17,913 bases of DNA, taken from the IMG/VR virus record IMGVR_UViG_2778261300_000005, positions 1 through 17,913 of that record; one strand, written 5' to 3'. The notes below the pieces were generated by a model. The model saw only the letters and a program-made list of their open reading frames with translations. It made no database searches and was not told the origin of the DNA. Positions 1-17,913 of the stretch are shown one piece after another; the stretch's first letter is position 1; every line of letters starts with the position of its first letter. The position numbers were made by a program, and so were the translations under genes. The stretch comes from a virus (lineage: Duplodnaviria > Heunggongvirae > Uroviricota > Caudoviricetes).

Positions 1-996
1 TTATGGACGCATTATGGACATTCCTGACACCGGGTTAAGAGTCACTGCATCTTGTAAGAAATCCGGTGCAAAGTGTGCGTAGGTCATAGTTTGCTGAATG
101 TTAGAATGACCCAGGATGCGCTGCAATGTGATTATGTTACCTCCATTCATTATAAAATGTGTGGCAAATGTATGCCTCAAAACATGCACTGCCTGTCCGT
201 CAGGTAAATCGGGTTTTACTTCCCTGAGAGCGTTGCGCACTTTGTAGTAACTGGCATTAAAAAGCCTGCCTGAATTTTTGGTCTTGATCCGTTTAATCAG
301 GTCCTGCGAAACGGGAATTGTCCTGCGCTTTCCGTTTTTAGTTTTCATAAACGTAACCATCTGGTTAATGATGTGTTCAGCTTTTAAATTAGACACTTCA
401 CTCCAGCGTCCACCAGTAGAAAGGCAGACCAGAGTCGCATTTAATTCATCACCATCGAGCATGGATAACAGCCGTGTAATCTCTTCACTGGACAAAAAAG
501 CCATTTCTGTAACAGCTTCACGTAATCGCTTAACCTCACGGAACGGGTTGTGAGAATGGTATTCACCGGCGTCAATTAACTTGGTGAACATCCCGCTCAT
601 TATTGCCAGATGCCGATTTACGCTGGCTGGTTTTAGACCATCGTTCATCATTACAACGCGATAATCAGTTATCGTTTTCTTTGTTAGCTGGTCAGCTCTG
701 GACACTCCCATTTCTGCAAATTTGGCGATTATTGTCGTCAAACGCCCCCGTTCAATATCTCCACGCTCATGTGATTTTCCGTGATATATCCACCATCTGC
801 CTAACAACTCTGTAAGAGTTCGGCGGTCGGCTGGCTTCTCCAGCCACTCTTTGTTGTGGTAGTTAACCAGTACATGACGTTCGAATGCTTGAGCTTCACC
901 TTTAGTTTTAAATTTCCGCCTGATACGTTTTCCATCTGCACCCTGCGGTCTGACGTCCACTTCATAACGACCATCATCGAGCTTTTTAATAGACAT
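1..996 (-). CDS. int: Tyrosine site-specific integrase, P2 Int-like
   Basis: 331-aa ORF with ATG at 996-994. The C-terminal region carries tyrosine-recombinase motifs (HVLRHTFATH...NGGNIITLQRILGHSNIQQTMTYAH). N-terminus MSIKKLDDGRYEVDVRP resembles P2 Int as I recall it. Position is at the prophage end, adjacent to the repressor. Confidence 0.9.
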   Translation of the reverse strand: MSIKKLDDGRYEVDVRPQGADGKRIRRKFKTKGEAQAFERHVLVNYHNKEWLEKPADRRTLTELLGRWWIYHGKSHERGDIERGRLTTIIAKFAEMGVSRADQLTKKTITDYRVVMMNDGLKPASVNRHLAIMSGMFTKLIDAGEYHSHNPFREVKRLREAVTEMAFLSSEEITRLLSMLDGDELNATLVCLSTGGRWSEVSNLKAEHIINQMVTFMKTKNGKRRTIPVSQDLIKRIKTKNSGRLFNASYYKVRNALREVKPDLPDGQAVHVLRHTFATHFIMNGGNIITLQRILGHSNIQQTMTYAHFAPDFLQDAVTLNPVSGMSIMRP

Positions 997-1089
997 AAAG
1001 CCCTCCGATGACGCTGTTTACTTCTACTACTTGAAAATTAATGCAATTTTCTTTCGTACATTTACTGCATACATATGCTGAATAAATCG

Positions 1090-1401
1090 TCAGCCAGTCT
1101 TTTGGTCTGAGTGGTGCAAGGTTGTTGAGTCTTGCCCAATGTGCGCGAGCGCCGGGGCTATTTGTCCGCCAGCGGGATCAGTTTCATCAAACATGAACCA
1201 GTCACGGTACTTGCGAAATCTTTCAGGCTTGAAAAATTTCATGCCTGCGTCAAAAGACATCTTTACTTTTCCCTGCTCATATCCAGCATAGGTGTTGTAG
1301 TTAATTCCAGTTAATTCAGCAACTTGCTTCCTTGTCATTCTTTCTGACTCCCGAATAAGTGCGAGTTTCTCTGCTTGAGATGTGATTTGTGTATTTGACA
1401 T
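1090..1401 (-). CDS. C: Immunity repressor, P2 C-type, helix-turn-helix
   Basis: Internal ATG at 1401-1399 gives a 103-aa protein starting MSNTQITSQ. It contains an HTH-like segment (MTRKQVAELTGINYNTYAGYEQG) and the C-terminus GQIAPALAHIGQD...QKTG matches the P2 C repressor C-terminus as I recall it. The ORF-track start at 1449 looks like an upstream extension. Confidence 0.8.
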   Translation of the reverse strand: MSNTQITSQAEKLALIRESERMTRKQVAELTGINYNTYAGYEQGKVKMSFDAGMKFFKPERFRKYRDWFMFDETDPAGGQIAPALAHIGQDSTTLHHSDQKTG

Positions 1402-1505
1402 GAATTGTCGTATCTCGTAATTTATGTTGTATGCGACACGCCAGAACAACGCAGAGCGGCTTCAAATAGCTCTGGTTGAATGGCACCAAAGTTGAGGATA
1501 TCAAA
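1402..1505. promoter_or_regulatory. Divergent early promoter/operator region between repressor and cox (Pc/Pe-like)
   Basis: About 100 bp non-coding gap between divergently transcribed C (minus) and cox (plus), equivalent to the P2 immunity switch. Exact -10/-35 elements and operator repeats are not resolved by eye. Confidence 0.4.
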
Positions 1506-1862
1506 ATGAGTATTGGATCAGAAATGAATAACGATGTTGGAGAAAAAGTATCTGATCTCACAAAAAGTAAAAAATGTGACATCAAACTTGCAGCCGCACC
1601 GTCGGATTTGCTCTCGAAAGAGGGATTTGCTCTTTACATCGGTAAGACGCCTCGTGCTGTTGCTGAAATGGCGAAAGCAGGCAAGTTACCAGCCTTTTAT
1701 ATGACGGACCCATTAAAGCCGGGCGGTCATGCTGAGTTATGGATTAATCGCCGTGAGTGGGACAAGTACGCAGCCCAACTAGTTGATGAAGCTCCGACAG
1801 AATGGCATGACTGGAAAAATCGCATTAGTTACAGCAAATCAAGACATGGCCGTGCGGCTTAA
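1506..1862 (+). CDS. cox: Cox-like excisionase / early regulator
   Basis: ATG at 1506 preceded by GAGGA at 1494-1498. The ORF-track start at 1476 is a TTG. Protein has a GKLP..MTDP segment resembling P2 Cox and is divergent from the repressor. Confidence 0.65.
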   Translation: MSIGSEMNNDVGEKVSDLTKSKKCDIKLAAAPSDLLSKEGFALYIGKTPRAVAEMAKAGKLPAFYMTDPLKPGGHAELWINRREWDKYAAQLVDEAPTEWHDWKNRISYSKSRHGRAA

Positions 1863-2043
1863 GGTGGAAAGGATGAACGAGCCTCGTTGTATTGCTCAGT
1901 TATTGCGTAACGAAAGCCCCAGGGCGATTGACTTCACCATTACCCACGGTAAGGGGCGTAAGGGAATCATTATCCGCACCAAAAAACAGAGTCCGTTAAA
2001 AAAGGCTCTGACCTTTCTGAAAAGCCGGAGGGTATGGAAATGA
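1846..2043 (+). CDS. Small hypothetical early protein
   Basis: ATG at 1846 within ORF 1783..2043; overlaps the cox 3' end and the next gene's start. Position is analogous to the small ORFs that follow cox in P2-like phages. No motif recognised. Confidence 0.3.
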   Translation: MAVRLKVERMNEPRCIAQLLRNESPRAIDFTITHGKGRKGIIIRTKKQSPLKKALTFLKSRRVWK

Positions 2044-2540
2044 CAGTGATGACGCTCAATCTCGTTGAAAAACAACCAGCAACTATGCGCCGGATAATTG
2101 GTAAGCATCTTGCCGTCCCTCGCTGGCAGGAGACATGTGATTATTATAATCAGATGATGGAGCGCGAACGGCTAACGGTTTGCTTCCATGCACAGTTAAA
2201 ACAGCGTCATGCAACGATGCGTTTTGAAGAAATGAACGACGTCGAACGTGAACGGCTGGTTTGTGCAATTGATGAATTGCGTGGGGCATTCTCAAAACGC
2301 CGTCAGGTCGGTGCAAGTGAGTATGCATATATTAGCTTTTTAACTGTCAGTCAGCGCCGTACTTTATTTATGCACGCACGACTGACAGAAAAAGAATTTA
2401 ATCAGCCATACTGGCGAATTAATGAAGAGTCATGTTACTGGCGTGATGCTTTATTCCGTGCATTACGTGAATTATTCAGTCTGTTTGAATATGCACCGAC
2501 AATTCTGACGTCGGTAAAACCAGAGCAATATCTGCATTAA
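2034..2540 (+). CDS. Hypothetical early protein, 168 aa; possibly the P2 gpB-equivalent replication accessory protein
   Basis: ATG at 2034 preceded by GGAGGG. Size and position between cox and A resemble P2 gene B (about 166 aa as I recall), but I cannot verify sequence similarity. Confidence 0.55.
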   Translation: MEMTVMTLNLVEKQPATMRRIIGKHLAVPRWQETCDYYNQMMERERLTVCFHAQLKQRHATMRFEEMNDVERERLVCAIDELRGAFSKRRQVGASEYAYISFLTVSQRRTLFMHARLTEKEFNQPYWRINEESCYWRDALFRALRELFSLFEYAPTILTSVKPEQYLH

Positions 2541-2603
2541 GTAATTAACCAAAGTTTTTAACGCACTTAATCGTGCGGGGCTTCTTTTTGCCTGGAGAAA
2601 GTC

Positions 2604-2816
2604 ATGCATACAGTTTCTGAAAATCAGTGCGGTAAATACGCATTAATGCTGCAACAGGCCAGAACCGAAGCACAGGCCGATGCAGCAACGCGCTTTTCGT
2701 CTCATCTTGATGCCATGATTCGCCACATCACAAAGGCGGAGTTATCCCGCGTGGAGATAGTCGAGTTGCTCAGTCAGGAGTCTGCCAAATTCCATAATCT
2801 AGGACTCAATAAATAA
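2604..2816 (+). CDS. Small hypothetical early protein, 70 aa
   Basis: ATG at 2604 preceded by GGAGA. Co-oriented in the early operon. Confidence 0.5.
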
Positions 2817-2830
2817 CAGGGAAGTTGGAG

Positions 2831-3076
2831 ATGACAAATACAAAATGGTTCAGGAAACGCTTAACAGATTATCAACTTTCATTACTTAAAAAATTAGATG
2901 ACAAGACTCCACTACATCCTTCAAGCGATGTCTTCCGCTCCTGTCCTAGTCGTGTGGAAAAAGCATTTATAGCAATGGGGAAATGGGGGCTTGTGACTAA
3001 ATCAAGAGAAGGTTTCTGTATTACCGATAATGGCCGGGAAATGATTGATTCTGCGGAGAGGGCATATAGCGAATGA
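2831..3076 (+). CDS. Small hypothetical protein, about 81 aa
   Basis: The ORF-track start at 2825 is a TTG; ATG at 2831 with AGGGAAG upstream is the likelier start. AT-rich relative to flanking genes. Confidence 0.45.
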   Translation: MTNTKWFRKRLTDYQLSLLKKLDDKTPLHPSSDVFRSCPSRVEKAFIAMGKWGLVTKSREGFCITDNGREMIDSAERAYSE

Positions 3077-3363
3077 AAAATATATTGCTTAATAACTGGC
3101 TGAAGATTTCAGTCATGAAAAATGGTGATTTGTCGCTAGCTGATATTAAACGCGATAAAAACACTGGGGATATGGTGGAATCAACTATAGCCATTTATGC
3201 GGATAAATTAAATCTCCTGTCTGATGTGGTCAATTTACTTGTTAAACGCGCTGTATTTCATAAGCAAATTTCATCCGTGGATGAACTGACAAAATTAACG
3301 ACAGAAATCGCCAGCTATTGCGCTGATGAATTTAAGAAGCTGAACGACAAAAGGAGCTGGTAA
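3073..3363 (+). CDS. Small hypothetical protein, 96 aa, AT-rich
   Basis: ATG at 3073 with GGAGAGGG upstream; start overlaps the previous gene's stop. Noticeably AT-rich codon usage. Confidence 0.5.
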   Translation: MKNILLNNWLKISVMKNGDLSLADIKRDKNTGDMVESTIAIYADKLNLLSDVVNLLVKRAVFHKQISSVDELTKLTTEIASYCADEFKKLNDKRSW

Positions 3364-3587
3364 TGCCGGACAACGTAGATTTTATTCAGGAACAACAGGC
3401 TGAATTACTGGAGCGTCAGATTAACGCGGCAAGGGTAAAACATTGCGGTGCTTCTGCGCTGGTTTGCGAAGAGTGTGACGCGCCAATACCTGCTGCCCGT
3501 CGTGCGGCTTATCCGTCAGCCACGCGTTGTGTTTCCTGCCAGTCAGTCTTTGAAGCAAAAAACAAACATTACCGGAGAACGGCATGA
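3363..3587 (+). CDS. TraR/DksA-family C4 zinc-finger protein
   Basis: 74-aa protein with CEEC...(17 residues)...CVSC spacing typical of the TraR/DksA zinc finger. AAGGAG sits 6 nt upstream of the ATG. P2-like and lambdoid phages commonly encode a TraR homologue in the early region. Confidence 0.75.
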   Translation: MPDNVDFIQEQQAELLERQINAARVKHCGASALVCEECDAPIPAARRAAYPSATRCVSCQSVFEAKNKHYRRTA

Positions 3588-3859
3588 GTATTCGTATTGA
3601 AATTGGCGAACGTTATGTCGTTACCAGTGACAGCTTTCAGTTTATTCTCCACGAGAAAAAGAGAGCGGAAAGCGGTAAAAACACCGGTCAGGAATGGCTG
3701 GCGGTGGTTGGTTATTATCCGAAATTAAGCCAGCTCGTTTCCGGCCTGATGCATCACGATATTCTGACCGGAAGCGCAAAGTCTTTTGCTGATTTAAACG
3801 CGCAGGTTGAGCAACTCAGCAGGCGTTGTTCAGAGGCTTTTGGCTCATATGGCCGTTAA
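3584..3859 (+). CDS. Hypothetical protein, 91 aa, immediately upstream of and overlapping A
   Basis: ATG at 3584 preceded by GGAGA; ATGA-type overlap with the preceding gene; the 3' end overlaps the A start by 11 nt. Confidence 0.55.
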   Translation: MSIRIEIGERYVVTSDSFQFILHEKKRAESGKNTGQEWLAVVGYYPKLSQLVSGLMHHDILTGSAKSFADLNAQVEQLSRRCSEAFGSYGR

Positions 3860-6134
3860 AGCCTCCGGGCGTTTTGTCCCTCCGTCAGCATTTGCTGCAG
3901 GCACCGGTAAGGCGTTTACCGGTGCTTATGCATGGAACGCGCCACGCGAGGCCGTCGGGCGCGAAAGACCCCTTACACGTGACGAGATGCGTCAGGTGCA
4001 AGGTGTTTTATCCACGATTAACCGCCTGCCTTACTTTTTGCGCTCGCTGTTTACTTCACGCTATGACTACATCCGGCGCAATAAAAGCCCGGTGCACGGG
4101 TTTTATTTCCTCACATCCACTTTTCAGCGTCGTTTATGGCCGCGCATTGAGCGCGTTAATCAGCGTCATGAAATGAACACTGACGCGTCGTTGCTGTTTC
4201 TGGCAGAGCGTGACCATTATGCGCGCCTGCCGGGAATGAATGACAAGGAGCTGAAAAAGTTTGCCGCCCGTATCTCATCGCAGCTTTTCATGATGTATGA
4301 GGAACTCTGCGATGCATGGGTTGATGCACATGGCGAGAAAGAATCGCTGTTTACAGATGAGGCGCAGGCGCATCTGTATGGTCATGTTGCTGGCGCTGCA
4401 CGTGCTTTCAATATTTCCCCTCTCTACTGGAAAAAATACCGTAAAGGACAGATGACCACGAGGCAGGCATATTCTGCCATTGCCCGTCTGTTTAACGATG
4501 AGTGGTGGACTCATCAGCTTAAAGGCCAGCGTATGCGCTGGCATGAGGCGTTACTGATTGCTGTCGGGGAGGTCAATAAAGACCGTTCTCCTTATGCCAG
4601 TAAACATGCCATTCGTGATGTGCGTGCACGCCGCCAGGCAAATCTGGAATTTCTTAAATCGTGTGACCTCGAAAACAGGGAAACCGGCGAGCGCATCGAC
4701 CTTATCAGTAAGGTGATGGGCAGTATTTCTAATCCTGAAATTCGCCGGATGGAGCTGATGAACACCATCGCCGGTATTGAGCGTTACGCCGCCGCAGAGG
4801 GTGATGTGGGGATGTTTATCACTCTGACCGCGCCGTCAAAGTATCACCCGACACGTCAGGTCGGAAAAGGCGAAAGTAAAACCGTCCAGCTAAATCACGG
4901 CTGGAATGATGAGGCATTTAATCCAAAGGATGCGCAGCGTTATCTCTGCCGCATCTGGAGCCTGATGCGCACGGCATTCAAGGATAATGATTTACAGGTC
5001 TACGGTTTGCGAGTCGTCGAGCCACACCACGACGGAACGCCGCACTGGCATATGATGCTTTTTTGTAATCCACGCCAGCGTAACCAGATTATCGAAATCA
5101 TGCGTCGCTATGCGCTCAAAGAGGATGGTGACGAAAGAGGAGCCGCGCGAAACCGTTTTCAGGCAAAACACCTTAACCGGGGCGGTGCTGCGGGGTATAT
5201 CGCGAAATACATCTCAAAAAATATCGACGGCTATGCACTGGATGGGCAGCTCGATAACGATACCGGCAGACCGCTGAAAGATACTGCCGCGGCTGTTACC
5301 GCATGGGCGTCAACGTGGCGCATTCCGCAATTTAAAACGGCTGGCCTGCCGACAATGGGTGCTTACCGTGAACTACGCAAATTGCCTCGCGGCGTCAGCA
5401 TTGCTGATGAGTTTGACGAACGCGTCGAGGCTGCACGCGCCGCCGCAGACAGTGGTGATTTTGCGTTGTATATCAGCGCGCAGGGCGGGGCAAATGTCCC
5501 GCGCGATTGTCAGACTGTCAGGGTCGCCCGTAGCCCGTCGGATGACGTTAACGAGTACGAGGAAGAAGTCGAGAGAGTGGTCGGCATTTACGCGCCGCAT
5601 CTCGGCGCGCGTCATATTCATATCACCAGAACCATGGACTGGCGCATTGTGCCGAAAGTGCCGGTCGTTGAGCCTTTGACTTTAAAAAGCGGCATCGCCG
5701 CGCCTCGGAGTCCTGTCAATAACTGTGGAAAGATCACCGGCGGTAATACTTCGTTACCGGCTCCCACGCCTTCTGAGCACGCCGCAGCAGTGCTTAATCT
5801 GGTTGATGACGGTGTTATCGAATGGAATGACCCGGAGGTCGTGAGGGCGCTCAGGGGCGCATTAAAATACGGGCTGAGAACACCAAATCGTCAGCAGAGA
5901 AACGGAAGCCCGTTAAAACCACATGAAATTGCACCATCGGCCAGACTGACCCGGTCGGAAAGAATGCAAATTACCCGTATCCGCGTTGACCTTGCTCAGA
6001 ACGGTATCAGGCCGCAGCGATGGGAGCTTGAGGCGCTGGCGCGTGGCGCGACCGTAAATTATGACGGGAAAAAATTCACGTATCCGGTCGCTGATGAGTG
6101 GCCGGGATTCTCAACAGTAATGGCGCGGACATAA
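3849..6134 (+). CDS. A: Replication initiator protein A (rolling-circle, HUH endonuclease)
   Basis: ATG at 3849 gives 761 aa beginning MAVKASGRFVPPSAFAAGTGK, which matches P2 gpA as I recall it, including its length. Contains the HUH-type metal-binding motif EPHHDGTPHWHMMLF. The ORF-track start at 3807 is a TTG extension. Confidence 0.92.
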   Translation: MAVKASGRFVPPSAFAAGTGKAFTGAYAWNAPREAVGRERPLTRDEMRQVQGVLSTINRLPYFLRSLFTSRYDYIRRNKSPVHGFYFLTSTFQRRLWPRIERVNQRHEMNTDASLLFLAERDHYARLPGMNDKELKKFAARISSQLFMMYEELCDAWVDAHGEKESLFTDEAQAHLYGHVAGAARAFNISPLYWKKYRKGQMTTRQAYSAIARLFNDEWWTHQLKGQRMRWHEALLIAVGEVNKDRSPYASKHAIRDVRARRQANLEFLKSCDLENRETGERIDLISKVMGSISNPEIRRMELMNTIAGIERYAAAEGDVGMFITLTAPSKYHPTRQVGKGESKTVQLNHGWNDEAFNPKDAQRYLCRIWSLMRTAFKDNDLQVYGLRVVEPHHDGTPHWHMMLFCNPRQRNQIIEIMRRYALKEDGDERGAARNRFQAKHLNRGGAAGYIAKYISKNIDGYALDGQLDNDTGRPLKDTAAAVTAWASTWRIPQFKTAGLPTMGAYRELRKLPRGVSIADEFDERVEAARAAADSGDFALYISAQGGANVPRDCQTVRVARSPSDDVNEYEEEVERVVGIYAPHLGARHIHITRTMDWRIVPKVPVVEPLTLKSGIAAPRSPVNNCGKITGGNTSLPAPTPSEHAAAVLNLVDDGVIEWNDPEVVRALRGALKYGLRTPNRQQRNGSPLKPHEIAPSARLTRSERMQITRIRVDLAQNGIRPQRWELEALARGATVNYDGKKFTYPVADEWPGFSTVMART

Positions 6135-6436
6135 TGACAAAGATTCACAAAGTAAAGCTGCACGCAAGATATTTCAACCTTGTGCTGGAGGGAAAAGAAA
6201 CGCACAGAATTTAGGGGGATAGCCGTTATCATGTGTATGAAGCACTTGAAATGTATCTGCATCACTTGGGAGTGTGTCAACGGGGAATTTCCATCTATGT
6301 GATTTTTTGAGAGCAATGCAGTGAAGATAAAGATACTTATTATAAATCAATGTGATAGATGATGCCTCGCAAACGTAAATGATAGTTTTGAAGCTTCAGG
6401 GCTGATGTCGTTCATAAGACTATGTTTACGCTATCA

Positions 6437-6469
6437 TTTATGATAAAAATAATTAATTTTTATCATAAA
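6437..6469. promoter_or_regulatory. Near-perfect 33-bp palindrome (14-bp arms TTTATGATAAAAAT / ATTTTTATCATAAA) directly upstream of the ParB-like gene; candidate operator/promoter
   Basis: Read directly from the sequence; one central mismatch. It lies about 15-50 bp upstream of the ATG at 6485. Related ATGATA/TATCAT half-sites recur at about 6375-6384 and 6431-6444. Confidence 0.35.
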
Positions 6470-6484
6470 GATTCAACAGAGGAT

Positions 6485-7996
6485 ATGTTGATGAATCAAC
6501 TAAAATCAATGAATATCAATAAGTTACTTTTGGATGTTGATAACCCTCGTTTCCCGACGTCAGCAGAAAATCAGCGTGATGCTATTGCCAAGATGCTTGA
6601 CTTGCAGTACGACCGCATTTATCGCTTGGCTAAAGATATTGCTTCGAAAGGTTTAGATCCGTCTGAAAACATATTAGTTTATCCTAGTGAAGAGGAATCT
6701 GGCTTTTTCGTCGTTGCTGAAGGTAATCGTCGAGTTACAGCCCTTAAACTTTTACACTCTCCTAGACTTGCACCAACAGAAAAAGCACGGAAAGCTTTTG
6801 AAAAACTTAAGATTACTCAGCTTAAAGATATTAATGTTATAGATAACTGCGTTCTTTTTGACGATGATGAATATGAGCATTGGGTTAATTTAAAGCATAC
6901 TGGTCAAAATGCTGGAGTTGGAAGAGTTGAATGGACTGCAACAGAAAAAGCACGGCATCTGGCTAGGATGGGTAAGCAGTCATTTGGTAATCAAATACTT
7001 ACATTTATAGAGTTCAATACTGATTTATATAAAGAGATAATTGCTAAAAAAAGACTTTTAAAAATCACAAACATCACGCGTCTTTTTGGTGATTTAAAGG
7101 TGAGGGATTATTTTAATTTAAAAAGCATTAATGGAGTTCTATACTCATATCAGCCTTATGAACGTTTTTGTGCACAATTAAAAAATATTTTAGATGTAAT
7201 GATTGAAGAGGATGATAAAGGTAAGGCTTGTTTTACTGTTAATAGGATTCGTAGCCAAGATGACAGGGTTACATTTATTATTGAACAAAAAATAAAACCT
7301 TCAGAATCTCTTTTAGATAAGCCGTGGAGTTTACTGGAGCCTAAATCTTTTCTTACAGAGAAAAAAGATGATTCTATTGACAAAAATGATGCCTCTGTGA
7401 GTGTAAAGAAAGTAGGTCTTTCAGAAGGTGATGCCTTAAAGAATACAGGTATGGATAAACAGGAAGATGATTATTCTAGACATGTAGGCACAGAAGAGAG
7501 TAAATCTAAAGTTTCGGGTACGGAACAGAATAAAAGCAAGGGAAAAACTCCTCCTAAAGTAGATCGTAATGTGTTGGTGCCATCTTATGTGAAATTTAAT
7601 TTTAGAGGGCATAAAAAATGCTCTAGAATATTTAATGAGCTTAAGTCGCATCTGACATTTGATAATACCCCTAATGCTATCTCAATATTGTTGAGAATAT
7701 TTATAGATCTCTCTGTAAGCACTTTTGTTGAAGAAAACAAGTTACAATTTAAGGAACCGCATAGAACTCCAGGGCTTCATGATAAGGTTAAAATGTGTGC
7801 TAATTTCCTTCGGGAAAATAAAAAGATGACGGGGAGTCAATGTACGGCTGTAATAACTTTCTCGAGCCAAATAACTAAACATGATGGTTCATTGCAGCAG
7901 TATGTACATAACCCACACTTAATTCCCTCAAAAGAGGCTGTCAACACTGAGTGGGATAACTTTGAGTTGTTATTAAGCCTTATTTGGAGTGAGTGA
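6485..7996 (+). CDS. ParB/Srx-like N-terminal domain protein with low-complexity linker and uncharacterised C-terminal domain (cargo gene 1)
   Basis: ORF 6422..7996; likely start ATG 6485 or 6491, with AGAGGA at 6478-6483. N-terminus has ParB-like box motifs (INKLLLDVDNPRF and ILVYP...FVVAEGNRRVTALKLL, compare ParB GERRxRA). Strongly AT-rich, unlike the phage backbone. Confidence 0.7.
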   Translation: MLMNQLKSMNINKLLLDVDNPRFPTSAENQRDAIAKMLDLQYDRIYRLAKDIASKGLDPSENILVYPSEEESGFFVVAEGNRRVTALKLLHSPRLAPTEKARKAFEKLKITQLKDINVIDNCVLFDDDEYEHWVNLKHTGQNAGVGRVEWTATEKARHLARMGKQSFGNQILTFIEFNTDLYKEIIAKKRLLKITNITRLFGDLKVRDYFNLKSINGVLYSYQPYERFCAQLKNILDVMIEEDDKGKACFTVNRIRSQDDRVTFIIEQKIKPSESLLDKPWSLLEPKSFLTEKKDDSIDKNDASVSVKKVGLSEGDALKNTGMDKQEDDYSRHVGTEESKSKVSGTEQNKSKGKTPPKVDRNVLVPSYVKFNFRGHKKCSRIFNELKSHLTFDNTPNAISILLRIFIDLSVSTFVEENKLQFKEPHRTPGLHDKVKMCANFLRENKKMTGSQCTAVITFSSQITKHDGSLQQYVHNPHLIPSKEAVNTEWDNFELLLSLIWSE

Positions 7997-8009
7997 GATT
8001 TGTCTACAT

Positions 8010-8027
8010 CTGGACATGGATGTCCAG
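8010..8027. promoter_or_regulatory. Inverted repeat CTGGACAT-GG-ATGTCCAG between the two cargo genes; candidate operator
   Basis: Perfect 8-bp arms read directly from the sequence, about 40 bp upstream of the methyltransferase ATG. The 2-nt spacer argues for a protein-binding palindrome rather than a hairpin terminator. Confidence 0.3.
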
Positions 8028-8065
8028 AAACTGATAAACTACAAAATCAGGAATGAGAGGGATTT

Positions 8066-8950
8066 ATGAAATTTTATACTCCATTAAGATACCCCGGCGG
8101 GAAAGGTAAGTTATCTTACTTTTTAAAAGATGTTATTGAAAAAAACTCGTTGAATGATGGAGCATATGCAGAACCTTACGCTGGTGGTGCAGGGGTGGCT
8201 TTAGAATTATTATTGGAAGAGTATGTCCGTAAAATCTATATAAATGATGCAGATTTTGCTGTTTATTCTTTTTGGTCATCTGTTGTTAGTGATACTGATG
8301 AGCTTTGCCGACTTATTAGCCGAGCAAAGATAGATATGGATGAATGGTCTTTTCATCGCTATGTTATTTCGAATCCTTCTGAGTTTACTAAGCTTGAGGT
8401 TGGCTTTGCTGCGTTTTTCTTAAATAGAACAAATCGTTCAGGTATTCTCAAGGCGGGGGTTATAGGTGGGAAATCACAAAATGGAAAATGGAAAATGGAT
8501 GTTCGCTTTAACAGGGCGGATTTAATTTCAAGAATTGAGAAGATAGCAAATTATAATCAAAGAATAGTAGTAACTAATCTGGATGCTTTGGATTTTCTTG
8601 ATGCCTTGAATTTTATGGATAATATGGGAAAGGTGGATAAAAATAAAATTCTTTTGTATTTGGATCCTCCTTACTATATTAAAGGGCAAGGGCTTTACAG
8701 GAATTTTTATGAGCATGATGATCATGTATTGGTTATGAAGAAACTCACAGAAATTAATTTCCCAAATTGGCTTGTTTCTTATGATAATGCTAAGGAAATT
8801 AAAGATATTTATAATGAATTTCCGCAAGTTGAGTATTCATTGCAATATACAGCGCATCTCAAAAAATCTGGAGAGGAAGTGATGATTTTTTCTCCTGAAA
8901 TAATTATTCCTAATACCCTGAAAGGGGTCTCAATGCCAACTTGCGCCTGA
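8066..8950 (+). CDS. D12-class (Dam-like) N6-adenine DNA methyltransferase (cargo gene 2)
   Basis: 294 aa; ATG at 8066 preceded by GAGAGGG. N-terminal LRYPGGKGKL and AEPYAGGAGVALELL resemble the E. coli Dam AdoMet-binding region (LKWAGGK, VEPFVGAGSV). FFLNRTNRSG resembles Dam LYLNRYGYNG. The catalytic DPPY motif is present (LYLDPPYY). AT-rich. Confidence 0.85.
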   Translation: MKFYTPLRYPGGKGKLSYFLKDVIEKNSLNDGAYAEPYAGGAGVALELLLEEYVRKIYINDADFAVYSFWSSVVSDTDELCRLISRAKIDMDEWSFHRYVISNPSEFTKLEVGFAAFFLNRTNRSGILKAGVIGGKSQNGKWKMDVRFNRADLISRIEKIANYNQRIVVTNLDALDFLDALNFMDNMGKVDKNKILLYLDPPYYIKGQGLYRNFYEHDDHVLVMKKLTEINFPNWLVSYDNAKEIKDIYNEFPQVEYSLQYTAHLKKSGEEVMIFSPEIIIPNTLKGVSMPTCA

Positions 8951-9097
8951 TTTTACTTATTTTTTGTCAGTAAGTAATTAGTTTGGTGCATTTATTTGCA
9001 TTCATTTTTAAATGCCAGTTCTGGTATCTGACATCAGTGCTGGCGCATTCTGACCATTACTGCTGCACTGCATTTAAAGCCCTGCATGAAGCGGGCG

Positions 9098-9116
9098 GGC
9101 GAGGCGGGGAAAGCAC
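9098..9116. other. cos site (19-nt cohesive end, P2-type)
   Basis: GGCGAGGCGGGGAAAGCAC matches the P2 cohesive-end sequence as I recall it. It lies between the cargo module and the leftward Q gene, as in P2. Confidence 0.6.
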
Positions 9117-9258
9117 TGCGCGCTGGCGGTGGTGCTGATTTTATTTTTTCAGCGTCTGAGCGCGTCGTGATGGCGTTTAGATTGTGCGCCGGGGTGTTGG
9201 TGTGTCTGCGGGATGTTTTGTGCGGTGGTGAGCGTGTGAGGGCGTGATGACGGGGTGT

Positions 9259-9280
9259 AAAAAAGCCGCCCGCAGGCGGC
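9259..9280 (-). terminator. Rho-independent terminator downstream of Q (minus strand)
   Basis: Minus strand reads GCCGCC-TGCG-GGCGGC followed by TTTTTT, immediately after the Q stop codon at 9286-9288. Confidence 0.5.
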
Positions 9281-9285
9281 GATGT

Positions 9286-10320
9286 TCAGCCGTTGTCAGT
9301 GTCCAGTGAGTAGTTTTTAAAGCGGATGACCTCCTGACCGAGCCAGCCGTTTATCTCGCGGATCCTGTCCTGTAACGGGATAAGCTCATTGCGGACAAAG
9401 ACCTTTGCCACTTTCTCAATATCACCCAGCGACCCGACGTTCTCCGGCTTGCCGCCCATCAACTGAAAGGGGATGCGGTGCGCGTCCAGCAGGTCTGCGG
9501 CACTGGCTTTTTTGATATTAAAAAAATCGTCCTTCGTCGCCACTTCACTGAGCGGGATAATTTTAATGCCGTCGGCTTTCCCTTGTGGGGCATAGAGAAA
9601 CAGATTTTTAAAGTTGTTGCGGCCTTTCGACTTCACCATGTTTTCGCGAAGCATTTCGATATCGTTGCGATCCTGCACGGCATCGGTGACGTACATGATG
9701 TATCCGGCATGTGCGCCGTTTTCGTAATACTTGCGGCGGAACAGCGTGGCCGATTCATTCAGCCAGGCAGAGTTAAGGGCGCTGAGATATTCCGGCAGGC
9801 CGTACAGCTCCTGATTAATATCCGGCTCCAGCAGGTGAAACACGGAGCCGGGTGCGAAGGCTGTCGGCTCGTTGAAGGACGGCACCCACCAGTAAACATC
9901 CTCTTCCACGCCACGGCGGGTATATTTTGCCGGTGAGGTTTCCAGTCTGATGACCTTACCGGTGGTGCTGTAACGCTTTTCCAGAAACGCATTACCGAAC
10001 ACCAGAAAATCCAGCACAAAGCGGCTGAAATCCTGCTGGGAAAGCCACGGATGCGGGATAAATGTCGAGGCCAGAATATTGCGTTTGACGTAAATCGGGG
10101 AGCTGTGATGCACGGCAGCACGCAGGCTTTTTGCCAGACCGGTAAAGCTGACCGGTGGCTCATACCATCTGCCGTTACTGATGCACTCAACGTAATCCAG
10201 AATGTCACGGCGGTCGAGTACCGGCACCGGCTCGCCAAAGGTGAATGCTTCCATTTTCGGGGCGCTGGCGGTGATTGTTTTTGCCGCAGGTCGCGGTGTT
10301 TTCCCTTTTTTCTTGCTCAT
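9286..10320 (-). CDS. Q: Portal protein (capsid portal vertex), P2 gpQ
   Basis: 344 aa, the same length as P2 Q as I recall; leftward orientation adjacent to cos; start overlaps the P stop by 1 nt. Confidence 0.9.
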   Translation of the reverse strand: MSKKKGKTPRPAAKTITASAPKMEAFTFGEPVPVLDRRDILDYVECISNGRWYEPPVSFTGLAKSLRAAVHHSSPIYVKRNILASTFIPHPWLSQQDFSRFVLDFLVFGNAFLEKRYSTTGKVIRLETSPAKYTRRGVEEDVYWWVPSFNEPTAFAPGSVFHLLEPDINQELYGLPEYLSALNSAWLNESATLFRRKYYENGAHAGYIMYVTDAVQDRNDIEMLRENMVKSKGRNNFKNLFLYAPQGKADGIKIIPLSEVATKDDFFNIKKASAADLLDAHRIPFQLMGGKPENVGSLGDIEKVAKVFVRNELIPLQDRIREINGWLGQEVIRFKNYSLDTDNG

Positions 10321-12092
10321 CAGTAAAACTCCAGAATGGTGGATGTCAGCGGGGGGCTGATACCGGCGGTGAGTGGCTCATTTAACAGGGCGTGCATGGT
10401 CGCCCAGGCGAGGTCGGCGTGGCTGGCTTCCTCGCTGCGGCTGGCCTCATAGGTGGCACTGCGTCCGCTGCTGGTCATGGTCTTGCGGATAGCCATAAAC
10501 GAGCTGGTGATGTCGGTGGCGCTGACGTCATATTCCAGACAGCCACGGCGGATAACGTCTTTTGCCTTGAGCACCATTGCGGTTTTCATTTCCGGCGTGT
10601 AGCGGATATCGCGCGCGGCGGGATAGAACGAGCGCACGAGCTGGAACACGCCGACACCGAGGCCGGTGGCATCAATCCCGATGTATTCAACGTTATATTT
10701 TTCGGTGAGTTTGCGGATGGATTCCGCCTGGGTGGCAAAGTCCATGCCTTTCCACTGGTGACGCTCAAGTATTCTGAATTTGCCACCGGCCACCACCGGC
10801 GGTGCCAGCACCACGCATCCGGCGCTGTCGCCACGGTGTGACGGGTCGTAACCAATCCATACCGGGCGGGAGCCGAACGGATTGGCGGCAAACGGCGCAT
10901 AGTCTTCCCATTCTTCCAGCGTGTCGACCATGCAGCGTTGCAGCTCCTCGAACGGGAACACCGACGCCTTGTCGTCAACAAATTCACACATGAACAGGTT
11001 TTTAAAATCGTCGGCGCTGTTTTCACGTTTGAGCTGCTCAATGTCGAACAGCGTGCAGCCACCTTTCAGGGCGTCCTCAATGGTGACAATCTGCCGCCAC
11101 TGGCCGTCCGCACAGAGAAGCCCACCGGCAAGGGCGTTATGACTGACGTCGATTTCCACGCGTTCGGCGGCGCTGGCGCGTCCCCGGTTGAACAGTTCAC
11201 CTGACCAGAACGGGTAGGCGTCGTGCGCCAGCGTGGACGGGGTGGAGAAATAGGTCGAACGCAGGTGACTCTGTGAGGCCATACCTGATGCCACCTTACG
11301 CAGTACCTGAAAATTCGGGATCCAGAAAATCTCGTCGACGTACAGGTCGCCGTTATGGCTCTGTGCGGTGTTGGAGTTGGTGCCGAGAAAAATCAGTTTT
11401 GCGCCGTTATTGCCCAGGACAATCGGGTCACCGGTCAGGTCAACGTCAACCAGACGGGCAAAGGCGATGATGTATTCGCGGAACACATACGCCTGCGTTT
11501 TACTGGCCGACAGAAAAATCTGGTTATGACCGGTTTTCAGGGCGCGCAGCAGCGCCTCGCGGGAAAAATAAAACGTCGCGCCAATCTGACGGGATTTCAG
11601 GATATCGCGGATGCGGTGCTCAAGCCCGGCGCGATACCAGTGCAACTGATATTCGAAAGACTGCTCAAAGAAAATCTGCTCCAGCTTTTCGATGGCCTCG
11701 TCACTGAAAAAATTCTTTTTCGGTTTGCGCCGCCCGCCTTTGTTGCGGTTAGCGACGTTCGGATTAAGGTCTGCCTCGTTGCCGGTCTGGCTGTAGCGGT
11801 TGACCCGTGCCAGTCGTTCAATCTGGCGTCCGAGCAGGTCAATTTCCTTGAAGTCACCGCCGGTTTTCTGCGGTTTGATGATGAGCTGGGTCAGCCGCGC
11901 TTCCAGACTCATTTCGACACGGCTGATGGGGGCAACGCTGTCCCAGCCGTCGCGCTGTTTCCAGCTCTGCACCGTCGGGCGTTTCATCTGCAACATGGCG
12001 GCAATCTGCGGCACGGAAAACCCCTGCCAGTACAGCAGCGCCGCCTGACGACGCGGGTCGTGTAAAAGAGTGGTGTCTGTGGTGATGGTCAT
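10320..12092 (-). CDS. P: Terminase large (ATPase) subunit, P2 gpP
   Basis: ATG at 12092-12090 gives 590 aa starting MTITTDTTLLHD, matching the P2 P length as I recall. The ORF-track start at 12122 is an upstream extension. Confidence 0.9.
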   Translation of the reverse strand: MTITTDTTLLHDPRRQAALLYWQGFSVPQIAAMLQMKRPTVQSWKQRDGWDSVAPISRVEMSLEARLTQLIIKPQKTGGDFKEIDLLGRQIERLARVNRYSQTGNEADLNPNVANRNKGGRRKPKKNFFSDEAIEKLEQIFFEQSFEYQLHWYRAGLEHRIRDILKSRQIGATFYFSREALLRALKTGHNQIFLSASKTQAYVFREYIIAFARLVDVDLTGDPIVLGNNGAKLIFLGTNSNTAQSHNGDLYVDEIFWIPNFQVLRKVASGMASQSHLRSTYFSTPSTLAHDAYPFWSGELFNRGRASAAERVEIDVSHNALAGGLLCADGQWRQIVTIEDALKGGCTLFDIEQLKRENSADDFKNLFMCEFVDDKASVFPFEELQRCMVDTLEEWEDYAPFAANPFGSRPVWIGYDPSHRGDSAGCVVLAPPVVAGGKFRILERHQWKGMDFATQAESIRKLTEKYNVEYIGIDATGLGVGVFQLVRSFYPAARDIRYTPEMKTAMVLKAKDVIRRGCLEYDVSATDITSSFMAIRKTMTSSGRSATYEASRSEEASHADLAWATMHALLNEPLTAGISPPLTSTILEFY

Positions 12093-12265
12093 GAATACCT
12101 CGCCGTGATGAATACACGGCAAGGCTACTGAGTCGCGCCCCGCGATTCGCTAAGGTGCTGTTGTGTCAGTGATAAGCCATCCGGGACTGATGGCGGAGGA
12201 TGCGCATCGTCGGGAAACTGATGCCGACATGTGACTCCTCTAATCACTATTCAGGACTCCTGACA
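12093..12265. promoter_or_regulatory. Divergent late promoter region (P2 Pp/Po equivalents, Ogr-dependent)
   Basis: Non-coding gap between the divergent P and O genes, where P2 has its Ogr-activated late promoters. I did not confidently locate the TGT-N12-ACA activator dyad by eye. Confidence 0.4.
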
Positions 12266-13120
12266 ATGGCAAAAAAAGTCTCAAAATTCTTTCGTATCGG
12301 CGTTGAGGGTGACACCTGTGACGGGCGTGTCATCAGTGCGCAGGATATTCAGGAAATGGCCGAAACCTTTGACCCGCGTGTCTATGGTTGCCGTATTAAC
12401 CTGGAACATCTGCGCGGCATCCTGCCTGACGGTATTTTTAAACGTTATGGTGATGTGGCTGAACTGAAGGCCGAAAAGATTGACGATGATTCGGCGCTGA
12501 AAGGCAAATGGGCGCTGTTTGCGAAAATCACCCCGACCGATGACCTTATCGCGATGAACAAGGCCGCGCAGAAGGTCTACACCTCAATGGAGATTCAGCC
12601 GAACTTTGCCAACACCGGCAAATGTTATCTGGTGGGGCTGGCCGTCACCGATGACCCGGCAAGCCTCGGCACGGAATATCTGGAATTCTGCCGCACGGCA
12701 AAACACAACCCCCTGAACCGCTTCAAATTAAGCCCTGAAAACCTGATTTCAGTGGCAACGCCCGTTGAGCTGGAATTTGAAGACCTGCCTGAAACCGTGT
12801 TCACCGCCCTGACCGAAAAGGTGAAATCCATTTTTGGCCGCAAACAGGCCAGCGATGACGCCCGTCTGAATGACGTGCATGAAGCGGTGACCGCTGTTGC
12901 TGAACATGTGCAGGAAAAACTGAGCGCCACTGAGCAGCGCCTCGCTGAGATGGAAAACGCCTTTTCCGCACTTAAGCAGGAGGTGACTGACAGGGCGGAT
13001 GAAACCAGCCAGGCATTCACCCGCCTGAAAAACAGTCTCGACCACACCGAAAGTCTGACCCAGCAGCGCCGCAGCAAGGCCACCGGCGGTGGCGGAGACG
13101 CCCTGATGACGAACTGCTGA
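12266..13120 (+). CDS. O: Capsid scaffolding protein, P2 gpO
   Basis: ATG at 12266 gives 284 aa (MAKKVSKFFRIGVEGD...), matching P2 O length; coiled-coil-like C-terminus; directly upstream of the major capsid gene. Confidence 0.85.
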   Translation: MAKKVSKFFRIGVEGDTCDGRVISAQDIQEMAETFDPRVYGCRINLEHLRGILPDGIFKRYGDVAELKAEKIDDDSALKGKWALFAKITPTDDLIAMNKAAQKVYTSMEIQPNFANTGKCYLVGLAVTDDPASLGTEYLEFCRTAKHNPLNRFKLSPENLISVATPVELEFEDLPETVFTALTEKVKSIFGRKQASDDARLNDVHEAVTAVAEHVQEKLSATEQRLAEMENAFSALKQEVTDRADETSQAFTRLKNSLDHTESLTQQRRSKATGGGGDALMTNC

Positions 13121-13178
13121 CCGGCGTCAGTCAGTCCGGGAAAACCTTCACGATTAACCCTTAATTTCAGGAACAAAT

Positions 13179-14252
13179 ATGCGCCAGGAAACCCGTTTAA
13201 AATTTAATGCCTACCTGTCCCGTGTTGCCGAACTGAACGGCATCGACGCCGGTGATGTGTCGAAAAAATTCACCGTTGAACCGTCGGTCACCCAGACCCT
13301 GATGAACACCATGCAGGAGTCCTCTGACTTTCTGACCCGCATCAACATTGTGCCGGTCAGCGAAATGAAAGGGGAAAAAATTGGTATCGGTGTCACCGGC
13401 CCCATTGCCAGCACCACCGACACCGCCGGTGGCACCGAGCGTCAGCCGAAGGACTTCTCGAAGCTGGCGTCCAACAAGTACGAATGCGACCAGGTTAACT
13501 TCGATTTTTATATCCGCTACAAAACGCTGGACCTGTGGGCGCGTTATCAGGATTTCCAGCTCCGTATCCGTAATGCCATTATCAAACGCCAGTCCCTTGA
13601 TTTCATCATGGCCGGTTTTAACGGCGTGAAGCGTGCCGAAACCTCTGACCGCAGCAGCAATCCGATGCTGCAGGATGTGGCGGTCGGCTGGCTGCAGAAA
13701 TACCGCAATGAAGCTCCGGCGCGCGTGATGAACAAGGTCACTGACGAGGAAGGTCGCACCACCTCTGAGGTTATCCGCGTGGGCAAGGGCGGTGATTATG
13801 CCAGCCTTGACGCACTGGTGATGGATGCGACCAATAACCTGATTGAACCGTGGTATCAGGAAGACCCTGACCTTGTGGTGATTGTGGGACGTCAGCTACT
13901 GGCGGACAAGTATTTCCCCATCGTCAACAAGGAGCAGGACAACAGCGAAATGCTGGCCGCTGACGTCATCATCAGCCAGAAACGCATCGGTAACCTGCCG
14001 GCGGTACGCGTCCCGTACTTCCCGGCGGATGCGATGCTCATCACGAAGCTGGAAAACCTGTCCATCTACTACATGGATGACAGCCATCGCCGCGTGATTG
14101 AGGAAAACCCGAAACTCGACCGCGTGGAGAACTACGAGTCAATGAACATTGATTACGTGGTGGAAGACTACGCCGCCGGCTGTCTGGTGGAAAAAATTAA
14201 GGTCGGTGATTTCTCCACACCGGCCAGGGCAACCGCAGAGCCGGGAGCGTAA
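13179..14252 (+). CDS. N: Major capsid protein, P2 gpN
   Basis: 357 aa, matching P2 N length; follows the scaffold gene. Confidence 0.9.
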   Translation: MRQETRLKFNAYLSRVAELNGIDAGDVSKKFTVEPSVTQTLMNTMQESSDFLTRINIVPVSEMKGEKIGIGVTGPIASTTDTAGGTERQPKDFSKLASNKYECDQVNFDFYIRYKTLDLWARYQDFQLRIRNAIIKRQSLDFIMAGFNGVKRAETSDRSSNPMLQDVAVGWLQKYRNEAPARVMNKVTDEEGRTTSEVIRVGKGGDYASLDALVMDATNNLIEPWYQEDPDLVVIVGRQLLADKYFPIVNKEQDNSEMLAADVIISQKRIGNLPAVRVPYFPADAMLITKLENLSIYYMDDSHRRVIEENPKLDRVENYESMNIDYVVEDYAAGCLVEKIKVGDFSTPARATAEPGA

Positions 14253-14255
14253 CCG

Positions 14256-14999
14256 ATGACGAGTCCCGCACAGCGCCACATGATGCGGGTCTCGGCAGCG
14301 ATGACCGCGCAGCGGGAAGCCGCCCCGCTGCGACATGCAACTGTCTATGAGCAGATGCTGGTTAAGCTCGCCGCAGACCAGCGCACACTGAAAGCGATTT
14401 ATTCAAAAGAGCTGAAGGCCGCGAAAAAACGCGAACTGCTGCCGTTCTGGTTGCCGTGGGTGAACGGCGTGCTGGAGCAGGGCAAAGGCGCACAGGATGA
14501 CATTCTGATGACGGTCATGCTGTGGCGTCTGGATACCGGCGATATTGCCGGTGCGCTGGAGATTGCCCGTTATGCCCTGAAGTACGGTCTGACCATGCCG
14601 GGTAAACACCGCCGCACCCCGCCGTACATGTTCACCGAGGAGGTCGCGCTTGCGGCCATGCGTGCCCACGCTGCCGGTGAGTCTGTGGATACCCGCCTGC
14701 TGACGGAGACCCTTGAACTGACTGCCGCTGCTGACATGCCTGATGAAGTGCGCGCAAAGCTGCACAAAATCACCGGTCTGTTTCTGCGTGACGGTGGTGA
14801 TGCCGCCGGTGCGCTGGCGCACCTGCAACGTGCGACACAGCTCGACTGTCAGGCAGGCGTCAAAAAAGAGATTGAACGACTGGAGCGGGAGCTGAAACCG
14901 AAGCCGGAGCCGCAGCCCAAAGCGGCCACCCGTACCCCGCGTAAGACCCGGAGCGTGACACCGGCAAAACGTGGACGCCCGAAAAAGAAAGCCAGTTAA
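14256..14999 (+). CDS. M: Terminase small (endonuclease) subunit, P2 gpM
   Basis: 247 aa, matching P2 M length; basic K/R-rich C-terminal tail; follows N. Confidence 0.85.
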   Translation: MTSPAQRHMMRVSAAMTAQREAAPLRHATVYEQMLVKLAADQRTLKAIYSKELKAAKKRELLPFWLPWVNGVLEQGKGAQDDILMTVMLWRLDTGDIAGALEIARYALKYGLTMPGKHRRTPPYMFTEEVALAAMRAHAAGESVDTRLLTETLELTAAADMPDEVRAKLHKITGLFLRDGGDAAGALAHLQRATQLDCQAGVKKEIERLERELKPKPEPQPKAATRTPRKTRSVTPAKRGRPKKKAS

Positions 15000-15098
15000 C
15001 AACCGAATGCGCCCCGCGCCAGGGCGGCACGCCGGTCAGTGTGGGTGAATCACCTGACACTGTTCCGGCGTCCACCGCCCGACTTTTCTGAGGTAGTC

Positions 15099-15608
15099 AT
15101 GATGACGCTGATTATTCCGCGAAAGGAGGCTCCCGTGTCCGGTGAGGGTACGGTGGTCATCCCGCAACCGGCAGGCGACGAGCCGGTGATTAAAAACACG
15201 TTCTTTTTTCCCGATATCGACCCGAAGCGCGTCCGGGAACGTATGCGCCTTGAGCAGACCGTCGCCCCCGCCCGTCTGCGTGAGGCCATCAAGTCAGGCA
15301 TGGCGGAGACGAATGCGGAGCTGTACGAGTACCGCGAACAGAAAATTGCCGCCGGTTTTACGCGTCTGGCGGACGTTCCGGCGGACGACATCGACGGTGA
15401 AAGCATCAAAGTTTTTTACTACGAGCGCGCCGTGTGTGCGATGGCGACCGCGTCGCTTTATGAGCGTTACCGCGGCGTGGATGCCAGTGCGAAAGGCGAC
15501 AAGAAGGCTGACAGCATTGACAGCACCATTGATGAGCTGTGGCGGGATATGCGCTGGGCGGTGGCGCGTATCCAGGACAAGCCGCGCTGCATCGTGAGTC
15601 AAATCTGA
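15099..15608 (+). CDS. L: Head completion/stabilisation protein, P2 gpL
   Basis: ATG at 15099 gives 169 aa (MMTLIIPRKEAP...), matching P2 L length. The ORF-track start at 15039 is an extension. Confidence 0.85.
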   Translation: MMTLIIPRKEAPVSGEGTVVIPQPAGDEPVIKNTFFFPDIDPKRVRERMRLEQTVAPARLREAIKSGMAETNAELYEYREQKIAAGFTRLADVPADDIDGESIKVFYYERAVCAMATASLYERYRGVDASAKGDKKADSIDSTIDELWRDMRWAVARIQDKPRCIVSQI

Positions 15609-15811
15609 TGAAGACCTTTGCGCTACAGGGCGACACGCTCGACGCCATTTGTGTCCGGTATTACGGGCGCACTGAGGGCGTGGTCGAGGCCGTGCTCGCC
15701 GCAAATCCGGGACTGGCTGAACTGGGTGCGGTGCTGCCACACGGCACCGCCGTCGAACTGCCCGACGTTCAGACCGCGCCCGTGGCTGAAACTGTCAATC
15801 TGTGGGAGTAA
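15608..15811 (+). CDS. X: Tail protein X-like (P2 gpX)
   Basis: ATG at 15608 overlaps the L stop (TGATG). 67 aa (MKTFALQGDTLDAICVRYYG...), matching P2 X length. Confidence 0.8.
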   Translation: MKTFALQGDTLDAICVRYYGRTEGVVEAVLAANPGLAELGAVLPHGTAVELPDVQTAPVAETVNLWE

Positions 15812-15814
15812 CGC

Positions 15815-16096
15815 ATGACAGCAGAAGAAAAAAGCGTCCTGTCGCTTTTCATGATTGGGGTGCTGATTGTTGTCGGCAAGGTGCTTGCCGGTGGTGAACC
15901 CATCACCCCGCGTCTGTTTATCGGGCGCATGTTGCTCGGTGGTTTTGTCTCGATGGTTGCCGGTGTTGTTCTGGTGCAGTTTCCTGACCTGTCACTGCCT
16001 GCGGTGTGCGGCATCGGCTCCATGCTGGGTATCGCCGGTTATCAGGTGATTGAGATTGCCATTCAGCGCCGCTTTAAGGGCAGGGGGAAACCGTAA
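15815..16096 (+). CDS. Y: Holin, P2 gpY
   Basis: 93 aa with hydrophobic membrane segments (LSLFMIGVLIVVGKVLAGG...); immediately upstream of the endolysin; TAATG overlap with the K start. Confidence 0.75.
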   Translation: MTAEEKSVLSLFMIGVLIVVGKVLAGGEPITPRLFIGRMLLGGFVSMVAGVVLVQFPDLSLPAVCGIGSMLGIAGYQVIEIAIQRRFKGRGKP

Positions 16097-17019
16097 TGCC
16101 GGTAATTAACACGCATCAGAATATCGCCGCCTTTCTCGACATGCTGGCAGTGTCCGAAGGGACGGCGAATCATCCGCTGACGAAAAACCGTGGCTATGAC
16201 GTGATAGTCACCGGACTGGACGGGAAGCCGGAAATCTTCACCGACTACAGTGACCACCCGTTCGCGCATGGCCGACCGGCGAAGGTGTTTAACCGTCGCG
16301 GTGAAAAATCCACGGCCTCCGGTCGCTATCAGCAGCTTTACCTGTTCTGGCCGCATTACCGCAAACAGCTTGCCCTGCCGGATTTCAGTCCGTTGTCACA
16401 GGACAGGCTCGCCATTCAGTTGATCCGCGAACGCGGTGCACTGGATGACATCCGGGCGGGACGCATTGAGCGCGCCATTTCACGCTGTCGCAATATCTGG
16501 GCGTCCCTGCCGGGTGCCGGTTACGGTCAGCGTGAGCATTCACTGGAAAAACTGGTCACCGTCTGGCGTACCGGCTTAAACGGAGTAAACACCATGAAGA
16601 AATTATCCCTTTCACTGATGCTGAACGTGTCGCTGGCGCTGATGCTGGCACTGTCCCTGATTTACCCGCAGAGCGTGGCCGTCAGTTTTGTCGCTGCCTG
16701 GGCGATTCTGGCGACGGTTATCTGTGTGGTTGCCGGTGGTGTCGGCGTGTATGCCACTGAGTATGTGCTGGAACGCTACGGGCGGGAGCTGCCGCCGGAA
16801 TCGCTGGCCGTGAAGATTGTCACGGCGCTGTTTTTGCAGCCGGTGCCGTGGCGCAGACGGGCGGCGGCTCTGGTGGTGATGGTGGCGACGTTTATCGCGC
16901 TGGTCGCCGCCGGGTGGATTTTTACCGCGCTGATTTATCTCGTGGCGTCGGTGTTCTTCCGGCTGATACGTAAAGCCTGTCGTCAGCGTCTTGAGGGGCG
17001 GGAATTATGTCAAAGCTGA
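16096..17019 (+). CDS. K: Endolysin (P2 gpK-like) whose reading frame continues without a stop into the LysA-like membrane protein (307-aa continuous ORF)
   Basis: N-terminal 165-166 residues (MPVINTHQNIAAFLDMLAVSEGT...) are the P2 K-type endolysin. The frame stays open through ATG 16594 into a hydrophobic 141-aa LysA-like region and ends at TGA 17017-17019. Confidence 0.75.
   Translation: MPVINTHQNIAAFLDMLAVSEGTANHPLTKNRGYDVIVTGLDGKPEIFTDYSDHPFAHGRPAKVFNRRGEKSTASGRYQQLYLFWPHYRKQLALPDFSPLSQDRLAIQLIRERGALDDIRAGRIERAISRCRNIWASLPGAGYGQREHSLEKLVTVWRTGLNGVNTMKKLSLSLMLNVSLALMLALSLIYPQSVAVSFVAAWAILATVICVVAGGVGVYATEYVLERYGRELPPESLAVKIVTALFLQPVPWRRRAAALVVMVATFIALVAAGWIFTALIYLVASVFFRLIRKACRQRLEGRELCQS
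16594..17019 (+). CDS. lysA: LysA-like membrane protein (antiholin/lysis-timing), possibly expressed from the internal ATG
   Basis: Internal ATG at 16594 gives 141 aa (MKKLSLSLMLNVSLALMLAL...) with multiple predicted transmembrane segments; same length as P2 LysA as I recall. Confidence 0.6.
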   Translation: MKKLSLSLMLNVSLALMLALSLIYPQSVAVSFVAAWAILATVICVVAGGVGVYATEYVLERYGRELPPESLAVKIVTALFLQPVPWRRRAAALVVMVATFIALVAAGWIFTALIYLVASVFFRLIRKACRQRLEGRELCQS

Positions 17020-17432
17020 TGATTGTGCTGGTCGTGTTGTTATCGCTGGCGGTGGCGGGGCTGTTTCTGGCAAAGCATGAAAACGCCAGCCTGCGCGCCT
17101 CGCTGGACAGGGCGAACAACGTCGCCAGTGAACAGCAGACGACCATCACCATGCTGAAAAACCAGCTTCATGTTGCCCTTACCAGGGCAGACAAAAACGA
17201 GATGGCGCAGGTGGCACTGCGTCAGGAACTGGAGAACGCCGCGAAGCGTGAAGCACAGCGCGAGAAAACCATCACGAGGTTACTTAATGAGAACGAAGAT
17301 TTTCGCCGCTGGTACGGTGCTGACCTGCCTGATGCTGTGCGCCGGTTGCACCAGCGCCCCGCCTGCACCGACGCCAGTGATTGTCCCCAACGCATGCCCG
17401 AAAGTGAGCCTTTGCCCGATGCCGGGCAGTGA
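17007..17432 (+). CDS. lysB: LysB, Rz-like inner-membrane spanin
   Basis: 141 aa; N-terminal transmembrane segment (LMIVLVVLLSLAVAGLFLA) followed by charged coiled-coil-like periplasmic region; start overlaps the lysA stop. Confidence 0.75.
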   Translation: MSKLMIVLVVLLSLAVAGLFLAKHENASLRASLDRANNVASEQQTTITMLKNQLHVALTRADKNEMAQVALRQELENAAKREAQREKTITRLLNENEDFRRWYGADLPDAVRRLHQRPACTDASDCPQRMPESEPLPDAGQ

Positions 17433-17613
17433 CCCGCAGACGAACGGCGATTTAAGTGCCGATAAAGTGTCAGGCTTTAAGCGCGTCATAGACGAGCAGG
17501 ACTGGACAATCACTAAGGTGACACATTTTCTTAATAATAGCGGCTTCACGACGTCCTTAGATCTTGAGGTCAGGCTTTCTGATGTGGAGTACGAAACAGA
17601 AGATGATGAGTGA
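17287..17613 (+). CDS. lysC: LysC, Rz1-like outer-membrane lipoprotein spanin, embedded in the +1 frame of lysB and extending past it
   Basis: ATG at 17287 inside lysB; signal peptide with lipobox (LMLCAGC); proline-rich mature region (APPAPTPVIVP). The ORF-track start at 17170 is an extension. Confidence 0.65.
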   Translation: MRTKIFAAGTVLTCLMLCAGCTSAPPAPTPVIVPNACPKVSLCPMPGSDPQTNGDLSADKVSGFKRVIDEQDWTITKVTHFLNNSGFTTSLDLEVRLSDVEYETEDDE

Positions 17614-17694
17614 TGTTTTTATTTTATCTGTTTGTTTTATAAGGATAAATTAACTAAAATAACACCATCAACAAAACCGGAAGAGGTGCTCGCG

Positions 17695-17913
17695 ATGTTT
17701 CATTGTCCTTTATGCCAGCATGCCGCACATGCGCGTACAAGCCGCTATATCACTGACACGACAAAAGAGCGTTATCACCAGTGCCAGAACGTGAATTGCA
17801 GCGCCACGTTCATCACCTATGAGTCGGTACAGAGATACATCGTGAAGCCGGGAGAAGTCCACGCCGTAAGGCCGCACCCGTTGCCGTCAGGGCAGCAAAT
17901 TATGTGGATGTAA
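17695..17913 (+). CDS. ogr: Late gene transcriptional activator Ogr (C4 zinc finger)
   Basis: ATG at 17695 gives 72 aa (MFHCPLCQHAAHARTSRYITDTTKERYHQCQNVNCSATFITYESVQRYIVKPGEVHAVRPHPLPSGQQIMWM), which matches P2 Ogr as I recall it; CxxC...CxxxxC zinc finger. Confidence 0.9.
   Translation: MFHCPLCQHAAHARTSRYITDTTKERYHQCQNVNCSATFITYESVQRYIVKPGEVHAVRPHPLPSGQQIMWM

Follow-up and report, generated by a model that had tools for sequence, protein, structure and literature searches.

The AT-rich interval between P2 gene A and cos in the P2-like prophage analysed here is very probably an intact PD-λ-5 anti-phage system, carried as moron cargo in defence hotspot #1, between gpA and cos/portal. The gene pair is not new; it was named and shown to work in 2022. 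We found nothing that speaks against the PD-λ-5 identity. In the following, the window is the whole stretch of 17,913 nucleotides that was analysed, and all positions refer to it. The features of the interval are as follows:

6134: end of P2 gene A (Pfam Phage_GPA, E 3e-124)
6134..6214, + strand: truncated DUF3850 gene remnant of 26 codons, translation MTKIHKVKLHARYFNLVLEGKETHRI*
6215..6490, + strand: AT-rich non-coding leader of PD-λ-5A, with inverted repeat, promoter-like site and ribosome-binding site
6491..7996, + strand: PD-λ-5A, 501 aa, with ParB/Srx-fold N-domain, linker and HEPN-fold C-domain
7997..8065, + strand: spacer between PD-λ-5A and PD-λ-5B, with inverted repeat and sigma-70-like promoter element
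8066..8950, + strand: PD-λ-5B, 294 aa, D12-class N6-adenine DNA methyltransferase (PADLOC, Pfam, motifs)
8951..9116, + strand: right junction of the cargo and P2 cos, from the resumption of phage homology and an exact 19-nt string

Location and borders of the insert

Two co-oriented open reading frames, 6422..7996 and 8066..8950, are found on the + strand between P2 gene A and cos. The G+C content is 35.3% over positions 6135-9097, compared with 53.7% in P2 gene A and 56.6% between cos and the end of the window. The original prediction described two co-oriented genes in an AT-rich interval between gene A and cos, and these are seen at 6491-7996 and 8066-8950. The sharp drop in G+C that it reported is real, but less extreme than the claimed 25-30%, as 400-nt windows within the insert range from 29.5 to 39%.

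The DUF3850 remnant begins on the stop codon of P2 gene A. RefSeq labels this stretch in relatives as a frameshifted, incomplete pseudogene. A cargo swap has left the remnant as a scar at its left edge. On this side, alignment with prophages that carry other cargo is confined to 6135-6215, and the left border of the cargo is therefore placed at approximately 6215. On the right side, the match to P2-like phage genomes restarts at approximately 9034-9064. The 19-nt string GGCGAGGCGGGGAAAGCAC, which we take to be the P2 cohesive end (cos), is located at 9098-9116. The earlier proposal that the pair is cargo, brought into the P2 A-to-cos/portal hotspot by horizontal transfer, is supported. The tin and old genes and other cargo of the P2 hotspot occupy the same gpA-cos/portal slot and are likewise prophage-borne defence, but encode proteins unrelated to PD-λ-5 (Rousset et al. 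2022, PMC9122126; Odegrip et al. 2006). The study of the hotspot by Rousset et al. 2022 (PMC9122126) makes no mention of ParB, methylase or DUF3850.

Identification of the PD-λ-5 system

The product of the upstream gene matches the PADLOC model PD-Lambda-5_A (PDLC03998) with an E-value of 5.9e-168, where residues 24-523 of the long open reading frame align to profile positions 1-465 of 466. The downstream product matches PD-Lambda-5_B (PDLC04018) with an E-value of 7.9e-122, and residues 1-286 align to profile positions 1-280 of 291. The genes are ordered PD-λ-5A then PD-λ-5B, both on the + strand and separated by a 69-nt spacer, as expected for PD-λ-5.

PD-λ-5A is identical to the protein of strain A7/ECOR7 (RCQ13837.1) at 497 of 501 residues, and PD-λ-5B to its counterpart (RCQ13838.1) at 291 of 294. 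The methyltransferase of strain A7 (orangutan) is 100% identical to the cluster member bearing accession RCQ13838.1, which is the component given in Table S2 of Vassallo et al. 2022 (PMC9519451). The ECOR7 system has the same two genes in the same order and of the same lengths (501 and 294 aa), with 99.3% DNA identity across the whole 2963-bp interval. It sits in the same slot of a P2-like prophage, next to the same DUF3850 scar, and the order replication endonuclease, DUF3850 remnant, A, B, portal is common to both loci. The differences are four substitutions in the disordered linker of the window PD-λ-5A and three in PD-λ-5B, namely A180V, E251G and V288G (window residue first, then ECOR7). 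None of the seven falls within a conserved motif. The integrase and immunity end of the ECOR7 prophage is unlike that of the window prophage.

The pair is thus not undescribed, because both proteins match full-length PD-Lambda-5 models and are 99% identical to the cloned ECOR7 proteins. The original prediction, which took it for an unnamed system, had itself named a match of both proteins to a characterised system as the outcome that would overturn this view, and the PADLOC search and the ECOR7 identity gave that outcome.

Of 5426 complete E. coli genomes, 22 carry the full 2963 bp at an identity of at least 99.2%, and within this genome set the module is found in prophages only. No match to the interval was found by megablast among 50,697 phage records. 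The family is included in PHROGs as phrog_9592, annotated as unknown function.

Published phenotype

The ECOR7 locus, cloned with its native upstream DNA, protected E. coli K-12 against nine of ten phages, most strongly against T-even phages, and adsorption was unaffected (PMC9519451). The phage used to select PD-λ-5 was λvir. Table S1 of Vassallo lists 'escape plaques: No' for clone λ-51, and the system is labelled 'ParB/HEPN, methyltransferase' with the reading 'RM+Abi' (PMC9519451). The match to this phage-protective locus supports the earlier view of an anti-phage defence module with a methyltransferase partner. Being 99% identical to the ECOR7 allele, the window allele is predicted to act as a phage-resistance system as well. 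It should be noted that the host of the construct had the region containing mrr deleted (PMC9519451), which implies that the methyltransferase really puts non-Dam m6A on the chromosome.

The PD-λ-5A protein

PD-λ-5A starts at the ATG at 6491, which has an AGAGGA ribosome-binding site 7 nt upstream, at 6478-6483. A 524-aa reading from the ATG at 6422 was rejected, since relatives have a 501-aa protein in RefSeq and the PADLOC alignment begins at residue 24 of this longer reading. In brief, residues 1-285 form a ParB/Srx-fold N-domain with a helical DNA-binding-like region, residues 289-350 a disordered low-complexity linker, and residues 355-501 a C-domain with the HEPN helical fold. The AF2 model reaches a pLDDT of 85 over the full protein and of 92 within the C-domain, and structurally it comes closest to KorB, a repressor and partition protein. 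We found no folds in the protein other than ParB and HEPN.

The N-domain carries a GNRR motif as E77-G-N-R-R81. This loop, E77-G78-N79-R80-R81, is of the (D/E)GxxR / GxRR type; all 81 sequences compared have it unchanged, together with N18 and R20. Across these 81 homologues from many phyla the invariant residues are N18, R20, E77-R81, W131, H136, G142, W148, R197 and R402. A Pfam hmmscan gave no match to ParBc (PF02195) for the window protein at E <= 0.1, and none at E <= 0.05 for 33 family members including it. A search of the PDB with a family profile gave chance matches only (E >= 0.06). Published HHpred results assign ParB to residues 6-89 with 96.4% probability (PMC9519451). The ParB/Srx-like N-terminus of the original prediction is borne out by the fold and the GNRR motif, while the Pfam ParBc check that it suggested is negative despite the ParB-like fold, and the C-terminal HEPN domain had been missed.

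Within the HEPN-fold domain, R402 is invariant, 80 of 81 sequences share H473, and E383 is near-invariant. We did not find the arginine of the HEPN Rx4-6H motif in the 4-6 residues upstream of H473. At position 469, four residues ahead of H473, 43 of the 81 sequences have N, 27 have H and 10 have Q, and R never occurs; the invariant R402 is on a helix other than that of H473. RNase activity is thus not assured, as the domain is without the Rx4-6H arginine. Some HEPN families in the 2013 survey are likewise without this arginine (Anantharaman et al. 2013, PMC3710099).

The PD-λ-5B methyltransferase

PD-λ-5B matches Pfam PF02086 with an E-value of 4.4e-16 and 59.8 bits, against a gathering cut-off of 22. 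It contains the AdoMet motif EPYAGGAG at residues 36-43 and DPPY at residues 200-203, in agreement with the D12-class methyltransferase with a DPPY motif that had been predicted. Against the Dam model, NCBIfam TIGR00571, it scored 47.1 bits, which is below the cut-off of 114.85, and we rejected an orthologue of Dam (GATC) on this score. The methylation pattern is probably non-GATC, as argued by the deletion of the mrr region in the host of the clone.

Non-coding regions

The leader contains a promoter-like site at 6425-6453, a candidate promoter for PD-λ-5A, and, overlapping it, an inverted repeat whose 14-nt arms match perfectly (6437-6450 / 6456-6469). A generic promoter scan of positions 6000-9400 gave 14 sites where 10.3 +/- 3.5 are expected, which is not above chance, and a promoter upstream of PD-λ-5A thus stays unproven. 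The fragment cloned by Vassallo starts 272 bp upstream of the PD-λ-5A start, corresponding by offset to approximately position 6219 in the window.

Within the spacer lie an inverted repeat with perfect 9-nt arms (8009-8017 / 8020-8028) and, at 8011-8040, a sigma-70-like element consisting of TGGACA, 18 nt and TG-A-TAAACT. The pattern TGGnCA-N16-18-TnnnnT is present in nine of the 21 homologous loci with a long spacer; shuffled sequences averaged 0.13 and never exceeded 2. Based on this comparison, we suggest that the methyltransferase has its own conserved promoter-like element, which may function as a promoter. Among the promoter candidates, the spacer element is the only one backed by comparison across loci.

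Homologous loci

Homologues of PD-λ-5A are found from Proteobacteria to Archaea, and throughout bacterial phyla and in some archaea their linkage to the methyltransferase is near-absolute. Of 76 loci that could be evaluated, drawn from many phyla, 75 have a D12 methyltransferase immediately next to the PD-λ-5A homologue and all 76 have one within 5 kb; in 72 of the 76 the genes are adjacent and co-oriented, A then B. The two genes overlap or abut in approximately 40 of 74 loci. In 84 neighbourhoods the PD-λ-5A homologue and the methyltransferase are the only conserved genes. We did not find a third conserved component among these 84 loci, where the next commonest neighbour is an AAA_15/AAA_21 ATPase (9/84), nor a conserved restriction endonuclease gene of the PD-(D/E)XK, HNH, GIY-YIG or PLD kind.

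Members of the family sit in chromosomal islands and prophages rather than in partition loci of plasmids. The ParA Walker A motif KGGxGK[ST] is absent from open reading frames of at least 150 aa in the 84 homologous loci, and also from the window. We rejected a partition function because no ParA is present.

Proposed mechanism and alternatives

We suggest, tentatively and as a reading with not quite an even chance of being right, that PD-λ-5 is a methylation-based self/non-self system in which a ParB-like sensor is fused to a HEPN effector. PD-λ-5B would methylate a specific non-GATC adenine motif and so mark self DNA, and its transcription, partly from its own promoter, would secure the modification. 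PD-λ-5A would be a single-chain sensor-effector. Its ParB/KorB-like N-domain, with invariant NPR and EGNRR loops of a kind that is NTP-binding and/or catalytic in the superfamily, may together with the adjoining helical region engage DNA and read the absence of the mark. The missing mark would then turn on the C-terminal HEPN-fold domain, with its R402, H473 and E383, which would cut RNA and thereby abort the infection. A nicking activity on DNA may reside in the ParB domain as well. Taken as a whole, the scheme would be that of restriction-modification with the restriction arm swapped for a ParB-HEPN fusion.

Listed as backing for this mechanism are the AF2 confidence, the invariance of the motifs, the linkage of the methyltransferase, the promoter-like element in the spacer and the Dam score below cut-off. 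Against it are the HEPN domain without the Rx4-6H arginine, the plain HMM scan without a Pfam ParBc match, and the finding that T-even DNA (glucosyl-hmC) is restricted most, which is unusual for restriction that reads sequence. In addition, classical restriction-modification yields modified escape plaques, and none are reported for PD-λ-5. It is conceivable, if somewhat doubtful, that PD-λ-5A is a ParB/KorB-type nucleotide-gated DNA clamp that reads the methylation of the adenine motif, where unmethylated DNA would turn on a non-canonical R402/H473 HEPN nuclease.

An unlikely alternative to the sensor-effector reading is plain type II-like restriction-modification, in which the ParB-like domain would be a DNase acting on unmethylated phage DNA to give direct immunity, and the HEPN fold would be non-catalytic and serve dimerisation or regulation. 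The strict linkage of the methyltransferase, the invariant EGNRR loop, the missing canonical HEPN arginine and the mrr-region deletion in the host of the clone all fit such a system, and nuclease-active ParB/Srx proteins exist in the literature; however, R402, H473 and E383 are conserved like the ParB loop, which argues for a working HEPN site, and the 84 loci hold no recognisable restriction endonuclease partner that is conserved. The absence of escape plaques also weighs against it, as does the strongest protection being against T-even phages, whose modified DNA resists most type II enzymes. The lack of escape plaques, the broad range over unrelated phages and the strict pairing would instead suit a guard of the PrrC/EcoprrI kind, where the methyltransferase restrains PD-λ-5A by contact, methylation is secondary, and disturbance by a phage anti-restriction factor, SAM depletion or host shut-off frees the HEPN toxin. 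The 'RM+Abi' reading of the discoverers (PMC9519451) points this way, as does the HEPN survey, which argues that restriction-modification-linked HEPN domains act like PrrC (PMC3710099). We nevertheless consider a guard quite improbable, given that there is no sign of a complex and that the catalytic motifs of the methyltransferase are intact; in the window clade, its own promoter-like element fits a modification that is needed in its own right.

T-even phages degrade host DNA, and PD-λ-5 is strongest against them. Methylation could then serve as an alarm, where chromosome breakdown by the phage would free m6A nucleotides that enter the NTP pocket of the ParB-like domain and turn on HEPN. The ParB fold does bind nucleotides, and a 2026 preprint describes a different E. 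coli system that is triggered by m6-dAMP from phage-induced chromosome breakdown. This would, however, make a dedicated non-Dam methyltransferase redundant in E. coli, which already makes Dam m6A, and the selecting phage λvir does not degrade the host chromosome; we regard an alarm as highly improbable. Hardly credible at all is a role outside defence, with a ParB-type partition or regulatory protein and an orphan methyltransferase acting in prophage maintenance or gene control. KorB as the best structural match, the perfect palindrome in front of PD-λ-5A and the naming of a homologue by one source as an 'IbrB-like-binding regulator' could be read in its favour, but cloning of the 99%-identical locus by itself is enough for phage resistance, so that the idea is in practice already refuted. 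The fused HEPN domain, the chromosomal island and prophage contexts and the absence of a ParA-type Walker A motif (open reading frames of at least 150 aa, 84 homologous loci) speak against it as well.

Relation to other systems

The architecture follows the same logic as GmrSD, SspE and BrxU (DUF262 ParB-like NTPase and HNH nuclease) and PD-T4-2 (DUF262 protein and HEPN protein). In these systems a ParB/Srx N-domain with a (D/E)GxxR loop is a nucleotide-dependent sensor or regulator placed before a nuclease effector, and they deal with modified versus unmodified DNA. PD-λ-5A differs from the CTP-dependent clamps KorB and ParB in having a fused HEPN domain and a linked methyltransferase, and no ParA partner, identified parS or Pfam ParBc match.

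PD-λ-5 resembles PrrC-EcoprrI and pairings of restriction-modification with HEPN in that a DNA-modification module is coupled to a HEPN-fold effector. PrrC, however, works with an ABC ATPase together with a full type I restriction-modification system, whereas PD-λ-5 has two genes only, no separate restriction enzyme and a HEPN site without the canonical arginine. The association of ParB, HEPN and methylase was catalogued computationally earlier (Anantharaman et al. 2013, PMC3710099), including ParB-HEPN fusions of the Saro_3948 type and the MAE_28990 HEPN, whose operons also encode a ParB nuclease and a DNA methylase (PMC3710099).

Implications

The window adds one more genome with a catalogued defence system, which PADLOC and DefenseFinder would label automatically. 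The literature on the mechanism of PD-λ-5 or on ParB-HEPN-methylase systems gave surveys and reviews only, and no biochemical work. The two-domain model, the invariant residues, the non-canonical HEPN site, the linkage and the promoter-like element of the methyltransferase are targets for work on the mechanism. If the idea of a ParB sensor and a HEPN effector is right, PD-λ-5 would offer a minimal model for abortive infection gated by methylation. If the clamp reading is true, it would be a two-gene restriction-modification system that kills by cleaving RNA and not DNA, and thus a new mechanistic class of methylation-dependent immunity, though PD-λ-5 itself is already named.

Identity and boundaries of the defence cargo

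The flanking genes are those of a P2-like prophage, with Pfam matches to an integrase, a Cox regulator, Phage_GPA (E 3e-124), a portal protein, gpP-type terminase domains and a P2-family major capsid protein. The 19-nt string at 9098-9116 is presumably the P2 cohesive end. The ORF list bears out two co-oriented genes between position 6134 and cos.

Features in and beside the cargo
ends at 6134, 775-codon ORF left of the cargo
6134-6214, DUF3850 (ASCH-like) gene remnant of 26 codons, beginning on the P2 gene A stop codon
6422-7996, + strand, ORF 1 of the cargo (PD-λ-5A)
8011-8040, promoter-like element of the methyltransferase gene
8066-8950, + strand, ORF 2 of the cargo (PD-λ-5B, a D12-class methyltransferase)
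9286-10320, portal gene, divergent from the cargo genes

The G+C content is 35.3% in 6135-9097, against 53.7% for P2 gene A and 56.6% for the part of the window from cos onwards; the sharp drop noted earlier is present, but the figure of 25-30% was too low. PD-λ-5A most likely begins at ATG 6491 and is 501 aa long, since AGAGGA lies 7 nt upstream, RefSeq places the start there in relatives and the alignment to the PADLOC profile also begins at this point.

The left cargo edge is at about 6215, beyond which prophages with other cargo do not align, and the right edge at about 9034-9064, where alignment to P2-like phage genomes begins again. The DUF3850 stretch (6134-6214) is the sole part common to prophages with other cargo (91% identity), and the remnant marks where recombination bounds the hotspot on the left. 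In relatives the same truncated stretch is present and RefSeq lists it as a pseudogene. Between cos and the portal gene, immediately 3' of the latter, is a strong terminator-like hairpin (GCCGCCTGCGGGCGGC and then a T run; 9265-9282, - strand).

Both proteins are matched over their full length by PADLOC profiles, PD-λ-5A by PD-Lambda-5_A (PDLC03998, E 5.9e-168) and PD-λ-5B by PD-Lambda-5_B (PDLC04018, E 7.9e-122). PD-λ-5 comes from E. coli ECOR7 (contig QOWS01000001, RCQ13837.1 and RCQ13838.1), where functional selection revealed it, and is labelled 'ParB/HEPN, methyltransferase' in a supplementary table (Vassallo et al. 2022, PMC9519451). Of 5426 complete E. coli genomes, 22 carry the whole 2963-bp interval with at least 99.2% identity, in every case chromosomally. 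One carrier is strain A7 (orangutan), and because its methyltransferase matches the cluster member with accession RCQ13838.1 at 100% identity, we equate its locus with that of ECOR7. The window and A7 share the gene order replication endonuclease, DUF3850 remnant, A, B, portal. Their proteins are identical at 497 of 501 residues (PD-λ-5A) and 291 of 294 (PD-λ-5B); the four differences in PD-λ-5A all fall inside the disordered linker, and the three in PD-λ-5B outside the AdoMet and DPPY motifs. The pair is a member of PD-λ-5 by every criterion tested. The original prediction of an undescribed module was wrong by its own refuting test: both proteins match one characterised, named system, already known from the P2 slot.

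That the pair is a defence module is borne out by the near-identical ECOR7 allele, which protects against phages (PMC9519451). [quoted passage not shown] For this allele, the pair has been shown to be sufficient for broad phage defence. PD-λ-5B very probably acts on the chromosome, because the host of the clone was MG1655 with the mrr-containing region deleted (PMC9519451). The same slot houses four systems of that study (PMC9519451).

The remaining prophage

The integrase, repressor and cox end (1-1872 and 2799-3185) has no close match in the cargo-sharing prophages of ECOR7 (A7) or E. coli MSI001, which align only to 1873-2798 and from 3186 onwards; the backbone around the defence cargo is therefore a P2-like mosaic. 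The integrase ORF extends to the window edge. Positions 16096-17019 lack 14 bp (GGCGTACCGCTGGC) of the MSI001 prophage, with the deletion point at about 16565. This loss joins a 165-aa lysozyme gene in frame to a 141-aa LysA-like membrane protein gene, giving a 307-aa ORF in which Pfam found no family. The fusion is either real decay of the lysis genes as a cassette or an assembly error.

A two-gene unit and its putative regulation

A protein search gave 205 PD-λ-5A homologues, and 426 stretches among one-genome-per-species contigs encode a relative, from Proteobacteria, Bacteroidota, Firmicutes, Chloroflexi, Actinobacteria, Planctomycetes, Acidobacteria and several Archaea. For each of four distant homologues, sharing 29-48% identity, a D12 methyltransferase is encoded directly 3' of A. 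We inspected 80 genome loci for linkage, four of which stop too soon after A to judge. In 72 of the other 76 the methyltransferase lies directly downstream on the same strand; the rest are adjacent and convergent (2), directly upstream (1) or 4 kb upstream (1). When all neighbouring ORFs were clustered, A (84 loci) and the methyltransferase (80) were the only genes conserved, and no ParA-type Walker A motif was found in any ORF of at least 150 aa in these loci. PD-λ-5 is therefore a strict two-gene unit, neither a partition locus nor one piece of a bigger restriction-modification operon. The third-ranking cluster (9 of 84 loci) is an AAA_15/AAA_21 ATPase, encoded 3' of the methyltransferase at one homologous locus (L008 7756-9450; 565 aa, ABC/OLD-like) and likewise in eight others. 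This ATPase gene is probably a defence gene next to PD-λ-5 and not one of its components.

Roughly 40 of 74 loci have the two genes abutting or overlapping. A spacer of at least 45 nt separates them in 21, including the gamma-proteobacterial clade of the window. TGGnCA-N16-18-TnnnnT occurs in 9 of these 21 spacers, often with a TG extension (shuffles: mean 0.13, maximum 2), and the window element was also flagged by a generic promoter scan. We read it as a putative promoter permitting methyltransferase production independent of A. A 9-nt perfect inverted repeat (8009-8028; TCTGGACAT gg ATGTCCAGA), just 3' of the A stop, overlaps its -35-like TGGACA. Several distant loci (L012, L013, L014 and L005) have a different hairpin in the same position, which points to an intergenic attenuator or operator.

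Another perfect inverted repeat, 22 nt 5' of the PD-λ-5A start codon, has 14-nt arms around a 5-nt spacer (6437-6469; TTTATGATAAAAAT aatta ATTTTTATCATAAA) and shares bases with a -10-like AATAAT. It is just partly recognisable in the Edaphovirga locus (68% identical) and could be an operator.

Fold and conserved residues of PD-λ-5A

The AlphaFold model of PD-λ-5A (114 sequences) is confident (pLDDT 85). In brief, it consists of:

residues 1-285, N-terminal domain
residues 289-350, disordered, low-complexity linker
residues 355-501, helical C-domain

The best structural match is KorB, a palindrome-binding repressor, and the C-domain matches HEPN proteins. Modelled separately (pLDDT 92), the C-domain matches nearly only HEPN proteins: Roquin (9.1), AbiA (8.3), YutE (8.2), HepN toxin SO_3166 (8.0), HEPN/MNT toxins (7.8), sacsin (7.7) and Csm6 (7.2). 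The Pfam check originally proposed gave no ParBc match by plain scan in any of 33 family members, and we found no sequence relative in the PDB.

Invariant in 81 sequences are N18, R20, P57, E77-G-N-R-R81, W131, H136, G142, W148, R197 and R402; H473 (80/81), R359 (78/81) and E383 (77/81) are nearly so. The HEPN hallmark Rx4-6H is absent from these sequences, which have N, H or Q, never R, four residues ahead of H473. Either another arginine is in use, R402 being a candidate, or the C-domain does not act as a standard RNase. The motif W-x4-H-T-G-(Q/E)-N-x-G-x-G-x3-W (residues 131-148; window 6881-6934) is (nearly) invariant across phyla and falls in the lowest-confidence part of the modelled N-domain (pLDDT 63-77). 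We know of no nameable counterpart in ParB proteins; it could be a DNA- or methylation-reading loop.

Proposed mechanism

We tentatively suggest an abortive scheme, which as a whole falls a little short of an even chance. PD-λ-5B, which scores below the Dam model cut-off, would put a non-GATC m6A mark on DNA. The ParB/KorB-like domain of PD-λ-5A and the adjoining helical region would engage DNA and sense the absent mark, probably in a nucleotide-dependent manner as in other ParB/Srx proteins. This would activate the HEPN-fold domain, which would cut RNA and abort the infection.

The missing HEPN arginine agrees with a different reading, rather unlikely in our view, in which the ParB domain is a DNase and the HEPN domain non-catalytic; the conserved R402, H473 and E383, the lack of escape plaques and the strong action on T-even DNA fit it poorly. 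It is unlikely that PD-λ-5B holds PD-λ-5A in check by contact, as a PrrC-like guard. A 2026 preprint on m6-dAMP sensing prompted us to consider methylated nucleotides as the alarm signal, which seems improbable, and a non-defence role, contradicted by the published phenotype, is scarcely credible.

PD-λ-5 would work like the pairings of restriction-modification with HEPN listed in a 2013 survey, among them ParB-HEPN fusions and a HEPN family whose operons also encode a ParB nuclease and a DNA methylase (PMC3710099). It also resembles GmrSD, SspE and BrxU, which are ParB-like-NTPase plus nuclease proteins, but differs from them in its HEPN effector and its own methyltransferase. Discovery potential lies solely in the mechanism, which can be tested directly with the residues and linkage given above.

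What the first reader, a model, noticed from the sequence alone, without database searches (positions are those of the whole stretch)
6485..7996. Unusual three-part architecture of the ParB-like protein, including a possible HEPN-like Rx4H motif
Seen in the translation: (i) an N-terminal ParB/Srx-like region (about 100 aa) with INKLLLDVDNPRF and FVVAEGNRRVTALKLL, the arginine-rich box that in ParB-family proteins binds CTP/NTP and in some relatives gives nuclease activity; (ii) a central region; (iii) a lysine/serine/glutamate-rich low-complexity linker (KKDDSIDKNDASVSVKKVGLSEGDALKNTGMDKQEDDYSRHVGTEESKSKVSGTEQNKSKGKTPPK); (iv) a C-terminal domain of about 140 aa containing HRTPGLH, which fits the Rx4-6H spacing of HEPN ribonuclease motifs. 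Established knowledge: ParB-like N-terminal modules fused to effector domains occur in defence proteins such as GmrSD/DUF262 and DndB-like proteins. Inference: this is a sensor/NTP-switch plus effector protein. The HEPN reading rests on a single short motif and is speculative.
Basis: partly seen in the sequence, partly recalled or inferred. Interest (0 to 1): 0.65.

Follow-up and report, generated by a model that had tools for sequence, protein, structure and literature searches.

The report
Known PD-lambda-5 phage defence gene pair

Summary
The sequence strings are all present. The ORF most likely starts at ATG 6491 (501 aa). It is PD-Lambda-5_A (PADLOC E=5.9e-168). The next gene (8066-8950) is PD-Lambda-5_B, a Dam-family N6-adenine methyltransferase that is 291/294 identical to RCQ13838.1, the validated protein of E. 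coli ECOR7 (Vassallo 2022). That paper already labels the system "ParB/HEPN, methyltransferase".

The pair fills a low-GC island between P2 replication gene A and the cos site/portal gene Q, a known defence hotspot.

- a conserved middle domain with no separate structural match;
- a disordered, unconserved linker (291-351);

RTPGLH is not the active site. R425 is kept in 12/79 and H430 in 14/79 homologues. An Rx4-6H match occurs in 85% of shuffles of the protein. The conserved C-domain residues are R359, E383, R402 and H473-N474, which is a His-retaining, Arg-less HEPN variant.

In 80 of 81 loci from many phyla the methylase lies directly downstream. The mechanism has not been tested: I infer an RM-like self-marking methylase plus an NTP-switched ParB sensor with a HEPN effector. 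This is already known, so interest is low to moderate.

The parts
6478..6483 (+). Shine-Dalgarno-like AGAGGA, 7 nt upstream of the likely start ATG 6491
   Evidence: Sequence read. PGAP calls the same start in a near-identical genome.
6491..7996 (+). PD-lambda-5 gene A (501 aa plus stop): the ParB/Srx - middle domain - linker - HEPN protein
   Evidence: PADLOC PD-Lambda-5_A E=5.9e-168 over residues 24-523 of the long ORF. 205 homologues were found, full-length down to 28% identity. AF2 model mean pLDDT 82.8.
6491..6865 (+). N-terminal ParB/Srx-fold domain (about residues 1-125), with the NPR motif (N18, R20) and the invariant E77-G78-N79-R80-R81 box (nt 6719-6733)
6866..7345 (+). Conserved middle domain (about residues 126-285), with invariant W131, H136, G138, N140, G142, G144, W148 and R197, and near-invariant R259 (94%). 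No separate structural match was found.
7361..7543 (+). Disordered K/S/E/D-rich linker (residues 291-351)
   Evidence: pLDDT below 50. Length 12-78 residues and near-zero column conservation across the family.
7559..7993 (+). C-terminal HEPN-fold domain (residues 357-501). Conserved residues: R359, P364, E383, L384, R402, D406 (E in most homologues), H473, N474, D489.
7763..7780 (+). Judged a chance match, not a catalytic motif.
   Evidence: R kept in 20/40 and H in 26/40 of closer homologues. R kept in 12/79 and H in 14/79 across phyla. It lies in the loop before helix 429-442. Chance expectation.
7907..7912 (+). H473-N474, the conserved pair at the topological position of the HEPN catalytic His
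   Evidence: H in 77/78 and N in 66/78 sequences. Positions 466-468 are almost never Arg: 0/78 at 467 and 468, 3/78 at 466. It sits at the end of helix 467-473, before the loop to the last helix 481-498. The canonical position is described in PMC3710099.
8066..8950 (+). PD-lambda-5 gene B: Dam-family (D12 class) N6-adenine DNA methyltransferase (294 aa), with the DPPY motif at nt 8663-8674
   Evidence: Pfam PF02086 E=4.4e-16. PADLOC PD-Lambda-5_B E=7.9e-122. 291/294 identical to RCQ13838.1 of ECOR7. The DPPY motif is visible.
6135..9064 (.). Low-GC cargo island (GC about 0.34-0.40, against 0.51-0.57 in the flanks) in the P2 hotspot between replication gene A and cos/portal gene Q
   Evidence: Composition. 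gpA is PF05840 and the portal is PF04860. Annotation of a near-identical prophage. Similarity to P2-like phages resumes at about 9034-9064. The full island is in 22 of 5426 E. coli genomes, while the flanks are in 2151.

Best explanation
Identity (about 0.95 sure). ORF 6491-7996 is PD-lambda-5 protein A. It forms an obligate two-gene operon with the Dam-family adenine methyltransferase B (8066-8950). The pair is carried as cargo in the variable defence hotspot of a P2-like E. coli prophage. The same pair, with B 99% identical, was shown experimentally to protect E. coli against most of ten test phages.

Mechanism (inferred, about 0.35-0.4 sure). The system works on restriction-modification logic but has an unconventional restriction arm.
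1. B methylates a fixed adenine motif on host DNA and so marks self.
2. A uses its ParB/Srx NTP-binding domain (NPR and GNRR boxes) together with the conserved middle domain as an NTP-gated DNA sensor or clamp that engages DNA lacking the mark.
3. Through the flexible linker, this releases or assembles the C-terminal HEPN domain as the effector.
4. That HEPN is a non-canonical, Arg-less variant. Its site is built from H473-N474 at the canonical His position, plus R402/E406 on the long helix and R359 from the N-terminal strap. RTPGLH plays no part.

Shown: the identity, the folds, the conservation, the synteny and the defence phenotype (the last from the literature). Inferred: self-marking, DNA sensing, the NTP switch, and whether the HEPN domain cuts RNA.
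For: - Identity: PADLOC hits to both genes. B is 291/294 identical to the validated RCQ13838.1.
- Published phenotype: broad protection, strongest against T-even phages. A delta-mrr host was needed, which implies that B methylates the chromosome at non-Dam sites. The authors describe it as a 'compacted RM+Abi system'.
- Folds: ParB/Srx fold and HEPN fold.
- Conservation: invariant GNRR box, middle-domain loop and C-domain residues across phyla.
- Coupling: B lies directly downstream on the same strand in 80 of 81 loci from Proteobacteria to Firmicutes, Bacteroidota, Chloroflexota, Actinomycetota and one archaeon. The A-to-B gap is 6-111 nt in 75/79 loci, and there is no conserved third gene. 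The divergence of A and B is correlated (rho 0.49).
- Architecture is stable: the C-domain family has at least 1288 clusters at 50% identity, and the domain is always C-terminal.
- Precedent: HEPN families that keep the His but lack the Arg, and HEPN genes linked to ParB nuclease and methylase genes, are described in PMC3710099.
Against: - No experiment on the mechanism was found.
- The canonical Arg of Rx4-6H is absent family-wide, so RNase activity is uncertain. Several top structural neighbours (Roquin, sacsin, GlnE, KNTase C-domain) are non-catalytic HEPN domains.
- I had no model coordinates, so I could not check that R359, R402 and H473 lie close together in space.
- ParB-family domains can themselves nick DNA or hydrolyse NTPs, so the effector could be the N-terminus.
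- No recognisable DNA-binding HTH was identified in the middle domain.
- Whether PD-lambda-5 acts by abortive infection or by direct immunity could not be read from the text held.
Confidence: 0.55

Rival explanations
1. DNA-targeting restriction enzyme. The ParB/Srx domain, perhaps with the middle domain, is the NTP-regulated DNase that nicks or cuts unmethylated DNA. The HEPN domain is non-catalytic and serves dimerisation, regulation or nucleotide/nucleic-acid binding. B is a conventional protective methylase.
For: - The Arg of Rx4-6H is missing family-wide.
- Non-catalytic HEPN domains are among the best structural matches.
- ParB/Srx proteins with nuclease or nicking activity are cited in the literature.
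- A is never found without B, as expected for a DNA-cutting toxin that needs a protective methylase.
- A shows the strongest conservation in the N-terminal and middle domains.
Against: - R359 and R402 are invariant, and E383 and H473 are kept in 96-99% of sequences, across phyla. This argues for a functional site rather than a mere scaffold.
- No metal-binding nuclease motif was recognised in the N-terminal half.
- Strong restriction of T-even phages is atypical for ordinary RM DNases.
Confidence: 0.25
2. One reading: a canonical HEPN ribonuclease whose catalytic motif is R425-x4-H430 (RTPGLH).
For: The spacing fits Rx4H, and the domain does have a HEPN fold.
Against: - R425 is conserved in 12/79 and H430 in 14/79 homologues.
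- The motif lies in the loop before helix 429-442, not at the end of the penultimate helix where HEPN motifs sit.
- An Rx4-6H pair arises in 85% of shuffles.
Confidence: 0.03
3. A is a partition, silencing or transcription factor of the prophage (KorB/ParB-like), and B is an orphan phage methylase for anti-restriction. On this view the pair is not a defence system.
For: KorB and ParB are the top structural matches for the N-terminus. Phage ParB-methylase associations are common.
Against: - A near-identical pair gives phage defence when cloned.
- There is no ParA gene in the prophage and no ParB-type C-terminal dimerisation domain; the C-terminus is HEPN.
- The pair also occurs outside prophages and in many phyla.
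- It sits in a cargo hotspot and is present in only 22 of the 2151 E. coli genomes that match the island's flanks.
Confidence: 0.03
4. Toxin-antitoxin-like abortive infection without DNA discrimination. A is a toxin held in check by B through protein-protein contact and is released when phage perturbs B. Methylation is incidental.
For: A is strictly co-encoded with B. HEPN toxins with enzyme antitoxins are known, for example HepT-MntA among the structural matches. The authors use an 'RM+Abi' label.
Against: - B keeps the catalytic DPPY and SAM motifs. It is more conserved than A in 75/75 loci, as expected for an active enzyme with a fixed target.
- The need for a delta-mrr host shows that B methylates DNA in vivo.
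Confidence: 0.1

Closest known systems
PD-lambda-5 (Vassallo et al. 2022, Nat Microbiol; PADLOC/DefenseFinder 'PD-Lambda-5')
   Same: Both genes, their order and their sizes match. B is 291/294 identical to the validated ECOR7 protein. A matches the best PADLOC profile end to end. The P2-prophage hotspot context is the same, as is the published domain label 'ParB/HEPN, methyltransferase'.
   Different: Nothing substantive: this is an allele of the same system. The published HEPN call rested on weak HHsearch hits (DUF4145 35.6%, HEPN_RiboL-PSP 8%). Here it is backed by fold comparison, and the canonical motif is shown to be incomplete.
GmrSD / BrxU / SspE type IV restriction enzymes (DUF262 ParB-like NTPase + DUF1524 HNH)
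   Same: An N-terminal ParB/Srx-superfamily nucleotide-binding module is fused to a C-terminal nuclease-superfamily effector, and the role is defence. BrxU appears as a weak Foldseek hit.
   Different: The effector here has a HEPN fold, not His-Me/HNH. Pfam reports no DUF262 or DUF1524 match. The system has an obligate methyltransferase partner, so its logic is modification-protected rather than modification-dependent.
HEPN ribonucleases (HepT/DUF86 toxins, Csm6/Csx1, AbiA C-terminal domain, DUF4145)
   Different: The Arg of Rx4-6H is absent in all clades. Other invariant basic residues (R359, R402) may substitute, as proposed for the PaREP1/8 and c2405 families in PMC3710099. RNase activity is untested.
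ParB/KorB CTP-dependent DNA clamps
   Same: The N-domain fold and the GxRR phosphate-binding box are shared.
   Different: No ParA partner, no recognisable HTH and no ParB C-terminal dimerisation domain are present. Pfam ParBc is not reached by HMMER. Nucleotide specificity is unknown.
ParB-HEPN fusions and HEPN + ParB + methylase operons catalogued by Anantharaman et al. 2013 (e.g. Saro_3948; MAE_28990 family)
   Same: The same domain combination and the same link to DNA methylases were predicted there to be RM-coupled second-line defence.
   Different: Those families are listed as keeping Rx4-6H ('mostly active', 'Yes'). I could not retrieve their sequences, so I did not test whether PD-lambda-5A belongs to one of them.

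Membership tests
PD-lambda-5 defence system | Protein A matches the PD-Lambda-5_A profile over its full length | tested here: met
   PDLC03998 E=5.9e-168, profile positions 1-465 of 466
PD-lambda-5 defence system | An adjacent co-directional PD-Lambda-5_B methyltransferase | tested here: met
   PDLC04018 E=7.9e-122. The gap from A to B is 69 nt. B is 99% identical to RCQ13838.1.
PD-lambda-5 defence system | Confers phage resistance when expressed | not testable with these tools
   Shown for the ECOR7 allele in PMC9519451, not for this exact allele
ParB/Srx superfamily | ParB/Srx alpha/beta fold | tested here: met
ParB/Srx superfamily | Conserved phosphate-binding box (GxxR, 'Box II') | tested here: met
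   G78, N79, R80 and R81 are invariant, and E77 is kept in 98%, across 102 and 79 sequences
ParB/Srx superfamily | NTP binding or hydrolysis | not testable with these tools
   Needs DRaCALA or ITC with CTP, ATP and GTP
Canonical ParB partition protein | HTH DNA-binding domain, C-terminal dimerisation domain and a ParA partner with parS | tested here: not met
   The C-terminus is HEPN. No ParA gene is annotated in the prophage. No Pfam ParBc or HTH hit.
HEPN superfamily | Four-helix up-down HEPN fold | tested here: met
HEPN superfamily | Conserved Rx4-6H motif at the end of helix 3 | tested here: not met
   RTPGLH is not conserved and is misplaced. At the canonical place H473 is conserved (77/78), but no Arg lies 4-6 residues upstream.
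HEPN superfamily | Metal-independent RNase activity | not testable with these tools
   No biochemical data were found
GmrSD / DUF262-DUF1524 | C-terminal His-Me/HNH (DUF1524) nuclease and a DGQQR-type DUF262 N-domain | tested here: not met
   No Pfam DUF262 or DUF1524 hit. The C-domain is all-alpha HEPN.
Type II restriction-modification | Active N6-adenine methyltransferase (SAM motif and DPPY) | tested here: met
   PF02086 E=4.4e-16. DPPY at B residues 200-203 and the motif-I segment EPYAGGAG are visible. The delta-mrr requirement is reported in PMC9519451.
Type II restriction-modification | PD-(D/E)XK, HNH or GIY-YIG restriction endonuclease partner | tested here: not met
   The partner is ParB/Srx plus HEPN. 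No such nuclease family was detected.

The most novel reading that the evidence does not exclude
PD-lambda-5 could be a restriction-modification system whose 'restriction' subunit is not a DNase. On this reading a ParB-type NTP-gated clamp loads on DNA lacking the B-specific m6A mark and switches on an Arg-less HEPN domain. The active site of that domain would be completed by residues from elsewhere in the domain (R402 on the long helix, R359 on the N-terminal strap). This would be a new way of building a HEPN catalytic centre, and a direct coupling of DNA-methylation sensing to RNA cleavage within one polypeptide.
Probability: 0.25. Interest if true: 0.6.

Novelty: already known. Interest (0 to 1): 0.3.

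Why it matters
The locus itself is ordinary. It is a near-identical copy of a published, validated defence system in a known prophage hotspot, and its ParB/HEPN label is already in print.

What remains open is how PD-lambda-5 works. The comparative results here narrow the experiments:
- The residues to mutate are H473, N474, R402, R359 and E383 plus the GNRR box, not RTPGLH.
- The methylase is an obligate, slowly evolving partner in 80/81 loci across many phyla, which points to methylation-based self-marking with a fixed motif.
- The family is large (at least 1288 clusters at 50% identity) and its architecture is uniform.

If the Arg-less HEPN proves catalytic, it would broaden the definition of active HEPN sites. 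If it proves inert, PD-lambda-5 would become an example of a ParB-fold restriction nuclease.

Tried and rejected
- Pfam and NCBIfam by plain HMMER give nothing significant for protein A, not even ParBc. Only weak, recurrent DUF4145 and DUF5677 hits appear for C-domains.
- Profile searches of PDB sequences with the full-length and C-domain alignments gave only spurious low-complexity hits.
- The afdb50 fold library was unavailable.
A3 was used instead.
- The promoter and terminator scan of the island was not above shuffled expectation.
- No INPHARED phage record carries the island at megablast sensitivity.
- A search for a conserved third gene found none. An AAA_15/AAA_21 ATPase neighbour occurs in only 10 loci.
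- P0119 (56% coverage by BLAST) and L068 were checked as possible alternative architectures. P0119 has the same C-domain. L068 is a deletion remnant.
- Literature searches found no mechanistic study of PD-lambda-5. The text held does not say whether it acts by abortive infection.
Full report
**Observation**

In numbering from the Met at nt 6491, INKLLLDVDNPRF is residues 9-21 and FVVAEGNRRVTALKLL is 73-88. The K/S/E-rich stretch is 291-356 and HRTPGLH is 424-430.

The open frame runs from 6422, but the likely start is ATG 6491:
- AGAGGA lies at 6478-6483, 7 nt upstream of 6491 and only 1 nt upstream of 6485.
- PGAP calls a 501-aa CDS at the same place in a 99.6% identical genome.
- The PADLOC profile and the homologues begin there.

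**Context**

The window is a P2-like prophage of E. coli:
- integrase at 1-996 (-);
- replication gene A (PF05840, E=3e-124), ending at 6134;
- portal Q (9286-10320, -) and terminase P (-);
- then scaffold, capsid and small terminase genes (+).

Between gene A and Q lies a low-GC island, with GC 0.34-0.40 against 0.51-0.57 in the flanks. Similarity to sequenced P2-like phages resumes at about 9034-9064. A 19-mer that I recall as the P2 cohesive end is at 9098-9116 (the identification is from memory).

The flanks match 2151 of 5426 complete E. coli genomes, but the whole island is in only 22. This is the variable 'P2 defence hotspot' next to the portal gene that Vassallo et al. describe.

**Identity**

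Protein A matches PADLOC PD-Lambda-5_A at E=5.9e-168 over the whole profile. The next ORF (8066-8950) matches PD-Lambda-5_B at E=7.9e-122 and Pfam MethyltransfD12 at E=4.4e-16.

The supplementary tables of PMC9519451 give PD-lambda-5 as ECOR7 RCQ13837.1 plus RCQ13838.1. The span is 2461 bp, labelled 'ParB/HEPN, methyltransferase'. The window's B protein is in the same 90% cluster as RCQ13838.1 and is 291/294 identical to it.

The paper reports several things about the system:
- It affected all but one of ten phages.
- Protection was strongest against T-even phages.
- It had to be cloned in a strain lacking mrr.

Their HHsearch table gives ParBc 96.4% (residues 6-89), DUF4145 35.6% (388-418) and HEPN_RiboL-PSP 8% (469-498).

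**Anatomy**

A search of 5.8 billion proteins gave 205 homologues, full-length from 99% down to 28% identity. AlphaFold2 with a 102-sequence alignment gave mean pLDDT 82.8. The model has two confident bodies (1-290 and 357-501) and a segment of pLDDT below 50 at 291-351. The linker is unconserved and varies from 12 to 78 residues across the family.

The residues N18, R20, G78, N79, R80 and R81 are invariant, and E77 is kept in 98%. They correspond to the ParB NPR and GxRR boxes.

Residues about 126-285 form a conserved domain. W131, H136, G138, N140, G142, G144, W148 and R197 are invariant and R259 is kept in 94%. No separate structural neighbour emerged for this domain.

- Roquin 9.1, YutE 8.2, AbiA 8.2, TTHA0636 8.1, HepT 8.0;
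- sacsin HEPN 7.7, Csm6 7.3, and lower down Csx1, AbiV, Las1, RnlA and Cas13b.

At sequence level, the commonest weak Pfam hits among 78 diverse C-domains are DUF4145, a HEPN family (12 members), and DUF5677 (11 members). The HEPN fold is therefore supported independently of any motif.

**The motif**

R425 and H430 are kept in 20/40 and 26/40 of the closer homologues. In 79 sequences from species-representative genomes they are kept in only 12/79 and 14/79. The motif lies in the loop before helix 429-442.

An Rx4-6H pair is expected by chance. Shuffles of the protein give a mean of 1.8 pairs, and at least one pair in 85% of shuffles.

[quoted passage not shown] In this family that place is the end of helix 467-473. 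It carries T-[FL]-[NHQ]-x-[YF]-V-H473-N474, with H in 77/78 and N in 66/78 sequences. Arg is essentially absent 4-6 residues upstream: 0/78 at positions 467 and 468, and 3/78 at 466.

The other conserved polar residues of the domain are:
- R359 (78/78), on a structured N-terminal strap;
- E383;
- R402 (78/78), with E/D406 and D410, on the long helix;
- D489.

The same paper describes HEPN families that keep the His but lack the Arg, and suggests that other conserved basic residues substitute for it. That these residues cluster in space here is my inference. I had no coordinates to test it.

**Family and partner**

A scan of one genome per species found 228 relatives, of which 80 loci were fetched. 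They come from Gamma- and Betaproteobacteria, Desulfobacterota, Bacillota, Bacteroidota, Chloroflexota, Actinomycetota, Spirochaetota, Patescibacteria and one archaeal MAG.

- In 80 of 81 loci a B-like methylase lies immediately downstream on the same strand. The exception ends at a contig edge.
- The A-to-B gap is 6-111 nt in 75 of 79 loci, and no third gene is conserved.
- B is more conserved than A in 75/75 loci (median identity 48% against 29%), and the two divergences are correlated (rho 0.49).
- The C-domain profile finds 2044 representatives at 50% identity (1288 at E<=1e-10). In the 150 best, the domain is always at the C-terminus of proteins that are mostly 440-520 aa long.

**Mechanism**

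Three things are shown: the system defends (from the literature), B methylates DNA in vivo (implied by the mrr requirement), and the two genes are inseparable.

I infer restriction-modification logic. B marks self DNA. A senses unmarked DNA through its NTP-gated ParB domain and middle domain, and then acts through the HEPN domain using H473 with R402 and/or R359.

Adenine-based marking would also explain why T-even phages, whose cytosines are hypermodified, are not protected. This last point is my inference.

The main rival is that the ParB half is the DNase and the HEPN domain is non-catalytic. The missing Arg and the non-catalytic HEPN neighbours favour it, while the near-invariant C-domain residues argue against it. 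The canonical-RNase reading through RTPGLH, the partition or transcription-factor reading, and a pure toxin-antitoxin reading are all much less likely, for the reasons given under rival explanations.

**Comparison and novelty**

This is a member of PD-lambda-5, effectively the same allele. It is not a GmrSD enzyme (no DUF262 or DUF1524) and not a partition ParB (no HTH, dimerisation domain or ParA). It is not a canonical HEPN RNase by the motif criterion, although it has the fold.

ParB-HEPN fusions and operons combining HEPN, ParB and methylase genes were catalogued in 2013. No mechanistic study of PD-lambda-5 was found.

The finding is therefore already known. The additions here are the fold-level confirmation, the rejection of RTPGLH, the identification of the conserved Arg-less site, and the quantification of the A-B synteny.

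Noticed in passing
window 6134-6215: Directly after the stop of replication gene A, PGAP annotates a frameshifted, truncated DUF3850 (ASCH/PUA-like) pseudogene in a 99.6% identical genome. It looks like a remnant of earlier hotspot cargo that the PD-lambda-5 island displaced.
   Followed up: partly
window 9098-9116 (and 9034-9064): The 19-mer GGCGAGGCGGGGAAAGCAC, which I recall as the P2 cohesive end, occurs once. Similarity to sequenced P2-like phages resumes at about 9034-9064, which sets the right-hand edge of the cargo island.
   Followed up: partly
L002, L004, L011, L012, L013, L016, L021, L055, L057, L063 (flanks of the A-B pair): In 10 of about 79 loci, an ORF of about 560 aa for an AAA_15/AAA_21 (ABC/OLD-like) ATPase lies right next to the PD-lambda-5 pair, on either strand. 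It could be an optional accessory gene or simply a neighbouring defence gene.
   Followed up: partly
L068:3843-5095: A Saccharibacteria locus has A truncated after about 260 aa and B lacking its N-terminal half. This looks like a single deletion that inactivated both genes together.
   Followed up: yes
L002-L081 versus window 6491-8950: The methylase evolves more slowly than its partner in every locus (median 48% against 29% identity to the window proteins, 75/75 loci). This suggests a fixed methylation target and a faster-evolving sensor/effector.
   Followed up: partly
window 7853-7855 (residue 455 of A): The position of I455 in helix 448-462 is Arg in 32 of 78 family members, mostly non-enterobacterial ones. 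It is a clade-specific basic residue of unknown role, too far from H473 in sequence to form an Rx4-6H motif.
   Followed up: no
window 6150-9280: Only 22 of 5426 complete E. coli genomes carry the whole island, while 2151 match its flanks. No INPHARED phage record carries it.
   Followed up: yes

Follow-up and report, generated by a model that had tools for sequence, protein, structure and literature searches.

The window, that is, the whole stretch of 17,913 nucleotides analysed here, is a P2-like prophage, in which Pfam recognises an integrase, the replication gene A, a portal gene and a terminase gene. A cargo island of low GC content separates gene A from the portal gene; it occupies the P2 gene A / portal hotspot, and in it two genes, PD-lambda-5A and PD-lambda-5B, follow each other on the same strand. 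The features on which the argument draws are these.

1-996, minus strand: integrase
3849 (annotated start) to 6134 (end): replication gene A (gpA, PF05840)
6135-9000 (about): low-GC cargo island, GC 0.25-0.45 per 100 nt, against 0.57 before and 0.59-0.61 after it
6422-6490, plus strand: in-frame 5' extension of the upstream gene, probably untranslated, with a candidate promoter at 6425-6453 and an AGAGGA ribosome-binding site before the ATG at 6491
6491-7996, plus strand: PD-lambda-5A, 501 aa, with a predicted N-terminal ParB/Srx domain, a linker and a predicted HEPN-fold C-terminal domain
7997-8065, plus strand: spacer of 69 nt between the two genes, with an 8+8 bp inverted repeat at 8010-8027 and the GAGAGGG ribosome-binding site of PD-lambda-5B
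8066-8950, plus strand: PD-lambda-5B, ATG start, TGA stop, 294 aa, alpha-class D12 DNA amino-methyltransferase
8081-8110, plus strand: motif X region PLRYPGGKGK, residues 6-15, with P6-K13 invariant in 20 homologues (compare LRYPGGKSK of M.CbeI)
8171-8197, plus strand: motif I (SAM binding) EPYAGGAGV, residues 36-44, with E36, P37, A39, G40 and G41 invariant
8663-8677, plus strand: motif IV (catalytic) DPPYY, residues 200-204, with D200-Y204 invariant, aligning with DPPY of M.CbeI
9286-10320, minus strand: portal gene (PF04860)
10320-12122, minus strand: large terminase gene

The two genes resemble each other in composition, with a GC content of 0.351 for PD-lambda-5A and 0.347 for PD-lambda-5B as against 0.529 for the prophage backbone, and both the AT-richness and the prophage cargo slot described in an earlier note on this DNA are thus borne out. 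The P2 genes old and tin and the other cargo of P2 hotspot 1 share the gene A / portal slot, the low GC content and the character of prophage-expressed defence genes, but encode proteins unrelated to those of PD-lambda-5.

The mechanically derived reading frame of PD-lambda-5A opens at 6422, but its methionine at 6491 is the start in RefSeq, in the PADLOC profile and in 31 homologues. A promoter and terminator scan of positions 6100-9300 returned 14 matches against a shuffled expectation of 10.8, which is no excess, so that the promoter-like site at 6425-6453 is kept as a candidate. The spacer between the genes has an RNA fold z-score of -2.2; its 8+8 bp repeat recurs with one mismatch in the Salmonella orthologue and is absent from the Serratia orthologue.

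The methyltransferase and the published system

All three motifs quoted for the 294-aa reading frame in the earlier note can be located in it, and in an alignment of 20 homologues, with identities down to 56%, the cores of all three are unchanged. In alpha-class amino-methyltransferases motif X and a motif I of the FxGxG type are N-terminal, motif IV, (D/N/S)PP(Y/F), is C-terminal and the target-recognition region lies between; PD-lambda-5B has RYPGGK at residues 8-13, AGGAG at 39-43 and then DPPY at 200-203. Its match to the Pfam profile PF02086 (MethyltransfD12; E 4.4e-16, 59.8 bits with a cut-off of 22) extends over residues 9-256 and over positions 1-246 of the 253 in the profile, a score that puts it far beyond chance. 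The D12 assignment of the earlier note therefore stands, and PD-lambda-5B is a SAM-dependent DNA amino-methyltransferase of the D12 class and alpha type, with cofactor and catalytic motifs intact.

One question then is in what system this enzyme serves. PADLOC identifies it as PD-Lambda-5_B (E 7.9e-122, profile positions 1-280 of 291) and the gene that precedes it by 69 nt on the same strand as PD-Lambda-5_A (E 5.9e-168). The methyltransferase is identical at 291 of 294 residues to RCQ13838.1 of E. coli ECOR7, with which it falls into one 90% cluster and from which it is separated by the substitutions A180V, E251G and V288G; the upstream protein, for which the comparison with RCQ13837.1 is one of cluster and profile, belongs to the same 90% cluster family as its ECOR7 counterpart and matches the PADLOC profile end to end. 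The published 2461-bp ECOR7 interval corresponds in length to positions 6491-8950 of the window, and the ECOR7 system has its two genes in the same order and in the same P2 gene A / portal hotspot. By every testable criterion, then, the pair is PD-lambda-5, a system already known.

PD-lambda-5 was discovered in ECOR7 through a functional selection (Vassallo et al. 2022, Nat Microbiol; PMC9519451). Table S2 of that publication places the system on contig QOWS01000001 at 264599-267059 (RCQ13837.1 and RCQ13838.1), Table S1 labels the pair 'ParB/HEPN, methyltransferase', and the location is given as the P2 gene A / portal hotspot. Cloned under its native promoter, the system protects E. coli against phage, with weaker protection against lambda-vir or T7 than against T-even phages; the host had to be MG1655 with the mrr-containing region deleted; and the authors read the system as 'compact RM + Abi' (PMC9519451). 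That such a host was needed implies an active methyltransferase in vivo, whose mark a methylation-dependent nuclease sees. By analogy with the 99%-identical ECOR7 system, the copy in the window would likewise confer anti-phage defence. The role of the gene, which the earlier note had called open, is consequently known at the level of the system, since PADLOC recognises the pair and the validated ECOR7 protein shares 99% identity with the methyltransferase. The later literature, as far as its text was accessible, catalogues PD-lambda-5 or repeats the 'RM + Abi' remark, and in it we found no mechanistic follow-up and no experiment on protection by PD-lambda-5B methylation against PD-lambda-5A, on toxicity of PD-lambda-5A alone or on its cleavage substrate. 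Similarly, a search of the ECOR and methylome literature yielded no usable methylated motif for the enzyme, and the earlier note was right that its target cannot be predicted from sequence alone.

The upstream protein and the mode of action

Searches of Pfam and the PDB with PD-lambda-5A as a single sequence returned no matches; its architecture was taken from an AlphaFold2 model built on a 32-sequence alignment. In the model, residues 1 to about 288 fold into an N-terminal region, residues 289-354 form a disordered linker of variable composition and residues 355-501 an all-helical C-terminal domain. The N-terminal domain is modelled as a ParB/Srx fold that retains the conserved GxxR(R) loop; the structures closest to it are those of the CTP-binding proteins ParB, KorB and Noc, and the ParB-type NPR and GxRR (EGNRR) motifs are invariant in the homologues. 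The C-terminal domain is modelled as a four-helix up-and-down HEPN fold with the motif (Q/N/H)(Q/A/S)YVHN and invariant R359, E383, R402, Y471, H473 and N474. The Rx4-6H motif is absent from this domain, in which H473 is invariant and is preceded at a distance of 4-6 residues by no conserved arginine. The model thus confirms the label 'ParB/HEPN', for which the HEPN call of Vassallo et al. had weak HHpred support (8-36% probability), and it portrays the HEPN domain as non-canonical.

None of the catalytic folds of restriction enzymes that were looked for (PD-(D/E)xK, HNH, GIY-YIG, PLD) was found in PD-lambda-5A, which has no Pfam match and only the ParB/Srx and HEPN folds, and with respect to its nuclease fold PD-lambda-5 is not a classical Type II restriction-modification system. 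It does recall the fusions of ParB and HEPN, and the operons of a HEPN protein, a ParB nuclease and a DNA methylase, that Anantharaman et al. (2013) predicted to be linked to restriction-modification. Their operons (MAE_28990, Saro_3948) contain the same three modules, the likeness being one of module composition; in PD-lambda-5 ParB and HEPN are instead fused in a single protein, and its HEPN-fold domain is without Rx4-6H.

The reading we favour, at a probability of roughly 0.8, is that PD-lambda-5B is the methyltransferase subunit of the two-gene anti-phage system PD-lambda-5, which sits in the P2 hotspot as lysogenic-conversion cargo, and that this subunit marks the DNA of its own cell. Both proteins would be made together from the prophage, the methyltransferase gene lying downstream of its partner on the same strand, and PD-lambda-5B would methylate a specific sequence throughout the DNA of the lysogen, most likely at N6 of adenine, as a mark of self. 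PD-lambda-5A would be sensor and effector at once, acting on infecting DNA that is without the mark, by NTP-dependent DNA binding or nicking through its ParB/Srx domain and/or through its HEPN-fold domain, which would probably cleave RNA and so bring about abortive infection. The original authors, with their 'compact RM + Abi', read the system in this way. Several observations sit uneasily with it, namely that PD-lambda-5A has no classical restriction-endonuclease fold, that its HEPN-fold domain is without the catalytic Rx4-6H motif, and that T-even DNA, with its glucosyl-hydroxymethylcytosine, resists most restriction enzymes, yet T-even phages are held back more strongly than lambda-vir or T7, a preference that fits poorly with a simple sequence-specific restriction enzyme. 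A further one is the uncertainty over the modified base, the sole detectable relative of solved structure being the N4-cytosine enzyme M.CbeI.

Because T-even phages are the better blocked and a classical endonuclease fold is wanting, we weigh separately a purely abortive mechanism gated by methylation, which we consider rather unlikely. PD-lambda-5A would then cut no DNA; its ParB/Srx domain would be an NTP-dependent clamp or sensor that reads the missing mark, and the clamp would switch on the HEPN-fold domain, with the result that RNA is cleaved and the infected cell arrested. The kinship of the N-terminal domain with CTP-binding ParB, KorB and Noc, together with the retention of NPR and GxRR (EGNRR), speaks for such a clamp, as do the lack of a restriction-endonuclease fold and the better blocking of T-even phages, whose DNA resists most restriction enzymes. 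The missing Rx4-6H dyad of the HEPN domain speaks against it, and so does the nicking of DNA reported for some ParB/Srx proteins.

The modified base

Whatever the action of its partner, the self mark postulated for PD-lambda-5B depends on the base that the enzyme modifies. The GATC adenine enzymes E. coli Dam, T4 Dam and DpnM have PF02086 and the alpha-class motif order in common with it; Dam, however, is an orphan chromosomal enzyme, while PD-lambda-5B is paired and prophage-borne. The NCBIfam profile for dam, TIGR00571, scores it at 47.1 bits, below the cut-off of 114.85 for the Dam subfamily. A PDB search with PD-lambda-5B alone found only 7M6B (M.CbeI, E 2.3e-12), a search with a profile of 20 family sequences again only 7M6B (E 4e-21), and at E <= 0.01 that profile retrieved neither Dam, T4 Dam nor DpnM. 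The name 'Dam-family' used in the earlier note therefore overstates the relationship.

M.CbeI of Caldicellulosiruptor bescii is itself an alpha-class Pfam D12 protein of similar length, with an N-terminal RYPGGK and a catalytic DPPY. Its partner is a HaeIII-type restriction enzyme rather than a ParB/Srx-HEPN protein, and despite its annotation as a D12 adenine methylase it forms N4-methylcytosine in GGCC (Chung et al. 2012). DmtB of Anabaena, an alpha-class relative of M.CbeI, likewise forms N4-methylcytosine. Since M.CbeI carries both RYPGGK and DPPY and yet makes N4-methylcytosine, the motifs alone are not diagnostic for adenine, and to that extent the earlier assignment to the N6-adenine methyltransferases went too far, even if adenine is still the likely target. 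The relationship to M.CbeI is, as far as the literature examined goes, a modest addition to the published description of the system.

In this context the same PD-lambda-5 system could operate with N4-methylcytosine in place of N6-methyladenine. The position of M.CbeI as sole relative in the PDB, its own history of annotation, the failure to detect Dam and its kin and the TIGR00571 score below the cut-off all favour this variant. On the other side, the HMMER alignment of PD-lambda-5B with M.CbeI is distant (accuracy 0.71) and has many gaps, and characterised D12 enzymes are for the most part adenine-specific. Mrr recognises N6-methyladenine and 5-methylcytosine and is not known to recognise N4-methylcytosine, so that the need for a host without the mrr region also counts against N4-methylcytosine, but the extent of that deletion is unstated and mcrBC, the neighbour of mrr, does recognise N4-methylcytosine. 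Unmodified cytosine, moreover, is absent from T-even DNA, yet the T-even phages are restricted best. Because of the D12 norm, the specificity of Mrr and the strong restriction of T-even phages, we consider it likely that PD-lambda-5B writes N6-methyladenine and unlikely that it writes N4-methylcytosine.

Linkage of the methyltransferase to its partner

How tightly the two genes are linked was assessed from both sides. On the methyltransferase side, relatives of PD-lambda-5B at 45-59% identity were taken from 80 genomes, which span many phyla and of which 77 had enough upstream DNA. A co-oriented upstream partner was present at 71-73 of these 77 loci. At 60 it was a PD-lambda-5A-like gene, directly preceding the methyltransferase gene on its strand at a median distance of 4 nt, and two more such genes had atypical spacing; at 11 the place of PD-lambda-5A was taken by an OLD-like ABC ATPase of about 570 aa (Pfam AAA_15 and AAA_21), the single example examined showing a weak Toprim match; and four loci had no recognisable partner. 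The sample on the other side comprised 74 full-length PD-lambda-5A-like genes from IMG/VR viral contigs, at 23-100% identity. A methyltransferase of the PD-lambda-5B family was in the locus for 72 of them, and since the remaining two loci stop at a contig edge, this is 72 of 72 evaluable cases. The methyltransferase gene followed in tandem downstream in 62, was convergent, tail to tail (0-8 nt), in nine and lay 2.6 kb away in one.

Among 5426 complete E. coli genomes the cassette occurs in 22, each time undivided on the chromosome, at 99.3% identity or more and with both genes annotated as intact. The gene A / portal slot also houses the orthologues in Salmonella (88% identical) and Serratia (70% identical). 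Because the linkage persists across gene orientations and host phyla, it must be functional, and a functional linkage rejects a stand-alone methylase that acts in anti-restriction or epigenetically. PD-lambda-5B is thus a modification partner obligatorily linked to PD-lambda-5A and no orphan, and of the two roles proposed in the earlier note, protective partner of the upstream ParB-like protein or stand-alone phage methylase, the near-absolute two-way linkage upholds the first and contradicts the second.

It is accordingly highly improbable that PD-lambda-5B acts independently of PD-lambda-5A, as an orphan phage methyltransferase that shields the P2-like genome from host restriction or serves as an epigenetic regulator. 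Solitary D12 methylases are, to be sure, common in temperate phages, and the match to PHROG 56 ('DNA methyltransferase', E 8e-62), the weak matches to the PADLOC orphan-methyltransferase models (1e-21) and the four loci without a partner point in that direction. An orphan, however, has no conserved linked effector gene, whereas PD-lambda-5B has one in near-absolute linkage, tandem or convergent, across phyla; the gene lies outside the replication and late modules of the phage, in a lysogenic-conversion hotspot with defence genes such as old and tin; and the validated phenotype of the pair is defence (PMC9519451). That the gene is, or was recently copied from, the dam of the host, as the shared Pfam family and the RefSeq name 'DNA adenine methylase' might suggest, is practically out of the question, as the earlier note had also argued, given the TIGR00571 score of 47.1 against 114.85, the GC content of 0.347 against 0.53 and the occurrence in 22 of 5426 E. 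coli genomes, always in a prophage.

The OLD-partnered methyltransferases, which come from other bacteria, Neisseria and Acinetobacter among them, form a single clade in a neighbour-joining tree, a sister clade to that of PD-lambda-5B. That one methyltransferase clade can take either a ParB-HEPN protein or an OLD-like ATPase as partner is, again as far as the literature examined goes, a second modest addition to the published description. A bolder proposal, which we regard as rather doubtful, would combine it with the domain models. PD-lambda-5 would then be a methylation-gated abortive device with a non-canonical HEPN-fold effector (H473/N474/R402), and the methyltransferase clade an exchangeable self-marking module that can be joined to either ParB-HEPN or OLD-like ATPase nuclease partners.

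The copy in the window, being nearly identical to a published and validated defence gene and lying in its usual place, is a correct but ordinary finding. PD-lambda-5 itself acts broadly and is widely distributed; for its Salmonella orthologue alone the assembly collection has 2301 indexed blocks. Since the cassette is rare and horizontally mobile, host genomes are not expected to be adapted to it, and for this reason restriction-site avoidance was set aside as a guide to the target of its methyltransferase. The linkage counts and the domain models narrow down further work on the mechanism of PD-lambda-5. For lysogens that carry the cassette we would expect an additional methylation pattern, which could keep their DNA from being transferred into K-12 strains whose mrr region is intact.

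Boundaries of the cassette in the prophage hotspot

The cassette consists of PD-lambda-5A (A), a ParB-HEPN protein, and the D12-class methyltransferase PD-lambda-5B (B), and the following features of the window lie at its edges.

6135-6216: DUF3850 gene remnant, 82 nt, beginning at the stop codon of prophage replication gene A
6425-6453: promoter-like site
9265-9282, minus strand: GC-rich hairpin GCCGCC-TGCG-GGCGGC followed by TTTTTT, immediately past the portal gene stop

The mechanically called open reading frame of PD-lambda-5A exceeds the real gene by 23 codons (6422-6490), the start being placed at 6491 by the homologues, RefSeq and the PADLOC profile alike, and it is within this 5' extension that the promoter-like site is located. 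The DUF3850 remnant, labelled 'frameshifted; incomplete' by RefSeq, is a scar of earlier hotspot cargo that was replaced or truncated by the cassette. At the opposite edge the hairpin is a terminator of the late operon, which reads toward the cargo; 3' of the methyltransferase no terminator of comparable strength was found on the plus strand.

The same hotspot in Serratia prophages carries, in addition to PD-lambda-5, a HicA/HicB toxin-antitoxin pair, with the methyltransferase on one side of it and the portal gene on the other (locus L085, 6226-6821; L086, 6478-6822, where HicB alone is called). A Salmonella prophage (L084, 7252-7998) and a Serratia prophage (L086, 7898-8584) each have an additional open reading frame, of 228-248 amino acids, that matches Terminase_6N. 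It separates the portal gene from the full-length terminase gene, of which it represents a partial duplication.

In 9 of the 22 cassette-bearing complete E. coli chromosomes (survey hits H65, H66, H68, H70, H77, H78, H81, H83 and H84, with the cassette at record positions 2552-5112) the record starts, within 1 nt, at the start codon of prophage replication gene A. Evidently, these assemblies were rotated onto the phage gene A instead of dnaA, which is an artefact of the assembly pipeline.

Partner protein and its ParB-like relatives

Charged and polar residues abound in the linker joining the two domains of PD-lambda-5A (residues 289-354; A2 alignment columns about 330-450; window about 7355-7550), which, with pLDDT below 50, is predicted to be disordered. 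Among the homologues it varies in both length and sequence, and the two adjoining domains are conserved.

The ParB-like N-domain is resembled by the first ~300 residues of a protein found in other P2-like phages (26% identity, E 5e-9), the genes lying at the record ends: Wphi gp98 (AY135739.1, 31504-32451) and its P2-type counterpart (NC_070904.1, 234-1181). In both records the methyltransferase is absent alongside the ParB-type gene, and the encoded protein may belong to a different ParB-based cargo gene.

Spacer, exchange of partner and gene orientation

8010-8027: perfect inverted repeat CTGGACAT-GG-ATGTCCAG, 8+8 bp, inside the 69-nt spacer separating A and B

The RNA fold z-score is -2.2. 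The Salmonella orthologue (L082) retains this repeat with a single mismatch, and the Serratia orthologue (L085) lacks it. It could serve as an operator, as an RNA processing site or as an attenuator setting the A:B ratio.

In 11 of the 80 genomes an OLD-like ABC ATPase replaces the ParB-HEPN protein upstream of a methyltransferase of the same clade.

Loci with an OLD-like partner: L011 (4214-5920), L015 (4176-5921), L019 (4230-5963), L023, L031, L039, L053, L058, L062, L073, L075

These ATPases match AAA_15 and AAA_21, the one in L011 also giving a weak match to Toprim, and their hosts include Neisseria, Acinetobacter, Haemophilus, Nitrosospira and Acidovorax, among others. The OLD-partnered methyltransferases form a single clade, three members of which (L028, L056 and L069) have an A-like partner and are reversions.

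Nor is the tandem order universal. In nine IMG/VR viral contigs (L124-L128, L136, L142, L145 and L166) the A-like gene converges on the B-like gene, their 3' ends lying 0-8 nt apart or, in L145, overlapping by a few nucleotides. The linkage of A and B is therefore independent of co-transcription.

Follow-up and report, generated by a model that had tools for sequence, protein, structure and literature searches.

A 14-bp deletion at a direct repeat joins the endolysin gene K and lysA in one reading frame in a defective P2-like prophage of Escherichia coli

The lysis region of the prophage described here raises the question of how the endolysin gene K and the following gene lysA, which are separate genes in phage P2, came to share a single open reading frame (ORF), and what such a frame would mean for lysis. 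The window, i.e., the whole stretch of 17,913 nucleotides that was analysed, holds a complete but defective P2-like (Peduovirus) E. coli prophage, from int to ogr, integrated beside pflB. The head genes L and X and the lysis genes Y, K, lysA and lysB lie in P2-type order at 15099-17429, as located by tblastn with the proteins of Yersinia phage L-413C, and the TAA stop codon of Y overlaps the start codon of K (TAATG). A preliminary description of this DNA had reported that the K frame is open into lysA, and both the ORF list and the sequence agree with it: from the ATG at 16096 no stop codon is met before the TGA at 17017-17019, giving a single ORF of 307 aa and 34.2 kDa on the plus strand. Its translation contains LEKLVTVWRTGLNGVNTMKKLSLSL and reads SLEKLVTVWRTGLNGVNTMKKLSLSLML across the lysA ATG at 16594.

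The sizes given in that description for the separate P2 genes, about 165 aa for K and 141 aa for LysA, are right for L-413C, in which the two genes are separate and 14 nt apart. The fused ORF is composed of K residues 1-159, a seven-residue linker, GLNGVNT, and the complete LysA of 141 aa, which is 92% identical to the LysA of L-413C over its whole length. The linker stands in for the native K C-terminus, AGGVPA followed by a stop codon, so that K lacks its last six residues. The three stop codons previously noticed in the +1 frame relative to K are also present, at 16577-16579 (TAA), 16586-16588 (TAA) and 16595-16597 (TGA). P2-type cassettes have K as a separate soluble protein, ~165 aa long and ended by a stop codon of its own; the window has no such K. 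The coordinates of the features are collected in Table 1.

Table 1. Features of the lysis region and of the right-hand end of the prophage, in window coordinates.
Feature	Position	Strand	Observation
Gene Y (holin)	15815..16096	+	Intact, 93 aa; 100% identity over 93 aa to L-413C gpY; PF04550 Phage_holin_3_2
Fused K-lysA ORF	16096..17019	+	307 aa, 34.2 kDa; exact protein on at least three public contigs
K-derived part, codons 1-159, lambda-R-type endolysin catalytic domain	16096..16572	+	100% identity to L-413C gpK 1-159
Deletion scar, lone copy of the 9-bp repeat GGCGTACCG	16565..16573	+	Alignments; two copies, 14 bp apart, in intact relatives
Frame-shifted linker GLNGVNT	16573..16593	+	Former K 3′ end with the spacer before lysA, translated in the lysA frame
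TAA that ended the ancestral K, no longer in frame	16577..16579	+	Sequence and alignment
lysA Shine-Dalgarno sequence GGAG	16582..16585	+	8 nt 5′ of ATG 16594; same in intact relatives
lysA part, four-TMD antiholin-type membrane protein	16594..17019	+	Full length, 141 aa; NF038378 at residues 167-300, E 8e-34
lysB (Rz-like i-spanin)	17007..17432	+	Intact, 141 aa; ORF list and tblastn
Chimeric ORF, LysC (Rz1-like o-spanin) 1-59 plus last 49 residues of tail protein D	17287..17613	+	
Junction of the ~14.2-kb deletion	17464..17466	.	blastn against L-413C; lost R, S, V, W, J, I, H, G, FI, FII, E, T, U and most of D
ogr (late-gene activator)	17695..17913	+	Intact, 72 aa; followed by host pflB in the source contig

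The small indel near the 3′ end of K that had been suggested from the stop codons was borne out by alignment, in the form of a 14-bp deletion in the last K codons. In a megablast comparison with phage records and complete E. coli genomes, the K-lysA span is 938 bp in nearly all relatives, against 924 bp in the window. The junction was aligned with L-413C and E. coli Z142-6 as references, and the ancestral junction in both reads ACCGTCT GGCGTACCG CYGGC GGCGTACCG GCTTAAACGGAG, that is, GTCT-repeat-CYGGC-repeat-GCTTAA. The lost 14 bp correspond to one copy of the 9-bp direct repeat together with the 5-bp spacer: GGCGTACCG occurs once in the window, at 16565, and twice in the L-413C locus, at 1970 and 1984, and the junction of the deleted allele reads CACCGTCTGGCGTACCGGCTTAAACGG. 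From this repeat geometry we infer that the 14 bp were lost by slipped-strand mispairing during replication, of which a deletion of this kind is a classic outcome.

In L-413C, K ends with VWRTAGGVPA-TAA and lysA begins 14 nt further on, in a frame offset by 2. Since 14 mod 3 is 2 and the 24 codons 5′ of the lysA ATG hold no stop codon in its frame, the K frame is now the lysA frame. The lysA frame is open for these 24 codons only, and a fusion is possible only by a net -2/+1 shift within the last ~58 nt of K. The Shine-Dalgarno sequence of lysA lies outside the deleted stretch. Read against these alignments, the 307-aa ORF is no chance ORF: two genuine genes have been brought together by a single, defined deletion of 14 bp.

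None of the 75 matching P2-like phage records carries the deletion, all of them having the 14 bp, which also occur in at least 120 IMG/VR contigs, with no contig showing the deleted junction, and in all but one of ~1,480 E. coli prophage copies. More distant homologues of K (59-78% identity), taken from Pseudomonas, Dickeya, Serratia, Pandoraea, Stenotrophomonas and Ralstonia, are about 168-177 aa long and end with xGG and a short tail. Since the relatives keep the 14 bp and the distant homologues keep the K ending, separate K and lysA genes represent the ancestral state and the window a deletion from it. The exact 27-mer spanning the junction was not found in the GTDB species representatives, in IMG/VR or in the JGI metagenome contigs. 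Among 5,426 complete E. coli genomes, a 45-nt junction query, chosen so that non-carriers are unable to seed it, gave one full-length match, in strain ESDR8. The 79 records with at least 95% identity returned by a 100-bp junction search were rejected as carriers, as their alignments were partial and covered one flank. The preliminary description had considered that intact relatives might show the same in-frame arrangement as a normal feature of their lineage; its absence from the phage records, from IMG/VR, from the GTDB representatives and from the metagenome contigs led to the rejection of this possibility. On the sequences searched, the deletion is a rare allele and no normal feature of the lineage.

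The ESDR8 prophage (NZ_CM169472.1) carries the identical 14-bp deletion at the same repeat. Its K gene (AC0WU4_RS00060) is annotated by PGAP as a pseudogene, "incomplete; missing C-terminus", and lysA is annotated separately. This P2-like prophage ends at ogr-pflB, the same site as in the window, and the record NZ_CM169472.1 begins inside the prophage. The ESDR8 prophage retains its tail genes, with an IS21 element inserted in the one for tail-fibre assembly. In order to establish whether the two deletions share an origin, four-taxon site patterns were compared for the window, Z142-6, ESDR8 and CUVM53. Across Y-lysB the window differs from ESDR8 by 37 mismatches and from the intact Z142-6 by 5, and ESDR8 differs from the intact CUVM53 by 11. 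Thirty of the 32 informative sites group the window with Z142-6 and ESDR8 with CUVM53, and two, one of them at 16236, group the two carriers. Because the haplotype of ESDR8 differs from that of the window, the most parsimonious reading is that the deletion arose twice, and the site patterns suggest that two independent deletions probably occurred at the repeat.

It is rather unlikely that the two deletions are instead identical by descent, moved between prophages by a short recombination or gene-conversion tract at the pflB site. Such a transfer would fit with the shared ogr-pflB integration site, with the mosaic nature of P2-like prophages and with the two sites that pair the window with ESDR8; however, the discordant sites 16356 and 16626 flank the deletion on both sides, so the shared tract would have to be shorter than 270 bp, the large majority of the informative sites favour the other grouping, and recurrence is what is expected of a slippage deletion at a direct repeat.

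To what extent the fused ORF resembles an endolysin was assessed by homology. Residues 9-158 of the fusion align with chain residues 7-147 of lambda R (1AM7/3D3D) with an E value of about 1e-41 (phmmer against PDB), making K a close homologue of lambda R, and the homology to the catalytic domain of lambda-R-like endolysins (GH104/GH24 in the NCBI naming) includes the SEGT region of the catalytic Glu; E21, G22 and T23 are invariant in an alignment of 26 sequences. A C-terminal xGG is found in 21 of 23 diverse homologues, as AGG in 18 of them, and the window reads WRT-GLNG instead. Lambda R presumably has a C-terminal xGG as well. A local Pfam-A scan assigned no family to K, LysA or the fusion. 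The NF038378 model (DNZ54_00345 family, corresponding to LysA) matched residues 167-300 with 116.5 bits against a cut-off of 40, and the precomputed domain annotation of the 307-aa protein gives PF28015, LysA, only.

Hydropathy shows four hydrophobic segments in the LysA part, at residues ~170-189, 193-217, 257-275 and 276-293, which is the profile of a protein with four transmembrane domains (TMDs). The charged residues follow a positive-inside pattern, with MKK at the LysA N-terminus, six K/R in the central loop and five K/R in the C-terminal tail. K residues 1-159 contain no hydrophobic segment, with a maximum 19-residue Kyte-Doolittle mean of 0.92, and thus resemble neither a SAR endolysin nor a secreted one. 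Because of the K/R pattern, we infer that the LysA part is oriented N-in/C-in, which, as K has no export signal, would leave the catalytic domain on the cytoplasmic side. This orientation agrees with the four TMDs of P2 LysA, an antiholin (PMC3091744, which also gives the roles of the other P2 lysis genes). In the AlphaFold2 model of the fusion (mean pLDDT 75.7) a helix runs continuously from K into TMD1 over residues 150-189; the LysA half had almost no alignment depth, and the model served to place the final helix of K and the short tether, while LysA topology was not read from it. The catalytic domain would be tethered ~10 residues from TMD1 of LysA, at the cytoplasmic face of the inner membrane.

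From this predicted arrangement, the fused endolysin would not be freely diffusible, and little or none of it would be released through the lesion formed by Y, a class I holin. Free LysA may still arise by initiation at its own ribosome binding site, probably at a lower level. A fusion of lambda R to beta-galactosidase, engineered by Wang, Deaton and Young (2003), reportedly supports holin-dependent lysis; the protein is said to be soluble and to keep the full R sequence, and a large C-terminal extension need not, on that result, abolish endolysin function. In the window, on the other hand, K is extended by an integral membrane protein and has lost the conserved AGG at its end. By analogy, this family of enzymes may tolerate a C-terminal extension, which makes the inactivation of the fused endolysin uncertain.

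The rest of the prophage was compared with the lysis cassette Y-K-lysA-lysB-lysC of P2/L-413C, which has the same genes in the same order as the window, with 92-100% protein identity, and in which Y is the holin, K a lambda-R-type endolysin, LysA a four-TMD antiholin and LysB/LysC spanins of the Rz/Rz1 type. The window differs from it not only in the single K-lysA ORF, with K deprived of AGGVPA, but also in the loss of the tail genes and in lysC, which is cut after codon 59 and followed by a remnant of the tail gene D. In the blastn comparison with L-413C, window 17000-17464 corresponds to L126 18-482 and window 17466-17911 to L126 14723-15167; at 17464 lysC directly abuts the last 49 codons of D, and no useful microhomology was seen at this junction of the ~14.2-kb deletion. 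Thirteen tail proteins gave no tblastn match in the window. Among ~404 complete E. coli genomes with a P2-like prophage at this site, none has the tail-deletion junction of the window. The two-component spanin is likewise not intact, LysB being whole and LysC keeping residues 1-59 of the 96 of its intact form, fused to the D remnant. As the tail genes are missing, the element is unable to make virions, and as LysC is truncated, its spanin is damaged. Taken together, the fusion and the truncated LysC suggest that the lysis cassette is probably impaired.

The genes int, C, cox, B, A, Q, P, O, N, M, L, X, Y, lysA, lysB and ogr are full length in the window, the pflB flank that follows ogr in the source contig is 99.8% identical to E. 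coli, and PD-Lambda-5 is present as a complete system. Over residues 1-159, K still matches the K of a functional phage at 100% identity. Because this part of K is unmutated and the other genes are full length, the lesion would be recent and the decay little advanced beyond the two deletions. As is expected in prophage decay, functional relatives lack the lesion, and other inactivating lesions accompany it; the two prophages that carry the 14-bp deletion are both damaged, that of the window in the tail genes and lysC and that of ESDR8 by IS21. That both are defective fits with relaxed selection, although, with two carrier lineages, this is weak statistically.

These results make it highly probable, in our judgement, that the fused frame reflects a rare but real slipped-strand 14-bp deletion in a decaying P2-like prophage and not an evolved fusion protein. 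Slippage at the very end of K would have removed one repeat copy and the 5-bp spacer; K would then be read past its old stop codon, through the spacer and all of lysA, into a product K(1-159)-GLNGVNT-LysA(1-141) of 34.2 kDa; and the fusion would lose the conserved C-terminal AGG and hold the catalytic domain at the cytoplasmic face of the membrane. The tail module and the C-terminal third of LysC would have been lost earlier or as well, the lesion under relaxed selection being one step of the decay.

A functional or selected fusion, in which a K-LysA chimera is made and is useful, either for the timing of lysis or by disarming a lethal cassette so that PD-Lambda-5 can be retained, appears quite improbable. 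The presence of the same deletion on two haplotypes would agree with selection, but the 9-bp repeat with its 5-bp spacer fully accounts for recurrence without it. The catalytic domain is free of mutations, and the lysA Shine-Dalgarno sequence and the downstream genes are intact, which speaks for a useful product; against this, the deletion removes a motif conserved in nearly all of the homologues compared, and both carriers have other inactivating lesions. A complete PD-Lambda-5 would give the host a reason to retain the element; nevertheless the allele, seen in no phage record or IMG/VR contig and in one of the ~1,480 E. coli copies, is kept in no replicating phage lineage.

Natural endolysins with C-terminal TMDs, M4Lys of Salmonella phage BSPM4 and the Hafnia phage Enc34/Chivirus type, lyse cells, and as in the window fusion they have an N-terminal peptidoglycan-degrading domain followed by C-terminal helices. 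Their catalytic family is however unrelated (PHA02564/virion-protein domain), and they have one or two helices, whereas the membrane part of the window fusion is the four-TMD antiholin of a separate gene, joined by a rare mutation. The architecture of M4Lys and Enc34 is conserved across a phage clade and has been shown to lyse cells, while a fused form of K and lysA was absent from the 75 P2-like phage records and from IMG/VR. Furthermore, K would lie on the cytoplasmic side, unlike exported or SAR endolysins. That K-LysA is a recurrently selected disarming allele, or a tethered enzyme at the rim of the holin lesion that alters lysis timing, is scarcely probable; were it so, a host that keeps the prophage for PD-Lambda-5 would gain from a membrane-tethered, non-releasable endolysin, and the 9-bp repeat at the 3′ end of K would be a built-in hotspot for a frequent disarming switch.

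To the possibility of a sequencing or assembly artefact, raised in the preliminary description, with a true genome that holds the 14 bp and separate K and lysA genes, we give almost no weight, since, although some of the many lone aberrant K fusions in protein databases probably stem from errors of assembly or frame (e.g., P0002), the lesion is a loss of 14 bp between 9-bp direct repeats, unlike a homopolymer length error or a typical platform error, window 6096-17913, which includes it, agrees at all 11,818 bp with the NCBI assembly GCA_002518655.1 (NOMQ01000008.1) and with the independent Logan assembly of another run (SRR29736265), and the same deletion is found in the unrelated chromosome-level assembly of ESDR8. 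The NCBI and Logan contigs come from different pipelines, each contig was found in two samples, and a third public contig likewise encodes the exact 307-aa protein. On these assemblies the 14-bp deletion appears to be real, an artefact being very unlikely.

The slipped-strand deletion in a decaying prophage is an event ordinary in kind, and in ESDR8 PGAP has already treated its outcome as a pseudogene. Its biological weight is small, and it provides a clean case of such a deletion fusing adjacent phage genes. If the fusion is made and is inactive, it would be a natural allele asking whether a canonical holin releases a membrane-anchored endolysin, a question more directly addressed by engineered constructs. 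The case also bears on annotation: gene callers give a 307-aa "LysA-domain" protein where PGAP gives a K pseudogene and lysA. The 307-aa chimera sits in a LysA protein cluster of 2,429 members, and chimeras of this kind pollute protein clusters.

Other singleton read-through proteins were seen in the protein database. In P0001 a 47-bp deletion joins GGTTAC to CGCTGGC, and in P0002 there are two frame changes. Different lesions thus yield the same K read-through, and the fusion-competent target measures merely ~58 nt.

The lysis cassette of the window element carries, besides the 14-bp deletion fusing the endolysin gene K to lysA, a second lesion, which is the truncation of the o-spanin gene lysC, to which the C-terminus of gpD is joined in frame. 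This chimera arises at the junction of a deletion of approximately 14.2 kb that has removed the whole tail module (R through the greater part of D) and places lysC codon 59 directly against the final 49 codons of D. No real microhomology was found at the deletion junction, and none of the complete Escherichia coli genomes in the collection has the same lysC-D junction.

Features of the window element discussed in the text
Feature	Position	Strand	Remarks
Immunity and integration module	1-1811		
PD-Lambda-5, whole system	6422-8950	+	
PD-Lambda-5 gene A	6422-7996	+	PADLOC PDLC03998, E 6e-168, full length
PD-Lambda-5 gene B, D12-class methyltransferase	8066-8950	+	PDLC04018, E 8e-122
lysC-gpD chimeric ORF, 108 aa	17287-17613	+	lysC residues kept 59/96
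Junction of the tail-module deletion	17464-17466		

A complete anti-phage defence system of two genes, PD-Lambda-5, occupies the P2 cargo position, with the replication gene A on one side and the portal gene Q on the other, and this cargo may explain why the host has retained a tail-less prophage.

Judged by sequence identity, the immunity and integration module of the element is different from that of the intact P2-type Yersinia phage L-413C: the integrase, the C repressor and cox are 55, 38 and 35% identical to their L-413C counterparts, respectively, compared to 90-100% for the remainder of the element. The distinct module is consistent with the attachment site between ogr and pflB, which is also used in about 404 complete E. 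coli genomes.

The 14-bp deletion was found in only one other complete genome, that of E. coli ESDR8 (L127, NZ_CM169472.1). In the ESDR8 prophage the tail-fibre assembly gene, annotated as a pseudogene, is split by an IS21-family element (istA/istB; region 18391-21202 of L127), and a P-loop NTPase cargo gene is flanked by S and V.

The protein database also holds singleton aberrant K proteins of several kinds (P0001-P0033, and the gene at 514-1404 of the ENA metagenome scaffold L128). They include a further K-LysA fusion originating from a 47-bp deletion (P0001), one with two frame-shifts (P0002) and a K with an internal duplication (P0003); in others K is fused with holin, small terminase subunit, capsid or baseplate V sequence, the partners being read from precomputed Pfam hits (PF04550, PF05944, PF05125 and PF18715). 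Some of these singletons are likely genuine lesions in prophages, and others errors of assembly. Finally, the copy in E. coli Yu5 (NZ_CP200247.1 3344067-3344179, H77) measures 113 bp, versus 114 bp, against the 100-bp query spanning the K/lysA junction of the window, suggesting a 1-bp indel close to this junction in yet another prophage.

Follow-up and report, generated by a model that had tools for sequence, protein, structure and literature searches.

Defective P2-like prophages with conserved defence genes have already been described (PMC13586616). PD-Lambda-5, a validated defence system that came out of a functional selection, gives broad protection and has been likened to an RM+Abi system compacted for prophage carriage. 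It is native to the P2 hotspot that separates the replication endonuclease gene from the portal gene, where several other systems from the same screen are also located (PMC9519451). A far smaller relic is PR-X of E. coli K-12, which spans only 629 bp and comprises a 219-nt fragment of the tail gene D (yegZ, a gpD C-terminal pseudogene) and ogrK. Tail-less elements of another kind are the capsid-forming PICIs (cf-PICIs; e.g., EcCIEDL933), which have PICI-type int/AlpA/primase genes and adaptors and connectors, carry no holin or tail genes, and form lineages conserved across species; the SatelliteFinder model for these elements forbids tail and holin profiles, treats adaptor and connector genes as core, and includes a PICI-type left arm (PMC10085698).

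Here we compare with these systems a stretch of viral DNA of 17,913 bp (hereafter the window), whose ends coincide exactly with two stop codons, that of an integrase gene on the minus strand and that of ogr (Table 1). Against the P2 genome (AF063097), blastn aligned window 1859-6215 with the early region (orf78, B, A) at ~95% identity, window 9098-17464 with P2 1-8379 (cos to lysC) at 97.6%, and window 17464-17913 with P2 23805-24254 (the end of D, the spacer and ogr) at 97.3%. Searches with every P2 protein using tblastn recovered full-length homologues of Q, P, O, N, M, L, X, Y, LysA, LysB, Ogr, orf78, B, orf80-83 and A, with the late proteins being 95-100% identical to their P2 counterparts; Int, C and Cox are also full length, at 53%, 48% and 35% identity, respectively. 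The gene order from int to ogr is collinear with P2, a P2-type cos with a 19-nt cohesive end is present and direct repeats of the att core lie beside int and ogr, but of the contractile-tail module from R to D only a remnant of D is found. Every substantial ORF of the window could be assigned either to a P2 homologue or to PD-Lambda-5. Judged by its sequence, the window is a defective member of the P2-family (Peduovirus-like) prophages of E. coli, in which int, C, cox, B, A, cos, Q, P, O, N, M, L, X, Y, lysB and ogr are intact.

Table 1. Features of the window, in window coordinates.
Feature	Position	Strand	Remarks
Integrase	1-996	-	53% identical to P2 Int
Immunity and early region	1093-6134	mixed	C repressor, cox, orf78, B, orf80-83 homologues and A; all full length
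C repressor	1093-1401	-	
Replication endonuclease A	3849-6134	+	
PD-Lambda-5 cargo in the A-to-cos hotspot	6422-8950	+	
PD-Lambda-5 A	6422-7996	+	called as 501 aa from an internal start; no Pfam domain
PD-Lambda-5 B	8066-8950	+	D12-class adenine methyltransferase (Pfam)
cos	9098-9116	+	19-nt P2 cohesive-end sequence GGCGAGGCGGGGAAAGCAC, exact match
Packaging and head genes with X and Y	9286-16096	Q, P on -; O, N, M, L, X, Y on +	98.5-100% identical to P2 proteins, full length
pP/pO Ogr-binding site	12156-12186		identical to P2
X	15608-15811	+	
Y	15815-16096	+	
K-lysA fusion ORF	16096-17019	+	307 aa
lysB (i-spanin), intact	17007-17432	+	96% identical to P2 LysB
lysC 5' fragment (o-spanin lipoprotein)	17287-17463	+	codons 1-59 of 96
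Deletion junction	17464		one common A joins P2 8379 to P2 23805
Tail gene D 3' remnant	17464-17613	+	codons 339-387 and stop, in frame with the lysC fragment
D-ogr intergenic region, native	17614-17694	+	81 bp, 31% G+C, holds the ogr promoter
ogr (late-gene activator)	17695-17913	+	72 aa, 100% identical to P2 Ogr

Several local departures from P2 lie in the left half of the window. The immunity/integration region (window 1-1862) is distant from that of P2, pointing to a heteroimmune P2 relative with a different att site. At the position of P2 orf81 (window 2825-3363) there is an 81/83-aa ORF without a Pfam match followed by a 96-aa DUF5405 protein, an arrangement also present in several other lysogens. 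Downstream of gene A (window 6131-6199) the homologue of P2 orf91 is reduced to its first 23 codons, a remnant that marks where the cargo hotspot begins on the left. PADLOC identified the two genes that separate A from cos as PD-Lambda-5 A (E = 6e-168) and PD-Lambda-5 B (E = 8e-122); they occupy the hotspot in which P2 carries tin and old, neither of which had a tblastn match in the window.

On the right side, P2 R, S, orf30, V, W, J, I, H, G, fun(Z), FI, FII, E, T and U likewise had no tblastn match in the window, and P2 D was matched only at residues 339-387. A first-pass annotation, made from the sequence alone, had claimed that the tail module is absent between the lysis genes and ogr, and these searches bear it out. 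It had also proposed alignment with P2 as the means of locating the junction; this alignment places the breakpoint at 17464, inside both lysC and D. Base-by-base comparison shows that P2 lysC is followed up to 8379 and P2 D is followed from 23805, with the same base of the window serving as the first base of both lysC codon 60 and D codon 339. The ORF at 17287-17613 is an in-frame chimera, LysC(1-59)::gpD(339-387), of 108 aa, and its stop codon (17611-17613) is that of D. The earlier statement that lysC ends at 17613 has to be corrected: by both blastn and the base-by-base comparison lysC breaks off at 17464, and 17613 belongs to the D stop codon. The start of ogr was correctly given as 17695. 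The AT-rich 81-bp spacer upstream of it was rightly described in size and composition (31% G+C against 50% for the window), but was taken for a lysC-ogr spacer, when it is the native D-ogr region, also 81 bp long in P2, with the -35 (17632-17634) and -10 (17655-17661) elements of the ogr promoter both conserved with the P2 annotation. For annotation purposes, the “lysC” of this prophage is a LysC'-'gpD chimera and completeness tools should flag the element as defective.

Measured against P2, 15,426 bp are missing; measured against the prophage of E. coli KL53 (see below), 13,146 bp. The junction shows a microhomology of 1 nt (A) against P2 or 2 nt against KL53, with no scar. For the size of the deletion (13-15 kb) and the extent of the microhomology (1-2 nt) these are approximate values, as the nearest intact relatives are ~2% divergent and the true parent is absent from the collections. 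Recombination by the tail-fibre invertase was considered as the cause of the deletion and rejected: the end-points lie in lysC and D, far from the invertible segment, and have only 1-2 nt in common.

We then examined the reality and distribution of the junction. Exact-protein look-ups with a 93-aa version of the chimera and with the K-LysA fusion both matched the source contigs, whereas the chimera as 108 aa or 147 aa found no match because gene callers had used other starts. The look-up with the fusion protein returned two sources, GCA_002518655.1 and the Logan assembly of SRR29736265, both of which are 100% identical to the window across the whole overlap, junction included (11.8-16 kb around the junction). 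In both, pflB follows ogr, and in the NCBI contig (NOMQ01000008.1, 145 kb, uninterrupted through the element) this is followed by focA, ycaO, ycaP, serC and aroA. The case for a physical junction rests on this agreement between two assemblies from different pipelines and different runs, although both samples may derive from a single strain or clone. Because the source records are drafts assembled from short reads, there is room for the idea that a chimeric or collapsed contig conceals a real prophage with tail genes, the scenario that the first-pass annotation had itself named as its refutation. It finds no support here, as two independent assemblies agree on the junction and its surroundings, the 145-kb contig passes straight across the element, and a related genome shows a different clean deletion at the same locus (see below). 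Moreover, with only 1-2 nt common to the two sides of the breakpoint there is no repeat on which an assembler could collapse. Hence, we regard an assembly artefact as scarcely credible.

None of 5,426 complete E. coli genomes spans a 181-nt junction probe, although one or the other half of it is matched in over 2,000 of them, and the junction was not found in phage records, GTDB species representatives, IMG/VR or JGI metagenomes (the last three, searched with a 30-nt junction, do not contain the source strain). Its absence from these collections suggests a rare, lineage-specific event. A two-piece match in ON470611.1 (phage vB_EcoM-473R3) was rejected as a second instance of the junction: this is a partial genome in which a duplicated lysB/lysC stretch is followed by normal R and S genes. 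In that record, the duplication of lysB/lysC (8536-9385) and a split terminase gene are probably assembly problems.

The chimeric fusion is in frame and free of any insertion, and P2/P4 systems are engineered for gene delivery (PMC9942202, PMC9594776); one might thus think of a laboratory construct, a P2 lysogen deliberately deprived of its tails. That origin is vanishingly improbable. An in-frame outcome is expected by chance in one case out of three, the end-points lie mid-gene in lysC and D rather than at designed boundaries, and there is no scar, marker or vector sequence in the window. Further, the element is not P2 itself, having a different int, C and cox and residing at a natural pflB|pflA site together with PD-Lambda-5, and it is known from several surveillance-type assemblies or runs along with a sister genome that bears another deletion.

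In both assemblies the element sits at the usual pflB|pflA attachment site. On the contigs of the source lineage the att core is a 13-nt direct repeat, ACCAATAACTGAC, found 90-102 nt to the left of the window start and 114-126 nt to the right of its end, an assignment we infer because no exact repeat is longer and because of where the native pflA start lies. The ogr terminator and attR are just outside the end of the window. The element measures ~18.13 kb between the att cores, which is 54% of P2. As the att core overlaps the start of pflA, integration moved the native ATG to the attR side, and the PflA of the lysogen has a phage-supplied 20-residue N-terminus, MSNLTNCNTTENTATAGATK, which replaces Met1 and is followed by SVIGRIH..., giving a protein of 265 aa. 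This 265-aa form was present in 10 of 10 lysogens with this integrase allele among the matches listed. The allele itself occurs in 14,860 collection blocks; among the matches listed it lies beside pflA in 10 of 10, with varied cargo after A.

An intact close relative at the same site is found in E. coli KL53 (NZ_CP030919 690461-721292). From pflA, its prophage reads int, C, cox, B, A, a 501-aa protein, a DNA adenine methylase, Q, P, O, N, M and L; then X, Y, K, lysA, lysB, lysC, R, S, V, W, J, I, H and G; and finally an invertible fibre segment with its recombinase, FI, FII, E, T, U, D and ogrK, up to pflB. The KL53 prophage and P2 share the gene order of the window and are 95-98% identical to it in nucleotide sequence from int to lysB and from the D remnant to ogr, and the KL53 prophage also has the attachment site and the cargo pair (501-aa protein and Dam-type methylase) in common with it. 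The window is in effect the KL53 prophage minus 13.1 kb: set against KL53 and P2, it lacks everything from lysC codon 60 to D codon 338 (13.1 kb and 15.4 kb, respectively) and has in addition a 14-bp deletion that fuses K to lysA. A P2-like prophage at the same pflB site in ESDR8 (NZ_CM169472.1) has an IS21-family element in its tail-fibre assembly gene (locus positions 18391-21202), which represents a different route to tail inactivation.

The 14-bp deletion, at 16564/16565, lies between GGCGTACCG direct repeats. It shifts the frame after residue 159 of the 165 residues of K, abolishing the K stop codon and fusing K to LysA in a single ORF. The fusion matched no family in our Pfam scan; its precomputed annotation gives PF28015 (LysA). 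The same 14-bp deletion is present in one complete genome, in the tail-bearing ESDR8 prophage, where K is marked as a pseudogene by PGAP, and is either a recurrent slippage or an allele moved by recombination; ESDR8 was rejected as a parent of the window, being ~2.4% divergent and carrying different cargo. At the junction, LysC has lost its C-terminal 37 residues. The spanin pair would be compromised by this truncation of the o-spanin, and the endolysin probably so; the truncation of LysC and the attachment of K to the membrane protein LysA would together probably impair lysis. The first-pass annotation had credited the element with lysogeny, replication, cos, packaging, head, lysis and late-activator genes, a list that stands for all but lysis, which it overstated given the truncated lysC and the fusion of K to lysA.

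The large deletion may also have altered late transcription. Both the attenuator in lysC and the terminator after S are deleted, and we found no convincing terminator-like site between lysB and ogr (a single consensus match near the start of lysB is within chance expectation). Hence, transcription from pO should run through the chimera into ogr, and would stop at the ogr terminator just beyond the window. This proposed read-through resembles the situation in wild-type P2, where, according to the P2 annotation, the F operon reads into ogr.

An exact look-up with the gpA protein returned a further genome, GCA_012400945.1 (L018, AASKHI010000009.1; locus 6153-17569). In this sister, window position 11216, inside the terminase gene P, is joined to window position 17711, in codon 6 of ogr, with a 2-nt microhomology. 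The whole stretch between these two points is missing, whereas int to A, PD-Lambda-5 and the portal gene are kept. Window 1-11216 is shared with a single SNP (at 3070). Compared with the window lineage, the left host flank has 2 SNPs across 6,152 nt and the right host flank none across 4,717 nt, as against the 0.3-0.7% divergence of the KL53 host flanks. These near-identical flanks indicate that the window lineage and GCA_012400945.1 are one clone whose prophage is being whittled down. The deletion in the sister may be a later step on the tail-less form or may have arisen separately from the intact ancestor.

Taken together, these observations make it very probable that the window represents an ordinary P2-type E. 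coli prophage which lost its tail block in one illegitimate deletion and is decaying in place with its defence genes kept. The first-pass annotation had offered a deletion derivative, i.e., a defective prophage, as one of its two readings, and several features favour this one: the flanks of the deletion are 97-98% identical to P2 and to the intact prophages that occupy the same site, the break is inside two ORFs and leaves a useless 150-nt stub of D, the lysis cassette has a second lesion, and the sister genome has a further deletion. Mechanistically, a single non-homologous deletion would have removed the 3' end of lysC, R to U with the accessory loci, and the first 338 codons of D, leaving an in-frame LysC'-'D chimera upstream of the untouched D-ogr region and ogr. 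This presumably recent deletion would have been tolerated or even favoured because it disarmed a lethal prophage, and would then have been inherited vertically, followed by further erosion during which PD-Lambda-5 and the int-to-A region were retained. Having no tails, the element would form no infectious virions. If derepressed, it might still leave the chromosome as a ~18.1-kb circle, replicate and perhaps package its DNA into heads, which would be a dead end unless another P2-type phage provides tails.

That last proviso is the basis of the other reading offered by the first-pass annotation: a head-only element dependent on a helper, that is, an incipient capsid-forming satellite that builds its own P2-type heads, borrows the tails of P2-like phages and so spreads PD-Lambda-5. 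In its favour, int, cox, both att cores, A, B, cos, the terminase (P, M), the portal, scaffold, capsid and head-completion (L) genes, the holin gene and ogr are intact. Moreover, P2-type packaging acts on closed circles that are cut at cos, and mutants without tails still produce capsids filled with DNA (PMC2231350); interactions between prophages can mobilise defective ones (PMC2669165); and the cf-PICIs show that stealing tails alone is viable (PMC10085698). We nonetheless consider such an element very improbable, as nothing in the data points to it, and slightly more improbable still its most specific form, in which the derepressed 18.1-kb circle fills P2-type heads that are completed by the tails of a heteroimmune P2-like phage, making it a newborn P2 satellite that mobilises PD-Lambda-5. 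If true, it would offer a snapshot of tail-stealing satellites arising from phages via one deletion.

The junction inside two ORFs and the useless stub of D are unlike an evolved architecture, and the element is known from one clone at one site with near-identical host flanks and was found in none of the other collections searched. Its lysis genes are damaged, and in the sister genome the genes for heads and lysis have disappeared altogether, which gives no hint that selection maintains them. R and S, the tail-completion genes, are thought to act at head-tail joining, and both are deleted. In addition, at 54% of the length of P2, stable filling of a P2-size head by the excised genome is doubtful; together with the loss of R and S, this makes productive head-tail joining doubtful.

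The element also departs from the definition of a cf-PICI. The window and a cf-PICI such as EcCIEDL933 are superficially alike in having an integrase, replication genes, their own capsid and terminase genes and no tail module within ~18 kb. However, the window consists of P2 sequence throughout and encodes the holin Y (PF04550) and the tail protein X (PF05489), both of which are forbidden in a cf-PICI. In place of a PICI-type left module it has P2-type C/Cox, gpB and the rolling-circle endonuclease gpA, and its junction is confined to one clone and one site, in contrast to a lineage conserved across strains and species. As for head-tail adaptor and connector genes, the P2 head-completion gene L is the one left that might join the heads to foreign tails. 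Going by its assigned ORFs, the window also differs from a P4-like satellite, typified by Psu-Delta-Sid, an alpha primase and epsilon and by the absence of structural genes, in having the full set of head and packaging genes.

We therefore return to the decaying prophage as the preferred reading. The deletion is a specific and previously uncatalogued one, but it is an instance of a well-known kind, and on its own has little importance, adding one more defective prophage. Its modest value lies in providing a cleanly dated, stepwise erosion of a prophage within one E. coli clone, comprising the tail deletion, a lysis frameshift, and the loss of head and lysis genes in the sister, with PD-Lambda-5 and the int-to-A region untouched throughout. 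This pattern agrees with the published proposal that defence genes gain stability by residing in P2 elements that are defective. In the defective P2-like prophages described earlier, core functions are lost or pseudogenised with the hotspot defence genes intact, and GCA_012400945.1 also fits this description; however, the core gene most often found there as a pseudogene is the primase (PMC13586616), whereas in the window replication is intact and it is the structural genes that were lost.

A parallel on the right-hand side is PR-X. Like the window, it has a 3' fragment of D, the D-ogr spacer and ogr at the right attachment end, and in both cases the deletion has an end-point inside D, the fragment left in the window being 150 nt as against the 219 nt of PR-X. 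The two differ in extent and location: PR-X retains nothing to the left of its D fragment and lies at a different chromosomal site, whereas in the window the D fragment, ogr and attR are accompanied by ~17 kb more of prophage, with the lysogeny, replication, cargo, packaging, head and most of the lysis genes kept. The window is thus an earlier stage of PR-X-like decay.
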